Source of the DNA: a virus
Virus record (IMG/VR): IMGVR_UViG_3300023184_006193
Location: 14,834 to 78,833 of that record
DNA length: 64,000 nt
Direction: 5' to 3' (one strand)
Part shown: positions 1 through 64,000 of the stretch, in pieces
Position numbering within the stretch: position 1 is the stretch's first letter
How the letters are laid out: the number at the start of each line of letters is the position of its first letter
Translations under genes and position numbers: made by a program
The notes under the pieces: generated by a model
The model's input: the letters and a program-made list of their open reading frames with translations, nothing else
Databases searched by the model: none
Told to the model about the DNA's origin: nothing

Positions 1-1
1 A

Positions 2-478
2 AAAAAATATTTAAATGAAATTGAAAATCATCCAGTCTCTCAAGAGATCGCCAATGGGCCAGATGCAGAAAATATAAGTTATACTTTAGATGGAAAAGAA
101 AATCTTTTTGCTTTTATAGGTTTTGAAGCGGAAGATAAACCAATAGAAGATTTAAAAAATTTAATAAAAGAAAATACATTTTTAGATAAAAGATCAACAT
201 TTAATTCAAAAACTTTTGAATTAAAATTTAATATATTTACTCCATCTTTCGAAGAAATTAAATCTGCAACACCATTACCTTTTGAAAATGGAAAAAGCTG
301 GGTTAAAGGAATAGAAGATGGAATTAGTGGATTCGGATATTATGTATATGGTTTATTATTTCCTAAAAGTAGATCCAAAAGAGGTATTCAATCTCAAAAT
401 AAAGTTAGAAATGGAACTTTTAAAACGGTAAAATATATGTCAGAAATGTATAGTAATTTTATTAGGAATTTAAAATAA
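2..478 (+). CDS. Partial CDS (5' end outside the window), probable head-tail/neck virion protein
   Basis: Frame is open from base 2 (KKYLNEIENHPVSQEIANGP...SWVKGIEDGISG...FIRNLK*). Its TAA overlaps the next ATG (TAATG). Function inferred from position only. Confidence 0.6.
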   Translation, partial: KKYLNEIENHPVSQEIANGPDAENISYTLDGKENLFAFIGFEAEDKPIEDLKNLIKENTFLDKRSTFNSKTFELKFNIFTPSFEEIKSATPLPFENGKSWVKGIEDGISGFGYYVYGLLFPKSRSKRGIQSQNKVRNGTFKTVKYMSEMYSNFIRNLK

Positions 479-1341
479 TGATACCACAATTTGATAATAT
501 TATAATGACAAGTATGCTGTTTTGGTTAGATCGCACTGTCATAACAAGGGGTCAAGCTTTTACAAATTATCAAAGCGTTTTTTATCCTTTATCTAATATG
601 TATTATGGATATTATACTTACGGCGCTCCATTTAAACAAATGATTATTGATTGTTCTATAAGTGGGGCAAATATTATAAGTGGAATATATTTAAATAATA
701 ATTTTATTACAATAGGGCAGAGTGGATTGAGTGGAATTAATGCTACTGAAGGGCAACTATATTTTAGTCAACCAATAAGTAATCCTAACGTAGCTTTAAG
801 TGGAAATTATGCTGTTAAAGATTTTAATATGTATTTAACTAGTAAAACAGAAGAAGCTATATTATTTGAAACAGCTTATCAAATTAACCCTAAAACATAT
901 CAAAATCCAACTGGCTTACCAGTAGGTTCAGAGACTTATCCTGTTATATATTTAAAATATCAAGGAGGTAAAAATAAGCCTCTTGCTTTTGGTGGATTTG
1001 ACCAAACAGTAAGTAATGTAAGAGCAATCATATTATCTGATACAGTTTTTAACTTAGATGCCGTAACAAGCATCATGAGAGACACAAGTCGCCAATTAGT
1101 GCCGTTAATGTACCCAAGTGATATGCCATTTGATGCATTAAATAGTGTTACTGGAGACTGTTTTAATTATATTAATGCAACTAAAAATAAAAGCGTAGAC
1201 AATGAATATGTATATATTAATGAAGTTAATATTAGTAAGTCTGATACTAAAATATTAAATGCTACTAATAGTTTAAATCGTAATGTATATTCAGCTTTTG
1301 TTGATTTTGAATTAATAAAAAATAGATACCCTAGATTATAA
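478..1341 (+). CDS. Virion structural protein, probable tail terminator/completion protein
   Basis: 287 aa, directly upstream of the tail tube gene. C-terminal YPVIYL...VRAIILSD...AFVDFEL pattern is compatible with tail-terminator folds. Mainly synteny. Confidence 0.5.
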   Translation: MIPQFDNIIMTSMLFWLDRTVITRGQAFTNYQSVFYPLSNMYYGYYTYGAPFKQMIIDCSISGANIISGIYLNNNFITIGQSGLSGINATEGQLYFSQPISNPNVALSGNYAVKDFNMYLTSKTEEAILFETAYQINPKTYQNPTGLPVGSETYPVIYLKYQGGKNKPLAFGGFDQTVSNVRAIILSDTVFNLDAVTSIMRDTSRQLVPLMYPSDMPFDALNSVTGDCFNYINATKNKSVDNEYVYINEVNISKSDTKILNATNSLNRNVYSAFVDFELIKNRYPRL

Positions 1342-1367
1342 AAAAAGTGAGAATTTTATAAAATAAG

Positions 1368-1373
1368 GTGTAA
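1368..1373 (+). promoter_or_regulatory. GTGTAA motif, candidate phage late promoter
   Basis: Intergenic, 25 nt before the tube ATG. The same hexamer recurs before other structural genes. Confidence 0.55.
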
Positions 1374-1398
1374 TAACAATAAATGGAGAACAAATAAT

Positions 1399-2538
1399 AT
1401 GGCAAGAAATCGTATAATTTATCAATCTGAAGCTTTATATGCTGGTCCATCACCAGCCACAGGTTTTCACTTAACTTCTGGAGCTAATGTTCCTTGGGTT
1501 GGACCAACTGGTAACTCTTTAGTTAATCAACTTCAAAGAATTCAAACAGCTAACTATAGTTTCACGGTTGATCGCACAGACGTTAATCAATTCGGTCAAT
1601 TGGCCGCTATTGATCGAGTAATTTTAACTAATCCAACCGTAGCTTTGGATTTTAGTTATATTTTAGCAAATTTAGTTAATGAAGTAAATCTAGGATTTAC
1701 AATAAATAAATCTGGTGATACAAACGAAGTTTCTGCGATCTCTGGATTGCTAAATGGAACACAAGATGAGAGAAATTATTTCATCCGCACTGTACCAGAA
1801 GGTAATGATGCTGTTAACTACTCTGATCCAACCGCAACAAATAATGGTGTTATAGGCGTAGGAAATGGTTTCATTAGTTCTTATTCTACAGAAGGATCTG
1901 TTGGAAATTTCCCAACTACAACAATCAATGTTGAAGGTTTAAATATGAACTTCCAAAAGGGAACAACTGGAAATTATATTCCAGCTGTAAATCCTGCTGA
2001 TGGAAGTTCAGTATCTTACTATTATAGTTTACCAACAGCAGCAACAACTTCTTCTACTGGTTTAGCTAGTGGAGTAAGCGCATTGCGCCCAGGAGACATA
2101 ACTATAACAATTCCTCAAACATCTGGTGGTGGAGTAAATACTACATCGATGAATGTTCAAAGTTATACATTAAGTTTTGATTTGGCTCGTACTCCAATTC
2201 AAAAACTTGGTAGTAAGTTTGCATTCTCCAGACCAATTGATTTCCCATTAACTGTAACTCTAAGCGTTGACGCTCAAGTAACAGATATTAATGAAGGAAG
2301 TATCAATGATCTAATTTGTAACGATACTAGCGTATACAATCCATCAATATCTATTAAGAATCCAGCTTGTAATAATGATAATGTTGTAGCTAAATATACC
2401 CTTAAAGGAGCTAAACTTGATAGTCAAGAATATAGTTCTGATATCGGTAGTAATAAATCAGTTACCCTTACATTTAGTGCACAAGTTGGTGGACCTCAAG
2501 ATACAGCTCGCGGGTTGTTCATCAGCGGTCAAGCCTAA
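1399..2538 (+). CDS. Major tail tube protein
   Basis: 379 aa, rich in S/T/G/N with beta-strand patterns. Has a GGAG RBS, is followed by a strong terminator, and lies upstream of the chaperones and tape measure gene. Confidence 0.75.
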   Translation: MARNRIIYQSEALYAGPSPATGFHLTSGANVPWVGPTGNSLVNQLQRIQTANYSFTVDRTDVNQFGQLAAIDRVILTNPTVALDFSYILANLVNEVNLGFTINKSGDTNEVSAISGLLNGTQDERNYFIRTVPEGNDAVNYSDPTATNNGVIGVGNGFISSYSTEGSVGNFPTTTINVEGLNMNFQKGTTGNYIPAVNPADGSSVSYYYSLPTAATTSSTGLASGVSALRPGDITITIPQTSGGGVNTTSMNVQSYTLSFDLARTPIQKLGSKFAFSRPIDFPLTVTLSVDAQVTDINEGSINDLICNDTSVYNPSISIKNPACNNDNVVAKYTLKGAKLDSQEYSSDIGSNKSVTLTFSAQVGGPQDTARGLFISGQA

Positions 2539-2560
2539 TAGTTAAGAAGAAATTATAAAG

Positions 2561-2591
2561 ATAACCCCCGTTTCCACGGGGGTTATTTTTT
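2561..2591 (+). terminator. Rho-independent terminator
   Basis: ATAACCCCCGT-TTCC-ACGGGGGTTAT, a perfect 11-bp stem, followed by a T-run just after the tube gene. Confidence 0.9.
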
Positions 2592-2597
2592 GTGTAA
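2592..2597 (+). promoter_or_regulatory. GTGTAA motif, candidate late promoter
   Basis: Lies immediately after the terminator T-run, where transcription would need to restart. Confidence 0.55.
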
Positions 2598-2630
2598 ATA
2601 CAGTCAAGGTAAAGGTTGGTTAAAAGGTAT

Positions 2631-2852
2631 ATGGAGCACAAAATTAAAGATTTAACTTTATTTCAAATAAAGCGTAAGATAACAAATATCTATAAAAATT
2701 TCTTTTTTATTCTTGAAGATTTATCTGATTCTGGATATAATCTTAACGAAGAAACTTATGCAAAAATACGTAAAAGAGTACTTGATAATGCTAATGATGC
2801 GATAAGAGAAATAGAGGAATATTTCAACACAATTGATATTAATTTAAAATGA
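2631..2852 (+). CDS. Small hypothetical protein
   Basis: ATG at 2631 is preceded by AAAAGG and is preferred over the TTG at 2616. Predicted helical. Confidence 0.6.
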   Translation: MEHKIKDLTLFQIKRKITNIYKNFFFILEDLSDSGYNLNEETYAKIRKRVLDNANDAIREIEEYFNTIDINLK

Positions 2853-3124
2853 AAAAAAGACTTAATCTTTACCAAGCTATTCCAATTGAAAAAATTATTC
2901 AAAGTAATTTATCTGTTCAATCTATACAAAGGTCTTTAACAAAAGATTTTGGCATAAAGAATCCAAATTATTCAAATTTAACTAATTCTAATTTTTTAAA
3001 ATTTTACGATTCTTGGAATGAAGAAAAAAGAAATAAATTCATTAAAACAATTGGTGGAGTAGTTTATTTCTCTAAAATTAAAAATTTTCTTCAAAAACTA
3101 GAAAGAGAACAAACTGGAGTTTAA
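2849..3124 (+). CDS. Hypothetical protein
   Basis: 91 aa, ATGA overlap with the previous gene. Confidence 0.6.
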   Translation: MKKRLNLYQAIPIEKIIQSNLSVQSIQRSLTKDFGIKNPNYSNLTNSNFLKFYDSWNEEKRNKFIKTIGGVVYFSKIKNFLQKLEREQTGV

Positions 3125-3127
3125 AAT

Positions 3128-3871
3128 ATGAAAAAACTATATGAGTTTTCAATAAATAAAGAAGTAGAGGTCAAAGAAACTACTAATGAAAAGAATGAAA
3201 AAGGTGAAGAAATTCAAGTTTCAAAGAACGTAAGAAAAGAATTGCCTCAAAAATATTTTATTAAAAAACCAAATAGAGGTCTATTTGATGAAGCAGAATT
3301 ATTTTATGGAGTTCGTTTATCAGAAGGAATTAAAGCTGGTCTTTTAACGAGGGCTCTATTAGCTAAAAGATTTACTAATGATGGTGGAATTTTTAGTGAA
3401 ATAGATAAAGAACAATATACTAGCTTATATCTAAAGTTATTTCAATTACAAAATGAATTCCAAAGATTATCTGTTAAAGAAAAAAGTAAAGAAGAAGAGA
3501 CTCAGTATAATAATTTAATTAAAGAAATCGCTGAGTCTAGAGAAAAAATTCAAGATTATGAGTTTGCTCAAGCTAGTCTTTTTGATCAAACAGCAGAAAA
3601 TAGAGCAAGAAACAAAACTATAATGTTTTGGGTCCTTAATCTTTCTTATAAAGAGAATGATAATGGTACATTTTCACCAGTATTTGGAGATGGAGCATTT
3701 GAAGATAAACTAAAAGAATATGATAGATTAGAAGAAGCAAGTGACCCTTTCTTTGAAAAATTGTGTCAAAAACTAGTTCTTCTTATTAGTTTCTGGTATA
3801 TGGGTAGAGCTTCGACGCAAGAAGAATTTGAAAAACTATTTAATTTAGAAGAAAATAAGAGTGCAAATTGA
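3128..3871 (+). CDS. Probable tail assembly chaperone (gpG position)
   Basis: Charged helical 247-aa protein between the tube and tape measure genes. Synteny only. Confidence 0.5.
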   Translation: MKKLYEFSINKEVEVKETTNEKNEKGEEIQVSKNVRKELPQKYFIKKPNRGLFDEAELFYGVRLSEGIKAGLLTRALLAKRFTNDGGIFSEIDKEQYTSLYLKLFQLQNEFQRLSVKEKSKEEETQYNNLIKEIAESREKIQDYEFAQASLFDQTAENRARNKTIMFWVLNLSYKENDNGTFSPVFGDGAFEDKLKEYDRLEEASDPFFEKLCQKLVLLISFWYMGRASTQEEFEKLFNLEENKSAN

Positions 3872-4865
3872 TAATAAAAATTTATTAAGACTTTACTTAG
3901 TAGATATTTTAAAAGGATACTCTAAAACATATTTAAACGATAAACTAATATATATTAAGCATATGGACTCTCTATCTTCTGGAGAGGTAGATCTCAAGAA
4001 GGAGGAATTTTATCACAAGGCTTTAAAAAACAAGCTCCCTTCTTTATCTGATCAAGAGGCTTATATATTAAAAGAAGAGCTTTGGTCAGAAGATAAAAAT
4101 AAAGAGATTCAAAAAATAAAAGAATATTTAACTGGTTTAAAGAAAACAAAGTTAAAATTATTCCGAGAAAAAGAATTAAAAGCTATAAACGAACAAATAA
4201 ATAACGAAGAAAAAAAACTGTTAAATTTAAATTTAGAAAAAAAAGAATTAATAGGATTTACGGCAGAAGATTATGCCAATAAAAAGATTAATGAATATTA
4301 TATGTTTATATCTTTATATAAAGACCCCGATTTAAAAGAGAATTTCTTTTCTCAAAATGAATTTGATGAACTTGAGAATCTGGATATTAGTAAATTAGTT
4401 CAAATTTATAATGATAAATTATCAGTTTATAATGATAAAAATTTAAAGAAAATATCTCTCCTAAATAGTCATTTAACACTTTTTAATATATCTGATGATA
4501 ATCCATATTATATGTATGGTAAAAGTATTGTATATTTAACTTTTTATCAAATTGAAATCTTTGGTTATGCTAAATATTTCAAAAATCAATTAAGCTATGC
4601 AAAACATAAGCCAGCAGATGAATATTTCGAAGACCCAGAAAAGCTAATAGAATGGCTAGAAAGCAGTAAAAATGTAGAGGAACTGCTAGAAAAGGGTGCT
4701 AGCAATAAAGCTGATACTGTGGCTACTTCTATTATTGGTGCAACTAAAGAAGATCTTAAAAAGGCTGGATTAGATGAATCTAATACTATAAGCTTAACTG
4801 AAGAAGCTAAGAAAAAGGGTGGTACTTTAACTATGGAGGATCTAATGAAACTCCATGGAATTTAA
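3861..4865 (+). CDS. Probable tail assembly chaperone (gpT position)
   Basis: 334-aa coiled-coil protein directly upstream of the tape measure gene. Confidence 0.45.
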   Translation: MQIDNKNLLRLYLVDILKGYSKTYLNDKLIYIKHMDSLSSGEVDLKKEEFYHKALKNKLPSLSDQEAYILKEELWSEDKNKEIQKIKEYLTGLKKTKLKLFREKELKAINEQINNEEKKLLNLNLEKKELIGFTAEDYANKKINEYYMFISLYKDPDLKENFFSQNEFDELENLDISKLVQIYNDKLSVYNDKNLKKISLLNSHLTLFNISDDNPYYMYGKSIVYLTFYQIEIFGYAKYFKNQLSYAKHKPADEYFEDPEKLIEWLESSKNVEELLEKGASNKADTVATSIIGATKEDLKKAGLDESNTISLTEEAKKKGGTLTMEDLMKLHGI

Positions 4866-4884
4866 TTAAATATCTTATATTTTC

Positions 4885-4890
4885 GTGTAA
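4885..4890 (+). promoter_or_regulatory. GTGTAA motif, candidate late promoter
   Basis: Intergenic, 24 nt before the tape measure ATG. An AAGGA RBS follows. Confidence 0.55.
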
Positions 4891-4914
4891 TTTATTACAG
4901 GAAAGGCATAAGGA

Positions 4915-7900
4915 ATGGCAAGAACGTCAGCTACAATTTCTGTAGGTGCAGATACAAGGCAACTTGAAAAAGATATTCAAAGTGCTTTATCTCGCGATTT
5001 TAAATTCAAAGGATTTAATGAAAAAGCCTTTACTCAGCCATTAGGTCGAATTACTGGTGCTTCTAATGAATTCCAAAAGTCATTGGATGCTTCTAATGCT
5101 CGTGTTATCGCATTCGGTGCTAGTGCTGGATCAATTTTTGCTGTAGAAAAAGCTTTCGTTAGTTTAATTAAAAGTACAATAGATGTTGAAAAATCTCTTA
5201 CTGATATTAATATTATATTAAATACAACATCAAAAGGATTAGAAAAATTTGGTGCAGATTTATTCACAGTAGCTAAAGATACTGGACAATCATTTCAATC
5301 GGTTGCAGAAGCAGCAACAGAATTAGCTCGTCAAGGTCTTGGTGTTGAAGAAACATTGAAAAGAACAAGAGATGCTTTAATTTTAACTAGATTAAGTGGA
5401 TTAGATACAGTCTCTAGCGTAGAAGCTTTAACAGCTACATTAAACAGTTTTAATCAAACAGCTTTAGATTCAACAACTATTATTAATAAATTAGCAAATG
5501 TTGACGCAGCTTTTGCTGTTAGCTCTGCTGATTTGGCCAATGCAATTCAACGAGTTGGTAGTTCGGCGCAAGATGCAGGGGTTGGATTCGATGAATTATT
5601 AGCAATTGTAACAAGCGTACAGCAAACTACTGCTAGAGGTGGTGCAGTTATCGGTAACTCATTAAAGACTATTTTTACAAGAGTTGCTAGACCAGAAGTG
5701 TTAGATCAATTACAAAACTTAGGTTTAGAAGTTCGTAATTTAGATGGTAGTACTCGTCCAGCAATTGATATTTTAAAACAATTGTCATCAACTTTTGATA
5801 CTCTTTCTGATTCTCAAAGATCACAAGTTGCAGAAAGTGTTGGTGGCGTTTTCCAGATTAATATTTTAAAAGCTGCTTTAGGTGATCTGGGTAAAGAATA
5901 TTCTGTTTATAATAATGCTTTAAATACTTCAAGAGGAGCTACCGATCAAGCTATTAAACGGAACGAAGCATTAAATGAAACTCTATCTGCTTTAACGAGT
6001 AGAACACTAACGAATTTTACTCAACTAGGAGCTAAAATAGGTGCAGGAGCTTTTCAACCAGCAATTGAAGGCACATTAAAAAATGTAAATAATATATTAG
6101 AAGGGTTAGCTAATCAAGATTCAGAGAGTGTTGGAGCTAAAATTGGAGCTGGAATTTTAGGTGGTCTTTCTACTTTTATATCTGGTCCTGGATTACTTTT
6201 AATAACTGCTGTTATTGGAAAATTATTTTTAGATTTGAGTAAATTTGCTGCTACTTCCGCTAAAACATTATTAGGTATTGGTAAGCAAGCTACTGATAGA
6301 GCTGCTATTGAAGGAAAAATTTCAAGTATTCTTGCACAAGAGCCACAACTTCTTTCAGCAATAGCATCTAAACAAATTACTGTATTAGATACAGAAAATA
6401 GAATTTTACAAATTTTAAGAGAACAAAATGCCGTAAGAGAACAAGCCGCTGCTTTATCTCGTTCAATTACTAGTGGATTAATTGGTAAAGGAGTAAGTAC
6501 TAAAAGTGGACAAATTACTACAAAAAGTGATGGATTTATTCCAAATTTTGTAATGCAAGAAATTTATGGTGCTTTGGCTGGGGGATATAAACCTGGAAAT
6601 ATTAAGGAAATGAATATTCCTGGAGTAGGAAAAACTATTTATAATTCAGCAGAGACAGTAAAAAGAATGCCAGGATTTTCTCAACCAGCAATTATGCCTC
6701 CAGAAGGAAGTAGAGCTGGAAAAAATTATAAACAATCATTTTCTGATAAACATGGATTTAATCCTTATGCAAGCTCTGGGCTTATTCCTAATTTTGCAAA
6801 AACATTTTATGATATAAAAGATCAAAATGGAAAAATAACATCTTATAATAATTATCAAATTCCAAAATTAATTGCAAATGGGGTAATTAGCGAAAAAGCA
6901 GCAAGAGATGCTAATTGGAAACCAGAAAAAGAATTAAGCGCACAGAAAAAAGCAGCAAAACAAAAAGAATATGATAGTGGTTTTTATGATACTAAAGGAA
7001 GATTAGGAGTTGTTTCTGTGTCTGCTGGAGTAGAAAATGCAACAGCTTCAACTAGCGTTGGAAACTTAAAAGCATTTAGCGGGGCAGTTAAAAAAAATCC
7101 AGAATTAGCAAATAAAAAGATTACATTTTCTAATATTCAAGTTAGAAGTCTCGAAGGAAATTTAGAAAAAAGACCAAGTGAATTTACTAATTTAGTGAAC
7201 GAAGCTCTTCTTGATCCAATAGCAAGTTTAACTCATAAATATCTTGGTACAGTTTTAAGAGATGAAGAAGCTTCTCCAGCTGCATTAAATGATGTTAGAG
7301 CATCTTTAAAAGGTAAAAAATTAATACCATCCACTGCAGAAGGTTCTATATTCGAAGCAGCAGTCGCGCTTGCTACAAAAACCCCTAAACAATTTATAAG
7401 ATCTATTGATGATGAAGATAATAGACCATTCGACTTTGAAGAAGCTGGTCCTGCTACAGGTAATTTTAAAAAGAGATTTAAATTTGGAGAACAATTACAA
7501 AAAGCAGATGCAAAACTAACTGGAAGTCCTGGAGCAATTGCTAGTATTATTAAGAAAGCTTATAACTCTAATTTTGATCCAAGTCTTCCATACTCTGAAT
7601 ATCTTTCTGGAGGATTTATTCCTAATTTCGCAAATGCTTTAAATGATGCAATAAATAGAGAAAAGAAAGCTGGCGTAAATCCAAATTCTATAAGAATTGG
7701 AAGAAGTAATTCTTTAATCTCTAATATGAATCCTAGTGGTCTTGGGGTTTATAATACTAAAGATGAACCAAGAGGATTATCTCAAGGAATTTCAAGATAT
7801 GGTTCATTAAATGGTGCTCGTAGAGCAGGTGCAGCAAAAGGTTTAATTCCAAATTTCGCTTTATATTCAGCCACTCAAACTGAAGCTGGACCAGAAGCTT

Positions 7901-10900
7901 TACCAGCATCTAAAGAAGCTAATGCAGCTTTTGCAACTCTTGCAAAAAAAGTTTATAATGGAATACTAACTTTTGATCAAGCGAATAAAGAATTAACTAG
8001 ACTTGCTAAAGAATTTGATTTAATTGAATCTAGTACTGAAAAAGTAAGAAATACATTAACTCGCGCAGACAAGTCTTATCAAAGATTAGTGGTTGAAACT
8101 GACGCATTAGTTGCTGCAAGTGGAAATTTAATAACGGGATCTAAATCTCTAAAACAATTAGAAGCTAGAGCCGCTGCTGGAGGAAGAGGTGGAGAAATAG
8201 CTCGAGGCGGATTAGAAGCAGCAAGAGAAAGAAGAGCTGATGCAGCTTCAAGATTACAAGGAATAGGAATTGGTGCAAGTATAGCTGTTCCAATAGTAAG
8301 TCAAATCGCTCAGGAATTTGCACCAAATAATAAGTATGCAAAATTTGGAACAACAGCTTTAAGTGATACAGCAGCATTTGCTGGCACAGGAGCTTTATTT
8401 GGACCATGGGGTGCAGCAATTGGCGGATTAATTGGAGCTACAATTGGCTTAACTAAAGCATTTAAAGAGTTGAATGATAGATCAGAAGAATTTGCTAAAA
8501 ATTCAAGAGAATCTGGTAATAAAGTAGCAAGATTTTCTGAGGATGTTCAAGGATTTTTAACTTCAAGAGAAAAAATTGCTGGAGTAGAAGCTGGAGCAAT
8601 AAAAGCTACGCCAAATGAATTAAGTAGATTAGAAGGCCAAAGATCTGCAGCATTTAATAGAATTTTGTCATCTGTAAGTGAAGATATTCAAAAAGAACTA
8701 TTAGCTGGATTATCTGGAACAGAAGCGGAATTACAATCTGCGATACAAAGAGCAAATGATGAAATTGCTTCTAATAATTTTGTAAATCAATTCATACAAA
8801 CCACTAATGAACAACTTAAAGATGGAGCTAAAAATTTAGATTTAACCGAGACATTAAGACAATTAGGATCAATAAAAACAACAAATGGAGAATATATTGG
8901 AGATTTAATATCTCAACAAAGCGGCTTATTGAAATCATTTGACGCATTAACAATTGCTTCAGAAAAATACTATGGAATAAATGATCAAATAGCTAAGTCT
9001 ATAGAGCAAACATCAATTGCAGCAGATAAAGCTACAATGAGTATAGATGAATTTGCAAAAAATGATATATTTGGATTTAATACAACCTCTCCCCAAGTAA
9101 ATGCGGGTCCTGCTGGTTTTGGTACTAACATAAAGACAGAGTTCACAGGGACCGCAGGTAATTTAGGGGGCGAAGCGAAAATTACTGACATAAATAGACA
9201 AATGTATGAAGCAGATTTACAAAAATCAATTCAAGATTCTGGAAAAGGATTAAAAAACTTTATTCTTCAATTAGGAGATTCTGGAAAATTACAAAAAGAT
9301 AAAGCTCTGGAATTAGCTAATTCAATACAAACTATATTAGATAGTAACAAATCTTTAGAAGAAAAAGGAAAAGCTTTACAAGAAACTTTTGGTAATTTAA
9401 GAAAATCATCCGAGATAGTAGATGAAACATTTAAAAAATTAGTAGATGCACAATTAAATTATATTAATTTAACCACACAAACAATGAAATTATTTTCAGA
9501 AGATGCTGCTCAAAGACAACAAGCAGCAAAATTTATTCAACAAGGAGATTTTGGAAATGTACTTAAAGAATTTTTAAAAACAAATGAAGGCACACAATTT
9601 TTACCAGAAAATATCCTTAAGGGTACTAATATGGCCGCAATGCAAGGGATTTTAGGTGGCACAGCAGATTCAAAAAGAAGAATTGAACTAGAAAGAAAAT
9701 TTGGAGAAGTTTATAAAAAAGCTGCACAAGAAATTGCAGATGGTGGAGTTTTAACTGATAGAACTTTAGCCGAATTGCAAATTGGAATTCAACAAACTAG
9801 CATGGAAGCTGGTATGACAACTAAAAATTTAGTGGAATTAGGATCATCAATTGGTGATGCTGCTACTAGAACTGAAGCGCTAAATATTTATACAGAAAAA
9901 GAAGCTCAACTAAAGAAAGAACTTGGAGATAATATAGTAGCATTAAATTTAGCAGCATCTGCTGCTGCCGATAGTTTAAGAGCTATAGCTGGATTTAAAG
10001 AAGGAACATTATTTGCAGATGAATATAAGCAAATACAAAATAAAGCAAGAGAAGATAGAATAAGATCTAAAACAAATAAACCAAGTGATATATTTGGATC
10101 ATTTTCAGATGAAATGACTTATGGAGTGCAGGATGCATTTAGAGATTTAAATAATACAGCTGCTGACACAGCAAGAACAATGAAGAGCGAATTCAATAAT
10201 GCATTTCAATCTGTTATAGATGGAACTCAAAATGTAGGAGATGCATTTAGAACAATGGCTTTAAATATAAGCAGAAGAATGCAACAGCTTGCACTTGAAA
10301 TGACAACTAACTTAGCATTTAATAGTCTTTTTAGTTCGATAGGTGGTTTACCAAGTGTATTTAAAAATCCATTAGGTAGATCTAAAGGTGGATATATACA
10401 AGGATTTTCAACAGGCGGAAAAGTTTTAGGTGGATCTGGAACAAAGGACGATGTTCCTGCAATGCTAAGTAATGGAGAATATGTTATTAAAAAATCCTCT
10501 GTAAACAAATATGGTACAAAATTTTTAAATCAATTAAATGGTGGGGGAGTAGTTAAAAAAGCAGATGGTGGTAATGTTAGTGATGAATTAATTGCTGAAT
10601 ATTTAAGAAATTCAAACAAAACCCCAGCTTCTGAAACTGATCCTGGAAGAGTAGTTGATGCAGCTACAAGGGATTTATTCGCTCAATCAATTAATGCAAT
10701 GCTAGATAATAAAGATGTGTCATATAATCAAACATTTTCAAAATTATTATCTTCAAATAATCCATCTGGTGGTGAATTTAAAAGTAGCCTTGGTGCATTT
10801 TATACATATAATGATCCAAATTATCCAACGGCTGGAGAGTATTTAATTGATCCATTATTATCTCAATTAGCTTTAACTGATCCAAATGATCCGCAAAATA

Positions 10901-11685
10901 GAGTAAATGATCAAAATAGAAGGAAACTTTTTGATTATTTAGTTGGTGGAATAGATTTATATGAACAAAATAAACAATCAATTTTAGATACAATACAAAG
11001 AAATAAAGAAGAAAATGCTAGAATAAATCAATTAAATCAACAGCAACAAGACGCTTATAACAATCAATTAAAAATGGGAACCTATGGAACATTAGCTATG
11101 GCGGGATTAGGATTTGGAGCTTCAGCTTTAAGTAATTATGGCGCACCAGCTTTGAAAAGTTTATTTGGTGGTTCATCAAAAACTAAAGTAGGAGGACAAC
11201 AAGCGACAGCAGTTGGAGATTTTGGAAAAGGATATGGATATAAATATGCAACATACGTAAAAAATGGTGGGTTTATAGGATATGCTAATGGTGGATACAG
11301 CAATAGAGATGATGTTCCAGCGATGTTAATGGGCGGAGAATACGTAATGAAGAAAGATTCAGTAAATACATATGGAAGAGGATTTTTTGATAAGTTAAAT
11401 TCTGGAAAAATTAAAAAATTTGCAGATGGTGGAATGGTAGGTGATAATTTAACAGATATAAATAATAAAAAAACTTCAGAAAATAACTTAGAAAATAATA
11501 TAAATATAACTGTAAACGTTAACGGATCAGATTCAAATGTACAAATGAATTCTGAAAATTCAGCAATGAGTTCAGCAGAAGGTCAAGCAAAAGCTATTAA
11601 ATTTGCAGATCAATTAAAAGCAGAAATTATAAAAGTTATAGTTCAACAGCAAAGACCTGGCGGTTTACTAACTAAATCAAAATAA
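4915..11685 (+). CDS. Tail tape measure protein (TP901-type core)
   Basis: 2256 aa, Ala/Gly-rich. N-terminal core has AEAATELARQG and GAVIGNSLKTIFTR. Hydrophobic Gly-rich segments and two DDVPAML..GEYV motifs typical of tape measure C-termini. Confidence 0.95.
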   Translation: MARTSATISVGADTRQLEKDIQSALSRDFKFKGFNEKAFTQPLGRITGASNEFQKSLDASNARVIAFGASAGSIFAVEKAFVSLIKSTIDVEKSLTDINIILNTTSKGLEKFGADLFTVAKDTGQSFQSVAEAATELARQGLGVEETLKRTRDALILTRLSGLDTVSSVEALTATLNSFNQTALDSTTIINKLANVDAAFAVSSADLANAIQRVGSSAQDAGVGFDELLAIVTSVQQTTARGGAVIGNSLKTIFTRVARPEVLDQLQNLGLEVRNLDGSTRPAIDILKQLSSTFDTLSDSQRSQVAESVGGVFQINILKAALGDLGKEYSVYNNALNTSRGATDQAIKRNEALNETLSALTSRTLTNFTQLGAKIGAGAFQPAIEGTLKNVNNILEGLANQDSESVGAKIGAGILGGLSTFISGPGLLLITAVIGKLFLDLSKFAATSAKTLLGIGKQATDRAAIEGKISSILAQEPQLLSAIASKQITVLDTENRILQILREQNAVREQAAALSRSITSGLIGKGVSTKSGQITTKSDGFIPNFVMQEIYGALAGGYKPGNIKEMNIPGVGKTIYNSAETVKRMPGFSQPAIMPPEGSRAGKNYKQSFSDKHGFNPYASSGLIPNFAKTFYDIKDQNGKITSYNNYQIPKLIANGVISEKAARDANWKPEKELSAQKKAAKQKEYDSGFYDTKGRLGVVSVSAGVENATASTSVGNLKAFSGAVKKNPELANKKITFSNIQVRSLEGNLEKRPSEFTNLVNEALLDPIASLTHKYLGTVLRDEEASPAALNDVRASLKGKKLIPSTAEGSIFEAAVALATKTPKQFIRSIDDEDNRPFDFEEAGPATGNFKKRFKFGEQLQKADAKLTGSPGAIASIIKKAYNSNFDPSLPYSEYLSGGFIPNFANALNDAINREKKAGVNPNSIRIGRSNSLISNMNPSGLGVYNTKDEPRGLSQGISRYGSLNGARRAGAAKGLIPNFALYSATQTEAGPEALPASKEANAAFATLAKKVYNGILTFDQANKELTRLAKEFDLIESSTEKVRNTLTRADKSYQRLVVETDALVAASGNLITGSKSLKQLEARAAAGGRGGEIARGGLEAARERRADAASRLQGIGIGASIAVPIVSQIAQEFAPNNKYAKFGTTALSDTAAFAGTGALFGPWGAAIGGLIGATIGLTKAFKELNDRSEEFAKNSRESGNKVARFSEDVQGFLTSREKIAGVEAGAIKATPNELSRLEGQRSAAFNRILSSVSEDIQKELLAGLSGTEAELQSAIQRANDEIASNNFVNQFIQTTNEQLKDGAKNLDLTETLRQLGSIKTTNGEYIGDLISQQSGLLKSFDALTIASEKYYGINDQIAKSIEQTSIAADKATMSIDEFAKNDIFGFNTTSPQVNAGPAGFGTNIKTEFTGTAGNLGGEAKITDINRQMYEADLQKSIQDSGKGLKNFILQLGDSGKLQKDKALELANSIQTILDSNKSLEEKGKALQETFGNLRKSSEIVDETFKKLVDAQLNYINLTTQTMKLFSEDAAQRQQAAKFIQQGDFGNVLKEFLKTNEGTQFLPENILKGTNMAAMQGILGGTADSKRRIELERKFGEVYKKAAQEIADGGVLTDRTLAELQIGIQQTSMEAGMTTKNLVELGSSIGDAATRTEALNIYTEKEAQLKKELGDNIVALNLAASAAADSLRAIAGFKEGTLFADEYKQIQNKAREDRIRSKTNKPSDIFGSFSDEMTYGVQDAFRDLNNTAADTARTMKSEFNNAFQSVIDGTQNVGDAFRTMALNISRRMQQLALEMTTNLAFNSLFSSIGGLPSVFKNPLGRSKGGYIQGFSTGGKVLGGSGTKDDVPAMLSNGEYVIKKSSVNKYGTKFLNQLNGGGVVKKADGGNVSDELIAEYLRNSNKTPASETDPGRVVDAATRDLFAQSINAMLDNKDVSYNQTFSKLLSSNNPSGGEFKSSLGAFYTYNDPNYPTAGEYLIDPLLSQLALTDPNDPQNRVNDQNRRKLFDYLVGGIDLYEQNKQSILDTIQRNKEENARINQLNQQQQDAYNNQLKMGTYGTLAMAGLGFGASALSNYGAPALKSLFGGSSKTKVGGQQATAVGDFGKGYGYKYATYVKNGGFIGYANGGYSNRDDVPAMLMGGEYVMKKDSVNTYGRGFFDKLNSGKIKKFADGGMVGDNLTDINNKKTSENNLENNINITVNVNGSDSNVQMNSENSAMSSAEGQAKAIKFADQLKAEIIKVIVQQQRPGGLLTKSK

Positions 11686-13167
11686 TTAATACAATTTAAT
11701 ATTAAAACTAATATTTCTTTTACCTTGTATTAAGCGATCTTTATTAATTGAATTATTTGTCAAATATTCCTTAGTAGGAGTATTATCGTATTCATAATTT
11801 AATAAAAATGTAACATAATTTTGACCATTTATTTCTTTAAAATACTTTTGCATAAAAATTAAATTAGTTGTATTTGTTTCTATATATATTTCATCTGCAT
11901 TTGAAAATGGAGTAATACATTCTAAATAAATAGAAGTTTTATTTTGATTTTCTATAACATCAATAATTGATATATTGTTTATATTTGTATTATTAAAATA
12001 TAATAAATCAGATTTTAAGTCTTTATATATTAAATTATCATTCTTATTTAAGTAATAGCCAAGTAAATTATCTGGAATCATTGAGTCCATCGTATCTTCA
12101 TCTATTGGTATTGCGTCTGGTACAGATACTTCATTTTCTATTGAAAGAGTATAATCTTGGGTATCTTTATTTGATTTTATAAAATATTTTTTAAATTCTG
12201 TATTTAATAGAGATATATTAGTTTCTGGCCAACTTAATTTTTGATAACTTTCATTATTTAATAAATAAAGAACTCCTTGATATAAGCCAACTATTTGATT
12301 ACTAGAATTTTCTTTAAATATTAAACCTGGTTTATATAGTTGATTAGTAAAATTTTCTATTAAAAAATCATTAAATTCTAAATTAGTCATTTTTGTTTTA
12401 AAAAAATTAACAAAATCTATTTGCTCTTTTGTGAAGTAAAAAATTTCTATTTCTATTATTTCTTCATCTAGAATTAAATCATTGATTGGTAATGTTAGAA
12501 TTTTAATATTTTGATTATTATCTAACCATTTTTCATCTATATTGGATATAAAAATTTGTTCTAATTTAATTTTTTGATTATTTTTATATTTATAAGGAAT
12601 AACATAAAATCCATTTATATTATTTTCTATAATTTTTTCACTATTTAATATTAATTTAATACCAAAATTATCTAAACTTTTTAGTATATCTGTAAACATA
12701 TTTTTAACAACTGATTGATCTAAATTTAAATTAGAATATTCTACTTCAATTTCATTTATAAAGTCTTTACATTCAATTATAAATTTTAATTTTTTAAAAA
12801 ATCCTTTGATATTATTTTTTTCTAAAAAATCAGAGTAATTTTTTTCTAGATTATATATATATTTTTGTTTTGCAACTTTTTTGTCTGATGTAAAAGTTTT
12901 CCATTGTCTTGGAGGAGAAGATATCATTTCTAAAGGTATATCCCCTTCCATCGAATCAAAATGAGTTAGCCACAATAAATCTTGAATATTGGCATCTGAA
13001 ATAGATATATTATTTTCTTCTTTTATTAGAATATTTTTTTCATCAAAAATTTTAACATTATAAGTTATTCCATTAAAAATATTAAAAGATTCTTCTAAAA
13101 ATGCTGGTCTAGTAGCATTTAAATCCCATTCTAACTCAATATTTTTTGTTAATATTTTATATTTCAT
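11686..13167 (-). CDS. Hypothetical protein at the end of the tail-tip operon
   Basis: 493 aa, very I/K/N-rich, no recognised motif. Confidence 0.7.
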   Translation of the reverse strand: MKYKILTKNIELEWDLNATRPAFLEESFNIFNGITYNVKIFDEKNILIKEENNISISDANIQDLLWLTHFDSMEGDIPLEMISSPPRQWKTFTSDKKVAKQKYIYNLEKNYSDFLEKNNIKGFFKKLKFIIECKDFINEIEVEYSNLNLDQSVVKNMFTDILKSLDNFGIKLILNSEKIIENNINGFYVIPYKYKNNQKIKLEQIFISNIDEKWLDNNQNIKILTLPINDLILDEEIIEIEIFYFTKEQIDFVNFFKTKMTNLEFNDFLIENFTNQLYKPGLIFKENSSNQIVGLYQGVLYLLNNESYQKLSWPETNISLLNTEFKKYFIKSNKDTQDYTLSIENEVSVPDAIPIDEDTMDSMIPDNLLGYYLNKNDNLIYKDLKSDLLYFNNTNINNISIIDVIENQNKTSIYLECITPFSNADEIYIETNTTNLIFMQKYFKEINGQNYVTFLLNYEYDNTPTKEYLTNNSINKDRLIQGKRNISFNIKLY

Positions 13168-13175
13168 AATAGAAA

Positions 13176-16100
13176 TTAATTCCCTGCATAGCCTCCTACA
13201 ACATTTATGCCTCCAGTTAATACAAACGATGGAGGAGCTTGTTGACTTAATGTAATTGAAGATGTTATTAAATTAGATCTTTCTTCATAAGGGTTTACCG
13301 CTTGTACACCAACATACCATGTTCCTATTCCAGTTGGAGTGAAGAAAAATGGTAAATTACCACTAGACGTAGGTAAGGCAAGACCTTGATTTCTTAATGG
13401 AGAAAGTGGGGCATCAAATAAATCTTGATCTAAAATTTGACCAGCTACAAATGGGCTATTAAACCTTCTGTACATATTATAGAATGATACTACTCCAGAA
13501 TTATTTGGAGGAGTAATAGTATATGCAATAGAATTAATTCCTCCTTGATTTGATGTATATGCTGGAAATGCTCCATTTAATCCATAATTTCCAGTAGTAT
13601 CTCTATATAAAATACTTAAAGTTAAACTAGGATCATTCGGTTGAGGTATTTTAGTTGGAACAGATATTAGAGCTTCACCAGTAACAATATCTGTATATTT
13701 TTGATCCACATATTTAAGAGCAGTTATATTATATGATTCATCTGTTTTTTGATTAATATTCGTTATTCTATAAGACTCTAGATCATTCAAATATCCTTCT
13801 AAGTAGTATCCAGGATATAGTAAATTATTTGGATTATTTATTCCATATCTATTTGATATATTACCAGAATAGAGCGATGGATCATAATCAAATGTCCAAA
13901 CTGTATTTTTTGGTAATGAATATCCACTAGATCTTAACGCTGTTGGAAATGAAAATGCAATATATCCAGTATATTGACCTGTTCCTTGAGATATGTAATT
14001 TTTAGGATTATTAATACTAATATTTTGAATTTGAGATCTTCTAAAAAAATCAGAATTTAATCCAGTTACTCCGCTAGAGGTTTGACTATATCCAGTTATA
14101 TATAAATTACCTAAGTATGTTCCATAATCTAAATTATAACTTGGCGTTAAAAATTTAATATCTAATGGATTAACCGACCCAGTTATTGCTAATAAAGTAT
14201 TAGCATTATATGGTACATCTAAAATTGCATAACCAGTAGTAAGTTCTAAAGTCCTCCCTGCAAAATTTTGATATTTTTGATTTTGATCGTAAATTTTTAT
14301 TATATCACCTGGTCTTAAAAAAGCCCCATCTAGACCAACCTCAAAATCAACAGTTTCTGTTTCTAAATTTTCTGTTGTTAAAAACCATCTTCCCATTCTT
14401 TTTGCTTGGCTTCTTTTTGTAGCCCCGAATGCGCTAATTTCTACTTCTCTAATTCCATATTTTAATAAAGCTGATCTATCTTCTACGTATTCTACAGCTG
14501 GTAAATAATTATTATTTTCATCATTATATCTAACCAACGCAACAGATCTTCTAGCTTTCTTTGCACTGCTTGAATAATTAAATTCTCCGTTTTTAACATT
14601 ACTATTATTAAATAAATAAATTGAATCCTTTGGCCGATCTTGATTTATAAATAATTGTCCAGCTGAATAATATAATATTCCATTAAATACAGAAGCCATA
14701 TCATCTAGCATTTTTGATGCTTCTTGTTTAGACGAAATCAAAACATTACATGTAAATCTTGGCTCTAAACCACCAAAACCATCAGGAACAAGTTGATCAC
14801 AATATTGAGATATTTCATATAATGTCCATTTATCAGTTAAATTCATGTCTATATATCTTCCTAATCCAAAACGATTATTAGTTATTAAATCATACAAACA
14901 CCAAGCGGGATTATCTGTCCAAGCTAATTTAAATTGACCATTCCATGGCCCGCTATAGTTTTTAGTAATTGGATTGTAATTAATCGGAACTTTAACTTTT
15001 AATAACTGCATTTTATATTTTCTATTTGGAATTTCTGTAAAATATTTTGCATTGAAATTATTATAAACCATTGCTGTATTTGGATAAGTGAATTTATTTG
15101 GATATACGAAAGTTATACTATCTACAGTAGTGCTATTGCTTCGTGCAGCTTGACTAAATTCTGAAGTAACTTTATTTAATTCAAATGCCCAACCGATTTG
15201 ATCTGGCATTAGATCTATAAAATATCCATTTTCCGCAGTAGGTCGAAGATGAAAGGTATAATGAATTAGAGTAGGATTATTTTGTATCTTTCCTCTAACA
15301 TAAAATGTATCTGAAGAAAATAATCTTGGATTAGTTGTTGGAACAGTTATATTTGGCACAGCTACTACTTCTTTTCTATCGGAAAAAACTCTCCACAATC
15401 TAACTCCAAATTGAATCTGATCGGGTGATACTGTTCCAGCGTAAGCGCCAGAAATAATGGCGCCAAATAAATTATTAACTATTACATTAATTCTAATAGA
15501 TTCTACTTCTGTATTATAAATATAATATTTTTTAGTTGGAACTAAACCAGAAACTGTTCCGCTATAAAAAAATGGTCCATATAAAGTTTCTCCAATATTT
15601 TTTGTTACAGCTGTTTTTACTGGATATTTATTTCTATCTACAAGATATCCATCATAGTGATATCTATCTTCATAAAGATTTATTCTTGGAGAAGAAACTG
15701 TATGATCATTTGTTGCGCCATAATCATATCTAAAGTTAATAAATCTAAAATTTAATAATCCTTCTGTTGTAGCTAATGGAGTTTCATTCCAAAATACAGA
15801 TCTTGCTTCTGGAGGTACAATAATTGTTGGATCAAGTTGGGAAGAAAATCCTATTCCACCCGTAACAAAAGGACTAAATGAAACGCTAGAATAACCTATA
15901 TCTCCAACATTTTTTCCACTAACACTATAAATATAACTACCAGTTACAAATCCTTCAATTGGTCCTTCTGAAATAATATCTATAATAGATGCATTTTGGA
16001 TTGTATATACTGATATATTTTCCATTCCAGTCGAGAATAATTTATACTGCTCTCTATATGGTACTGAATCTTGTATATCGTAAGCGGTTCTTAATTTAGG

Positions 16101-16496
16101 CGTATTTGCATTATATAATGCTAATTGATCTGCTCCTCCTCGACCAACTCCACCTTCATTTGGATGTCTAGTATCCCAGTGAAACCTAGTGGCTCCAGAG
16201 TAATATATATTAAAAGGATACACAAGAGGTAGTCCAGTTGATTGCCAAAACCAACCAGTTTGATCTAATATTGGGCTTCTTGCTGCAATTATTCCACTCA
16301 TTCCATAAGTTAGAGTTGCTTGCCACATTGGTAGCCCCCACCAATCTATTCCACTAAATAGTAAGGTATGATTACCACCTAAATGATTAGCAGCTAAACT
16401 ATCTGGAAATTCTGGGTTTCCCCAAATAAATCCCATGTTATTGACAAAATCAATTCCATGAAATCCTTCTGACCATTGATTGGGATTGCCTGGCAT
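13176..16496 (-). CDS. Tail tip/host-specificity protein, lambda gpJ-like
   Basis: IIDIISEGPIEG, YPNTA, WNGQFKLAWTDNPAWCLYD, YCDQLVPDGFGGLEPRFTCN, LRPGDIIKI, and an FN3-like C-terminus. Confidence 0.92.
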   Translation of the reverse strand: MPGNPNQWSEGFHGIDFVNNMGFIWGNPEFPDSLAANHLGGNHTLLFSGIDWWGLPMWQATLTYGMSGIIAARSPILDQTGWFWQSTGLPLVYPFNIYYSGATRFHWDTRHPNEGGVGRGGADQLALYNANTPKLRTAYDIQDSVPYREQYKLFSTGMENISVYTIQNASIIDIISEGPIEGFVTGSYIYSVSGKNVGDIGYSSVSFSPFVTGGIGFSSQLDPTIIVPPEARSVFWNETPLATTEGLLNFRFINFRYDYGATNDHTVSSPRINLYEDRYHYDGYLVDRNKYPVKTAVTKNIGETLYGPFFYSGTVSGLVPTKKYYIYNTEVESIRINVIVNNLFGAIISGAYAGTVSPDQIQFGVRLWRVFSDRKEVVAVPNITVPTTNPRLFSSDTFYVRGKIQNNPTLIHYTFHLRPTAENGYFIDLMPDQIGWAFELNKVTSEFSQAARSNSTTVDSITFVYPNKFTYPNTAMVYNNFNAKYFTEIPNRKYKMQLLKVKVPINYNPITKNYSGPWNGQFKLAWTDNPAWCLYDLITNNRFGLGRYIDMNLTDKWTLYEISQYCDQLVPDGFGGLEPRFTCNVLISSKQEASKMLDDMASVFNGILYYSAGQLFINQDRPKDSIYLFNNSNVKNGEFNYSSSAKKARRSVALVRYNDENNNYLPAVEYVEDRSALLKYGIREVEISAFGATKRSQAKRMGRWFLTTENLETETVDFEVGLDGAFLRPGDIIKIYDQNQKYQNFAGRTLELTTGYAILDVPYNANTLLAITGSVNPLDIKFLTPSYNLDYGTYLGNLYITGYSQTSSGVTGLNSDFFRRSQIQNISINNPKNYISQGTGQYTGYIAFSFPTALRSSGYSLPKNTVWTFDYDPSLYSGNISNRYGINNPNNLLYPGYYLEGYLNDLESYRITNINQKTDESYNITALKYVDQKYTDIVTGEALISVPTKIPQPNDPSLTLSILYRDTTGNYGLNGAFPAYTSNQGGINSIAYTITPPNNSGVVSFYNMYRRFNSPFVAGQILDQDLFDAPLSPLRNQGLALPTSSGNLPFFFTPTGIGTWYVGVQAVNPYEERSNLITSSITLSQQAPPSFVLTGGINVVGGYAGN

Positions 16497-16500
16497 AAAA

Positions 16501-17298
16501 TTATACTAGATAGCTACTTGATTGACTTATCAAGTGCAATTGTTCATTGAAATAATTTTGAAATCCATAATAATTATTTTGTAAAAATCTGACATCACTT
16601 TCATTCCATATAACTGATCTTTTATTTGCAACGTAAGTATTTTCATAATAAACATTCGCAGCAACACTACCTACCATTAAAGTACCATATCCTACTGGAA
16701 CAGGTCCACCCTCTCCAACTAAATTAACTGGTCCATTAAAAAGATAGGATTGTGGTCCACCTAATACGCCTTGACCATCTCCAATCGAACCTTGATTTGC
16801 TGTTGTTGCTTGTTGAGCTTGAAATGGAATCTTTGGCGGTGGTTTAGACAATAGTCTAGTAACTCCATCGGCAATTAAAGCTATGCCAGCAACAATTGCA
16901 GCTGGAGCTAAAGCTTTAGGTAAAGGATTCCAACTTTGTCCAGCGGTAGCCCCTGCTGCTACAGAGCCTATTCCACCAATAACTTCAGCATAACCCCACC
17001 AATCGTTCCAACCTGCACCAACAATACTTGGTATTAAATCAATAGATTTTAATTGGTTTTTTTTATATACACAAAACATTTCTGATTCTGGTATTTTTAA
17101 TGGATCATTTGGAATATCTAGTATTTTCTTATTCAAAACAATATGATATTCATAATTTTTATTATCAATAATCCATTTTCTTAATTTTCTAGTATTGGCT
17201 TCTATGGCTCTAAGAGCTTCATTGACGCTAGAGACTTCAAGATTCCATTCTTTTCCAATATCTTCACCTAATTTACCATGTAAAGTTATTTTAACCAT
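16501..17298 (-). CDS. Tail assembly protein, lambda gpI-like
   Basis: ITLHGKLG...V.SVNEALRAI, a hydrophobic middle, and SYLFNGPVN...GGPVPVGYG. Confidence 0.88.
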   Translation of the reverse strand: MVKITLHGKLGEDIGKEWNLEVSSVNEALRAIEANTRKLRKWIIDNKNYEYHIVLNKKILDIPNDPLKIPESEMFCVYKKNQLKSIDLIPSIVGAGWNDWWGYAEVIGGIGSVAAGATAGQSWNPLPKALAPAAIVAGIALIADGVTRLLSKPPPKIPFQAQQATTANQGSIGDGQGVLGGPQSYLFNGPVNLVGEGGPVPVGYGTLMVGSVAANVYYENTYVANKRSVIWNESDVRFLQNNYYGFQNYFNEQLHLISQSSSYLV

Positions 17299-17302
17299 AT
17301 AT

Positions 17303-17632
17303 TTATTTACATTTAAAATAATTAAATTGATCCTGTTTTATATTATATAAAACCATATCTAACATTAAATAATTTGCACAAGATTTATCTAATCCACTAA
17401 ATTCATTATTATCAATAGTGTGACTATGGTAGATATATAATATATTATAGTTGTGTTTAATATTTAAAAAATCTCCTATAGAAATTTTAAAAAAATTATT
17501 TTTTTGTTTGGATATATTTTTAGTTTTAATGCATTTTATTTTTTTATTATCTTTTACTATAAAACCACAGCATTCATTAGGGAAATCTTCTAATGCATGT
17601 CTTTTAATGAAATTTTTAATTGTATTTTTCAT
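17303..17632 (-). CDS. gpK-like JAB/MPN metalloprotease domain protein (no NlpC/P60 domain)
   Basis: HA...PNECCGFI and YHSH...FS..D JAB motif, positioned between the gpL-like and gpI-like genes. Confidence 0.85.
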   Translation of the reverse strand: MKNTIKNFIKRHALEDFPNECCGFIVKDNKKIKCIKTKNISKQKNNFFKISIGDFLNIKHNYNILYIYHSHTIDNNEFSGLDKSCANYLMLDMVLYNIKQDQFNYFKCK

Positions 17633-19479
17633 TATTGAATTTGATCTAATCCAGGAAATCCTCCAAATGGAAGAAATCCATTTAAATATTCTCCAGTAAC
17701 ATCTTCTGGTAAACCATGAGCATAATTATTCCAAGGATCATGAACATCTGGTCTTCTTGGCCAAGAAGCTGGGCTTCCATCTGTTAAAGCGCTTCCAGTT
17801 GCATACCAAGATGGAACAACGAGTCTTCTAAAATCACCTCCTGGTCCAGCAGCTTGATATCCAGTAATTCTATATCTTCTATAAAAGCTCCAATAATCCC
17901 AACCTCCTCTTGACATTGGCCAAACTACTGGTCTAAAATATGGATTTTTTTGCCATCTTAATCTACATGCGTTTATAGTCTTGGAGCATGTATCTGCACC
18001 CCAAAATTTTCTATTTGGTGGATTGTTAAAAACATCTGATGTATGATTCGTTAAACATACAAAGTAATATTTAATTCCATGATTTTGTAAAAATACAAAA
18101 TCTCCAGTTTGATAAAAAGCTCCAGTAACCCAATCTCCACTATCGCCAATTCTAAATTGTCCACTAAAATTTAATTCACTTAACGCGGTTCCTGCGTTAG
18201 AGGTAGTAGATATTAATCTCCAATTGGGCCAAATCCCTCTAGAGGGAAAAGTTATTTTATATGTTCCAGCTGCGCTACCATTTAAATTCCATGCTAATGG
18301 ATATCCACTAATATCAACAACTGGATTCCAAGATGAGGCTATATTGCTATAATATTGAATTTGATAATTATTATTAATTGTAGAAGTAGAACTAAGTGAA
18401 ACTTGAGTTACTTCTGCTTGTATTGGGCCACTTAATTCTATGATTTGTTGAGCTGCATTTGAAGTAACTGCGGTGACAGCAGTATTATCATTATTCAAAG
18501 CGGCTGCGCACTGAGCAGATGTCCCTGCGTTTAATGTATAATTTGTAAATGTCCAATTTGCCCAATTATTATTTCCTGTATGTCTAAAATAATTAAATCC
18601 TGAAAATCTTTGTCTTGATTGAACTCCACTTAAAATTGTATTTAAAAATAACTCATCATTTTCAGTTGCAACTGGAGGAGCTTCTAGCGGAAGTGTTATT
18701 CTTCTATCTGGATTTGAGACGGATCCGTAAACTCCACTATGAATTGGATCTATTCTTTTATTATATTCATATAAACATCCTTCTCCTCTATATTCAAATG
18801 GACATTTATTAGCCAAAAGAGTTCGTCCTGGTAAAGTTAGATTTTCTAAATCTAAAATTGATACCAGGTTATATTGAAGGGTATTTTTATTTTCTAATTC
18901 TTTTCTATCCACATAATAAATATCTCTAGGTAATTCTATTTCTGTTATGGATGGGTCATCTGAATATGGATTATAATTACCAGAAAAATTTAATGGATCT
19001 AAATATTTTAAAAAAGTCCTAATTCTTGTAAATTTTCCACCAATAATATCTCCTAATGATTGGACTTGCATTCTTATATATTTATAAAATGAATTGGTAT
19101 TATTATCTGGCGAATAATTTGTTAAAGTAAGTTGTGGAGTTGGCAATGTTCCTACAGAAACATAATCGAAACCTTCAGCAACCATTGGGAATGGATAGTA
19201 ATAATTATTTTGCCAATATATTTGGCCTTTATCAAATGAACCATTAGTTAAATTAAATAGATTAAAATTATTATGACATCTTAAAATACCATTTTGCATT
19301 GGCTGACCGCTAGTATTAATATATCTTATTTGTGGATATATGTCACTTAAATCTAATTCATATAAATAAATTGGAGTCGTTGGAGTTATGCTACTTAATT
19401 CTGTATTTAAAGAATTAGATCCACTTGTGATTGTATTAAAAACTTGAATCGCAGGAGATGATCTTGTTGGAAGTGGCAT
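17632..19479 (-). CDS. Minor tail protein, lambda gpL-like, with a large insertion
   Basis: IYLYELDLS, RIRTFLKYLD..NF, CPFEYRGEGC, DTCSKTINAC, LPFGGFPG (four-Cys Fe-S motif of gpL). Confidence 0.88.
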   Translation of the reverse strand: MPLPTRSSPAIQVFNTITSGSNSLNTELSSITPTTPIYLYELDLSDIYPQIRYINTSGQPMQNGILRCHNNFNLFNLTNGSFDKGQIYWQNNYYYPFPMVAEGFDYVSVGTLPTPQLTLTNYSPDNNTNSFYKYIRMQVQSLGDIIGGKFTRIRTFLKYLDPLNFSGNYNPYSDDPSITEIELPRDIYYVDRKELENKNTLQYNLVSILDLENLTLPGRTLLANKCPFEYRGEGCLYEYNKRIDPIHSGVYGSVSNPDRRITLPLEAPPVATENDELFLNTILSGVQSRQRFSGFNYFRHTGNNNWANWTFTNYTLNAGTSAQCAAALNNDNTAVTAVTSNAAQQIIELSGPIQAEVTQVSLSSTSTINNNYQIQYYSNIASSWNPVVDISGYPLAWNLNGSAAGTYKITFPSRGIWPNWRLISTTSNAGTALSELNFSGQFRIGDSGDWVTGAFYQTGDFVFLQNHGIKYYFVCLTNHTSDVFNNPPNRKFWGADTCSKTINACRLRWQKNPYFRPVVWPMSRGGWDYWSFYRRYRITGYQAAGPGGDFRRLVVPSWYATGSALTDGSPASWPRRPDVHDPWNNYAHGLPEDVTGEYLNGFLPFGGFPGLDQIQ

Positions 19480-19480
19480 A

Positions 19481-20023
19481 TTATACTGGAACCTCTTGTA
19501 ATTTAATTTTTATTGTATAATTATTATAAGAATTATAATTTACTGTCCAGGATGGGGCTGTAAATCTTGTATTAAAATTTGTTTTACTGTAAATCGTTGG
19601 AACATTGTAAACAAATGAAGTTTGCGCGTTCATTTGATTTAAAAAATGCAATATAGAGATTGCTTCTGGTTCTTTTCTGTTTTCAAAATTAGCGTCAAAA
19701 CCTACTAAGTTTGTATTTATTCCATCTGGTACTCTTTGTTGGTATCCATTACCAAATGTCATTATTTTTACTCTTGGCTCGAGAGATATTGATGTTTGGT
19801 AAGATGGTTTCCAGAAGAAATTCGGAACTAAAGTATTATTAATACTTATATATCCATCCCATTCTACTTGAAGATTGGCTGTCGAGGTTGGGTTGTTTGC
19901 TACTCCAATATTATTATTTATAACAGAATAATAATATCTACCATTAGATCCAGAAACTATATTATATTTAATATAATTAACTGTACTAGACCAGCCAGAA
20001 ACTGTATCGTATATACTTGCCAT
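19481..20023 (-). CDS. Minor tail protein, lambda gpM-like (distal tail)
   Basis: FFWKPSY...PRVKIMTFGNGYQQRVPDGIN, the gpM signature. Confidence 0.88.
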   Translation of the reverse strand: MASIYDTVSGWSSTVNYIKYNIVSGSNGRYYYSVINNNIGVANNPTSTANLQVEWDGYISINNTLVPNFFWKPSYQTSISLEPRVKIMTFGNGYQQRVPDGINTNLVGFDANFENRKEPEAISILHFLNQMNAQTSFVYNVPTIYSKTNFNTRFTAPSWTVNYNSYNNYTIKIKLQEVPV

Positions 20024-20040
20024 AACCTTATACCTTTTAA

Positions 20041-20071
20041 ATAATTACACTTGTTTTAATGGTGTAATTAT
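20041..20071. promoter_or_regulatory. Divergent pair of GTGTAA motifs forming a perfect 10-bp inverted repeat
   Basis: ATAATTACAC-N11-GTGTAATTAT between the divergent gpM-like gene and the tube-like gene. Confidence 0.65.
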
Positions 20072-20076
20072 ATTAA

Positions 20077-20874
20077 ATGGCTATCTTTTCTTCTAAACAA
20101 AATCAAAATATTTATTTAAATGGACAGTTTGTATCTGGAGTTCAGTCTTTAGGGGTATCTTATGATACCAATATAGTGCCTTCTTTAGCTTTAGGCGATA
20201 CTGGATTTAATTATCTTGTTAATAATCAAAATAAATCTTCTATAAGTTTAGAGTACGTCCCATCAAATATTGATCCAATTCTTTCTTTTACTGGAGAAAA
20301 TATAATAAGTGGAATGTTGGGATATGCTGATAAATATATAAATTTTAATAGTGGTTATTTAACTAGATATAATATTAAAACTTCTATTGATAATCCTGTA
20401 GTTTGCCGTGCGGATATAGATGTTTATGGTCAATTTGGAGAACAGACTGGAATAAGAAATAATAATTCAATTAATTATAATATAACTCCATATGATCTAT
20501 GTTATACTGATATAACTTTTAACGAAGTCCTAACAAATAGATTGATTTCTTTTGAAATGAATATATCTACTAGCCGTATTCCTCAGTATGATGTAGGCCA
20601 ATATTATCCAAGCGAAGTTCTTGTACAATATCCTATAAGAATAGATTTTAATTTTGAATTAGATATTGATAATTATATTATGCCAAATATAAAATCATTT
20701 TTATTAAACGAAGATATAAGATCTATGCGAATAAATTTTAAAAATTATTCTACATTAAATAACGTATTATCTTTTAATTTTGATAATATAGTTAAAAACA
20801 ATGAAAGTTTAAATATAAATGTTTCTGAAAACGGAAAAGCTTCTATTGCGTTTTCCACTTATATATTGAGTTAA
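20077..20874 (+). CDS. Tail-tube-like paralogue (possible tube initiator/hub)
   Basis: SFEMNISTSRIPQYDVG...QYPIRIDFNFELD aligns by eye with SYTLSFDLARTPIQKLG...DFPLTVTLSVDAQ of the tube protein. Confidence 0.55.
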   Translation: MAIFSSKQNQNIYLNGQFVSGVQSLGVSYDTNIVPSLALGDTGFNYLVNNQNKSSISLEYVPSNIDPILSFTGENIISGMLGYADKYINFNSGYLTRYNIKTSIDNPVVCRADIDVYGQFGEQTGIRNNNSINYNITPYDLCYTDITFNEVLTNRLISFEMNISTSRIPQYDVGQYYPSEVLVQYPIRIDFNFELDIDNYIMPNIKSFLLNEDIRSMRINFKNYSTLNNVLSFNFDNIVKNNESLNINVSENGKASIAFSTYILS

Positions 20875-21671
20875 ACCTTCTTTATTCTTTCTATAAGTTC
20901 AAATATCTTTGCTTTGGGAATATCTGATATTGAGTTTAAATTTTCTGCATTATCAAATTTCTCTTTAATTAATTTTTTCTTTAATTGATCAAAATTAATG
21001 CTTTTATCTTTCATTACTTTTTCTAATAAAGCGTGAGGAGATGTTGGACTTTCATTTGTAGATGATGAGTCATCAAGTAGTTTAGCGTCTCCTAATTCTT
21101 CTTGACTTACAATATTAATTTTTAAAAAATTACGTACACATCGAACAAATGCTCTGTTTTCAGCAATTGCAGCTAAAAAGAATCTTGCAAAGCTTTTCGT
21201 ATTATTTAATGTGGCATCAGCTAGAGATTCGAAAACAATTTCTTTTCCACCAGTTTCATAATTAGGAAGCCAAGTTATTCTACAACTTGTTGCGAAATAA
21301 TTCTCAGAGGCTGCTACTACTTTATATTCTACACTTGTGTATCCACGAATTTGGGCAAGCTCTTTGATTCCACCCAAAAGAATAAGTAGATCTTTATCTT
21401 GAAGTTTAGAAACATCTGTTTCTTGTGTCTTTTGTCTATTTGGTACAAGATGTTCAGTCTTTACCATTTTACGCCAATTAATACTTCCATCATCATTAAA
21501 AATATAATTAAGACTCTTGTCTTCAATAAGACCGTATTTATTTCTTGTTATAAGATTTGGTGGTACCACTTGAATAAGCTCTTCGTTTTTTTGAGAAACA
21601 ACTACTGTTTCAAACAATTCCGAACTGCCAATTGAAATCGTATTTTCTTCTGTTTTAATTTTAGGACTCAT
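20871..21671 (-). CDS. Single-strand annealing protein (Rad52/RecT/Erf-like)
   Basis: LLGGIKELA...AIAENRAFVRCVRNFL.I.IVSQEEL resembles the conserved SSAP helix motif. Confidence 0.55.
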   Translation of the reverse strand: MSPKIKTEENTISIGSSELFETVVVSQKNEELIQVVPPNLITRNKYGLIEDKSLNYIFNDDGSINWRKMVKTEHLVPNRQKTQETDVSKLQDKDLLILLGGIKELAQIRGYTSVEYKVVAASENYFATSCRITWLPNYETGGKEIVFESLADATLNNTKSFARFFLAAIAENRAFVRCVRNFLKINIVSQEELGDAKLLDDSSSTNESPTSPHALLEKVMKDKSINFDQLKKKLIKEKFDNAENLNSISDIPKAKIFELIERIKKV

Positions 21672-21677
21672 TTATAG

Positions 21678-21706
21678 ATGATAACATCATTTAAAAATTT
21701 AGTCAA
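21678..21706 (-). promoter_or_regulatory. Sigma70-type promoter, predicted leaderless transcript
   Basis: TTGACT-17-TATCAT-6 nt-ATG(21671). Confidence 0.7.
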
Positions 21707-22877
21707 TAGTAAAAATATAAAAACTTTCCAATTCTTTGTATAAATCCCCATCATTCTTAAAATCAAAAGATTCATTTACATTTGCTGAATAGCTTTGATT
21801 ATTTTTATAACTTTGGAAAGATGGATACATTTTACCTTTACTTAATAAGATTTTGGCTGATTTAAATCTTAAATTTTGCTTTTCAAAAGATTCTATAATT
21901 TTTTTATTATCTTCTAAATTTTTTATGTTTATATTACAAAAATCCATGAGATCTAATTTATATTTTTGCACTTCTTCTTCTTCTATAAATGATATTATAG
22001 AAAACTTTATACCATTATTTCTTAAATTTTTAATAAAATCTATATCAAAATTTGAATTTTTATCAAATATAAAAAATACAGATAAAATATTTTTCTTAAA
22101 TTTTATTAATTGATTTATATTTATGGGTCTATTTGTTAGAATATTTGTTTTATATAAAGATAGAATATTGAATAAGTGCTCTTCATTAAACACATAATCC
22201 ATTCTTACGTTAGCGATATTTATATTGAATTGTGATAAATCTGGAATATGGTCTGGAATAATTTCCAATGCTCTTAAGTGATATGCGTTTCCAAAATATA
22301 CAGATTTTTGGTTTACCTTTTCTTTTAAATCTAATTTATTTAAAACCGAATTAATTATTTCTTCTGGTTTAATGAAATTAATAGTCTTTGGGTTTTCGAT
22401 TGCTGCGTAAGATGGTTTTTTATTTTTTAAATCAGAAAAAATTAAATCATAATCTTTAGGATTAGACCAGTATGGACCAGATTGATTTGGATACATATTG
22501 CAATATAGTGCTACTATTTTTTTATCAAAAGCAGATGCTAAATGCACTGGTAAACTGTCTACTCCTAAATGCAACATTGAATTCTGTATAATATAAGCTA
22601 AGTTATTGAAGTTAGTCTGTCCTTGCGTTGGGTAGCAAAGTGGTAGAGGCGCATCATCTTTGCCACCAATTTGTACGATATTTATATTATATTTATTTAA
22701 TATGGGAGCTAAATTAAAAATTACTTCCTCCCAATAATCATATTCTCTAGAAGCAAATTTTCCCTTTGGATGTATAGTAATATATTTATCAAATGGTAAT
22801 GGAAAAAACTCTTGATTAATATATGGTTTTGAAATTGGTACTCCGCAATTTAAAGCGTATTGTTCTAGAATGTGCAT
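21699..22877 (-). CDS. GT9 (heptosyltransferase-like) C-terminal domain plus an unknown domain
   Basis: MHILEQY..., YITIHP, IVQIGG, LHLGVDSLPVHLASAFDKKIVALY. Confidence 0.8.
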   Translation of the reverse strand: MHILEQYALNCGVPISKPYINQEFFPLPFDKYITIHPKGKFASREYDYWEEVIFNLAPILNKYNINIVQIGGKDDAPLPLCYPTQGQTNFNNLAYIIQNSMLHLGVDSLPVHLASAFDKKIVALYCNMYPNQSGPYWSNPKDYDLIFSDLKNKKPSYAAIENPKTINFIKPEEIINSVLNKLDLKEKVNQKSVYFGNAYHLRALEIIPDHIPDLSQFNINIANVRMDYVFNEEHLFNILSLYKTNILTNRPININQLIKFKKNILSVFFIFDKNSNFDIDFIKNLRNNGIKFSIISFIEEEEVQKYKLDLMDFCNINIKNLEDNKKIIESFEKQNLRFKSAKILLSKGKMYPSFQSYKNNQSYSANVNESFDFKNDGDLYKELESFYIFTID

Positions 22878-22878
22878 A

Positions 22879-24804
22879 TTATATATTAAAATTTTTAATA
22901 TTAAAATCTATTTTATCTTTACCATTATGTAGATAGCTCAACATTCTTTGAGTACCAAAATGTGGAAGAAATGCCATTTCAAAGTAACCTTCATGATCAC
23001 CAGCACCCTCAAGCCACATCAAATTATCCATTTGTTGAATATATGGTATTATTTTATGAATATATTCATTTCCATTTAAAATGGAAAAATATTCTTGTTT
23101 TGTTGCGAAGTATATATTATATTCTGGATAAGTATTTTTTAAAGAGGGTAGTAGGCTAGTTGCCATAAATACGTCTCCAGCACTCTCTGGCATTACTATT
23201 AGAATTCTTTTTCCTTTATCATTTGGATCTAGAATGTCTTCAAATGGAACTTGTTTACTTTTATTTAAATCATCAAAAGCTACTTTTCTAAAATAACTTT
23301 CGATATCAGATCTTTGCATACCTTTACTTATTTGATCCATCCAATGTTTAAATCCAGAATCATTTTCATCAATATTTTTTAAACATAAAATGTTATGATA
23401 CAACGATAAAATCCATTCTTTATCGTCTTTAAAATTTTCTATAATTGCATTTGGATTTTTTTCTACTTGTGCAAAATTAAAATCATAGTTTATATTTGGT
23501 GCAGAATCTATAAAAGATTCAATTTGTCCACCAACGCTTTCTACTGAAAAGTTTTTAATAGTCCATTCTCTAGCTTTTTTGCCCATTTCAATTTTTTCAG
23601 ACTTTGGCATTTTATATACTTTATTTAAATTTTTAGCTATTGAATGGGGATATGTAGACGCTTTTCTGAACTCTGTTCCATGCTCTCTATATTCTGACCA
23701 CTCTAATGGTATGGATGCTGCTTCTTTCTCGCACATTTCTTCTCCACAAGAATAATCTGTAACAAGAGTGATTAATTCTGTTAATTTTGCTTCTTGAATT
23801 GGGATTTCTTGTCCACCGCTGGTAAATGGGTGACAATAAACATCCATTAGATTATATACTTCATTTAGTTGTTCTTCTGTGACTCCAATCGAAACATTTG
23901 TAGTTATTTGGCTTTTTTCTGCTCCACAAAATTTACAATTTAAATCTTGACCAGTGAAATTTTTAATTTCATACTCTCCGCAATTCCTACAAATATAAGT
24001 TGTTAAAATTTCAGCTGGATTAACATTCAATTCTTGACATAATTTATGTATATTCCATCCTTCTCCCCAATGGGTATGGAGAAGTAAAAATGTATTATTG
24101 ATTTGTGGATTTTCTTTTTTCCATAAAGCGTATCCCTCTAAAAGATTAGGGACACTTTTCCTAAGTTGATTTCTAAAAACAAATCCTATAATAAATGCAT
24201 CTTGCGGTAAATTGTATTTATTTCTTATTTTTTTTCTATCAAAATCTGATAATCTGTAAAAATCTTTCGATTCCAAACATCCATGAATTGTTCTAACATG
24301 TTTATGCCCCATATTATTCAATGCTTTAGTAGCGAAATTACTCCAAATCCAATAATTTTTTACTTTTCCTGCGCAATTTATTGCTGAATCTAAAATTGGA
24401 AGTGAATCTAAAGTCGTCCATATTACTGAATTAATTTTATCAAACCAAGGTTTATCTATAGCAAAATCAACTCCCCAAATATCCTGCACGGCAATATAAA
24501 CATCTGGTTTCTCTTGTTCTATTATTCTATCTAAATAATGCGCTCCATAGCTAGCCATTCGAGCCATATGTGGATCTCTATTTAATTGTTCAAGTTCTTG
24601 GGGATTATCTGGAAGCGAACCAAAACTTTTCCATGGAGTTCTTTTTAATTCTGGATGACTCCAAGTCATTCCACACGCATAGTGAACTAAATCATATTTA
24701 TTTGAATTATATAAATACTTTAAGAGAGTTTTTGCACTTCTTCCGAAGCCAGTTTTGGCAAGGGAAAAATCAGTTTGTATTAAAACTTTTTTCTTTTTAT
24801 TCAC
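22879..24804 (-). CDS. GT4 glycosyltransferase with a zinc-ribbon insert, fused to a GT9 N-terminal domain
   Basis: TGFGR, RNQLRK, CRNC..CKFC, VYNLMDVYCHPFTSGGQEIPIQEA, then C-terminal ILIVMPESAGDVFMATSLLPSLK..YPEYNIYFAT. GTG start overlaps the upstream TGA. Confidence 0.85.
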   Translation of the reverse strand: MNKKKKVLIQTDFSLAKTGFGRSAKTLLKYLYNSNKYDLVHYACGMTWSHPELKRTPWKSFGSLPDNPQELEQLNRDPHMARMASYGAHYLDRIIEQEKPDVYIAVQDIWGVDFAIDKPWFDKINSVIWTTLDSLPILDSAINCAGKVKNYWIWSNFATKALNNMGHKHVRTIHGCLESKDFYRLSDFDRKKIRNKYNLPQDAFIIGFVFRNQLRKSVPNLLEGYALWKKENPQINNTFLLLHTHWGEGWNIHKLCQELNVNPAEILTTYICRNCGEYEIKNFTGQDLNCKFCGAEKSQITTNVSIGVTEEQLNEVYNLMDVYCHPFTSGGQEIPIQEAKLTELITLVTDYSCGEEMCEKEAASIPLEWSEYREHGTEFRKASTYPHSIAKNLNKVYKMPKSEKIEMGKKAREWTIKNFSVESVGGQIESFIDSAPNINYDFNFAQVEKNPNAIIENFKDDKEWILSLYHNILCLKNIDENDSGFKHWMDQISKGMQRSDIESYFRKVAFDDLNKSKQVPFEDILDPNDKGKRILIVMPESAGDVFMATSLLPSLKNTYPEYNIYFATKQEYFSILNGNEYIHKIIPYIQQMDNLMWLEGAGDHEGYFEMAFLPHFGTQRMLSYLHNGKDKIDFNIKNFNI

Positions 24805-25343
24805 CAAAGATCGCCTTCTGCTTCTACATTTGATGTTGCGTCGGTAGATTCAGTCTTTCTATTCTTCAATCTTTTAATATTTTCTACTTCTTGTTGATGA
24901 AAAGTTGAATGCAATGCGAATTTTAGAAACTCCTTAATAAGTGAAGCTTCGTTGAAATAAAATCCAATTAAATAAGATTGTTTATTTTCGCTATTTTGCT
25001 TATCTTCTTTATTTACTGAATAAGAATATCCTACTTGTTTATCATCTTTAATATACGGACAGAACTTAATTCTTGTGGTTTGCTTTTCAGAAGTATGATA
25101 AGCAGAAAATTCTACATTTCTTTCGATTGCGTCTAAAATTCCAGCTGCTTCAGTTAGGGAGAATTTAATTTTAACACTTTTATTGGGGTTATTTTGATTC
25201 TCTGAAAATGAACCGATTTTCTTGGCATCATTCCAAGACGATTGTTTAATTAATGATCCCCATATAGAGGCATCTTTTGTATTTACTGTGAAGCTGCAAG
25301 CTGTTCCAGTATTTTTGCTGTTTGGTTTATAGAATGAAATCAT
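24801..25343 (-). CDS. Putative ssDNA-binding protein
   Basis: Beta-rich core and an acidic/aromatic tail (EAEGDLW), directly downstream of dnaE. ATG at 25343 preferred. Confidence 0.45.
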   Translation of the reverse strand: MISFYKPNSKNTGTACSFTVNTKDASIWGSLIKQSSWNDAKKIGSFSENQNNPNKSVKIKFSLTEAAGILDAIERNVEFSAYHTSEKQTTRIKFCPYIKDDKQVGYSYSVNKEDKQNSENKQSYLIGFYFNEASLIKEFLKFALHSTFHQQEVENIKRLKNRKTESTDATSNVEAEGDLW

Positions 25344-25350
25344 ATAGCTT

Positions 25351-25379
25351 ATATTATAGCAAGTATAATTAAATGTCAA
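25351..25379 (-). promoter_or_regulatory. Sigma70-type promoter, near-leaderless
   Basis: TTGACA-17-TAATAT-7 nt-ATG(25343). Confidence 0.65.
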
Positions 25380-27958
25380 TTATTTTTATCAATCTTTTTT
25401 AAGTCATTTAATTTCATGTAAATTTGATGGTCTTGAATAGCTATTAAATCTCCAAATATACAATCATCTCTTTTTGAGCCTTTCGCTATTACAATATTGC
25501 CTTCTTCAAAGGCTTTATTATTTAATAGTTTATTATTTTCAATATTATCATTAAATATTAATACGCTAATTGCTGATGTTTCATCTGATATCTTTAATCT
25601 TACATATCTAGTTTTCTTTTCATTTTTAGAAACACCAGTATAAACTTCTTCGATTTGTCCTACTAAAGCTACTTTAGTATTAACTTGTTCATCGATAACA
25701 TCACTTATATATTTAAGATTTTCTCTTTTTTCCGCAAAAATATCTCTTAAATTCTTATTATAAGTATATCCTAAAAGTTTCTTTTCATAATACCAATTTG
25801 CAAAACTTTCACTTTTACTATTTTGATTATAAATTTGAAGGTATGGTTCGTATTTTGTCTTAATAGTATTTAACCTTGCATCTTTAATAACAACGTTGCC
25901 CTTCTCATCAGTGAACTTATTAAGATGTTTAATTATTTTAATTAAATCATAATCAAACTTTTCAGCAAATGAAATAGAGTATTTCTTTTCTTTAGCTGTT
26001 AATATATTCCATAATTGAGCTTCTAGTACAATCTTACTTCTAGATTGATTAAAACCACTCAATGCTCCTGCTTGAATTAAAGAAGACAGCACTCCAATAT
26101 TAAGATTGGCTTCTTCTGCTGCTTGGAATATTTCAAATTTATTGGAATATTTATTTCTAAAACTATTAAGCTTTTCAATCGACTTGTCGCTAATGCCCTT
26201 AATTGATAACAAGCCAAATCTAATGTCTTTATCTTCTATTGAAAAATCCATCTGTGATTTAATAATGTGAGGTGGAAGAAGTTTAATATCAAATTCATGC
26301 ATCTCTTTTTGAATTTTAGAAATTTCACCAATTGGATCGGGCTCATTTCTACTCATCTTCAATAGAGATAAAAAGAATTGCTGTGGATAATTGAATTTTA
26401 AATAAATTGTAACTGCTGCTAAAGCTGCATAAGCCAATGAATGACTTTTATTAAACGAATAATTTGCAGAGTCCTCTAAAATCTTCCAAAGGATCTCTCC
26501 TACTTCTTTTGGAATTTTATTTTCTTTAATTTTTGATTCAATCTTTTTCTTCCATGCTTTAATTTCTTCAGTTTTCTTTTTGCCTACGATTCTTCTTAAA
26601 ATTTCTGCTTCGTCAAGAGTGAAACCAATTTTATGTGCCATTTTCATTAACTGCTCTTGATACAAAGCTACTCCGCCAGTTTCCTTTAAAATCTCATCGA
26701 AAAATGGATGAATACTTTCTGATTGCTGATAATTTGTATGAGCAGCATATTTATCTACGAATTGTAATGCTCCAGGTCTTGCTAGAGCTAGTACTCCACT
26801 TAGTTCTTCTAGATTTTTTGGTTTTACTTTTTGGCAAACTCGAAAATTAGTTTCTGCTTCAATTTGAAACAGTCCATGTGGTGATCTTAATTCTTGTAAA
26901 TTTCTGTAAATAGATTCATGATTTAAATCAATATCTTCTACTTTAATTCCTATATTTTTACAAACATCATCAACTACAGAAACACTTCTTAAGCCTAAAA
27001 TATCAAGTTTAATATTAAATATACTAACCCAATTCATATCAAAGCTAGAAACTGGTTCTTTATCGGAAGAAAATTCTGTAGGACATACTGTTTCTAAATC
27101 GTAATAAGAAAGAAGAACTCCAGATGGATGAACTCCTTTATTCTTAATTAAATCTCTTAATTTTAATGCGATTTGAAATGTTTCTTTATTTTCGTCGCAC
27201 CAATCTTTAAATTTCTCTACTTCTTCATAAGCAGTATTAATATCTTTGACTTGACCATAAACTTTAGGAATTAATGAAGAAATATTGGTCATCTCTTCTT
27301 CGCTTTTTTCACCTACAATTTTTCCGCATTCTTTAATAAGCAACTTACCACTAAGAGTATTTAATGTTAAAATTTTACTAGTTTTGCCTTTAAATTTTGT
27401 TTCTAAATATTGAAGTACTTTTTGACGATTATAATAACAAATATCAATATCTACGTCACACATCAAACTACCATCTAAATATGTTATACCATCAATAACC
27501 TGCTTTTTAGCTCGAATCTTGGATATAAATCTTTCGAAATAAAGGTCATATTTTACTGGATCAATTCTAGTTACTCCAATAAGATATAAAATTAATGATC
27601 CTGCAGCTGAACCTCTACCTAGTCCTATTGGAATATCACTAGTCTTACAGAAGTTAATAACATCCCAAACTAATAAAATATAATCAATAAACCCTAATTC
27701 TTTTAAAGTGTCTAATTCATATTTAGCTCTATCAATATACTTTTTATAATCTTTATTGTTTTTATCTATATTTAATTTTTTAAATCCATTTAAAGCTAAT
27801 GCTCTTAAAAAATCATAATTTGAAACATCTTCGCTAATATTTAAATGCCTCTTAAGAGATGAGTCTATTGAAAACTCTGGAAGTCTAACTCCATGCAGAC
27901 CCAAATCTGTATTATCAAATTTATCTGAAAAAACTTTATCGTCTAAATGCTTATTCAT
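25376..27958 (-). CDS. dnaE: DNA polymerase III alpha catalytic core lacking the N-terminal PHP domain
   Basis: GRGSAAGSL, FERF, DVDID, GVHPSGV, KLDILGL, YQEQ, YSFNKSHS, IRFGL..IKG, and a C-terminal OB fold. Confidence 0.95.
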   Translation of the reverse strand: MNKHLDDKVFSDKFDNTDLGLHGVRLPEFSIDSSLKRHLNISEDVSNYDFLRALALNGFKKLNIDKNNKDYKKYIDRAKYELDTLKELGFIDYILLVWDVINFCKTSDIPIGLGRGSAAGSLILYLIGVTRIDPVKYDLYFERFISKIRAKKQVIDGITYLDGSLMCDVDIDICYYNRQKVLQYLETKFKGKTSKILTLNTLSGKLLIKECGKIVGEKSEEEMTNISSLIPKVYGQVKDINTAYEEVEKFKDWCDENKETFQIALKLRDLIKNKGVHPSGVLLSYYDLETVCPTEFSSDKEPVSSFDMNWVSIFNIKLDILGLRSVSVVDDVCKNIGIKVEDIDLNHESIYRNLQELRSPHGLFQIEAETNFRVCQKVKPKNLEELSGVLALARPGALQFVDKYAAHTNYQQSESIHPFFDEILKETGGVALYQEQLMKMAHKIGFTLDEAEILRRIVGKKKTEEIKAWKKKIESKIKENKIPKEVGEILWKILEDSANYSFNKSHSLAYAALAAVTIYLKFNYPQQFFLSLLKMSRNEPDPIGEISKIQKEMHEFDIKLLPPHIIKSQMDFSIEDKDIRFGLLSIKGISDKSIEKLNSFRNKYSNKFEIFQAAEEANLNIGVLSSLIQAGALSGFNQSRSKIVLEAQLWNILTAKEKKYSISFAEKFDYDLIKIIKHLNKFTDEKGNVVIKDARLNTIKTKYEPYLQIYNQNSKSESFANWYYEKKLLGYTYNKNLRDIFAEKRENLKYISDVIDEQVNTKVALVGQIEEVYTGVSKNEKKTRYVRLKISDETSAISVLIFNDNIENNKLLNNKAFEEGNIVIAKGSKRDDCIFGDLIAIQDHQIYMKLNDLKKIDKNN

Positions 27959-28175
27959 CTGAGTCTTCTTCTTGCTCTCTTTCTATATTATCTATTTCTT
28001 TATTGAAAGCGTCTAGTCCACTTGCCAGTATCTTCATAGAGGCTTTGTCTCTTAAAGAAAAGAAAACGTCAGCTTTACCATTTTTCTTTCCTTTAGTTAC
28101 AGTGATTAGAAGATAATCAATATTATTCTCTTCTAGTTTCTGCGTCATATCATATACGTCGTCTAATGATGCCAT
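27951..28175 (-). CDS. Small acidic hypothetical protein
   Basis: 74 aa, tightly coupled to its neighbours. Confidence 0.65.
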   Translation of the reverse strand: MASLDDVYDMTQKLEENNIDYLLITVTKGKKNGKADVFFSLRDKASMKILASGLDAFNKEIDNIEREQEEDSDE

Positions 28176-28176
28176 A

Positions 28177-28815
28177 TTATACCTCTATTTGCCATTTTAA
28201 TTTATTCCATACTTTTAAGTTTAAGTCAAGATCATTTATTGCATCATGAAGTTTTTCATAATCATGTTCAATTCCATTTTCTTTACCTAAAGCTGTCAAA
28301 GAGCTTTTGACTCCTTTTTTTCTTGTATGATAGATTTTATACTGATATTCAATAAGATTTTCTTTTGGATTATATGGCATTCCATATTTTATACCCCTTG
28401 CGACTGTATTTGTATCAATGAATTTATTAACAAGATGTTGCCAAGAACATCCCATGTATTTATAGTACTCTTTAATAAGATAAATATCAAATCCAAGAGT
28501 ATTGTGTCCAATTATATAGTCTGCATGATCTAACCAATCCTTAATTGTAGCAAATATTTCTTTTGGGTCGTGTCCTTCTTTTTGAACTTTTTTATGATCA
28601 TATCTTGTGATTCTTGCTGCATCTTGGCTAATTTTTAAATCTGTTTGCCATTTCAAATAAAAATTCTTTTGATCTATTTTTTTATCCCCTTGAACTTTTA
28701 ACATCGCTATTTGCCATGGAATATTATGGCAAAAATTAAGACAAAGATTAAACGTCTCGCAGTCAATAAAGACTAGAGTTTTTTTCTTATCATATCTTAA
28801 AAGATGTTCGTCCAT
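28177..28815 (-). CDS. DEDDh 3'-5' exonuclease (DnaQ/epsilon-like)
   Basis: FIDCET, IGHNTLGFD, FIDT, LHDAINDL. Confidence 0.9.
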   Translation of the reverse strand: MDEHLLRYDKKKTLVFIDCETFNLCLNFCHNIPWQIAMLKVQGDKKIDQKNFYLKWQTDLKISQDAARITRYDHKKVQKEGHDPKEIFATIKDWLDHADYIIGHNTLGFDIYLIKEYYKYMGCSWQHLVNKFIDTNTVARGIKYGMPYNPKENLIEYQYKIYHTRKKGVKSSLTALGKENGIEHDYEKLHDAINDLDLNLKVWNKLKWQIEV

Positions 28816-28816
28816 A

Positions 28817-29275
28817 TTAAAAATCAAAAGGATCTGGTTGTTGCCCTAAGTTTTGTAGCCAATTAATATATTGATATTCATTATATTTTTCCCACTTATC
28901 TCCTTTAGATAAATTGTATACCATATAATAACTTAAATTTTTTAAAAAAGCAACAATATATACATCTACATTAAGACAATTAGCTACATGAGTTATTGTA
29001 TATTTTTGAGTATCTCTAGTTTCAAATCTATTTATAATCGCTTTAAAGTAATTTGGTCCAGGAATATTATCATCATCTATACGAGTCATTTCTAAAACTG
29101 CAACTGGTTTCATTTGGCCATCAATAATTCTCCATTCAATCTGGTCTACATCTGTAGTATAGAGTCTATTTAATTTATATTTCCATAACCTATAATCTAT
29201 TAGTCTATCTTCTCTATCATCTCTTTGGCGAGTTTTTCCACCAAAATTATTTACTTTTTTCTCAAGAGTTTTCAT
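28817..29275 (-). CDS. Putative PD-(D/E)XK-like nuclease-fold protein
   Basis: TTDVDQIEW...PVAVLEMT...VANCLNVDVYIV pattern. ATG at 29275 preferred. Confidence 0.4.
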   Translation of the reverse strand: MKTLEKKVNNFGGKTRQRDDREDRLIDYRLWKYKLNRLYTTDVDQIEWRIIDGQMKPVAVLEMTRIDDDNIPGPNYFKAIINRFETRDTQKYTITHVANCLNVDVYIVAFLKNLSYYMVYNLSKGDKWEKYNEYQYINWLQNLGQQPDPFDF

Positions 29276-30011
29276 TTTTCCAACTTTCAAAACAAAATTC
29301 ATTACTACTCATGTGTTCTATTTCTGGTTTATTCAAAACGCTTCTATTATTAATGCATCTAAAAGTAAGATATGTTTTAAAATCTTTTCTAGAATTATAA
29401 TAAATACTTTTCGTATTGAAAACTTCTAGTTTATTCTCTTTAGCAAATGATAGCATTTTGTCTTTAATTATTAAATCAAAGGGTAAGTCATTATTTTCTA
29501 TAAAGATTGCTGGTTTCGTAAAATCAAATTGTGGCACACAAATGCTATTTTTTAAAGCATTGTTGAATATAAAAGAATCATAAAATGGGATAGCTAAAAT
29601 TAAATCCTCTGACCAGTTCTGTTTTAGAATAGAGTAGTCTAATCTAGGTTCATAGTAAAAACCATCTTTCGCTGCTATGCTAAATAATTTAGTTAATGAC
29701 TCGTATCCTTTTTTATTCTTAAAAAATAAAATAACTTTTGAGTTTTTAGCTCTTGATTCGTCTGTTTTATCGTTCATTGATTCCGTTACAGAAATTCTAA
29801 GGCCATAATTTAACTTGATTTTATTATTATTTGTATTTGTATAGGCTTCTAAAAATGAAGACATATTATCTTCTACCAAAAATACCTCTTTAAGTTTATT
29901 GTGTTTAGCTATTTGAATTATTGAATCTGGATAATCGTCTGCTTCATTCTTATCTTCTAGAGTCAATATAGATCTCCCTAAAGAATAATGTGATTTAAAC
30001 AATGGTATCAT
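29262..30011 (-). CDS. Stand-alone PHP domain of Pol III alpha
   Basis: FKSHYSLGRS, KLNYG, VILFFKNKKGYESLTKLFS.A..DGFYYEPRLD, the DnaE N-terminal signature. Confidence 0.9.
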   Translation of the reverse strand: MIPLFKSHYSLGRSILTLEDKNEADDYPDSIIQIAKHNKLKEVFLVEDNMSSFLEAYTNTNNNKIKLNYGLRISVTESMNDKTDESRAKNSKVILFFKNKKGYESLTKLFSIAAKDGFYYEPRLDYSILKQNWSEDLILAIPFYDSFIFNNALKNSICVPQFDFTKPAIFIENNDLPFDLIIKDKMLSFAKENKLEVFNTKSIYYNSRKDFKTYLTFRCINNRSVLNKPEIEHMSSNEFCFESWKNENS

Positions 30012-30019
30012 TTTTCTTA

Positions 30020-30048
30020 AATATAGCAGACTTTTTAATAGTAATCAA
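30020..30048 (-). promoter_or_regulatory. Sigma70-type promoter with extended -10, near-leaderless
   Basis: TTGATT-17-TATATT with TG at the extended position, 8 nt before ATG(30011). Confidence 0.5.
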
Positions 30049-31010
30049 TCTAAAAATTCATCTTTTGTATCATTTAGAAAATCATCTTTGGCTAAAGCTG
30101 AGTTAAATTTTGGACATCCTTCATACTTTCTAGTTTCTACTTTAAATCCTTTGATATCTTTAAAATTATTTTCTAGACTAGATTCTACTATTTCTCCATT
30201 ATTATTTACCTTAACATAATATGTATATGGATCTTTATATGGACACTTCCATCCTCCAACTTGACACATCCATTTATTTTTTACGCTATCAACTGCAAAA
30301 TTTGCTTTAGCTGAATTTTCGTCAAATTTATTTACATATTCATTAATATGTTCCAAATAGTGCTCGAAGCCTTTAATTTGATCTTCATCAAAAGATAATT
30401 CTTGAATTGGTTGCTTTGGAAACCTTAAGAATAAAAACTTAACGATAGGTTTTAATTTTGGCCATAATTTTTTACTAGCAAGACTATACATCATAGCTTG
30501 AATGTTAGCTTCTAGGTCATCACCCCTAAATTTATATTTAGAGCTTTTGTAGTCGATTATATGCATTTCTTTTTTGATTTTAACGGGTTTGTCTATGAAC
30601 CCACGAATATGGTATTTGGGCTCATCATTTTTAATATCAAACGAATACTCTGGCTTGACTATCTCTCCACCTTCTCCAAAAAAATCGTTCTTAAGTCCAA
30701 CTAGAATCATATCATTTAATAATTTATAATTACTGTCATCTAATTTAACTTTTTTAGCCAATTTTTTAACTAATTTATCTACGCCATTATCTCCATCAAT
30801 AGCATTCTTTTTTATTATTCTTTTATAGTTTTTAAGATGCCTTTTGTTTAAAAGTAATTCAAAAATAGTATGACATATAGTGCCTCTTAATGCACCATCA
30901 TTTTGAGATTGGGGTACTTTAGCGTGGTAATTAAGCCAATAAACCCAAGAACAAGTTTCCAAGGTTTTAATTCTAGAAGCTGATAATACTTTTAAAGATT
31001 CTTTTTCCAT
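30045..31010 (-). CDS. PD-(D/E)XK exonuclease (RecB/Cas4-like)
   Basis: LSASRIKTLETC, GTICH, IRGFIDK, IIDYKS, QAMMY, C..GGWKCPY. Confidence 0.88.
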   Translation of the reverse strand: MEKESLKVLSASRIKTLETCSWVYWLNYHAKVPQSQNDGALRGTICHTIFELLLNKRHLKNYKRIIKKNAIDGDNGVDKLVKKLAKKVKLDDSNYKLLNDMILVGLKNDFFGEGGEIVKPEYSFDIKNDEPKYHIRGFIDKPVKIKKEMHIIDYKSSKYKFRGDDLEANIQAMMYSLASKKLWPKLKPIVKFLFLRFPKQPIQELSFDEDQIKGFEHYLEHINEYVNKFDENSAKANFAVDSVKNKWMCQVGGWKCPYKDPYTYYVKVNNNGEIVESSLENNFKDIKGFKVETRKYEGCPKFNSALAKDDFLNDTKDEFLD

Positions 31011-31897
31011 TGAATTATTTCTTCCATATTCATCTCTCCAAAATCTTTTTTAAGTGGTAATGATATCTTCAATTGTCTATCGTCAAAATATCTCTTTAAT
31101 TTAGAGTAAATTTTTTCTGAGGCAATATTTCCAGCATTATTTTTACTTGAGTCGTTATTTAAACTGATATATATTTTTTTAATATCAATTTTTAAAAGAT
31201 AATTTAAAATTGGTAAACTCAAACTTACCCCAAATGTAACAATAACATTTTTAATTCCAGCTTGCCAAAGGCTAAGTAAATCTCCTATGCTTTCTACAAG
31301 AATAACTTCTTTTTCATTTTCTATAATTTTTGAATTTAAAAACAAAGGATAAATAAATTCGCTCTTTTCTCCAAGATGCTTCCATTTTATTTTAGATAGA
31401 TTTGATATATCTCTTCCAGAAAATCCAGTAATATTATTATTTAAATTAAAAATTGGAAATACATATCTATTTTTCATCTTACCCATTTTTGCAACACCAC
31501 CTTTAAACTCTGTTATTATTTCTTTTTGTATATTTCTTTTAATCCAATAATCATGATTATTTTCTAATTTAGATAACAATTCTATATCAAATGTTTTGGT
31601 TGATTTTAATAAAGGTTTTTCTATTTCTTTCGGTTGGTGAAATGCAAAATTTTTATTTTGTAACCATTCTTTTGCTTTACTTGCGTCTTCTAATTTAAGA
31701 GTCATTCCAACTAGCGAACTAAAGTCTCCACTTATGTTTTCCTTAAAATCAAACCAATGACCTGTATCTTTATAAATCTTTAAGACAGTATCATTATCAC
31801 TATCTCTATAAAGAGGTCTAGTCCTATATTCTTTACCGCAATCTTTTAACTTATATCCTAGATCAGTTAAAATTTGATAAACATTTAATTGTTCCAT
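30992..31897 (-). CDS. dnaG: DNA primase (TOPRIM)
   Basis: RYVFPI, GFSGR, KWKH, VILVESIGD, ISLNND, KDFGE. Confidence 0.9.
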   Translation of the reverse strand: MEQLNVYQILTDLGYKLKDCGKEYRTRPLYRDSDNDTVLKIYKDTGHWFDFKENISGDFSSLVGMTLKLEDASKAKEWLQNKNFAFHQPKEIEKPLLKSTKTFDIELLSKLENNHDYWIKRNIQKEIITEFKGGVAKMGKMKNRYVFPIFNLNNNITGFSGRDISNLSKIKWKHLGEKSEFIYPLFLNSKIIENEKEVILVESIGDLLSLWQAGIKNVIVTFGVSLSLPILNYLLKIDIKKIYISLNNDSSKNNAGNIASEKIYSKLKRYFDDRQLKISLPLKKDFGEMNMEEIIQWKKNL

Positions 31898-32541
31898 TCT
31901 AAAGCCTCACTTATCGTAGGAAATTCTTTCATAAAAATCTTTTTGCATTTTTCTGCAATAAGCCTATGTTCTTTTTGAGTATTTTGCTCAGTTCTTAATT
32001 GAATATAATGAACCCAACTTCTTAATGATCCCTTCATATACATTGTTGTTTCTGTACTTAATGGTAATACCATTCTTGCTACTTCTTTAGCTACTCCATT
32101 TTCAATCATTGTATCATAACAATGTTGAGATAAAGATAAACTTTCTGCAATTAGTTCACTTATTTTTTCATAAGCTGGACTATTTACTGATAAAAGTTTT
32201 TCTCCTACTTGTCTATTTTTATCTCCTTGTAGTCTAAGTTCAATATCTTCGTACTCGGTAGCTAAACTATATCTTTGACTAAATTCTTGAAAACTAAATG
32301 ATCTATGCCTTAAAATTTGTGCAGCGATTCCACGACTAGTTTTAATTTCAACGCACATATCAACTAGCTCAAATGGACTCCAATGTTTATGCTCAATTAA
32401 AAACTTTAATAATTTTGGAGCAGTTTGCGTATTCATTTGATTTGATGGATTACTAACTCTAGCGCAATATGCAACTAAATCTTCTGGATTTTTCAACCCT
32501 TTTATTTCTGGTTTTGTAATTGATATTAATTCTACGTTCAT
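31885..32541 (-). CDS. thyX: Flavin-dependent thymidylate synthase
   Basis: HWSPFE, QILRHRSFSFQEFSQRY, EVARMVLP, GSLRSW, TQKEH. Confidence 0.97.
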   Translation of the reverse strand: MNVELISITKPEIKGLKNPEDLVAYCARVSNPSNQMNTQTAPKLLKFLIEHKHWSPFELVDMCVEIKTSRGIAAQILRHRSFSFQEFSQRYSLATEYEDIELRLQGDKNRQVGEKLLSVNSPAYEKISELIAESLSLSQHCYDTMIENGVAKEVARMVLPLSTETTMYMKGSLRSWVHYIQLRTEQNTQKEHRLIAEKCKKIFMKEFPTISEALEWNN

Positions 32542-34022
32542 AATAATTCTCCATCATTTGCATTCGCATCGTTTAATTCGTATTGCTCTCTTTGACGTTC
32601 TGCTACGTCGAGAAGTGATCCTCTTTCTTCTATGTTAAAATTTTGTACATTATAATTTAAATAATTTTGCGACCATACCTCTTTACCAGTGCAATCTAAT
32701 CTTCTAACTAAATCTTGATGACCCGCTGCATCTTTTCCTTGAAATCTTGTTTTAGTTGGAATCAATTTATGAGTTCCAAATGTTTGGCCGTCTAGAGTAA
32801 TCTCGTCTAAAGTCTTTCTTCTAAAGATAGCCACGAATGAAGCGAACCATTGTAATCTGTCTGAAAGTGAAATTACAGAACTATCATCTACTACCTCTGA
32901 ACCTTTTCTATTGAAACTTTCGCCAGTTCTATTTAACTGCATAGCGGTAATAATTGGACAATGAATTTCTTCGGAAATTCTTTTTAACTTATCGATCTTA
33001 TCTCCAATTGCTTGATGCTCTGCCCAATTTTGGCCTACTTTCTCTCCAGTTAATTTAATGTAATCATAAGCTATCATAGCTTGATTTCCTCTTCCAACTT
33101 TAGAAAGATACCATCTACGAATAATAGAGCATACTTGATCAATATTTTTATTTCCCACATGATAATGAAAGTATTCATATTTTTTAACTTTAGACCAAGC
33201 CTCTCTCACTTTCTTAGTCATTTCTTCATTCTTTCTCCAATTACCAGTTTCAAGATACCAAACAGGTACTCCACTTAAAGATGCTACCATCCTTAATTGA
33301 ATATCTACTGTTTGCATTTCAGTATCAAGAATAAGAGTTTTAGTTTTATTCTTTGGGTTAATAGAGGTCTTGAAGCAAATATCATTTAGCCATGTTGATT
33401 TACCTTGACCTGGCCTACTTGCAATTGCGTAAATATTTCCATTTTTTAAACCACCATACATTCTATTAAATTCAGAATACGGAGTTATAAGTCCCGTATC
33501 TTCTTTTGGACTATTGCCAATTTCCTCCACAAGATCTTCAACGCCTTCGAAAATATTAATTGGAACATCATTCTCTGAATAGGAAGATATTTTTTTATTA
33601 TAGATGTGATCTATTTTACCTATAATCTCATCTAAATTATCATCTGCATTTTTGGTTACATAATCTTTTAGCTTATCTGCGGTTTGCGATATCTCTCTTC
33701 TTACTCTTAATTTTAATAACTCTTTGCATGCTTCCATCGTTGCTTGTTCAGTTATTTGAGAGAAACTTAAATTATCTATATAATCAAAAATATTAATATC
33801 ATCTTTAAATGAAATACCCAAGTTCTTTATTCTTTCAGCAAGAAGAACTTTATCTACATTTTCACCTTTATGCTTGATGTTCTTGAATACGGAATATATT
33901 GTTGAATGAACATCATTAAAAAAATCATTTTCAGATAAGAAGATGTCAATATCTGCAAATAAGTCTTGATGCTTCAATAAGCCGCTTAGTACGTGTCTTT
34001 CTACCTGTAAAGAATAAATCAT
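32538..34022 (-). CDS. dnaB: Replicative DNA helicase
   Basis: ASRPGQGKS Walker A, LDTEM, AYDYIKL, TAMQLNR, KTR. Confidence 0.95.
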   Translation of the reverse strand: MIYSLQVERHVLSGLLKHQDLFADIDIFLSENDFFNDVHSTIYSVFKNIKHKGENVDKVLLAERIKNLGISFKDDINIFDYIDNLSFSQITEQATMEACKELLKLRVRREISQTADKLKDYVTKNADDNLDEIIGKIDHIYNKKISSYSENDVPINIFEGVEDLVEEIGNSPKEDTGLITPYSEFNRMYGGLKNGNIYAIASRPGQGKSTWLNDICFKTSINPKNKTKTLILDTEMQTVDIQLRMVASLSGVPVWYLETGNWRKNEEMTKKVREAWSKVKKYEYFHYHVGNKNIDQVCSIIRRWYLSKVGRGNQAMIAYDYIKLTGEKVGQNWAEHQAIGDKIDKLKRISEEIHCPIITAMQLNRTGESFNRKGSEVVDDSSVISLSDRLQWFASFVAIFRRKTLDEITLDGQTFGTHKLIPTKTRFQGKDAAGHQDLVRRLDCTGKEVWSQNYLNYNVQNFNIEERGSLLDVAERQREQYELNDANANDGELL

Positions 34023-34031
34023 CCTTTATAT

Positions 34032-34060
34032 ATGATACCTCAGTAAAAATTAAAAGTCAA
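34032..34060 (-). promoter_or_regulatory. Sigma70-type promoter, near-leaderless
   Basis: TTGACT-17-TATCAT-9 nt-ATG(34022). Confidence 0.65.
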
Positions 34061-34071
34061 GTGTTTTAAAC

Positions 34072-34341
34072 TTAATCTTTGTCTTCGTCAAAATCGTCTT
34101 CTTCTTCGTTTTTTCTTGCTATTAAATCTGTTGTGGCTTCTAAATTTAATTGATCTATACTTTGGCTCCATGTGTTGATATAATATAATAAAGCCATAGC
34201 ATTTATTTGATTATCAAATTTTGTAAATACTTGTGGGTCACCTTTACTTGAAAAATTAAAAAGTATATATCCTCCAAAACTGCATTCGTCAATTTGTTTT
34301 AATAATGAATCTGGTATTTTAAATTTTTTCTTATTTGTCAC
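34072..34341 (-). CDS. Small hypothetical protein with an acidic tail
   Basis: 89 aa, preceded by GTGTAA on the - strand (34351-34356). Confidence 0.7.
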   Translation of the reverse strand: MTNKKKFKIPDSLLKQIDECSFGGYILFNFSSKGDPQVFTKFDNQINAMALLYYINTWSQSIDQLNLEATTDLIARKNEEEDDFDEDKD

Positions 34342-34356
34342 TATTAAATTTTACAC

Positions 34357-34776
34357 TTAAATGATTAAAATTCCGCATTTTTCTTCTATATATTGTGGTG
34401 AAAGTTTTTTTAAATCAGCTTCATATAGCTCTAGGAATTTAAATTCATTCATTTCAAGCCATTTTTCTTTTTTGACATCTCTTTTTATACTCTGAAGATA
34501 TTTTAATCTAGAATTATCATGAAAAAACTCATTGAAGGATTCATGTTGATTACCTTGAATCTCAATTGCTATCTTTTTTGTTGCATTTAATATGTCTACC
34601 TTAAGCATCGTTCCATAAACTGGAAACTCTTCGTAGACTATATGATTCTTCCAGTAAGGATAAAAAAATTGCTTGAATTTAAATTGCAATTTACTGCGAC
34701 TCTTGCCTTCCCAGTTTATTAAATTTTTTCTTACATTTTTATTAACGAGCGTGCCGTTAATATTTAACAATCTCAT
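34357..34776 (-). CDS. Vsr/DUF559-like endonuclease
   Basis: EEFPV...VDI...KIAIEIQGNQH...RDVKKEKWLEMN. Confidence 0.8.
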   Translation of the reverse strand: MRLLNINGTLVNKNVRKNLINWEGKSRSKLQFKFKQFFYPYWKNHIVYEEFPVYGTMLKVDILNATKKIAIEIQGNQHESFNEFFHDNSRLKYLQSIKRDVKKEKWLEMNEFKFLELYEADLKKLSPQYIEEKCGILII

Positions 34777-35915
34777 GATGCAAGAGTTTTGATAAATTTA
34801 TTATAAAAATAATCTACAAGAGGTTTATTCTCTTCGAGGTAGGCTCTTAGATTATCAATACCTTGATGCTGCTTCTTAAGTTCAAGATTTTGTTGTTTAA
34901 GCTCTTCTATAATTTCGTCTGAGAATGTTACCCACGCACCCTTGGCACTTGCGAATTCCCAAGAAAGAATTTGATCGATTACTTCATACTCTCTCCAAAC
35001 AGAAGATCCATCCTTGCGACCATATTTAATTGGGTACTGTACTTTTGAATTAGTGGATTCATTGGTCGATTTCTTAATTGCAATTTTAACATTATGTCCA
35101 ATAATTTTATTCTTAATTGGATCATATCTATCATTTGGCTTTTCAAGAATAAGGTCTTTATTAAACTTTGGTTCGAATTCAAGAATCCAATTAGCAAAAT
35201 GCAATAGCGCATTACCACCAGTTGCAGTAGTTTGACGAATATCTTTATTGGCTGCATAAGGATCAAGCTTAATATCAGATCTAACTTGACTTATAAAAAT
35301 TGCCATGTGACCACGTTTAGAAAGCGCAAGAGAAATTTTTTTCATCAACATTGATGAAATAACTGCGCCTCCTGCAACCTTTGTGGCTTCTGTCATACTC
35401 TTTTGAGAGTCTCCTTTAGTCATCAAACCATCAACAGAATCAAGAATGAATATATATCTCTTGTTTTCGTCATTAGATTGAATAAGATCTTTCATTAATT
35501 CTGAAACAGTTTCAAAAATATTGCATTCAAATACAAAACAAGTTCCATCTGTCCATTCTTTTGGATCGGTTACAAATTTAATTCCAGATCGCTCTTTGAC
35601 TTCCTTGCTTAATCTTCCTTCTGCTTTGAATAGCAAAGCTCTAGAGTTTTCTACTGTTTTTAAGAAATTTTTTGTTACTTCTAATGCTTCAGAAGTTTTA
35701 CCACCCTCATTCATTCCGATGAATCTATGCAATCCTGGGCATAAACCACCACCAGTAGCTATATCCAGATTCAAACTGCCAGTCGATACTTTGTAATAAA
35801 CCTCATCTTCAAAATTATAATGGTCTTCTTTATTATCTTTTAAAAATGATAATAGTCTATCTGATGCGCTAGGACCAGATGATTCTACAACTTCTTCTTT
35901 AGGTTTTCTTCCCAT
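34773..35915 (-). CDS. recA: RecA/UvsX recombinase
   Basis: STGSLNLDIATGGGL, GMNEGGKTS, ILDSV, IFISQVR, TGGNALLHFA, GAW. Confidence 0.93.
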   Translation of the reverse strand: MGRKPKEEVVESSGPSASDRLLSFLKDNKEDHYNFEDEVYYKVSTGSLNLDIATGGGLCPGLHRFIGMNEGGKTSEALEVTKNFLKTVENSRALLFKAEGRLSKEVKERSGIKFVTDPKEWTDGTCFVFECNIFETVSELMKDLIQSNDENKRYIFILDSVDGLMTKGDSQKSMTEATKVAGGAVISSMLMKKISLALSKRGHMAIFISQVRSDIKLDPYAANKDIRQTTATGGNALLHFANWILEFEPKFNKDLILEKPNDRYDPIKNKIIGHNVKIAIKKSTNESTNSKVQYPIKYGRKDGSSVWREYEVIDQILSWEFASAKGAWVTFSDEIIEELKQQNLELKKQHQGIDNLRAYLEENKPLVDYFYNKFIKTLAS

Positions 35916-36243
35916 ATCTTATAAATTCTAACAGAGTTTTAGGTTTTTGGCAAACTTTTTTATCTTCTGCTACCTTATTTTCTTTTAATTCTATTTTAGT
36001 AATATTTAAATTCATATTAAAACTTTCATATTCCTTTAATAAGAAAGCTTTTCCTTCTGACTTTAAGAACCAAGCTAAAGATGGTGGAGGACTTCCTAGT
36101 TCTTTAAGATTATCCCAAAACTCCAAAGATTTAAATTTCTTTGTAAGTCTTTGGGCTATTTTAATTTCTCTTGGCCAATTTATATTTCCTTTAACGTATT
36201 TTTTAACTATTAATTGGCAAAGTTTATGATTTGAAATTTTCAA
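35899..36243 (-). CDS. Hypothetical protein
   Basis: 114 aa, basic, overlaps both neighbours. Confidence 0.65.
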   Translation of the reverse strand: MKISNHKLCQLIVKKYVKGNINWPREIKIAQRLTKKFKSLEFWDNLKELGSPPPSLAWFLKSEGKAFLLKEYESFNMNLNITKIELKENKVAEDKKVCQKPKTLLEFIRYGKKT

Positions 36244-37369
36244 TATCGCATTCTACCATCTTTTTCACTAAATTGTCAAATGAAATTTTAGGTTTCCATC
36301 CAAGCTCTTTCCTTGCTTTATTTGAATTTCCTAATAATAATTCTACTTCTGCTGGCCTATAAAATTTAGGATTAACTTGAAGTAATATTTTATTATTATC
36401 AGATACATACATTGTATGTTCATTTTCACCAATCCATTTGCCATTTACTCCTGCTACATTAAAAGCTTTCTCTACAAACTCTTTAATTGTATGAGTTTCA
36501 TTAGACGAGAACACGTATTCTTCTGGCACTCCATTATAATTTGAATTATATTTATCTTGATTTAGCATCATCCAAACGCCTTCAATGAAATCTTCTGCAT
36601 CGCTCCAATCTCTTTTTGCCTCCATATTGCCAAGCTCCATTGGTTTGAATTCTTCATTATTTTTTAAGGCATTGTGTATTCTTGCTATATTTTTAGTAAT
36701 TTTTCTAGTTACGAATTCTTCTCCTCTTCTAATTCCTTCGTGATTAAATAACCATCCTTGAATTGCATAAAGATTATACGAATCCCTATATACTTTGATC
36801 AATTGTCTAGAGGCGGCTTTGCTGGCGCCATATGGACTTCTTGGCCTTAATGGATGTTTTTCGTCTTGTGGACTATACATTACATTTCCGAACTCTTCGC
36901 TAGACCCAGCCTGATATAATCTGCAAGATGGTTTATAAAGTCTAATTGCTTCTAATATATCTAGAACACTAGTGGAATTAGTCGCCCATGTTTGCTTTGC
37001 GAAATCCCAACTACTCGCTACAAAACTTTGGGCAGCAAAATTAATAAAATAATCTGGTTGAAGTTTTTCTACTGTTCGAGCGATTGCGTGTGAATCTGTT
37101 AGATCAAAATTTATTAAATGAAATCTATCCGATTGTATATGTCTTATATTTTCATGATTATATACGCTAAGTCTTCTCACTCCTCCAAAAATTAATAAAT
37201 CAGTATGCTTTAAAAGAAAATCAGCCATATGACTTCCATCTTGTCCAGTTACTCCAGTTATTACTACGGTTTTTCTTCCTTTTATAAGTTTACTTGCGTC
37301 TTCAATATTTAAGATATTTGCCGTATCTATTTTTTTGCCATGATATGTTTCTATAAAATTTTTATTCAT
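36224..37369 (-). CDS. gmd: GDP-mannose 4,6-dehydratase
   Basis: ITGVTGQDGS, AAQSFV, YQAGSSEEFG, PRSPYGASK, LFNHE, FVTRKIT, RDW, YRPAEV. Confidence 0.95.
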   Translation of the reverse strand: MNKNFIETYHGKKIDTANILNIEDASKLIKGRKTVVITGVTGQDGSHMADFLLKHTDLLIFGGVRRLSVYNHENIRHIQSDRFHLINFDLTDSHAIARTVEKLQPDYFINFAAQSFVASSWDFAKQTWATNSTSVLDILEAIRLYKPSCRLYQAGSSEEFGNVMYSPQDEKHPLRPRSPYGASKAASRQLIKVYRDSYNLYAIQGWLFNHEGIRRGEEFVTRKITKNIARIHNALKNNEEFKPMELGNMEAKRDWSDAEDFIEGVWMMLNQDKYNSNYNGVPEEYVFSSNETHTIKEFVEKAFNVAGVNGKWIGENEHTMYVSDNNKILLQVNPKFYRPAEVELLLGNSNKARKELGWKPKISFDNLVKKMVECDIENFKS

Positions 37370-38294
37370 TTTTAAAAAAATTATTAATCTTTAGAAATTT
37401 ATATAAATCTTCTTTTGATAGAACGCAGTCTTTAGATGAATATTCTCCATTTGTAAAATTTACTTCATTATATATATTTTTGTAATGCATTAAAAAGAAA
37501 TCCTTTTCTTCTTTTATTCTTGGCATCTCTTCTTTGCAAGACATAATTTCATGAATTTTTTCACTTATTCTTGGCTTACCTATTTGATATTTTAAACCAA
37601 ACTCTTCTTTATAGATCTCAAAGACATCTTTAATTAAAAAACTATCTATTTTAGGTATTAAATTAAAACCCGTATAATTTAAAGCGTTTTCTATAAGTTC
37701 AATTGCTTGGCTAATATGAATTTTAAATCTAGTCATTTCTTCTGAATACAAGGTAAGCGAGTAATTGTTTTTAAGTGCATCCCAAATTAATGGAATTAAA
37801 CTTCCAGTAGAATTTGTAACATTTCCATAAATAACACTAGAAAGTTTGACTTTACTTCTTTCTGCATTTGTAATGAAACTTTCTCCTGCTACGAATTTCA
37901 TTGATCCATAGAGGGTAGTTGCGGCTCTACTTTTATCTGAAGAAATAAAACAAGAGGATTCAAAATTATTATTCTCTGATATTGTTCTACTGTTTAATGC
38001 GCCATGTATAATAGTTTGAATTGATTCTTCAATATTTTGATCAACAGCCTCTATTTGTTTTAGGCTTGCGGTAAAAATACCGATTTGATGATCTTTTGAA
38101 GATTTATTCATTAAATCTAAGTTCCTTACATCTCCTAATATGAAATTGACTTCTGGATATTTCTTTTTTAAGAAATAATGTTTTGCTTCGTCTCTGCTAT
38201 AAACTGTTAAGTAATTATCTTTATGCAAGTGTTCTATTAAATTCTTACCTAAAAATCCTGCTCCACCAGTTATAAATATTTTTTTATTTTTCAT
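37362..38294 (-). CDS. UDP-GlcNAc 4,6-dehydratase (inverting; PseB/FnlA/CapE family)
   Basis: ITGGAGFLG, YSRDEAK, GDVR, ASLKQ, ISSDK, YGSMK, YGNV..STGS, MTRF, EKIHE. Confidence 0.88.
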   Translation of the reverse strand: MKNKKIFITGGAGFLGKNLIEHLHKDNYLTVYSRDEAKHYFLKKKYPEVNFILGDVRNLDLMNKSSKDHQIGIFTASLKQIEAVDQNIEESIQTIIHGALNSRTISENNNFESSCFISSDKSRAATTLYGSMKFVAGESFITNAERSKVKLSSVIYGNVTNSTGSLIPLIWDALKNNYSLTLYSEEMTRFKIHISQAIELIENALNYTGFNLIPKIDSFLIKDVFEIYKEEFGLKYQIGKPRISEKIHEIMSCKEEMPRIKEEKDFFLMHYKNIYNEVNFTNGEYSSKDCVLSKEDLYKFLKINNFFKNE

Positions 38295-39174
38295 TTCTTA
38301 GGAAAGAATCATATTCTTTAGGGAATTTATTTGGAAAATATCTAGTATATCCCTCTGGATTGTCTGATCCATTAATTCCTCCTCCTTCAATGTGGACTCC
38401 AATAACATAATCTATTATGTCTATAAATGCAGATTTTTCAAAAGAATTTCCTTTATGTTTAAGATTTAAGTATTCATCCCATAGCACAGATATTCCCCCA
38501 GTTATCATGCCATCGTTTATTACCGATTTGTTATTTATTACTTTAGTGGCTTCTTCCATTATTTTCCAAAATCTAGATTTTTGATCTTCATTTAAATTAT
38601 TAAAAAATCTTTTTTTATTAAATAAAAATGTTCCACAGCAATGAGTTCCATATTGGATAGTTATATTGCAAGATTTAAGTTTTAATATTTTTGATGTATA
38701 GAGTTTTTCTCTATTTGAAACATCTTTTCCAAATTGTTCTTTTGTCACATCTCCAAACCAAGTAATACATTTTTCTTTTTGATAAAATTCTTTAAATGAT
38801 GACCCACAAATTCCAACTGAATCTTCTTCTGCTTCTAGTACTTCTATACATTCTTCAAGATATCCTTTTCTCCAGATATAGTCTGTTTCAAGAAAAAATA
38901 TATAATCAAAGTTTTCATTTTTTATAATATCAAAACATTTTTTATAATTAGCGGCGTATCCTATATTCTTTTCATTTATATCTAGAGTTATATTAAGTTC
39001 TTTATTTTTTTCTTTAAAACTTTTTAAGTAATTTTGGCATTCTTCATTAGAATTATCATCAAAGATATATATATGGTCTGGTTTTTTGTCTGTATTTTCA
39101 ATAGATGTTCTTAATGATTCTTTTAGAATATTTAATCTATTATAAGAAAAGTAAACAAAAGCAATTTTATTCAT
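38284..39174 (-). CDS. GT2-family glycosyltransferase
   Basis: SYNR, IFDDNS, NIGYA, FLETD. Confidence 0.8.
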   Translation of the reverse strand: MNKIAFVYFSYNRLNILKESLRTSIENTDKKPDHIYIFDDNSNEECQNYLKSFKEKNKELNITLDINEKNIGYAANYKKCFDIIKNENFDYIFFLETDYIWRKGYLEECIEVLEAEEDSVGICGSSFKEFYQKEKCITWFGDVTKEQFGKDVSNREKLYTSKILKLKSCNITIQYGTHCCGTFLFNKKRFFNNLNEDQKSRFWKIMEEATKVINNKSVINDGMITGGISVLWDEYLNLKHKGNSFEKSAFIDIIDYVIGVHIEGGGINGSDNPEGYTRYFPNKFPKEYDSFLRNEK

Positions 39175-39940
39175 AAAAATTTTTCAATTCATCTAATTGA
39201 TTTTTTAAAGGTTTAATTTTAAAATCTGTTTTTAAACATTTATTTATGATTATTGTTTTTTTAGATATTATATCTTTTTTTAAATTATATACGTTATTTA
39301 TGAGTTTTAATAGATTATATTTAGTTATTTTTTCTGTTCCAATTTGTATGACTTTATCTTTTTCTTTCCAGTTTTTAACAATTGAAAATGCTTGGATTGA
39401 CCACTCTAAGGTAGTAATTCCATTCCAATAATGATTATGAAATCCATTAACTTTATCTTTTTGATTAAAAAACCATTCCATGAGAGATTTCTTTCCATAT
39501 ACTTCTGGACCAATAATAGAAGTTCTTAATTGTTTTACATTATTGAATTTTTCAAGAATTTTAGATATATATGCTTTACTTATTCCATAATCATCCTGTG
39601 CATCTTTTATATCATTTTTAGAATAAAATTTATTAACTTTTAAATCGCCAGAAAATTCACAATCCGTAGTTGGATGTAAAATTTTGCCATTAAAATTTTT
39701 AGCAAGAAATAAAGGCAAGTCAATATTTATTGATTTAAAATCTTCCCATTTATTATTTTTTTGTGGAATTGCGCCAATACAATTTATTAAAAAATTTGAT
39801 TTTGATTTTTTTATTAATGTTTTGAATTCTTCTGTAGGCCATCGATAGTCTATGGTTTCTATATTAATATTTTTTTTTAAGAAATACTTAACTACCATAT
39901 GTCCGAGCATACCTTTATGCCCCAGAATTAAAATTTTCAT
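39167..39940 (-). CDS. RmlD-like NDP-4-keto-6-deoxysugar reductase
   Basis: ILGHKGMLG, INCIG, HPTTDCEFSG, YGISK, LRTSIIGPE, WNGITTLE. Confidence 0.88.
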   Translation of the reverse strand: MKILILGHKGMLGHMVVKYFLKKNINIETIDYRWPTEEFKTLIKKSKSNFLINCIGAIPQKNNKWEDFKSINIDLPLFLAKNFNGKILHPTTDCEFSGDLKVNKFYSKNDIKDAQDDYGISKAYISKILEKFNNVKQLRTSIIGPEVYGKKSLMEWFFNQKDKVNGFHNHYWNGITTLEWSIQAFSIVKNWKEKDKVIQIGTEKITKYNLLKLINNVYNLKKDIISKKTIIINKCLKTDFKIKPLKNQLDELKNFYE

Positions 39941-40728
39941 CAAATAAATTCTCCAATTATTTTTCTAAAATCTGTTGTAGACATTCCAGTTTTATGTTGA
40001 AAATATTTTTGTGGATTATAACTTAATGCTTCCTTATTTTCTGAAAACAATTTTTTAATTGTCCTGGATACACCATGATAAACTGGAACATCTCCATTTA
40101 ATATGAATTTATAATTTTCATTCATTTTTAATAATCTATATGGAAAATAGTCATCCATGCAATGACCTGGATACCAATTTAAATCCCATCCATCAGTATA
40201 TCCATTAACTTTAAATAAATCCTCTGTTCTTAAAATTAAAGGATGTTGTCTGGAATAAGAGTCGTTTATTTTATAAAATCCATTTTTTGCTTTTTGATTG
40301 AATTTATCAAAAGTAGTTTCATCTATTTCTCCTAAATCATCAGATATAACATTTTTTTGATAGAGTGGATCATGATTACTTCTTTCAACAAGAACCGCGC
40401 ATGCTGTACATGGGTAATTTTTTTCAATAGTTTCTATAAGTTTTTTATCCCATCCTATAGAAAAAATCATATCATCATTTATTATGGCTGTATATTCATG
40501 CTTTATGAATGGAATAGTAAAATCTATTGCAAAGGATGCGCCAAGATTTTTTGGAGTATTTATGTATTCTAAATTAAAATCTTCACAAATTTTTATTGAT
40601 TCTGGATCTTTACCCTGAATTATTGGTATAATTTGCGTTTCTACAGTTGCAGATTTAATTAATGAATCTAGACAATTTTTTAAAAGAGCTGGAGATTTCC
40701 ATGTGCATACTGGTATTGTTAAATTCAT
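39940..40728 (-). CDS. GT2-family glycosyltransferase
   Basis: LKNCLDSL, KNLG, IINDDM...GWD, KVNGY, DDY. Confidence 0.82.
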   Translation of the reverse strand: MNLTIPVCTWKSPALLKNCLDSLIKSATVETQIIPIIQGKDPESIKICEDFNLEYINTPKNLGASFAIDFTIPFIKHEYTAIINDDMIFSIGWDKKLIETIEKNYPCTACAVLVERSNHDPLYQKNVISDDLGEIDETTFDKFNQKAKNGFYKINDSYSRQHPLILRTEDLFKVNGYTDGWDLNWYPGHCMDDYFPYRLLKMNENYKFILNGDVPVYHGVSRTIKKLFSENKEALSYNPQKYFQHKTGMSTTDFRKIIGEFI

Positions 40729-41529
40729 TTAGAAAAATTTTATATCCTTATCTTGATAAATATTATCTATAAAATATGGATGATTTTCCATTATTTTTGG
40801 ATGAGATAAATTAAAATCTTTTATTTCTACTGGTATTGTATATATACCATTTTCTTCTTTATAACCTTGATTATATAAGCTTTGATTCTCTGGGTGTTCA
40901 TTATCATAAAATTTCATTTTTAAATGAAATGATTGCGGGTTATTCTTTTTCACATAATTATAATGATAATATCTTATAGTATTGGGAAGAGTAATATATG
41001 AGTAGTTCGAAGCATAAGAGCAATGATTGGCTTCGATAAATTTTGCATTATCTTTTGGCCTAAAAACTCTAAAATATTCTCCATCATAATATTTTTTAAA
41101 AGAATTGCAAAAATTATATGAATTTAATCTTATTTCTTTAATATTATCATGATCTTTATAAAATTTTAAATAATTTAATGTTTCTTCTATTTCTTGGGTA
41201 TGATGAACTTCATCTGCGTCAATTAAGAACAACCAATCTGCATTTTCTTGTATAGCTATATTCATTGCGATTTGACAATGATCGTACTCCGTGTTTCCAT
41301 TCGCTTGTATTAGTTTATATTTTTTATCTAATTTTAAATACTTGTTAATTATATTATATGTTTTTTCATCTGATCTTTGGTTTGCGCCAGCAGTTTGTGC
41401 AGATTTCCATGATCCCTCTACAATATAAAGATCACCAGGAAAATGAATGACGCTTTCTAAAGCTTTATCTAAATATTCAAAATCATTAAATACCCTTAAA
41501 AAAGAAATTATTTTCATTTCCATTTCCAC
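40729..41529 (-). CDS. GT2-like glycosyltransferase
   Basis: YLDKALES, IVEG, DWLFLIDADE, YYHYNY. Confidence 0.8.
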   Translation of the reverse strand: MEMEMKIISFLRVFNDFEYLDKALESVIHFPGDLYIVEGSWKSAQTAGANQRSDEKTYNIINKYLKLDKKYKLIQANGNTEYDHCQIAMNIAIQENADWLFLIDADEVHHTQEIEETLNYLKFYKDHDNIKEIRLNSYNFCNSFKKYYDGEYFRVFRPKDNAKFIEANHCSYASNYSYITLPNTIRYYHYNYVKKNNPQSFHLKMKFYDNEHPENQSLYNQGYKEENGIYTIPVEIKDFNLSHPKIMENHPYFIDNIYQDKDIKFF

Positions 41530-42353
41530 CTATTCTCTAAATCTTCGCCAAATTGTAACACTTGACACCAATCTTTTCTAAACCATGGATATTCATCTGT
41601 TTTATGTAATTCTTGATGACTATAATGTTTTGTGTAATTTTTACCATTTGGTTGTGGGTTATATTTTTTATAGGATATTAAGTCTATGTTTAGATCTAAT
41701 AGATCTTGCATAAAAAAATCAAAATATTTTTTAATAAAATTAAATCCATCAGTTCCTCCGCCCATTTCGTGGCATCCTTCTGGATTATATTCAATTCCTC
41801 TTTTATTTAAATATTCTAAAATAACTTGTCTCTCTACAAATCCATTAATATTTTGTAAATTCCAATAAGCCTCAACATGTTCAATTTCTCCAAATAAAAG
41901 TTGATCTAGTATAAATTTAGATTCTTTCCAATCGTCCCAGCATAAACCAGAAAGTTTTTTTTCATCATTTAGTCTTAATTTAATTTTTTCAATGACGCTT
42001 TCTATTTTAGGAAAAAGTAAATCTGTTCTTATTTTGAATACATATTTAGGATTAAATTGTTTGATGACATGAATTGCATTTAATGTAGATATTTTTTGCA
42101 AATTACAATTACCTCTTCCTCGCTCTTGTGGGTATTTATTAATGATAGTTAATATGTCTTTTTGTTTTAAATACTCAAGAACATTGATTGGTGAGTCTTC
42201 CCATGTAGACCATATAACATTATTATACATTGAATAGTGATCAATGATTTTATATAGATCTGTATATGGTGTGCCTCCGATTTTAAAATCTACATCATTC
42301 CAAAAGGATGTACCTTGTACAATAAGCCATGTATCTTTTAAATCAATTTTCAT
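41514..42353 (-). CDS. WavE-like LPS biosynthesis protein
   Basis: LIVQG, VIWSTW, NCNLQKISTLNAI, KIRTD, D.LLFG. Confidence 0.7.
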   Translation of the reverse strand: MKIDLKDTWLIVQGTSFWNDVDFKIGGTPYTDLYKIIDHYSMYNNVIWSTWEDSPINVLEYLKQKDILTIINKYPQERGRGNCNLQKISTLNAIHVIKQFNPKYVFKIRTDLLFPKIESVIEKIKLRLNDEKKLSGLCWDDWKESKFILDQLLFGEIEHVEAYWNLQNINGFVERQVILEYLNKRGIEYNPEGCHEMGGGTDGFNFIKKYFDFFMQDLLDLNIDLISYKKYNPQPNGKNYTKHYSHQELHKTDEYPWFRKDWCQVLQFGEDLENRWKWK

Positions 42354-43065
42354 ATTTTGATAATAAATTTTCTTGATGAGGTCCTAATATGTATTCGTTG
42401 TTTGAATATCTGCAAGTTTCAAAATTAAAATCAAAGTACTCAATCTTTAATCCTAAAATTTGCACATACATAGATAATAACATTTCTGCATGAATTCCCA
42501 TTGGAGATATCTCCCATATGGTTCTTATGTTTGTATATAAATTACTAATTTTATTAGCTACTTCTGAATTTGAATACCAAAATAAATCGCATATACCAAA
42601 ATTCTGATTTGTATTAGGAAAATATATTGTATTTTCATTAATACTTGTTGGAATTATAAAATTTTCATGAAAATATATATCTGGTCTAGCTCTAACAACT
42701 AAATCATATTTAAAATTTTGGTGATTCTCTTCTATGGATTTAAGTAAATTGCATTTAAGTATTTTATAATACATTGACATTACTCTATCTATAATATGAA
42801 ATTTATTAGTTTCTAGCGCTGAATTTTTAAAATTATTTTTATATTCATTATTAAATACCTCTATTTCATATTTTAATGGAGATAACTCTTTTATTAAATC
42901 ATATGGAGAGGATTGATCGGGCCACATATGATCTTGATCTTGATCCCATAGGTATGTGCTTATGAAAATATCAAAATTATTATTTTTAATCAATTTATCA
43001 TAAAAATTGTTTTTAATTCTTTTATAAGTTCTTGGCATCCCAGATATGCATAATGCTGATTTCAT
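42343..43065 (-). CDS. Putative glycosyltransferase-like protein (ALCISG.PR...YD.V.R.RPD family)
   Basis: ALCISGMPR, DIFIST, SMYY, YDLVVRARPD, CD.F.Y. Confidence 0.6.
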   Translation of the reverse strand: MKSALCISGMPRTYKRIKNNFYDKLIKNNNFDIFISTYLWDQDQDHMWPDQSSPYDLIKELSPLKYEIEVFNNEYKNNFKNSALETNKFHIIDRVMSMYYKILKCNLLKSIEENHQNFKYDLVVRARPDIYFHENFIIPTSINENTIYFPNTNQNFGICDLFWYSNSEVANKISNLYTNIRTIWEISPMGIHAEMLLSMYVQILGLKIEYFDFNFETCRYSNNEYILGPHQENLLSKYEN

Positions 43066-43814
43066 ATATTTACATTTAAAATATTATTTGCATTTAATGT
43101 TCTAATTTTAAATTCTGGCCTAAGAGTTAAATACTGCCAATCAAAATTAAAATATTTTACATTAATATTATTCATATTAAGCCATACTTGAAGATGTTTC
43201 TCATTTGATGGTTCAGGTGCTACCCTATCTGCCACGATCTCTAAATTATAATATAAGTTACAAATTTTGTCCATTGTATTCGAATTAGCAATATAAACTA
43301 TATCGTTTATTTCCCCGCAATGTCCAAGTGGCATATAAACTGAGTTATTATCATTTTTAATTTGATTTAATAAATCTAATGTTAATACATCTTTAATAAA
43401 GACATCCGTGCGCCATTTTATAACTATATCATATTTAAAGTTTTTTTCAAATTCATATTGATTTTTGAGTTGATTCGATTTCCATACTTTATAATAAAAT
43501 GCAAAAAATCTTGCCCAATTATTCTTGTAATGAACTTGGGGTTGGTGAAAAATCTTTAAATATTTTTCGTTAGTGAAATTTTTTTCAATTTCATCGTTAT
43601 AAATCTCTTCATCATAAGATGTTGGATTATATAGGTTTATCATTTTTTTAAGATTTAAATTTTCTCCTTTACCGATCTCTTCTTCTTTCACTTGATTATC
43701 CCAACAACTTATAAAAGTATCGGCATTAAATTTATCTATAATAGATTCTTTAATAAATGGAAAAGATACGTCATATCTTCTTGTTAAGCCATGCAAAAGT
43801 AGCGCTACCTTCAT
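43062..43814 (-). CDS. Paralogue of the adjacent GT-like protein
   Basis: VALLLHGLTR, DTFISCW, YDIVIKWRTD, NDIVY. Confidence 0.6.
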   Translation of the reverse strand: MKVALLLHGLTRRYDVSFPFIKESIIDKFNADTFISCWDNQVKEEEIGKGENLNLKKMINLYNPTSYDEEIYNDEIEKNFTNEKYLKIFHQPQVHYKNNWARFFAFYYKVWKSNQLKNQYEFEKNFKYDIVIKWRTDVFIKDVLTLDLLNQIKNDNNSVYMPLGHCGEINDIVYIANSNTMDKICNLYYNLEIVADRVAPEPSNEKHLQVWLNMNNINVKYFNFDWQYLTLRPEFKIRTLNANNILNVNI

Positions 43815-44782
43815 AACAAGATATCTTTTATTCTATTTTTAATAGTCTCTTTTATTTCTATGTCTATTTCTTGTGGTAAATATTTTTTCTTAAATTCTTT
43901 AAATGAATCGTTTGAAAATATATAATGACAACAAATTTTAATTAGATCTTCTTTATTCTCTTGAGGATTAAACTCTGAGCTTACCCATTTCTTCCATTTG
44001 CCAGAATCAAAACACATTTGAAATAAAATATTTTTAGCATCTGCACCTAGATATTTTAATATTACAGAAGACTCTATAATGCCAAACTCTGGAGCAATAT
44101 TTATGCAGTCTAATCCTAGATTAAATTTTTCTTTTATAATTTCTGTTGATTGATAATCTCCATTATGCTCTTTTGATATTAAATTAAATTTTTTTGCTAC
44201 TTTAAGCATTTTAAGTAGTTTATCTTTATCATATTCCCCTGTATTTTTACCATCTTTTAATTTTGTGCCACATTGAATTACTAAGTATTTAATTTTATTA
44301 AATTGATTTTCTGTAACAAGTGATTTTACCTTGTCTACAAAAATCTCAAGTTCTTCTGGTGAAATTTCTCTAAGAGCTTGTTCCGTAGCAATTTCATAAT
44401 AAATATTGGCATTTGCAAATTCGCAAAATTTTAAATATTCTGCTGTTTTAATCGCAGCTTTATCTAGATCTTTATATTTTAAAAATGGATCTAAATGAAT
44501 AAAGTCAAAATACTTTGTATCATTATGAAATGAGGCAAAGGTGTCTTCATTATCAGATTTTCCTTGGCTTTCTCCACCATGATCTCTAAAAATTTTTATT
44601 TTATTAGTTTTAGATCTAACATATTCTGAAAATGTTTTAGAGTTAAAGTTTCCTACATATCCTCCATCATAATCAATTTGTCTTCTAGATGGAATTAGGC
44701 CTAATTCGATATTGTTTTCAATGCAAAATTCAATTGTTGCATCTATAGTATTTAATGATACTGGCCCTAAAAATAATTTCAT
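43811..44782 (-). CDS. GatZ/KbaZ-like TIM-barrel sugar-phosphate epimerase/aldolase
   Basis: IPSRRQIDYDGGY, RDHGG, HLDP, YEIATE, VIQCGT, KEHNGDY, NIAPEFG. Confidence 0.75.
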   Translation of the reverse strand: MKLFLGPVSLNTIDATIEFCIENNIELGLIPSRRQIDYDGGYVGNFNSKTFSEYVRSKTNKIKIFRDHGGESQGKSDNEDTFASFHNDTKYFDFIHLDPFLKYKDLDKAAIKTAEYLKFCEFANANIYYEIATEQALREISPEELEIFVDKVKSLVTENQFNKIKYLVIQCGTKLKDGKNTGEYDKDKLLKMLKVAKKFNLISKEHNGDYQSTEIIKEKFNLGLDCINIAPEFGIIESSVILKYLGADAKNILFQMCFDSGKWKKWVSSEFNPQENKEDLIKICCHYIFSNDSFKEFKKKYLPQEIDIEIKETIKNRIKDILL

Positions 44783-45459
44783 TTTATTCTTCTATAAATT
44801 CTTACTCCACCCCAATATTTTTGATTATCATATTCATCAATTATTAATTCAAATCCTTTATTTTCAATATCAAAATCTTCAATTCCTTTTATAACATTGA
44901 TATGAGTATCTTCTTGATCGCATTCTTCTGTTTTTGGTTGCTCTGTTCCGCCTTGAAATTTTGGAGAAGTATCGTGCAATCCTAAATATCCTCCAATTTT
45001 AACTTTATTGTGATATGCTCTAAGATCTTTTAATACGTGAATCCTACAATGGCAAGCGTCAATAAAAATAAAATGAAAATCATTGTTTAGAGAATCTATT
45101 ACAGATTTATCTGTAGATTTACCATCTATAAAATGCATATCTGTTTCATTAAAAAATCTAGGATCATATCCATGAAGTTTGCTGTCAACTCCATATGCTT
45201 GAGTATTATTCTTTTTAATTGCTTCTAAATATAAATGCATTGATTTAAGAAAATGCCCATGAGCGGTTCCTACTTCCAATATATTCCATTGTTCTTGACT
45301 AAAATAATCGGCAGTTAATTTTAATGCTGTTGATACGGCAACCCAATCTCCAGGTGGATTGGAGTCTAAATGTTGAATTTTTAATGAATTATCTATGATA
45401 TTGAAATCTAATTCTTTTGATGAATAAAAGGAATATTCGCCATTATATATTAAGTTCAT
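44779..45459 (-). CDS. Class I SAM methyltransferase (Methyltransf_24-like)
   Basis: ILEVGTAHG, YGVD, FIFIDACH, GGYLGLHD. Confidence 0.88.
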   Translation of the reverse strand: MNLIYNGEYSFYSSKELDFNIIDNSLKIQHLDSNPPGDWVAVSTALKLTADYFSQEQWNILEVGTAHGHFLKSMHLYLEAIKKNNTQAYGVDSKLHGYDPRFFNETDMHFIDGKSTDKSVIDSLNNDFHFIFIDACHCRIHVLKDLRAYHNKVKIGGYLGLHDTSPKFQGGTEQPKTEECDQEDTHINVIKGIEDFDIENKGFELIIDEYDNQKYWGGVRIYRRIK

Positions 45460-47030
45460 GGATTATTATATGAATCTGTTGTGTTAATGTATAAATTATA
45501 TTTTCCAAAATAATATAAAAATAAACTCAATGGATATTCATGAAGCGGAGACATATTTAGCCAAATAAGAGAGGTTAAGATATTTATCTTTTTTTGATTT
45601 AAGTTATTGTTTTTTATGAATATATTAAATATTTTTTGACAATCACATAGATTATTGCTTCTTAAGATATCGCAAAATATTTTATTATTTTCATTTTTTA
45701 TAAAAAATAAATTCTTGTTAATAATATCATGATTTAATACTAAGCTATGGTTTAATTTTGCTAAATCATAATATTTATCACCATATTCGATATTACCACC
45801 GAAATCTTGTCTCCAATCAATAAGTTTAAATTTATTTTTATTATAAATAATATTATCTAAGATAAAATCTCCATGAAATTTAGAAGCTTCGTCATTGCAT
45901 AATGATTCAAAATCTATGGATTTTATTAAATCTAAAGTTTTTGGTATTTTAATCCCGTTAATTGTTTCTTCGTTATCTAATATATTATGCTTTATTAATG
46001 TCTTATTTACTCTTTCTATAGTTTTGTCTTTATAAAAAAATTGACATATTTTTTTAAACTCTATTCCTGCGTCAGCTTTTATCCAAAGATTATCTTTAGC
46101 GAAATTTAATAATTTATTGAACTTTTGAGTATCTATTACTTTTGATAAAACTTCACCATTTGCTATTGAATATTTATAGAAATTATTTTTATAGGCTAAA
46201 ATTTCTGGACATGTATCGTTTAAATGTCTTACTCTTAAAACTCTATTTTTACAAATCTTTTCATCATGAAAAAATTTTATAACAAATTTATCAAAAATAA
46301 AAATTGATTCATCTGATTTATCTAGGATTTCAAATTTATCTTTACATTTTTTTCTAGATTCATTTAGGGAATCAACGTTTCCAATATCTAACCAAGAATT
46401 AAATTCTTTATAAGTAAAGTCTTTTTCCTTAAGCATTTCTTCTATTACATGACAATCTGATAATGAATTATCATTTTTTCTTTTATTTAAAATATCATCT
46501 AAAATTTTCCAAAAAAGTTTATAATCTTTAATCCCACATAGACCTATATAGTCGTAATCATAATTAATTTGACCCTTTTCATTAATTCTTACTATTTTAT
46601 TTTTTTGAATATCAAAACTCCTGTATTGTGCGGAGTTTTTTTGTTTTGCTCCAGCAAGCCAATTTTGATTTAAATTGGGAATTTTTTCAGTAATGATTGT
46701 ATCGCTTGCATTAAAAATAAATTTACATTGTAAATATTTCTTGGCACAACTAATTGAATATAATAGACTGCTACCTTCTCCTTCATATTTATCTACTCTA
46801 ACAAATTCAAATTTTTTGCTAGGATAGGCTAGTGTTAAGAAATCTTTTACTTGATCGCCAAAATGACCTAATGTTACAACTATTGTTATATCGTCTGGAT
46901 AGCTTTCAACAATATATGATAAAGCTGGTTTTTTTCCAATCCTTACTAGGGATTTATTTGTAAATTTTGTTAAATCACCTAATCTGCTACCTATTCCACT
47001 TGTTGTTACTAATACTTTATAGTCTGCCAT
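45456..47030 (-). CDS. Fused nucleotidyltransferase and APH/choline-kinase-like phosphotransferase
   Basis: N-terminal SGIGSRL.DLTKFTNKSL and WLDIGN; C-terminal HGDFILDNII, LIDWR, YYDLAKL. Confidence 0.88.
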   Translation of the reverse strand: MADYKVLVTTSGIGSRLGDLTKFTNKSLVRIGKKPALSYIVESYPDDITIVVTLGHFGDQVKDFLTLAYPSKKFEFVRVDKYEGEGSSLLYSISCAKKYLQCKFIFNASDTIITEKIPNLNQNWLAGAKQKNSAQYRSFDIQKNKIVRINEKGQINYDYDYIGLCGIKDYKLFWKILDDILNKRKNDNSLSDCHVIEEMLKEKDFTYKEFNSWLDIGNVDSLNESRKKCKDKFEILDKSDESIFIFDKFVIKFFHDEKICKNRVLRVRHLNDTCPEILAYKNNFYKYSIANGEVLSKVIDTQKFNKLLNFAKDNLWIKADAGIEFKKICQFFYKDKTIERVNKTLIKHNILDNEETINGIKIPKTLDLIKSIDFESLCNDEASKFHGDFILDNIIYNKNKFKLIDWRQDFGGNIEYGDKYYDLAKLNHSLVLNHDIINKNLFFIKNENNKIFCDILRSNNLCDCQKIFNIFIKNNNLNQKKINILTSLIWLNMSPLHEYPLSLFLYYFGKYNLYINTTDSYNNP

Positions 47031-47364
47031 AATCGTCTTGAACCCTGATAACGTCATCTAAATGATTTGTTGAGCATTCTAAATATAGGGCATCAGTAAT
47101 ACCTTCCATTCTATGCACCATTTTAGTTGGAACACAAAAATGATCTCCAGGATTTAATTCTATTATATTTAAATTATCTTTATCGTTTCCATAATAGAAT
47201 CTTAATTTTCCTTCTAAAACAATAAACGTCTCATGTTTAAAATCGTGATATTGTAAACTGCACTTCTTATCTTTACGCATCAATAATCTTTTTACTACAT
47301 AAAATTGATTTTGTTCCAATAACTCTTCGTATCCCCAGGGTTTTTCTATTTTAGATATTAACAT
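47017..47364 (-). CDS. Cupin (type II phosphomannose isomerase-like)
   Basis: IEKPWGYE, SLQYH..KHET, VHR, DDVIRVQDDYGR. Confidence 0.88.
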   Translation of the reverse strand: MLISKIEKPWGYEELLEQNQFYVVKRLLMRKDKKCSLQYHDFKHETFIVLEGKLRFYYGNDKDNLNIIELNPGDHFCVPTKMVHRMEGITDALYLECSTNHLDDVIRVQDDYGRL

Positions 47365-47704
47365 TTTTAATTCCTTCATTTCTTTTTAAATTAAACGCAA
47401 TAGCAGTATCATCTTCTGATGATACTTTCTTGTCATTTATTAAAATTCTTTTTCCATTTCCTACTCCCATTATTAGTAGATCATAAAAAATCCCAGCTTT
47501 TGATAATTGATTTTCTGTATATTTTCTTACGCCCTCTCTCCTGCCTGTTAATAATATTAGTCTATACCCTTTTCTATCCCATTCTTTTAATTTTTCTAAA
47601 GTACCATCCAGTAGATTTAAATCATCAATATGTTGTTTGCATATATCTCCTTTGTGCTCAATTAAAGTTCCATCGATATCGCAAATAATTGTATTTGGGC
47701 CCAT
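47351..47704 (-). CDS. HAD-superfamily phosphatase (capsule-biosynthesis type)
   Basis: CDIDGTL, LLTGR, YDLLIMG, INDK. Confidence 0.88.
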   Translation of the reverse strand: MGPNTIICDIDGTLIEHKGDICKQHIDDLNLLDGTLEKLKEWDRKGYRLILLTGRREGVRKYTENQLSKAGIFYDLLIMGVGNGKRILINDKKVSSEDDTAIAFNLKRNEGIKNVNI

Positions 47705-47705
47705 A

Positions 47706-48326
47706 TTATTCTTTCATTCTGCATGCCCAAACAGCTTTAGATAATTCTTCTTGCATGAAGGGTTTAAGATTGTATTTTTCACATGCTCCAGTTATGTCTG
47801 ATTCTTTTATTTCTTGACCATCCCATATTTTGCCTTTAAAATTTGTTTCAAAATTTTCTACTGTATCTATATAATCATGAGCCAATATAATGTCTCCACT
47901 TTTTAGAAATTCAGAAAATAAATTAAATTCTACTTTTTTATCTCCTCCATCACAAAATACAATAGATGTGCCTTCCATTTGAATAAGATTTTTAACATTT
48001 TTAATCGTTTCTTCTTCGAAAATATTAGCTTGTATAAATTTTATATCTAGGGATTTTATAAGTTCTCTTCCATCTTTCGTATCGCCATCTCTACCTGATA
48101 AGTTCCAATCTGTAAAATCATAAGTATACAATTCACAATTATTAGGTACGATTGGATGTTTTTTTAAGAAAACCGTGAAACCTCCACAGCATGTACCGAG
48201 TTCTATAATTCTTGATGGTAGTTTATTTAATTCTTTTAGTTTATTGAAAAATTTATCAAATGCTTTGAACATATTAACTGATTGACCTGCATGTAAACCT
48301 TCTATAATTTGTGGTTGAAAACTCAT
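47706..48326 (-). CDS. SAM methyltransferase (CmcI/Methyltransf_24-like)
   Basis: IIELGTCCGG, TYD, FCDGG, LKSGDIILAHD. Confidence 0.82.
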   Translation of the reverse strand: MSFQPQIIEGLHAGQSVNMFKAFDKFFNKLKELNKLPSRIIELGTCCGGFTVFLKKHPIVPNNCELYTYDFTDWNLSGRDGDTKDGRELIKSLDIKFIQANIFEEETIKNVKNLIQMEGTSIVFCDGGDKKVEFNLFSEFLKSGDIILAHDYIDTVENFETNFKGKIWDGQEIKESDITGACEKYNLKPFMQEELSKAVWACRMKE

Positions 48327-48335
48327 TTTACTCCT

Positions 48336-49088
48336 TTATTTTTTCTTTAATACAACAAGATTTAATGGACAAAGGTCTGTTCCTTCTAGGGTTTCTAAAT
48401 TTTGTTGTAAAAAATTATAGTCGATTTTTTCTGGAGATATTAATTCTACTTCTAATAAATTTTCATTTTGCTTTATAAACGATAAGTATGATTCTAAATT
48501 CCAATTATTTTGCCCAGTTATTTGTTCGAATAAAATAATATATCCATTTTTATTTAATTTTGGAAATATAGTGCTTGTTATAGATAGGCTATCGTGAATC
48601 CCTTCTGGAGCACCAATGCCAATATGCTGAAACACATAAGAAGAAAATATAAGATCATATTTATTTTTTAAAATTTCATGATCGATCTCTTGAGATGTAT
48701 AATGAGTTTCTTTTGAATTCTTCCAGTATTTATTGTTATAAAATAAATTTAAGGCTTCTTTCGATATGTCAAATCCAAAATATTTTATATGCTTTGTATT
48801 ATACTCTTCTTTTCCAAAAAATTGAGCATTTCTTCCGCACCCACAACCAATTTCTAAAACATTTTTGGATCTATCTATTAGATCTCCATAGAATTTTGTA
48901 AGTTTTTTTTGTTTAAAATCTATTGGCGTAAAAGTTGGATGTCTAATAGAATGTATAGCATCTTCAAAGTCTTTATATAAAGTTTGGTATGGTATTCCTT
49001 TATCGCTGTCTAAGTCAAAATTAATAAATTCAGATTTTTCATAAGGATCATTTTTATCTAAATTATTTGTTAGGTTTTTTAATTTCAT
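48336..49088 (-). CDS. Class I SAM methyltransferase
   Basis: VLEIGCGCGR, GFDIS, YDLIFSSYVFQH, LNKNG. Confidence 0.9.
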   Translation of the reverse strand: MKLKNLTNNLDKNDPYEKSEFINFDLDSDKGIPYQTLYKDFEDAIHSIRHPTFTPIDFKQKKLTKFYGDLIDRSKNVLEIGCGCGRNAQFFGKEEYNTKHIKYFGFDISKEALNLFYNNKYWKNSKETHYTSQEIDHEILKNKYDLIFSSYVFQHIGIGAPEGIHDSLSITSTIFPKLNKNGYIILFEQITGQNNWNLESYLSFIKQNENLLEVELISPEKIDYNFLQQNLETLEGTDLCPLNLVVLKKK

Positions 49089-49092
49089 ATGA

Positions 49093-49917
49093 CTAATTTT
49101 GTTTAATTGAATTATATATTTTTTTATGTATTTTATCTATAATAAAATTAGCTTGGGCTTTTTGGCTATAATTATTTTGCCAAAATGTATTATTTATATA
49201 AGAAGTATCATCTAGACTAGATGCATTATTTAATAAGAAATTGATTTTATTCTCGAGTGCGTCTAAATTATTCCAGTTAATAGGAATAAATGGTGCATTT
49301 TTATAAATATCTAAATTTAATAAGAATTCATTAGCGATTGTGATGCAGCCATATTTTAATGCTTCAAAAAATCTGTAAGCTTCTGGAAGCATCCCTCCAT
49401 CTAAACATAAAGATATTTTTGAATCTGATAAAGTTAAATAATATTCTATTACTGATTTATCTGAACCTATTACTATATTACGATCTGAAAATTTATTCTT
49501 TATAAAGTCTATAATATGTTTTCTATTATATCTATTTTCATATTGACCTAAAAAACATAAATCAATCTTACGCTCGCTTATTGGTAAATTTGGCGCATGT
49601 ATAATTGGATAGTTAAGTCCCAATGGTAATCCATACAATTTATTTGGTATATTTTCCTTAACATATTGCTTAAATGTTAAAAAAGGAATATTAATAAAAT
49701 CTGGAATATCGTATGTTTCAAATGATGTAAATATTACAATATCATCTTTTTGTGGGTTTACTTTGCATGGGTCAGTTAAATATACTCTAAAGTTATATTT
49801 TTTAACTAATTTATCTTCTGATATTATTTTTGCTACTTCTGAATAAAAATCCCACTCCCACCAATTAGTGTGATTTTCTGTATTTATTCTGTTATAATAA
49901 ATATTGCCTATTAACAT
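49093..49917 (-). CDS. GT-B glycosyltransferase (exostosin/GT47-like)
   Basis: LPLG, ERKIDLCFLG, Y..LSDSKISLCLDG, YRFFEAL.YGCI. Confidence 0.7.
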   Translation of the reverse strand: MLIGNIYYNRINTENHTNWWEWDFYSEVAKIISEDKLVKKYNFRVYLTDPCKVNPQKDDIVIFTSFETYDIPDFINIPFLTFKQYVKENIPNKLYGLPLGLNYPIIHAPNLPISERKIDLCFLGQYENRYNRKHIIDFIKNKFSDRNIVIGSDKSVIEYYLTLSDSKISLCLDGGMLPEAYRFFEALKYGCITIANEFLLNLDIYKNAPFIPINWNNLDALENKINFLLNNASSLDDTSYINNTFWQNNYSQKAQANFIIDKIHKKIYNSIKQN

Positions 49918-49922
49918 ACACT

Positions 49923-50669
49923 TTACTCTTTATTTAGAATTGGTCTTGGATATCCCATCCTATCATAATATTCCCAATCTATCTCTAATTCCATTTTATC
50001 TTCGCTCCACTTATATGAGCATGCTCCAAAATGCTTAAGATGATATTCAACCTTTTCTTTACCATTTTCATTTAGCCATGTCATGTGTTTTATATATGCT
50101 ACATCTTTTGGTATATCTGCATATATTAATTGATTATTAGTTTTTCCATTTCTATATTTAATATCATTATCCCAATAAAATGAATCTATTCCATCGTGAA
50201 TCTTTGTTTTAAATATTCTAAATGGACAAAATCCATCTAGATATGTTTTCCCGTCTAATATATAATTTTTAAAATTAATCTTAAACGCTTCAAGATCATT
50301 CTCTGCAATATATTTAATAATATTAGCAATATCTCCTAGCGAATAAAGTTCATCTGAATCTACAATCATTACATAGTCTACATTTTTATCTAGAAGATAA
50401 AATAAAGGCATATTTCTTGCTTCATTTTCTTTTATAAATTTAGGTTGATTAAAGCATATATCTATAAAATTGTCGTTTGCTAAATTAATTAAATATTCTG
50501 TTGTTGCATCTGCTTTGATATCTTTATCTTCATATTCCTTAAATGGAACTGAAACAGCGGCTATAAAAATATTATTTTGATACATTTTTTTATATAAAAT
50601 CCATGGTATTATGCTCGTTGATGCATATTTAAAATTATTATAACCTGCAAATATGATTCCAATTTTCAT
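49923..50669 (-). CDS. GT2-like glycosyltransferase
   Basis: E.EARN, DYVMIVDSDE.Y, RIF, IKHMTW. Confidence 0.65.
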   Translation of the reverse strand: MKIGIIFAGYNNFKYASTSIIPWILYKKMYQNNIFIAAVSVPFKEYEDKDIKADATTEYLINLANDNFIDICFNQPKFIKENEARNMPLFYLLDKNVDYVMIVDSDELYSLGDIANIIKYIAENDLEAFKINFKNYILDGKTYLDGFCPFRIFKTKIHDGIDSFYWDNDIKYRNGKTNNQLIYADIPKDVAYIKHMTWLNENGKEKVEYHLKHFGACSYKWSEDKMELEIDWEYYDRMGYPRPILNKE

Positions 50670-51682
50670 AGTAATTCAGAACTTTCTTTTGAAAGTTTAT
50701 TAATTTCTTCTAAAATATTAAATTTTTTTGAATACTCAAAAACATTTTTATAATTAAATTGAAAATTTAAATCTAAGTCAAGTGTTTCTAGGGAAAATTT
50801 AAAACCATTTATCTTGTTTTCAATTAATTCGTTTAATGATCCATTACTTGAACCATATACTGGTGTTCCTTTTGAAAAACTTTCTATAATTGTTCTTCCT
50901 AAAGCTTCTGGAAGTCTTGTTGGCATAAAAAAAGCTTTCGCATTAGAAAAAGCTTCATTGTGTTCTTGCCCTCTATTTAATTTACCTTTATACATAAAAT
51001 TAGAATTACTTTTAGTTTTATTTAAGAGATATTGTTCTAATTCTTTATTACCTATACCATACGCAATAAAATTTTTATCTTTATAAATTTCTGATAGTTT
51101 TATAAAAATATCTAATCCTTTAGCACTAAGTCCCCAATTTAATCCTGCACACCATAAAAAATAATCTTTTTTTGATTCATTAAATTTAAATTCAGAATTT
51201 GTTAAACCAGTATAACACATAAAGCTTTTTTCTTTTTCCCAATCTTCCTTGACCCAATTATTGTATTGAAAATTAGAAATGAATCTATATTTTACTTTAT
51301 CTAAATTTTTCATCCATCCGTGTTGTTTTTCGCAGCTGTCTTGAAATGTGCAAATAATTGGTTTTTTTAAAAATAAAAGAGGGTCTATGCTCCAATTGCT
51401 TTGACTCCAAATGATATCAAATTTTAAATTTTTTAAAACTTTTGCTACAGAATAAGCATAATATGAACTATTTTTATTAGTTATTGAAGTGGGCTCTTCT
51501 TCTGTTTCATGGATTTCAAATGGATATTCTTTTTTATTTTTTCTTTTAGGACAAACAACAAAAAAATCTATTTTATTATCAAATAAACCTTGAGCTAAGT
51601 TTTCGACAGATGTTTCAATTCCACCATAATTTTCTAATGGAAATTGTTGAACATAATCATTGCCTATTAAAGCTATTTTCAT
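50666..51682 (-). CDS. GT4 glycosyltransferase
   Basis: PLENYGGIE, FISNFQ, KGLD, PEALGRTIIESFSKGTPV, GSLNELI. Confidence 0.9.
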   Translation of the reverse strand: MKIALIGNDYVQQFPLENYGGIETSVENLAQGLFDNKIDFFVVCPKRKNKKEYPFEIHETEEEPTSITNKNSSYYAYSVAKVLKNLKFDIIWSQSNWSIDPLLFLKKPIICTFQDSCEKQHGWMKNLDKVKYRFISNFQYNNWVKEDWEKEKSFMCYTGLTNSEFKFNESKKDYFLWCAGLNWGLSAKGLDIFIKLSEIYKDKNFIAYGIGNKELEQYLLNKTKSNSNFMYKGKLNRGQEHNEAFSNAKAFFMPTRLPEALGRTIIESFSKGTPVYGSSNGSLNELIENKINGFKFSLETLDLDLNFQFNYKNVFEYSKKFNILEEINKLSKESSELL

Positions 51683-52383
51683 TAATCAAAATATAATATT
51701 TTATCTACTTTTTGATTTTTTGCTTTTAAATTTTGTTTGTAATTAAATTTTTCTATAAAATTTATTACTTGTACTGGTTCAGTATTAAAATTTTTTCTTA
51801 AAAAATCATCATGAATTTCAAGTATTATCTTGGGTTTATGTTTTGATAAAGTTTCTTTACAACCATTTAAAACGTTAAGTTCTGCACCTTCTACATCAAT
51901 TTTAATAATATTTGGTATAATATTAGTATCATTAATGTATTGATCAATTGTTATAGTTTTCGTGCCATTTTTTGAATTTGAATCTCCAAAGAAACATGGA
52001 TTACCAACTTCGCCATTTGGTCCAAGATTAGGTAAATTATAGCTTACATTATCTCCATTTCCAACTGGAGTAGAAATTAGTTGATTATAAATATTGCTAT
52101 ATTTTCTAGATAGATTTTCTAAAGCATATTTAATTAAATCTAAAAATCTTGTATCTGGTTCAAAAGAAATAAAAAAATCATTTTTAGCTTTGGGTGCTAA
52201 TATATAGCTATATATCCCATTGAACGCTCCTATATCAAAAAAATTTCCACCATCATAAAAAGCGTAAGAAGACCTAGCCTCTTCCATGCATTCATTATTT
52301 TTATACCATTGATCTGTCATTTGATCGTAGATTGCATCATCCACCTCTATTTCTGAATTATCAAATAATAGTAATTTTTTCAT
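51682..52383 (-). CDS. FkbM-family methyltransferase
   Basis: FFDIGAFNG, SFEP, TID, IIKIDVEGAELNVL.G, PKIILE. Confidence 0.92.
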   Translation of the reverse strand: MKKLLLFDNSEIEVDDAIYDQMTDQWYKNNECMEEARSSYAFYDGGNFFDIGAFNGIYSYILAPKAKNDFFISFEPDTRFLDLIKYALENLSRKYSNIYNQLISTPVGNGDNVSYNLPNLGPNGEVGNPCFFGDSNSKNGTKTITIDQYINDTNIIPNIIKIDVEGAELNVLNGCKETLSKHKPKIILEIHDDFLRKNFNTEPVQVINFIEKFNYKQNLKAKNQKVDKILYFD

Positions 52384-53141
52384 ATATCTAATAAATGATT
52401 ATAGTAGTTTTCATTAAAATCTTCTAAATATTGATGAACCTTATGATTTGGCTCTATCCCTCCAGATTCAATCTTCCAATGTTCTTTCCAAAAATTTTTA
52501 TTCCTTAATACTCTGTCTTCTAAATTTAAGTATCCATTATGTACTACAAATGGAACTGTTTTTGATCTTAATGAATTTATATCATTATCAAACATTTTAG
52601 ATGATACTAAATTCCCATTTGAATCTATTAATTCACATGTGTCACTTTTTGATGTGTCTACTGTTCCGTTTTGATTTCTCGCAAAATTAACTGCTCCTCT
52701 AAAAAGATTACTTTTATGTAAATACCATTTATGTCCTATCGAAAAATAATGGTCTTTATCTTTATAAAGATTAAGAGAGGGTATCATATAGCAATTACAA
52801 ATATCAAATCTTAGTTGATAAGCTAGATTAGTCCAAATATCTTTTTGCCATAATGGAATATATTCATCCATGTCAAGACCAATCTTAAATTCTTCTTTTG
52901 TGTTTTGTAATGCTTCATTTTTAATTTTACCATCTAATAATGGATCTTGATAAGAGAAATTAGTTTGAATTAATTTCAAATTATTAAATTTTAATGATTT
53001 TAATGTTTCTAGAGTGCTATCTTCTGATTTGTTTACCGCTATTACCACTTCATCTGCAAAACTACAAAAACTATTAATAGATTCAATATAATTGAAATTA
53101 TTCTTGATAAGATTAAAGGCAGAGCTATATATACTAAACAT
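52380..53141 (-). CDS. GT2-like glycosyltransferase, first gene of the glycan island
   Basis: FADEVVIAV..SED.T, KNEAL, LDMDE, VVHNGY. Confidence 0.78.
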   Translation of the reverse strand: MFSIYSSAFNLIKNNFNYIESINSFCSFADEVVIAVNKSEDSTLETLKSLKFNNLKLIQTNFSYQDPLLDGKIKNEALQNTKEEFKIGLDMDEYIPLWQKDIWTNLAYQLRFDICNCYMIPSLNLYKDKDHYFSIGHKWYLHKSNLFRGAVNFARNQNGTVDTSKSDTCELIDSNGNLVSSKMFDNDINSLRSKTVPFVVHNGYLNLEDRVLRNKNFWKEHWKIESGGIEPNHKVHQYLEDFNENYYNHLLDI

Positions 53142-53147
53142 TTAATA

Positions 53148-53156
53148 ATTATAACA
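53148..53156 (-). promoter_or_regulatory. Extended -10 promoter (TG-T-TATAAT), predicted leaderless, driving the glycan island
   Basis: TGTTATAAT-6 nt-ATG(53141). Confidence 0.65.
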
Positions 53157-53168
53157 TGAAAAATAAAA

Positions 53169-53197
53169 TTGACAAACAAAAAAATAATAGGTACTAT
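53169..53197 (+). promoter_or_regulatory. Sigma70-type promoter for the structured RNA and/or nrdAB
   Basis: TTGACA-17-TACTAT. Predicted start ~53204 with no ATG there. Confidence 0.75.
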
Positions 53198-53233
53198 ATA
53201 ATACATAGTATTAATTAAATAATACAAAGTTTT

Positions 53234-53492
53234 GCTATTTTCTAAAAATAGTGAGTTTGAATTGATCCGAAACGTCGGGCAACGCTAACGAAGCTTGCGA
53301 CCCGAGAAACCTTAAGAAATTAAGGGAGTGTAGGTGGAAGGGCTAACGCGCGATGGATGATCCTACCGACATCCGATAAGTGTTAGGCGAGCCGAAAGGC
53401 TTATAGACTCAATTGGGAAAATGGATCAGTTAGCTCGAAGTAACCCTATCATACAGGGAAAGCTTCGCTTTGCAAGAGCTCATTGGGAAAAT
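53234..53492 (+). ncRNA. Unassigned structured non-coding RNA or 5' leader
   Basis: GC-rich (62 of 120 nt in 53281-53400) in an AT-rich genome, with no ORF. Closing stem 53253-53268/53423-53436, GAAA-capped hairpins at 53310-53325 and 53389-53402, and further stems. Confidence 0.7.
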
Positions 53493-53614
53493 AATTAATA
53501 AGAGATTAGAGATTCTGTACACATATATAAAGTAAGTTTAATGTATTGTTAACAACAACGAAATTTTTCTTTTATAATTTTAAAAAATACTGTAAACTTA
53601 TATTCACAGTAAGT

Positions 53615-55876
53615 ATGAGTAAATATATAAATGTAAAAAAACGAAATGGATCAACTGAAAAATTTGATATAGAAAAGATCAATCGAGTAATTAACTGGGC
53701 AATAGATGGCTATTCTGGAGTAAGTTTAACTGATATCGAAATTAATGCAAAAATAAATATTCATGATGGCGTATCAAGCAAGGAAATACATAATCTTTTA
53801 ATTGAAAGTGCAGCTAATTTAATTTCTGTTGAAAAACCAAATTATCAATTTGTAGCAGCTAGGCTTTTGAGTTATCAATTAAGAAAAGACGTATGGAAAG
53901 GGAAGCATCCACCAAGATTATCTGAATTCTTAAAAGAAAGTATTAAAAATAAAATTTATGATGAAAGTATTTTAAAATATTATTCAGAAGATGAAATTAA
54001 TAAGATTGGTGAATTCATTGATCACGATAGAGATTTTATTTTTACTTACGCTGGGATAAAGCAGCTGTGTGATAAATATTTAATTAAAGATAGGGTAAAT
54101 GGAAAAATTTACGAAACACCTCAGTTTGCATATATATTAATTGCTGCTTACTCTTTCGCTAAATATCCAGTAGAGACAAGACTTTCTTATGTTAGAAAAT
54201 TTTATGATGCTATTAGTAAACATAAAATAAATCTACCAACCCCCGTAATGGCTGGTGTTAGGACAAGCAGCAGAAATTATGCTAGTTGCTGTTTGATTGG
54301 AGTAGACGATACTAGAGAAAGTATTACCGCTAGCGCTACAGCAGTAAGCATGGCTACAGCTAATAGATGTGGGATTGGAATTGATGTAAGTAAAATCAGA
54401 GCTATTGGTTCTCCTATTAAGAATGGTGAGGTTGTTCATACTGGCTTAATTCCATTTCTTAAAATTTATGAAAGTAGCGTAAAGGCTTGGCAACAGAATG
54501 GTTTAAGAGGTGGAAGCGCAACTTGCAATATTCAATGGTGGCATTATGAAATCGAAGATATTATTGTATTAAAAAATAACGCTGGAACAGACGATAACAG
54601 AGTTAGAAAACTTGATTATACAGTTGGTATGAGTAAATTATTTTATGATAGAGTTTTGAAAGATGAAGATATAACTTTATTTAATAACTCAGAAGTTCCA
54701 GAGCTTTATGAAGCGTGGGGAACAAAAGATTTTGACAAAGTATATAAGGAATGTGAATCTAAAAAATTAAAGATTAAAAAGAAAGTATCTGCTCGTAAAT
54801 TATTTTCTCTTATAATTAAAGAAAGAGTAGAAACTGGTCGTATTTATATACTGAATGTTGACCATGCAAACAATCATGGAGCTTGGCTAGATAAAGTTAC
54901 CATGAGTAATCTTTGTACAGAAGTTATTCATCCAACTATCCCATTAAATGATTATCACGATAAAAATGGAGAAATTGGAATGTGTATTCTTTCAGCGGTA
55001 AATATGTTAGAAATTAAAAACTGGCAAGATCTTGAAAAGACTTGCGATCTTATCGTTAGATTTCTTGATGAAATCATTGATCTTCAAGATTATTTTAATA
55101 TTGCTGCTGAGAATTTCGCTAAAAAACGTAGAAGTCTTGGAATTGGAATAACTAATTTAGCAGCATTTTTAGCCAAGAATGAATTAAAATACACTTCTGA
55201 TAAATCATTAGCAGTTATTGATGAATGGATGGAATATTTTCAATATTATCTTTTAAAGAGTAGCGTTGAGTTAGCTAAAGAAAAAGGTAAGTGCGAAAAA
55301 TTTGATAAAACTAAATATTCTAAAGGAATATTACCAATTGATACTTATAAAGATAAATTAGATGAAATTATTAAAAGAAAATTATGTCTTGATTGGGATA
55401 AATTAAGAAAAGATATTAAAGAGTTTGGTTTAAGGCATTCTACATTATCTTCTTGTATGCCTTGTGAGAGCAGTTCTGTTATTCAATGTTCAACAAATGG
55501 AGTAGAACCAATCAGAAGCCTTATAACTTATAAGACTAGTAAGATGGGTAAACTTCCAGTTATGGTCCCAGGAATTGGCAAATATGATGATAATTATGAA
55601 TTAGCTTATGATTTAAAAGATAATAGTGGTTTATTAAAAATTAACGCAGTTATTCAAAAATATATTGACATGGCAATATCAACTAATGTATACTATAACT
55701 ATAGTCATTATGAGAATAATATATTACCAGATGCAAAAGTTATGAAAGAAGTAATGTATGCCTATAGCCTTGGATTAATTAGCATGTATTATAATAATAC
55801 AGATGATGGAGATAAAGAGCAATCATTAAATCAAAAAGAAGATAGAGACTGCTCAAGTGGTGCGTGTAAATTGTAA
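53615..55876 (+). CDS. nrdA: Class Ia ribonucleotide reductase alpha subunit with ATP cone
   Basis: VKKRNG ATP cone, YETPQ, LPTPVMAG, ASCCL, SNLCTE, MPCESSS, YYNN, C-terminal CSSGAC. ATG at 53615 preferred. Confidence 0.97.
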   Translation: MSKYINVKKRNGSTEKFDIEKINRVINWAIDGYSGVSLTDIEINAKINIHDGVSSKEIHNLLIESAANLISVEKPNYQFVAARLLSYQLRKDVWKGKHPPRLSEFLKESIKNKIYDESILKYYSEDEINKIGEFIDHDRDFIFTYAGIKQLCDKYLIKDRVNGKIYETPQFAYILIAAYSFAKYPVETRLSYVRKFYDAISKHKINLPTPVMAGVRTSSRNYASCCLIGVDDTRESITASATAVSMATANRCGIGIDVSKIRAIGSPIKNGEVVHTGLIPFLKIYESSVKAWQQNGLRGGSATCNIQWWHYEIEDIIVLKNNAGTDDNRVRKLDYTVGMSKLFYDRVLKDEDITLFNNSEVPELYEAWGTKDFDKVYKECESKKLKIKKKVSARKLFSLIIKERVETGRIYILNVDHANNHGAWLDKVTMSNLCTEVIHPTIPLNDYHDKNGEIGMCILSAVNMLEIKNWQDLEKTCDLIVRFLDEIIDLQDYFNIAAENFAKKRRSLGIGITNLAAFLAKNELKYTSDKSLAVIDEWMEYFQYYLLKSSVELAKEKGKCEKFDKTKYSKGILPIDTYKDKLDEIIKRKLCLDWDKLRKDIKEFGLRHSTLSSCMPCESSSVIQCSTNGVEPIRSLITYKTSKMGKLPVMVPGIGKYDDNYELAYDLKDNSGLLKINAVIQKYIDMAISTNVYYNYSHYENNILPDAKVMKEVMYAYSLGLISMYYNNTDDGDKEQSLNQKEDRDCSSGACKL

Positions 55877-55879
55877 TCC

Positions 55880-56944
55880 ATGAAAACAGTATTAAATTTT
55901 AAGAATATAGATACTACGAAGCAACCATTATTCCTTGGAGAAGATCTTAATCTTCAAAGATACGATAGATTCAAATATCCAGTATTTTTTGAGTTATTTA
56001 AAAAACAAAATGAAAATTTCTGGTGGCCTCATGAAATAGCTTTAGGAAAAGATAGAAGTGATTATAAGAATTTAACAGATACAGAAAGATTTGTATTTGA
56101 TAGTAATTTAAGATTTCAAACTCTTGGAGATAGTATGCTTTCTCGTAGTATTCATTCTCTGAAGGATTATGTAAGTAATCCAGAACTCGAAATTTGCATG
56201 AATACTTGGGCTCAATTTGAAGGTATACATAGCTATTCTTATTCTTATCTTTTAAATAATGTTTATCCAGATGCAACTAAATTTTTTGATAGTATTATGG
56301 AAGATAAAGAAATTACTAGCCGCGCAGAACTTATTAGAAATAATTTTGATAAAATTCTTGGAGATGATAATAAAAAAGATCCTAAACAAAAGATTTTTGA
56401 TGCTATTCTTTCTATTAATGTAATGGAAGGTCTTGTATTTTATGTTTCCTTTGCTTGTTCTTTCTATTTTGGATATCGTGGAAAAATGGAAGGCAACTCT
56501 AAGATTATTAAATTTATCCAAAGAGATGAAGCTCTTCACTTTGCAGTAAGCCAGAATCTACTTAAAATTTTAAAAGAAGAAGATAAAGAAGGTTTCACAT
56601 CAGTAGTAAAGAAAAGTGAAGATAAAATATATGCTTTTTATGAACAAGCGGCTAAAAATGAAAGCGAATGGTCTAAATATCTATTTAGTAAAGGTAATTT
56701 ACTTGGATTAAATACAGAGGTTCTAGATGGTTATTCTAAATGGTTATGCGATAATAGACTAAGAAGTATTGGTTATAAGAAGATATTTAATCAAAAGGAT
56801 AATCCCATAGGTGGTTGGTTAGATAGTTATTTAGATAGTAGTAAAGTGCAAGTAGCCCCTCAAGAGACAGAAATATCAAGCTATAAGATAGGTGCAAGAA
56901 AAACTGATATATCTGATGATGATTTCGATAATTTTAAACTATAA
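55880..56944 (+). CDS. nrdB: Class Ia ribonucleotide reductase beta subunit
   Basis: FWWPHE, QTLGDS, FEGIHSYSY, EGLVFYVSF, RDEALH, VAPQETEISSY. Confidence 0.97.
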   Translation: MKTVLNFKNIDTTKQPLFLGEDLNLQRYDRFKYPVFFELFKKQNENFWWPHEIALGKDRSDYKNLTDTERFVFDSNLRFQTLGDSMLSRSIHSLKDYVSNPELEICMNTWAQFEGIHSYSYSYLLNNVYPDATKFFDSIMEDKEITSRAELIRNNFDKILGDDNKKDPKQKIFDAILSINVMEGLVFYVSFACSFYFGYRGKMEGNSKIIKFIQRDEALHFAVSQNLLKILKEEDKEGFTSVVKKSEDKIYAFYEQAAKNESEWSKYLFSKGNLLGLNTEVLDGYSKWLCDNRLRSIGYKKIFNQKDNPIGGWLDSYLDSSKVQVAPQETEISSYKIGARKTDISDDDFDNFKL

Positions 56945-56958
56945 TAAGTATTAATAAT

Positions 56959-56964
56959 GTGTAA
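56959..56964 (+). promoter_or_regulatory. GTGTAA motif, candidate late promoter
   Basis: Intergenic, 8 nt before the GTG start at 56973. Confidence 0.5.
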
Positions 56965-56972
56965 ATATCTAT

Positions 56973-57302
56973 GTGAATTTAGATATTCCTTTACTTTTTA
57001 ATCTAGTTTTAGGAGCATTATCCTTTTTAGGTGGATGGTTATTTACTAGAGTTTTCTCTTTATTCGATAAACAGGAGACTTTAATGAAAGAAATTAATGA
57101 TAAAACATTTAGTGATTTTATCACTTTAAGGAAAGAAATGGAATTAGAAAGCCGTAAACATCAACAAGAAATATCAGATTTAGCATTAAAAATTAGCACA
57201 ACTTATGTTACTAAAGAGTCATTCGAAGCTTATTTTGATAGAATTGAAGCTAAGTTAGATCGTAATTTTGATATAATACAAAATCATTTAAGTAGAAAAT
57301 AA
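56973..57302 (+). CDS. Single-TM coiled-coil protein (holin/XhlA-like candidate)
   Basis: N-terminal TM segment LLFNLVLGALSFLGGWLF, a coiled coil, and YVTKE.F...DRIE.KLD. Confidence 0.5.
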   Translation: MNLDIPLLFNLVLGALSFLGGWLFTRVFSLFDKQETLMKEINDKTFSDFITLRKEMELESRKHQQEISDLALKISTTYVTKESFEAYFDRIEAKLDRNFDIIQNHLSRK

Positions 57303-57304
57303 AA

Positions 57305-57760
57305 TTAATTTTTTATTTTATTAAAATCTCCATAATTAACTAGAATTTCTTCTCCAATTTGGATATCTTTTACAGAATACATATACATTTTTTGATATTC
57401 TGAATTATATATAATTTTAACATTTTGATTATCATCAGTAAAGCTATTATTTATAAAACTAGCATCTCCTAGAAGCATCATATAAATATAATGATCTTCA
57501 CCATTTGCACATTTAAAATGTATTTTATTTAAATAATTATCGAAAGCAAGCACATTATAATATTTAATAAATTGTTGCTCAATTTCAGAATATAATAAAT
57601 TATTATCTATATAATTTTCAGCATAATCTTTTGGTAAAACTGTAAATTTTAAATCTAAAAGATTTGTATCTTTTTTAATAAATTTTTTAGCAAAAAGACC
57701 ATTTCCATGTAGTTTAGACTTTTTAACAAAAAATAAATCTGATGCATTTTCTTCATTCAT
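57305..57760 (-). CDS. SET-domain protein-lysine methyltransferase
   Basis: VKKSKLHGNGLFAKKFIKK, ASFINNS, DIQIGEEILVNYG. Confidence 0.88.
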   Translation of the reverse strand: MNEENASDLFFVKKSKLHGNGLFAKKFIKKDTNLLDLKFTVLPKDYAENYIDNNLLYSEIEQQFIKYYNVLAFDNYLNKIHFKCANGEDHYIYMMLLGDASFINNSFTDDNQNVKIIYNSEYQKMYMYSVKDIQIGEEILVNYGDFNKIKN

Positions 57761-58104
57761 AATAATGTTGGCGGTGGTCTTTTACCTTTTCTTTTTTTAC
57801 TCCATTTATCTAAATATGCAGTTTTTAACTTATCTTCTCCAAATTTATCTTTTCTTTTCTCAGAAAGCTCTTTACTTCTATCCCATAATTGACCAACATT
57901 ATCTTTTTTATTACGAGTTTTTTCTGCAAATTCCTTAGAAGTACTGAATGCGTCTAATTTTGTATCAATACCAACTTGAGGCACGGTAAATATTCTATTC
58001 CATTTTAAACCATTTTTATCAATATAAATATGGTCATCATTCACAGATTGAATAATTTCTATGATATCCTTTGTCTTAGGATTTTCATAAATATATACTG
58101 GCAT
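57757..58104 (-). CDS. FmdB-like protein (Cys-less zinc-ribbon variant)
   Basis: MPVYIYE...RIFTVP pattern. Confidence 0.5.
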   Translation of the reverse strand: MPVYIYENPKTKDIIEIIQSVNDDHIYIDKNGLKWNRIFTVPQVGIDTKLDAFSTSKEFAEKTRNKKDNVGQLWDRSKELSEKRKDKFGEDKLKTAYLDKWSKKRKGKRPPPTLL

Positions 58105-58110
58105 ATATTA

Positions 58111-59196
58111 TTATATATGAGAAATAATATTTTTATATAATAAATCTGAAGTAAATTTATTTTGTAAATCTAGACCAGATTTATTTAATCTATTAGATAA
58201 TACTTTTTGCGTTGCTAATTCGCATGCACTCAAGAAATCATCTTCTGAAAAATCAAAAATTGAACCTTGATTGTAGGGTGCTCCTTTTTGAAAGAACATA
58301 TTATCGTATGCTTCAATTTTACCATTAGGTTCAACTAATATAGAGTTCTCTTCATTAGCCCAATCTTTATAAGCATGAGCATTCAATATAATTCCATATT
58401 TACCTAAAGCTACAGAATGAAACTCTGGAAGACCCCAGCCTTCACCACCACTCATTCCAATAATAATATCTCCACTATTTAAATAGTCATTATAAGCAGT
58501 ATTTGTAGGCATATAATTAATAAAAGATATATTAAAATAATTTTTACCTTCTAAAATAGAAGCGATTAAAGCTTGTTGTTGCTCTGGTTGAATAAATGGA
58601 TTAGCTATAGCACATTGAAGATAATATTTTTTATTATTACCATATTTTTTAAGCCAATTTTGAATTATTTTTTTATGATGTTTTCTTTTTTCTAATTTAC
58701 CAACTAAATTAAAAACTATACGGTCATCATTAAAGTATTTCTTATCTTTTTTAAAGAAATTATATTTATCAAATGCTAATGGTACAAAATGAAGATTCTT
58801 ACAACCGTAAGACTTGAATAGCTCTATTGTATAATTTGAACTGAATATAACTTTATGGTTATTTTTTACAGTATTTATTTCAATTGGAGTTGGCGAATCT
58901 AACTCATAAAAAGAGAACAATATTTGTTTTTCAGAAAAACTATCTAAAGCTCCGTTTAGATGCCATAATTTAAATATTGGATTTGATCTATTGTGAACTG
59001 CTAGAGCAGAATTTACAGATTTTTGTAAAATTCCTAAATATTCTTGAGGAAAGTCTGTCTGGCTACCCAAATCCACAGAGTTGCCAATTACAAATGTAAT
59101 AAATTCTTTATTATTTTTAATAAGCTCTCTAATTAAAAGAGTGCTGGTTTGACCAAAACTAACTGAATTTATTGGAACATTTAATACTAAACTCAT
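58111..59196 (-). CDS. GT4 glycosyltransferase
   Basis: SVSFG, FYE, VGKLEKRK, SGGEGWGLPEFHSVALGK. Confidence 0.88.
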   Translation of the reverse strand: MSLVLNVPINSVSFGQTSTLLIRELIKNNKEFITFVIGNSVDLGSQTDFPQEYLGILQKSVNSALAVHNRSNPIFKLWHLNGALDSFSEKQILFSFYELDSPTPIEINTVKNNHKVIFSSNYTIELFKSYGCKNLHFVPLAFDKYNFFKKDKKYFNDDRIVFNLVGKLEKRKHHKKIIQNWLKKYGNNKKYYLQCAIANPFIQPEQQQALIASILEGKNYFNISFINYMPTNTAYNDYLNSGDIIIGMSGGEGWGLPEFHSVALGKYGIILNAHAYKDWANEENSILVEPNGKIEAYDNMFFQKGAPYNQGSIFDFSEDDFLSACELATQKVLSNRLNKSGLDLQNKFTSDLLYKNIISHI

Positions 59197-59495
59197 AGAA
59201 TATCATCTTCTACTTCTTCTACGATAGGCTTGCTCTTTTGCATAGCCTTAACTGGAGCTTTAGTAGGAGTTGATACTGAAGCTTTATTTTCTAAAGGTTT
59301 AGAAATATAAAGTCTATAATCTGGAGCTTTTTCGTTTGTCTTTTTACTATTAGCAAAAACTACGACATCAATTCTTTGACCATCATGATCATTAATATAT
59401 CCAGATAGGAAAGACATTCCAGTTTTGCTCTTCTTTTTCCATAGAGCACCAAGTTCATTTTGATTTTTATTTGTATTTTGAGTTGTATTATTCAT
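59193..59495 (-). CDS. DUF736-like small protein with an acidic tail (possible ssDNA binding)
   Basis: LGALWKKKSKTG..FLSG.I, N..K..EKAPDYRLY, EDDIL. Confidence 0.7.
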   Translation of the reverse strand: MNNTTQNTNKNQNELGALWKKKSKTGMSFLSGYINDHDGQRIDVVVFANSKKTNEKAPDYRLYISKPLENKASVSTPTKAPVKAMQKSKPIVEEVEDDIL

Positions 59496-59501
59496 TTTTA
59501 T

Positions 59502-59530
59502 ATTGTATCTACTTTATTAGATTTTGTCAA
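59502..59530 (-). promoter_or_regulatory. Sigma70-type promoter, predicted leaderless
   Basis: TTGACA-17-TACAAT-6 nt-ATG(59495). Confidence 0.78.
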
Positions 59531-60122
59531 AACAATTTTTACTGTTAAATTTAACTTTAAGTAATGCAATAGCTTTATTATGTAGATTAATTGCAGTTTG
59601 AGTGCTAATATTTAGCTTTTTACCTATTTTCTTCCAAGGCATATTCTTTTTATTATTAAAATATCTTAAATTATATATTTGAGATATCCTTTTGTCTTGC
59701 AAAGAGTTTAGTATATCGAATATATATTCTTTAACTTCTTCTTTTTTTATTTCATTTTTTAAAGCGTTTTTATCTATATGATAAATCAAATCTTTTTCTT
59801 CCATTGCTATAGTTTTATTATTATCATTAAGTAAATTTAAGCATTGATATCTTACTTGATTATATAACCAAGTAGAGAATTTAGATTTTTTATCTGGATT
59901 AAAAGAGATAGCAGATTTATATACTATATAATCTTTATCTTTTTTAACATCATCTATAAATATTCCAGAACAATTTAAAGCATTTGAGTATTTATTATAT
60001 ATATTATTACATAGTGGCGAATGCCTATTAATTAATTCTTTAAGGCAAAATTCATCATTATTGATCTTAATGCCTTTGATAAGCTCTTCGTCAGTTTTAG
60101 TTATTGTTATTGTGTTTTTCAT
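59517..60122 (-). CDS. Phage-encoded sigma70-family sigma factor
   Basis: Region 2: ELINRH...FNPDKKSKFSTWLYNQVR. Region 4 HTH: IYNLRY...WKKIGKKLNISTQT....HNKAIALLK. Confidence 0.9.
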   Translation of the reverse strand: MKNTITITKTDEELIKGIKINNDEFCLKELINRHSPLCNNIYNKYSNALNCSGIFIDDVKKDKDYIVYKSAISFNPDKKSKFSTWLYNQVRYQCLNLLNDNNKTIAMEEKDLIYHIDKNALKNEIKKEEVKEYIFDILNSLQDKRISQIYNLRYFNNKKNMPWKKIGKKLNISTQTAINLHNKAIALLKVKFNSKNCFDKI

Positions 60123-60709
60123 ATTTTTTTAATTTGTAAATATTTTTCGTAAACATTCTTTAATTGTTTTTGCATTAAATCATACAAGAAATTAACATCT
60201 TGACAAGTTTCCCAAGATATTGCTATATCTGCTACCGCTTTTAATTTATTGTCATTAGCTTTTTCTTCTACATTAGCTGGAGGAATTACAGAGCCATCAT
60301 CAAGTTTTCTTGATATATGTATTAATAATCCATTATGATTTTTAAGCCAAGAATATTCATCTTCTTTGTATTCTATATATCTTACGTCAGTAATTATAGG
60401 GACAATATCCTTTTCTATAAGTTTTTTAATTTTAGGATCAAGAAGTGATGTCCAATACTTGCCTTCAGTTTGAGCTCTTCTACATTTTCCATATGCAACC
60501 ATTAATGGTCTTACTAGCTCCTTTTCTGTTGGATTGCATTTAAATAAATCTATTTTAAATTTTTCTTTAGTGAAATCATTCAACTCATGTTTCAAGTCAT
60601 CTGCGAAAGCCAATCTTTCAGATTTTATATTTTTTTCTTCTAAATATTTTTTTAAAATAGAATAAAAAGTGTCCTTACCAGATCTAGCGACTCCAGTTAA
60701 CCCTATCAT
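60119..60709 (-). CDS. Deoxynucleoside monophosphate kinase
   Basis: IGLTGVARSGKDT, LAFADDLK, RPLM..YG, YW, IITDVRY..E. ATG at 60709 preferred. Confidence 0.88.
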   Translation of the reverse strand: MIGLTGVARSGKDTFYSILKKYLEEKNIKSERLAFADDLKHELNDFTKEKFKIDLFKCNPTEKELVRPLMVAYGKCRRAQTEGKYWTSLLDPKIKKLIEKDIVPIITDVRYIEYKEDEYSWLKNHNGLLIHISRKLDDGSVIPPANVEEKANDNKLKAVADIAISWETCQDVNFLYDLMQKQLKNVYEKYLQIKKI

Positions 60710-60710
60710 A

Positions 60711-61214
60711 TTATTCACTACTTCCTTCTGAAAAAGTTTCACCATCATAAGTTGGGCCACTACTATACTTTGGAGAAACATATTTATAATTACTGATTTG
60801 TTTTTGAATAGCGGTTTTTACGGAATTTAAATTTGGATCAATTATTTTAGCTTCAAATGGTTTATTAAAAATACTCCCATTAGAAGTATTTGTTGAGTCA
60901 CTATTGTACTTATAAGTTCTATACATTTTATCTCCAACAATAATATAGGTTGGAAATGGTTTAGATATAACAGATCCTCTTGATGAATTTGTGTCTCCAC
61001 TTGCATATCTATATTTGTAAGTTTCATAAACTTCAATTCCTCTGTGAGTCTTGAGATAATTATACTCTTGAAAGGGTCTATTAAATATAGATCCATCAGA
61101 TGAATTAGTGCTACCATCTCTATATTTATATGTTTCATATACTGCACCAGTTTGAGAAAATCCAATACTCATCGATGCAATTAATATGTATATGGTATAT
61201 AATTTATTTTTCAT
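60711..61214 (-). CDS. Secreted protein with three internal repeats
   Basis: Signal-peptide-like N-terminus and three copies of Y(E/R)TYKY...TN(S/T)S.GS...PF. Confidence 0.7.
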   Translation of the reverse strand: MKNKLYTIYILIASMSIGFSQTGAVYETYKYRDGSTNSSDGSIFNRPFQEYNYLKTHRGIEVYETYKYRYASGDTNSSRGSVISKPFPTYIIVGDKMYRTYKYNSDSTNTSNGSIFNKPFEAKIIDPNLNSVKTAIQKQISNYKYVSPKYSSGPTYDGETFSEGSSE

Positions 61215-61620
61215 ATTTATTTATGTTAACTCCATAATATTTAAAAATTTCCAAAGCATTTTGATCTGGTTCATAATCTTCTAAATATATAATATTTTTA
61301 ATTCCGTGAGCAATAATTGCAGTAGCGCAAGAAGAGCATGGAAGCAATGTACAAGCCAGAACATGTGGTTTATCGGTTCTTTTTATCAAACTCAAGGCAT
61401 TGATCTCTGCATGAAGAATATACTTTCTTCTAGCGTCCCTATCATCCCAAAACCCTTCTTTAGCATCAAACTTTGATGGTAAACCATTATATCCAACAGA
61501 TAAAACTCTGCCTTCTTCATTTAGAATACAGCAACCAACCTTTTTAAAAGGGTCTTCTGATCTCAAGGCCCAAACCTTTGCAGTAGCTAAGGCAATATTA
61601 GTGAAAGATGTTCTATTCAT
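61204..61620 (-). CDS. dCMP deaminase
   Basis: RSEDP..KVG, GYNG, HAE.NA, PCSSC. Confidence 0.93.
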   Translation of the reverse strand: MNRTSFTNIALATAKVWALRSEDPFKKVGCCILNEEGRVLSVGYNGLPSKFDAKEGFWDDRDARRKYILHAEINALSLIKRTDKPHVLACTLLPCSSCATAIIAHGIKNIIYLEDYEPDQNALEIFKYYGVNINKYEK

Positions 61621-61690
61621 GATTTTTAATCCACCAAAATAAAGATATTGATAGTCCAGCCATCATGCAGAATAAGTTCTGGTAATCCAT
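61613..61690 (-). CDS. 25-aa hydrophobic micropeptide (not in the ORF track)
   Basis: MDYQNLFCMMAGLSISLFWWIKNHE*. Its ATG sits at the predicted +1 of a sigma70 promoter and its end overlaps the deaminase start. Confidence 0.55.
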   Translation of the reverse strand: MDYQNLFCMMAGLSISLFWWIKNHE

Positions 61691-61696
61691 TTATAA

Positions 61697-61762
61697 ATAC
61701 TACTTTAAATATAAATCATTGTCAAATACAAACTTGACATTCTTTTCAAAATATAGTAATAT
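61697..61762. promoter_or_regulatory. Back-to-back divergent sigma70-type promoters
   Basis: On -: TTGACA(61725-61720)-17-TAGTAT-6-ATG(61690). On +: TTGACA(61734-61739)-17-TAATAT-7-ATG(61770). Confidence 0.75.
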
Positions 61763-61769
61763 ATTTGAT

Positions 61770-62873
61770 ATGATAAATGAATTTAAAGAAGCATTAAGTT
61801 ACGATGATATTTCACTTCTACCAAATTTCTCGGATATTACCTCAAGAAAAGAAGTAGATACTACAACTAAAATTTCAAGGAATAATTCTATTAAAATTCC
61901 AATTATATTGTCTCCAATGGATACTGTTTCTTCTGTAAAATCATGTATTAAAATGAATAAAATTGGTGCAGCTGGAGTGCTTCATCGTTTTATGTCGATT
62001 GACGACCAAAGATCAAAATCAAAAACAATCAAAGATGAAAGCGGATTTTCTATAAATGCGATTGGATTAAAAGATGCCGAAGAAAGAATTAGAGCTACTA
62101 GCACATATACTGATATTTATTTTCTTGATACTGCCAATGGGTTAGCAAAGAATGTAGAAGATTTTTTAAGATGGTTTAAGACAGCTAACTTTTCTCAAGA
62201 TATCATAGTTGGAAATACATTAACTAAAGAAAGCGTATATAGATTAGCAAATTTAAAAGCAGATGGCTTTAGACATCTTATTGGTCCAGGCTCAATGTGC
62301 TTAACCCAAGTTAAAACTGGAATTGGTTGTCCAAGTTTGACTGGAAATTATTACGCTTGGAAAGCTATAAGAAATTGGGAATTATCTCAAGTAGATCTAT
62401 TTAAACATGATAAACCAAATCCAGAACATAGACCGAGTATTTTAGCTGATGGAGGCATTAGATATCCAAAAGATTTAGTTAAAGCTATTGCTAGCGGTTG
62501 CGATGCTGTTATTTGTGGAAGAATATTTGCTGGCCTAGAGGATGTTATGGATGATGAGGATATAGTAGAAAAAAATGGAGTAAAATATGCTAAATATAGA
62601 GGTATGGCTAGCAAAGATGTAGTAGAAGATTATGAACTACATGATGGCACAAAGAAAAATCTTTTTGTAGAAGGAGACAATACTTTAATTCCATTAGCAA
62701 ACAAATCACTAGAAGATGTTGTTTATGATTTTACTAATGGTTTAAGAAGCGCAATGAGTTATCTTGGCTTTAGATCTCTAGAGGAGATGAGGGGTGGACT
62801 TTGGACAAATAAAATTGTAGCAGTTAGAACCACCGCCAACAGCATGTACGAAGGGTTTGCTCATGGAAAATAA
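61770..62873 (+). CDS. IMPDH/GMP reductase family enzyme without CBS domains
   Basis: LSYDDI.LLP, SPMDTV, GVLHR, DTANG, IGPGSMCLT, ADGGI, YRGMAS, VEG, GLRSAMSY.G. Confidence 0.92.
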   Translation: MINEFKEALSYDDISLLPNFSDITSRKEVDTTTKISRNNSIKIPIILSPMDTVSSVKSCIKMNKIGAAGVLHRFMSIDDQRSKSKTIKDESGFSINAIGLKDAEERIRATSTYTDIYFLDTANGLAKNVEDFLRWFKTANFSQDIIVGNTLTKESVYRLANLKADGFRHLIGPGSMCLTQVKTGIGCPSLTGNYYAWKAIRNWELSQVDLFKHDKPNPEHRPSILADGGIRYPKDLVKAIASGCDAVICGRIFAGLEDVMDDEDIVEKNGVKYAKYRGMASKDVVEDYELHDGTKKNLFVEGDNTLIPLANKSLEDVVYDFTNGLRSAMSYLGFRSLEEMRGGLWTNKIVAVRTTANSMYEGFAHGK

Positions 62874-63231
62874 TTTTTTATCTATAATTTATTCATCTTT
62901 CTTTTCAACTTTTATATTTATCATATTGTATAATACAAATGTTATAGTAGAATATTGTAAATACTTGCCTTTCTTTAAAGAAAAATTAAAGATAAAAGAC
63001 TATTTAGATTATCAAAACCTTACTGGAGACACTACTTTACTATATATACAATACTTGGCTTCCACTTATAATAATTTTTTTATTAAACTCATAAGTTGTC
63101 CATTATGCTTTGGATTTTGGGTTAACTTAATAAGTTTGCTGTATTTGTCTAATATTAAAGGAGTATTTATATCCTATACAATAAGTGTAATATTATATAC
63201 AATATTTAAAAAGAATTATGATACAATTTAA
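62863..63231 (+). CDS. Membrane protein, DUF1360-like
   Basis: Hydrophobic segments and KLISCPLCFGFWV. Confidence 0.65.
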   Translation: MENNFLSIIYSSFFSTFIFIILYNTNVIVEYCKYLPFFKEKLKIKDYLDYQNLTGDTTLLYIQYLASTYNNFFIKLISCPLCFGFWVNLISLLYLSNIKGVFISYTISVILYTIFKKNYDTI

Positions 63232-63514
63232 TTTCGTTACGTTTTTCGATGCAGCAGTACATTTTGATTTAGAATTTGTTAAAAAAGACACAACTTTTTT
63301 AAAATATTTTTACTTAATGATGCCTAAAAAAACATGCAATTGCCCAAATAAACCAAGAGTAAGATCTCTAGAAAACGAAAATCAAGCTTACGAAATATAC
63401 TTAACTTTTAAAGATACTTTAAATAAAGATTTTTTAAATGAATTTAAAAGTAAACTAGAGAATCAAGAGTTAGAATTTTTAGATAAAGAAAGTAAAGTTA
63501 TATTTAAAGTATAG
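63218..63514 (+). CDS. Hypothetical protein
   Basis: 98 aa with a CNC motif, overlapping the previous gene. Confidence 0.6.
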   Translation: MIQFNFVTFFDAAVHFDLEFVKKDTTFLKYFYLMMPKKTCNCPNKPRVRSLENENQAYEIYLTFKDTLNKDFLNEFKSKLENQELEFLDKESKVIFKV

Positions 63515-63525
63515 CCTTGGACTAT

Positions 63526-63924
63526 TTAGTTCGTCGGTGGCGGAAACCATTCTGGTCCTTGTGGAATCAAATTAGTTCCATCACCAACTGGATTTAAAAT
63601 TCCTGGATTAAAAATTCCACCATTATCAGTACTTCCTGGATCAGAAGATCCACAACCACCAGTTCCACCACCCTCTGGAGTTCCATTTGGTCCTGGAGGA
63701 AGTGGCGCTGGAGCTGGTCCAGGAGAAGGAAGCTGTGGGCTACTTCCACCTCCGCCTCCGCCCCCACCCCCACCTTGACTTCCACCGCTGTTACCACCCC
63801 ATTGTTGACTAGCCCATTGTCCAGCAGCCATTGCTGGAAGTATTCCGAATGACAAAGAAAACATGCCCAATTTTATAGATTTTTTTTCAAAAATTTTATT
63901 ATAATTAAGAAATTTTATTTTCAT
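63526..63924 (-). CDS. Gly/Pro-rich low-complexity protein with a hydrophobic N-terminal segment
   Basis: Poly-Gly run, PSPGPAPAPLPPGP, locally high GC. Confidence 0.6.
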   Translation of the reverse strand: MKIKFLNYNKIFEKKSIKLGMFSLSFGILPAMAAGQWASQQWGGNSGGSQGGGGGGGGGGSSPQLPSPGPAPAPLPPGPNGTPEGGGTGGCGSSDPGSTDNGGIFNPGILNPVGDGTNLIPQGPEWFPPPTN

Positions 63925-63925
63925 A

Positions 63926-64000
63926 TTATGTGAATCTTAATGTTAGATCATTTCTACTATTGTTACCTTTGTATATCATATAACCTCTTTTTATAGAGTC
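63926..64000 (-). CDS. Partial CDS (3' end only)
   Basis: Open frame DSIKRGYMIYKGNNSRNDLTLRFT* ending 1 nt before the next ATG. Confidence 0.45.
   Translation of the reverse strand, partial: DSIKRGYMIYKGNNSRNDLTLRFT

Follow-up and report, generated by a model that had tools for sequence, protein, structure and literature searches.

The DNA considered here is a stretch of 64,000 nucleotides from a phage (IMG/VR record IMGVR_UViG_3300023184_006193, positions 14,834 to 78,833), which we shall call the window, and our subject is a short segment of it upstream of the ribonucleotide reductase genes nrdA and nrdB. The NrdA encoded in the window is closest to the NrdAs of Pelagibacter phages, with 52-53% identity. 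The segment stands out by composition, the GC fraction being 0.42-0.45 at 53200-53499, compared with 0.21-0.30 in the flanking DNA, and reaching 0.52 over 53272-53404, which agrees with an earlier note, made from the bare sequence, of a core of about 52% GC in an AT-rich background. That note also described the segment as the only long intergenic stretch of the window; this holds if ORFs of at least 60 aa are considered, when 53228-53545 is the sole internal ORF-free gap of at least 200 nt, but not with a cut-off of at least 100 aa, when four further internal gaps appear (e.g. 2539-3127). The site sits where gene orientation changes in the window.

A promoter scan placed the TTGACA-17-TACTAT element, already remarked upon in the note, at 53169-53197 on the + strand (-35 TTGACA at 53169-74, a 17-nt spacer and -10 TACTAT at 53192-97). 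When 33 upstream sequences from relatives were compared by eye, nearly all had a TTGACA-like -35 and a TAnnAT-like -10 at a constant distance from a conserved ACAUA start, the exceptions being L056, L065 and L068, and the same arrangement is present in subfamilies C and D. From the alignments and this promoter geometry, an RNA gene of about 290 nt can be placed at 53203-53492 (+): the 5' end would be 53203, as indicated by the promoter and the conserved ACAUAG, and the 3' end would be 53492, where conservation stops after the element referred to below as box 2. The estimate of about 260 nt made earlier was therefore too short. A search of 52900-53900 gave no terminator-like site, and in the window transcription probably reads through from this promoter into nrdA, so that an effect in cis is possible there; a second promoter-like site, TTAACA-18-TATAAT, lies closer to nrdA at 53549-78.

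There is good evidence that the + strand of this segment specifies a folded RNA. Compared with 100 shuffled sequences, the + strand fold has z = -3.69 and is equalled by none, whereas the - strand has z = -1.20 and is equalled by 13, in keeping with the strand preference suggested earlier. The counts given below refer to 32 distinct close homologues, to a set of 48 distinct cores drawn from five subfamilies, or to 56 parsed members. The architecture comprises 11 helices and two pseudoknots within 53203-53492. Amongst the 32 close homologues, pairing is kept in 92.0% of cells, and in 20 of 67 pairs both partners have changed; sliding the 3' strands along the alignment lowers this count to 1-6, and none of 500 shuffles matched either the observed paired fraction or the covariation score. 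For the 48 core sequences, 96.5% of cells are paired and compensatory changes occur in 26 of the 30 pairs, where slid controls give 8-12; this alignment was fitted to the covariance model and is therefore biased towards structure. The covariation that the note had proposed to look for in homologues is thus strong both in the close set and across the five subfamilies. A brute-force scan for additional covarying column pairs returned only two-state-column noise.

The individual elements, all on the + strand, are as follows. P1 is a hairpin, GUAUUA/UAAUAC, at 53208-53225, taken from the MFE fold; the region is poorly aligned by MAFFT and was left out of the covariation count, and by eye the same position is occupied in other members by differing hairpins (CGC..GCG, CCGC..GCGG or GCUU..AAGC). 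P2 (GCUAUU/AAUAGU, 53234-53252) has three of six pairs changed on both sides. P3, the long-range helix that closes the multi-helix core, is formed by 53253-53268 and 53423-53436 and recognised by covariation; two of five pairs in its outer part have a compensatory change, and the inner part, misaligned as a result of an indel in A2, can be seen by eye to pair in every subfamily. Within the core, P4 (53275-79/53301-05) has four of five pairs compensatory across subfamilies, and P4a, which lies inside it (53283-85/53297-99) and carries an 11-nt loop, has three of three. P5 is a hairpin with a GAAA loop at 53310-53325, with compensatory changes in four of six pairs in the close homologues and five of six in the core set. 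P6 (53343-49/53380-86) encloses P6a (53355-59/53370-74), and the three helix segments into which they fall have 5/6, 1/1 and 4/5 pairs compensatory amongst the 48 cores. P7, again with a GAAA loop (53389-53402), has all four pairs compensatory, with 90% of cells paired in the same set. Beyond P3, the P8 hairpin CCCU/AGGG (53444-53458) covaries, and differs in length and sequence among members. On the + strand the hairpin loops are of the GNRA type.

Two pairings cross this scheme. In PK1, the strand CGAAGCUU in the P4a loop (53289-53296) pairs with AAGCUUCG at 53460-53467; both strands were identified by covariation, three of the eight pairs are compensatory (in 1, 10 and 14 of 32 rows), and 13 distinct complementary versions occur among 56 members. 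In PK2, GUAGG (53330-53334) pairs with CCUAC (53362-66) in the P6a loop, and six versions of it are found (GUAGG/CCUAC, GUAGGU/ACCUAC, GUAGCU/AGCUAC, GUGGCU/AGCCAC, GUGGAU/AUCCAC and GUAGUU/AACUAC), the pairing shrinking to 3-4 pairs in L003, L005 and L049. Most of the stems seen by eye in the single sequence survive this comparison: 53253-68/53423-36 (P3), UCGGG/CCCGA (P4), CCUUAA-GAAA-UUAAGG (P5) and GAGCC-GAAA-GGCUU (P7) are all kept and covary in relatives. The GUAGG/CCUAC pairing is likewise real, but as a pseudoknot that crosses P6/P6a rather than the simple stem first described. For the 3' hairpin, the inner CCCU/AGGG (P8) covaries, but the outer CGAAG/CUUCG part is not conserved; instead of forming an outer stem, CUUCG (53463-67) is part of the 3' strand of PK1 and pairs with the P4a loop. 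The fold shown by covariation thus consists of two 5' hairpins followed by a junction, closed by P3, that bears P4/P4a, P5, P6/P6a and P7, with PK2 inside the core and PK1 anchoring the 3' tail to the P4a loop.

It might be supposed that the segment acts as DNA, as a set of iterons, a recombination site or an origin, given that it contains two direct repeats (the boxes described below) about 70 bp apart that could be protein-binding sites, and that it is placed at a change of gene orientation. We regard this as scarcely credible. Only for one strand do the compensatory changes preserve Watson-Crick and G-U pairing, the loops are GNRA and the excess of stability is specific to the + strand, and the promoter is conserved at a constant distance. 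Further, one lake metatranscriptome contig of 239 nt is confined to the element, covering 53245-53480 at 97% identity, the flanks being represented only by two fragments, each 32-35 nt long and less than 90% alike. The transcription that the note suggested seeking in metatranscriptome data is thus hinted at over the RNA core, but in one study and at a depth of only 2.3, and RNA libraries can contain DNA; amongst RNA-seq data, a single run contained part of the stretch (share 0.08), and the parts that it leaves uncovered carry no information. The near-consensus sigma-70 character of the promoter suggests that the host RNA polymerase probably transcribes the RNA early and strongly.

The RNA does not belong to a family that we could recognise. 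Rfam 15 (4227 models, including those for riboswitches, RNase P, tmRNA, SRP, 6S, group I and II introns, GOLLD, ROOL, raiA, OLE, HEARO and pRNA) gave no match at gathering scores anywhere in the 64 kb; a permissive scan of 53100-53650 returned only symR, at 15.9 bits against a gathering score of 61 (E = 2.6), which is at chance level. ARAGORN found no tRNA or tmRNA gene in the window, two-piece forms included. The note's failure to place the RNA amongst tRNA, tmRNA, RNase P, SRP or introns is borne out by these searches and, taken with the strong covariation, they support its suggestion of a new class of phage non-coding RNA. A group I intron was considered and rejected. The core of such introns runs P3-(P4-P6)-P7-P3'-P8-P7' between flanking exons; here the order of strands is GUAGG, P6 5', P6a 5', CCUAC, P6a 3', P6 3', the partner of GUAGG being inside the P6a loop, and moreover no gene is interrupted, nrdA has its full ATP-cone N-terminus and there is no Rfam match.

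Every contig in which the RNA was found comes from an uncultured lake phage of AT-rich composition. A blastn search with 53150-53560 found nothing in 50,697 isolate phage records, an exact 35-mer had no match in IMG/VR, and a motif with 26 specified bases had none in 185,579 species genomes; this last motif fits the main and B types only and would miss prophage copies of the other types. Two of 26 pattern matches in IMG/VR (L098 and L100) were discarded as chance occurrences in GC-rich coding DNA. Exactly one copy was found by the broad model R2 in each of five whole records; the narrow model R1 found nothing in five whole records, which reflects failure of the model and not absence of the RNA, and the L008 record was searched with R1 only.

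The position of the RNA just before nrdA in the window invites the reading, put forward in the earlier note, that it is a nucleotide-responsive leader controlling nrdAB: the core would be a nucleotide-related aptamer and the tail (the 3' strand of PK1 together with box 2) an expression platform, in which box 2 would imitate box 1 so that strands could be swapped. Riboswitches of the AdoCbl and 2'-dG classes are known before nrd genes, there is no terminator between the RNA and nrdA, and box 2 and the 3' strand of PK1 do fall outside the core that P3 closes. Moreover, every main-subfamily copy of the RNA is directly upstream of nrdA on the same strand, the distance from the end of the nhmmer match being 84-113 nt (1241 nt in one contig); this holds for all 58 loci that have room downstream, many of them from the same contigs. 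Other loci speak against a leader. Within 3 kb on either side, 47 of 80 NrdA-anchored loci carry the RNA; in 25 of these (19 of the main type, and six of type B or L068) it is just upstream of nrdA, and two are cut by the end of the locus, but in the remaining 20 it is encoded on the other strand and lies 1.2-2.5 kb beyond nrdB. For three of the latter (L048, L026 and L035) the ORFs are listed, and there the RNA is convergent with + strand ORFs and has no co-directional ORF behind it. In all four whole records that seemed to lack the RNA near nrdA, it is found 7-10 kb upstream of that gene, which gives a third setting in which a covariance model recognises the same RNA.

A GT25-like gene intervenes between the RNA and nrdA in L065 and L090, and the approximately 100 nt adjoining nrdA, with their own promoter-like site, are identical in phages that have no RNA at that place. 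No conserved helix masking the ribosome-binding site was found after the RNA. The sole candidate for an alternative helix, 53461-66/53476-80, is broken without compensation in L028, L030, L108, L058, L099 and L065 and absent from types B, C, D and L068. The leader reading is thus largely refuted by the convergent loci, and both it and the strand swap that forms part of it are in our estimation quite improbable. A 116-aa ORF found before nrdA in phages lacking the RNA there was considered as a replacement for it; this was rejected, a copy with 49.6% identity being present in the window itself at 57757-58104 (-). The ORF has a weak PHROGs match, to 'transcriptional regulator'. What does stand from the note is that a GC-rich structured RNA precedes nrdAB, the + strand fold being better than shuffles and the helices covarying. 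That its place and orientation vary among related phages implies a stand-alone gene, and from the same variation we infer a folded molecule that would act in trans rather than as a leader of nrdAB.

The most unusual feature of the family is a pair of boxes. Box 1, AGACUCAAUUGGGAAAAU, occupies 53405-53422 (+), as single strand between P7 and the 3' strand of P3; box 2, AGAGCUCAUUGGGAAAAU, at 53475-53492 (+), is the last conserved element. Both are purine-rich, 18 nt long, and keep the same core as each other through six sequence types, the first 8 nt of the core being alike in both boxes in 54 of 56 parsed members. The two boxes of one member agree at 9.2 of 10 positions on average, compared with 6.0 of 10 between types, and any change in one box recurs at the corresponding position of the other, whether it is an A-to-G, G-to-A or U-to-C substitution or replacement of the whole core. 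The constraint is thus one of identity and not of complementarity, and standard covariation methods do not look for such a rule. To our knowledge, no described RNA mechanism needs identity over 8-10 positions. It is most likely that these two identical boxes are the working parts of the RNA.

No complementary partner for the boxes was found. In the window, the box motif and its complement are no commoner than in shuffled sequences; in five phage records the only perfect match to the complement of box 2 is box 2 itself, and sites with one mismatch are scattered at about the control frequency. Within the RNA, pairing of the boxes with the P2 loop, with J1/2 (GUUUU) or with J5/6 (GGGAGU) was examined by eye and rejected, since each of these elements either lacks conservation or fails to vary in step with the boxes. 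Pairing with the pyrimidine block TTTTCTTTT before nrdA was rejected, as the block does not change with the boxes.

One possibility is that the transcript hybridises through its purine-rich boxes to the template and primes DNA synthesis, as do ColE1 RNA II and the T4 oriF and oriG transcripts, which form persistent template hybrids. The likeness lies in a folded, purine-rich RNA, driven by a strong constitutive promoter and unterminated, in a replication and nucleotide-metabolism arm that includes DnaB, primase, DnaE, RecA, ThyX, NrdAB and dCMP deaminase, with no initiator protein recognised among the ORFs scanned. An R-loop origin, however, leaves the identity of the boxes, the GNRA loops and the two covarying pseudoknots without explanation; in the convergent loci no conservation extends past box 2, the GC skew around the RNA merely follows gene orientation, and the place and orientation of the RNA relative to replication genes, unlike those of the ColE1 and T4 transcripts, vary between phages, although this last point counts only weakly against it. 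We consider such a role unlikely.

Two further proposals would account for identical boxes without a third partner. In the first, the boxes pair with each other in parallel, like with like (A.A, G.G and U.U), locking the 3' tail onto the core junction, and the mirrored changes follow directly. Parallel homoduplexes are known for poly(A) and d(GA) repeats. This we think improbable; if it were true, at least eight like-with-like pairs in a row would make a tertiary motif of a length that is not known from any natural RNA. In the second, the RNA is a template: a polymerase would copy from box 2 back to box 1, whereupon the nascent end re-anneals on box 2, in the manner of the template jumps of telomerase and DRT2, and identity through six sequence types would be a consequence of copying. 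Against this, the unit from box to box contains the 3' strand of P3, P8 and a strand of PK1, which are parts of the fold and not free template. Of the 63 ORFs in the window 46 were scanned, and none of these has a recognisable reverse transcriptase (RVT) domain; the window is itself only part of the phage genome. The length of the unit ranges over 65-75 nt and shows no bias towards multiples of three, and when six copies are joined end to end, 34 of 44 distinct units offer no frame free of stop codons. The related idea of a never-ending ORF on the concatenated unit was also abandoned; units are stop-free only when their length is a multiple of three (10 of 12 such units). A template of this kind seems to us very improbable.

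We return to a stand-alone RNA, which we call the twin-box RNA. It is very probably a real and independent RNA gene of a new family; that it is this and, in addition, acts in trans through its twin boxes is a reading that we favour with some reserve. With box 1 in the core junction and box 2 held beside the core by PK1, the fold would offer a single partner two equivalent sites, or would bring the boxes together as each other's partner. The more specific proposal of two equivalent docking sites for one partner, the RNA serving as scaffold or decoy, is tentative, and we would put it at rather below an even chance. No RNA-binding domain was recognised in the 46 scanned ORFs out of the 63 of at least 100 aa in the window; the other 17 are in a glycan island or overlap another ORF.

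Phages are a main source of large structured RNAs of unsolved function, and the present family is a well-defined addition, with five subfamilies, two pseudoknots established by covariation, its own promoter and a single copy per record in the five searched. At about 290 nt it is small enough for probing and cryo-EM. Solving the rule that the boxes obey might uncover a tertiary motif or a mode of RNA-partner recognition not seen before, or else a copying mechanism. The relatives also correct what would have been an easy mis-annotation, in that an apparent nrdAB riboswitch is seen to be an independent gene.

Comparison with known systems is instructive at several levels. Structured RNAs in phages of streamlined aquatic hosts have a precedent in pelagiphage-like phages, which are reported to carry a glutamine riboswitch and a two-piece tmRNA (PMC9004378). 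Candidate viral structured RNAs have been mined by covariation from intergenic regions of IMG/VR (DNAVirus_1 to DNAVirus_8495; PMC10690425); as the main text gives their lengths as 29-151 nt, none could span the whole 290-nt fold. That main text describes no nrd-linked or twin-repeat motif, and neither 'ribonucleotide' nor 'nrd' occurs in it (PMC10690425). IMG/VR does contain the family, and pieces of the twin-box RNA may be among the 8,495 unnamed candidates. With the AdoCbl and 2'-dG riboswitches of nrd genes the RNA shares, in this window, the position of a conserved folded element upstream of nrdA; it differs in having no Rfam match and no expression platform that could be found, and in not being kept in the 5' UTR across the family.

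The packaging RNA of phi29-like phages (pRNA) depends for its function on two loops that drift in sequence and yet stay complementary. It resembles the twin-box RNA as a structured phage RNA with a strong early promoter and short stretches that drift under mutual constraint. Here, however, the constraint is identity rather than complementarity and there is no Rfam match; furthermore, the phage of the window, in contrast to phi29, has a long tape-measure protein and siphovirus-type tail genes.

GOLLD (which we take to be RF01998), ROOL (presumably RF03087), the raiA motif and OLE are non-coding RNAs of the large, ornate kind that occur in phages, prophages and bacteria. The twin-box RNA matches none of them in sequence or structure, is smaller than they are, and is not beside tRNA genes; we know of no counterpart amongst them to twin boxes that change in step. 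It does not belong to the named families, but is stand-alone, multi-helix, pseudoknotted and covarying in the manner of the large ornate phage RNAs that GOLLD and ROOL exemplify, and has in common with all four the GNRA loops, carriage by phages and an environmental origin. As a kind of object, it is these RNAs that the twin-box RNA resembles most closely.

The twin-box RNA, encoded at 53203-53492 (+), lies in part of an AT-rich tailed phage that carries a tape-measure gene, tail genes, DnaE, DnaB, primase, RecA, ThyX, dCMP deaminase and many glycosyltransferases. It is flanked on the left by a glycosyltransferase-like ORF (52380-53141, -) and on the right by nrdA (53615-55876, +), which is followed by nrdB (55880-56944). 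A near-consensus promoter, TTGACA-17-TACTAT, is found ahead of it at 53169-53197; the GC content is 0.42-0.45 at the RNA gene compared with 0.21-0.30 in the surroundings, and the + strand folds far better than shuffled sequences (z = -3.69), whereas the - strand does not (z = -1.20). ARAGORN detected neither tRNA nor tmRNA in the window. The Rfam comparison proposed in the earlier note returned nothing at gathering thresholds anywhere in the window (Rfam 15), and for the RNA region only symR, at chance level.

NrdA was used to fetch 80 IMG/VR loci, in 19 of which nhmmer placed the element directly before nrdA, with two further weak matches. Motif scans gave 26 matches in IMG/VR (two of them by chance), 23 in a metagenome collection and none in 185,579 species genomes; blastn against isolate phages also returned no match. 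The structure was scored on an alignment of 33 homologues, 32 of them distinct, as 12 helices: P2 to P8, with the halves of P3 (53253-68/53423-36) counted apart, and two pseudoknots, P1 being left uncounted. Among the distinct homologues, 92.0% of cells pair and both-sided changes occur in 20 of 67 pairs, compared with one to six when the partners are slid by one to three columns, and the observed values were reached by none of 500 shuffles. For all 56 members (48 distinct cores), in an alignment fitted to the model, 96.5% of cells pair and compensatory pairs number 26 of 30, as against 8-12 when slid. Covariation, which the earlier note had also proposed to examine, is strong.

All of the stems first seen by eye are retained, with the exception of the outer 3′ hairpin stem: CUUCG (53463-67) was rejected as the partner of CGAAG (53437-41) and belongs to the 3′ strand of the pseudoknot PK1. 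Here, AAGCUUCG (53460-67) pairs with the P4a loop, CGAAGCUU (53289-96), and the family shows 13 complementary versions, among them CAAAGCUU/AAGCUUUG, CAGGCU/AGCCUG, AAGGGCU/AGCCCUU, GAAGACUU/AAGUCUUC and CGCAAGCUU/AAGCUUGCG. GUAGG/CCUAC forms the second pseudoknot, PK2, which reaches into the P6a loop, exists in six versions and is weakened in three of the 56 members. NrdA from loci L041, L046 and L003 is 89-94% identical to that of the window, although the subfamily B and main-type RNAs differ in nearly every helix; the RNA may either be evolving much faster than its neighbours or be exchanged as a module.

Members of the main subfamily invariably have the RNA ahead of nrdA on the same strand, a constant place that at first made the nrdAB leader envisaged in the earlier note plausible. 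A covariance model, R1, made from the P4-P7 core, was run on the 61 loci that seemed to lack the RNA and gave full-length matches in 26. Six are diverged forms upstream of nrdA (L003, L005, L041, L046, L049 and L068); the other 20 lie past nrdB, at a distance of 1.2-2.5 kb and on the opposite strand, and form two more subfamilies, C and D, which keep the promoter, the ACAUAG start and the twin boxes, build the same helices from other nucleotides and show covariation in both PK1 and PK2. In all three such loci with listed ORFs (L048, L026 and L035), the neighbouring + strand ORFs are convergent with the RNA and no co-directional ORF follows it, which precludes a 5′ leader role there. A broader model (R2) added two copies cut by locus ends, and found exactly one copy per record in five of five whole records. 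Four whole records seemingly empty near nrdA have the RNA 7-10 kb upstream of that gene; the ORFs that follow the RNA are convergent in three of these records, and in the fourth the ORF behind it is co-directional (320 aa). A GT25-like glycosyltransferase gene (371 aa, L065 1790-2905; L065 and L090 are one contig) is inserted between the RNA and nrdA in this one case, and the 100 nt adjoining nrdA are common to phages without the RNA there. Taken together, the convergent loci, the distant copies, the intervening gene and the shared nrdA-proximal stretch argue that the RNA is an independent gene. The leader claim fails on these grounds, and control of nrdAB in cis, for all the constancy of the main subfamily, is most improbable given the copies beyond nrdB and those 7-10 kb away. 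The suggestion of a new phage ncRNA class is upheld by the Rfam and ARAGORN results and the covarying fold; the twin-box RNA is very probably a real, independent RNA gene of a new family.

The nrdA-proximal region (53517-53614) contains conserved blocks (GTACAC, TGTTAAYAA, TTTTCTTTT and CTGTAAAC) that are also kept in phages without the RNA here, a promoter-like site (TTAACA-18-TATAAT, 53549-78) and, just ahead of the nrdA start codon, an inverted repeat, ACTGT/ACAGT (53589-93/53606-10), whose arms vary among phages yet remain complementary (e.g. AATGTAA/TTACATT). These elements are probably the promoter and operator of nrdA itself, or a 5′-UTR hairpin. In RNA-less loci, the GTACAC block falls within the 3′ end of an ORF. 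A 115-116-aa ORF (57757-58104, -; L008 2574-2924) has no Pfam family and a weak PHROGs match to phrog_385 ‘transcriptional regulator’ (E = 8e-5); it lies directly before nrdA in many relatives and, in the window, beyond nrdB on the other strand (49.6% identity), which indicates that the nrdAB neighbourhood is shuffled between these phages. Loci of types C and D have, right beside the RNA promoter and divergent from it, a small ORF whose 66-83-aa product begins MEI... (L026 7080-7280, for which no Pfam family was found, L035 7583-7834 and L048 7842-8051; also beside the RNA in L131-L134), and the RNA and the ORF form a cassette that travels as one. A 151-aa SET-domain protein (57305-57760, -; Pfam SET, E = 3e-12) adjoins the nrdAB block. 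The nucleotide-metabolism set around the RNA (31885-32541, 59517-62873) comprises ThyX, dCMP deaminase and an IMPDH/GMP-reductase-family protein, along with weaker matches, a sigma-70 region-2-like and a dNMP-kinase-like protein, both below the Pfam cut-off. The polymerase is split into separate genes, since the PHP-domain (29262-30011) and DEDDh exonuclease (28177-28827) genes are separate from, and upstream of, the DnaE core, which lies within 25376-27958 and begins after the PHP domain. The best matches of the window NrdA are Pelagibacter phage NrdA (52-53% identity) and the phage DNA has approximately 27-30% GC, which is no more than a hint of a streamlined freshwater host.

The unpaired segment that joins P7 to the 3′ strand of P3 is box 1 (53405-53422, +); box 2 (53475-53492, +), the last conserved element, follows the PK1 3′ strand and a short linker, at a box-to-box spacing of 65-75 nt. 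Each box has 18 nt: RGA, five letters offset by a one-base shift between boxes, and a 10-nt core. The first eight core letters are equal in both boxes in 54 of the 56 members parsed, the remaining two (L032 and L103) having been mis-anchored by the parsing pattern. The core takes six forms (UUGGGAAA, UUGGGAAG, UUGGAAAG, CUGGGAAG, AAGAAAAG and GGGAAAAA), and a member's own boxes are identical at 9.2 of 10 positions, compared with 6.0 of 10 between types. Mirroring extends to the R (A or G) at the head of the boxes and to the C-to-U lead change of type D. Were a protein merely to tolerate A or G, the boxes would be expected to drift independently; their lockstep identity suggests pairing of both with one co-varying nucleic-acid partner, direct contact between them, or a copying step. 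No conserved complement was found inside the RNA, complements in the window are not above chance, and five phage records yielded no partner. A primer or R-loop RNA is unlikely, and direct contact, as parallel box-box pairing in a structural lock, slightly more so. Copying, with the RNA as a template subject to realignment, is the least credible reading, because no reverse transcriptase (nor RNA-binding domain) was found in the 46 of 63 window ORFs of at least 100 aa that were scanned, and the inter-box unit, when concatenated, has no open frame.

Part of the stretch occurs in one lake metatranscriptome run, in which one 239-nt contig matches 53245-53480 at 97% identity, two other pieces of 32-35 nt, both less than 90% alike, fall at 53153-53187 and 53560-53591, and no contig links the RNA to nrdA. 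This is at most a weak hint of a discrete, abundant RNA, since transcript ends cannot be read from contigs and RNA libraries can contain DNA. We propose that host polymerase would make the RNA early and that it would accumulate as a compact particle, in which P3, PK1 and PK2 would keep both boxes close at the junction as the functional surface. Tentatively, the boxes could be two equivalent sites for one partner, the RNA acting as scaffold, decoy or sponge; a ribozyme or other catalytic role for the core is doubtful. The twin-box rule is worth an experiment.

We found no description of this RNA in the literature on structured phage RNAs or nrdA-linked riboswitch candidates. PMC10690425 reports 8,495 unnamed candidate RNAs of 29-151 nt from IMG/VR, and pieces of the twin-box RNA may be among them; the glutamine riboswitch and two-piece tmRNA of related marine phages, presented in PMC9004378, are different elements. 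As a kind of object, the closest are the large ornate phage RNAs GOLLD, ROOL, raiA and OLE, although the Rfam search makes the twin-box RNA a member of none. The pRNA of phi29 is analogous in having short stretches under mutual constraint; there the constraint is complementarity, whereas the twin boxes obey identity.
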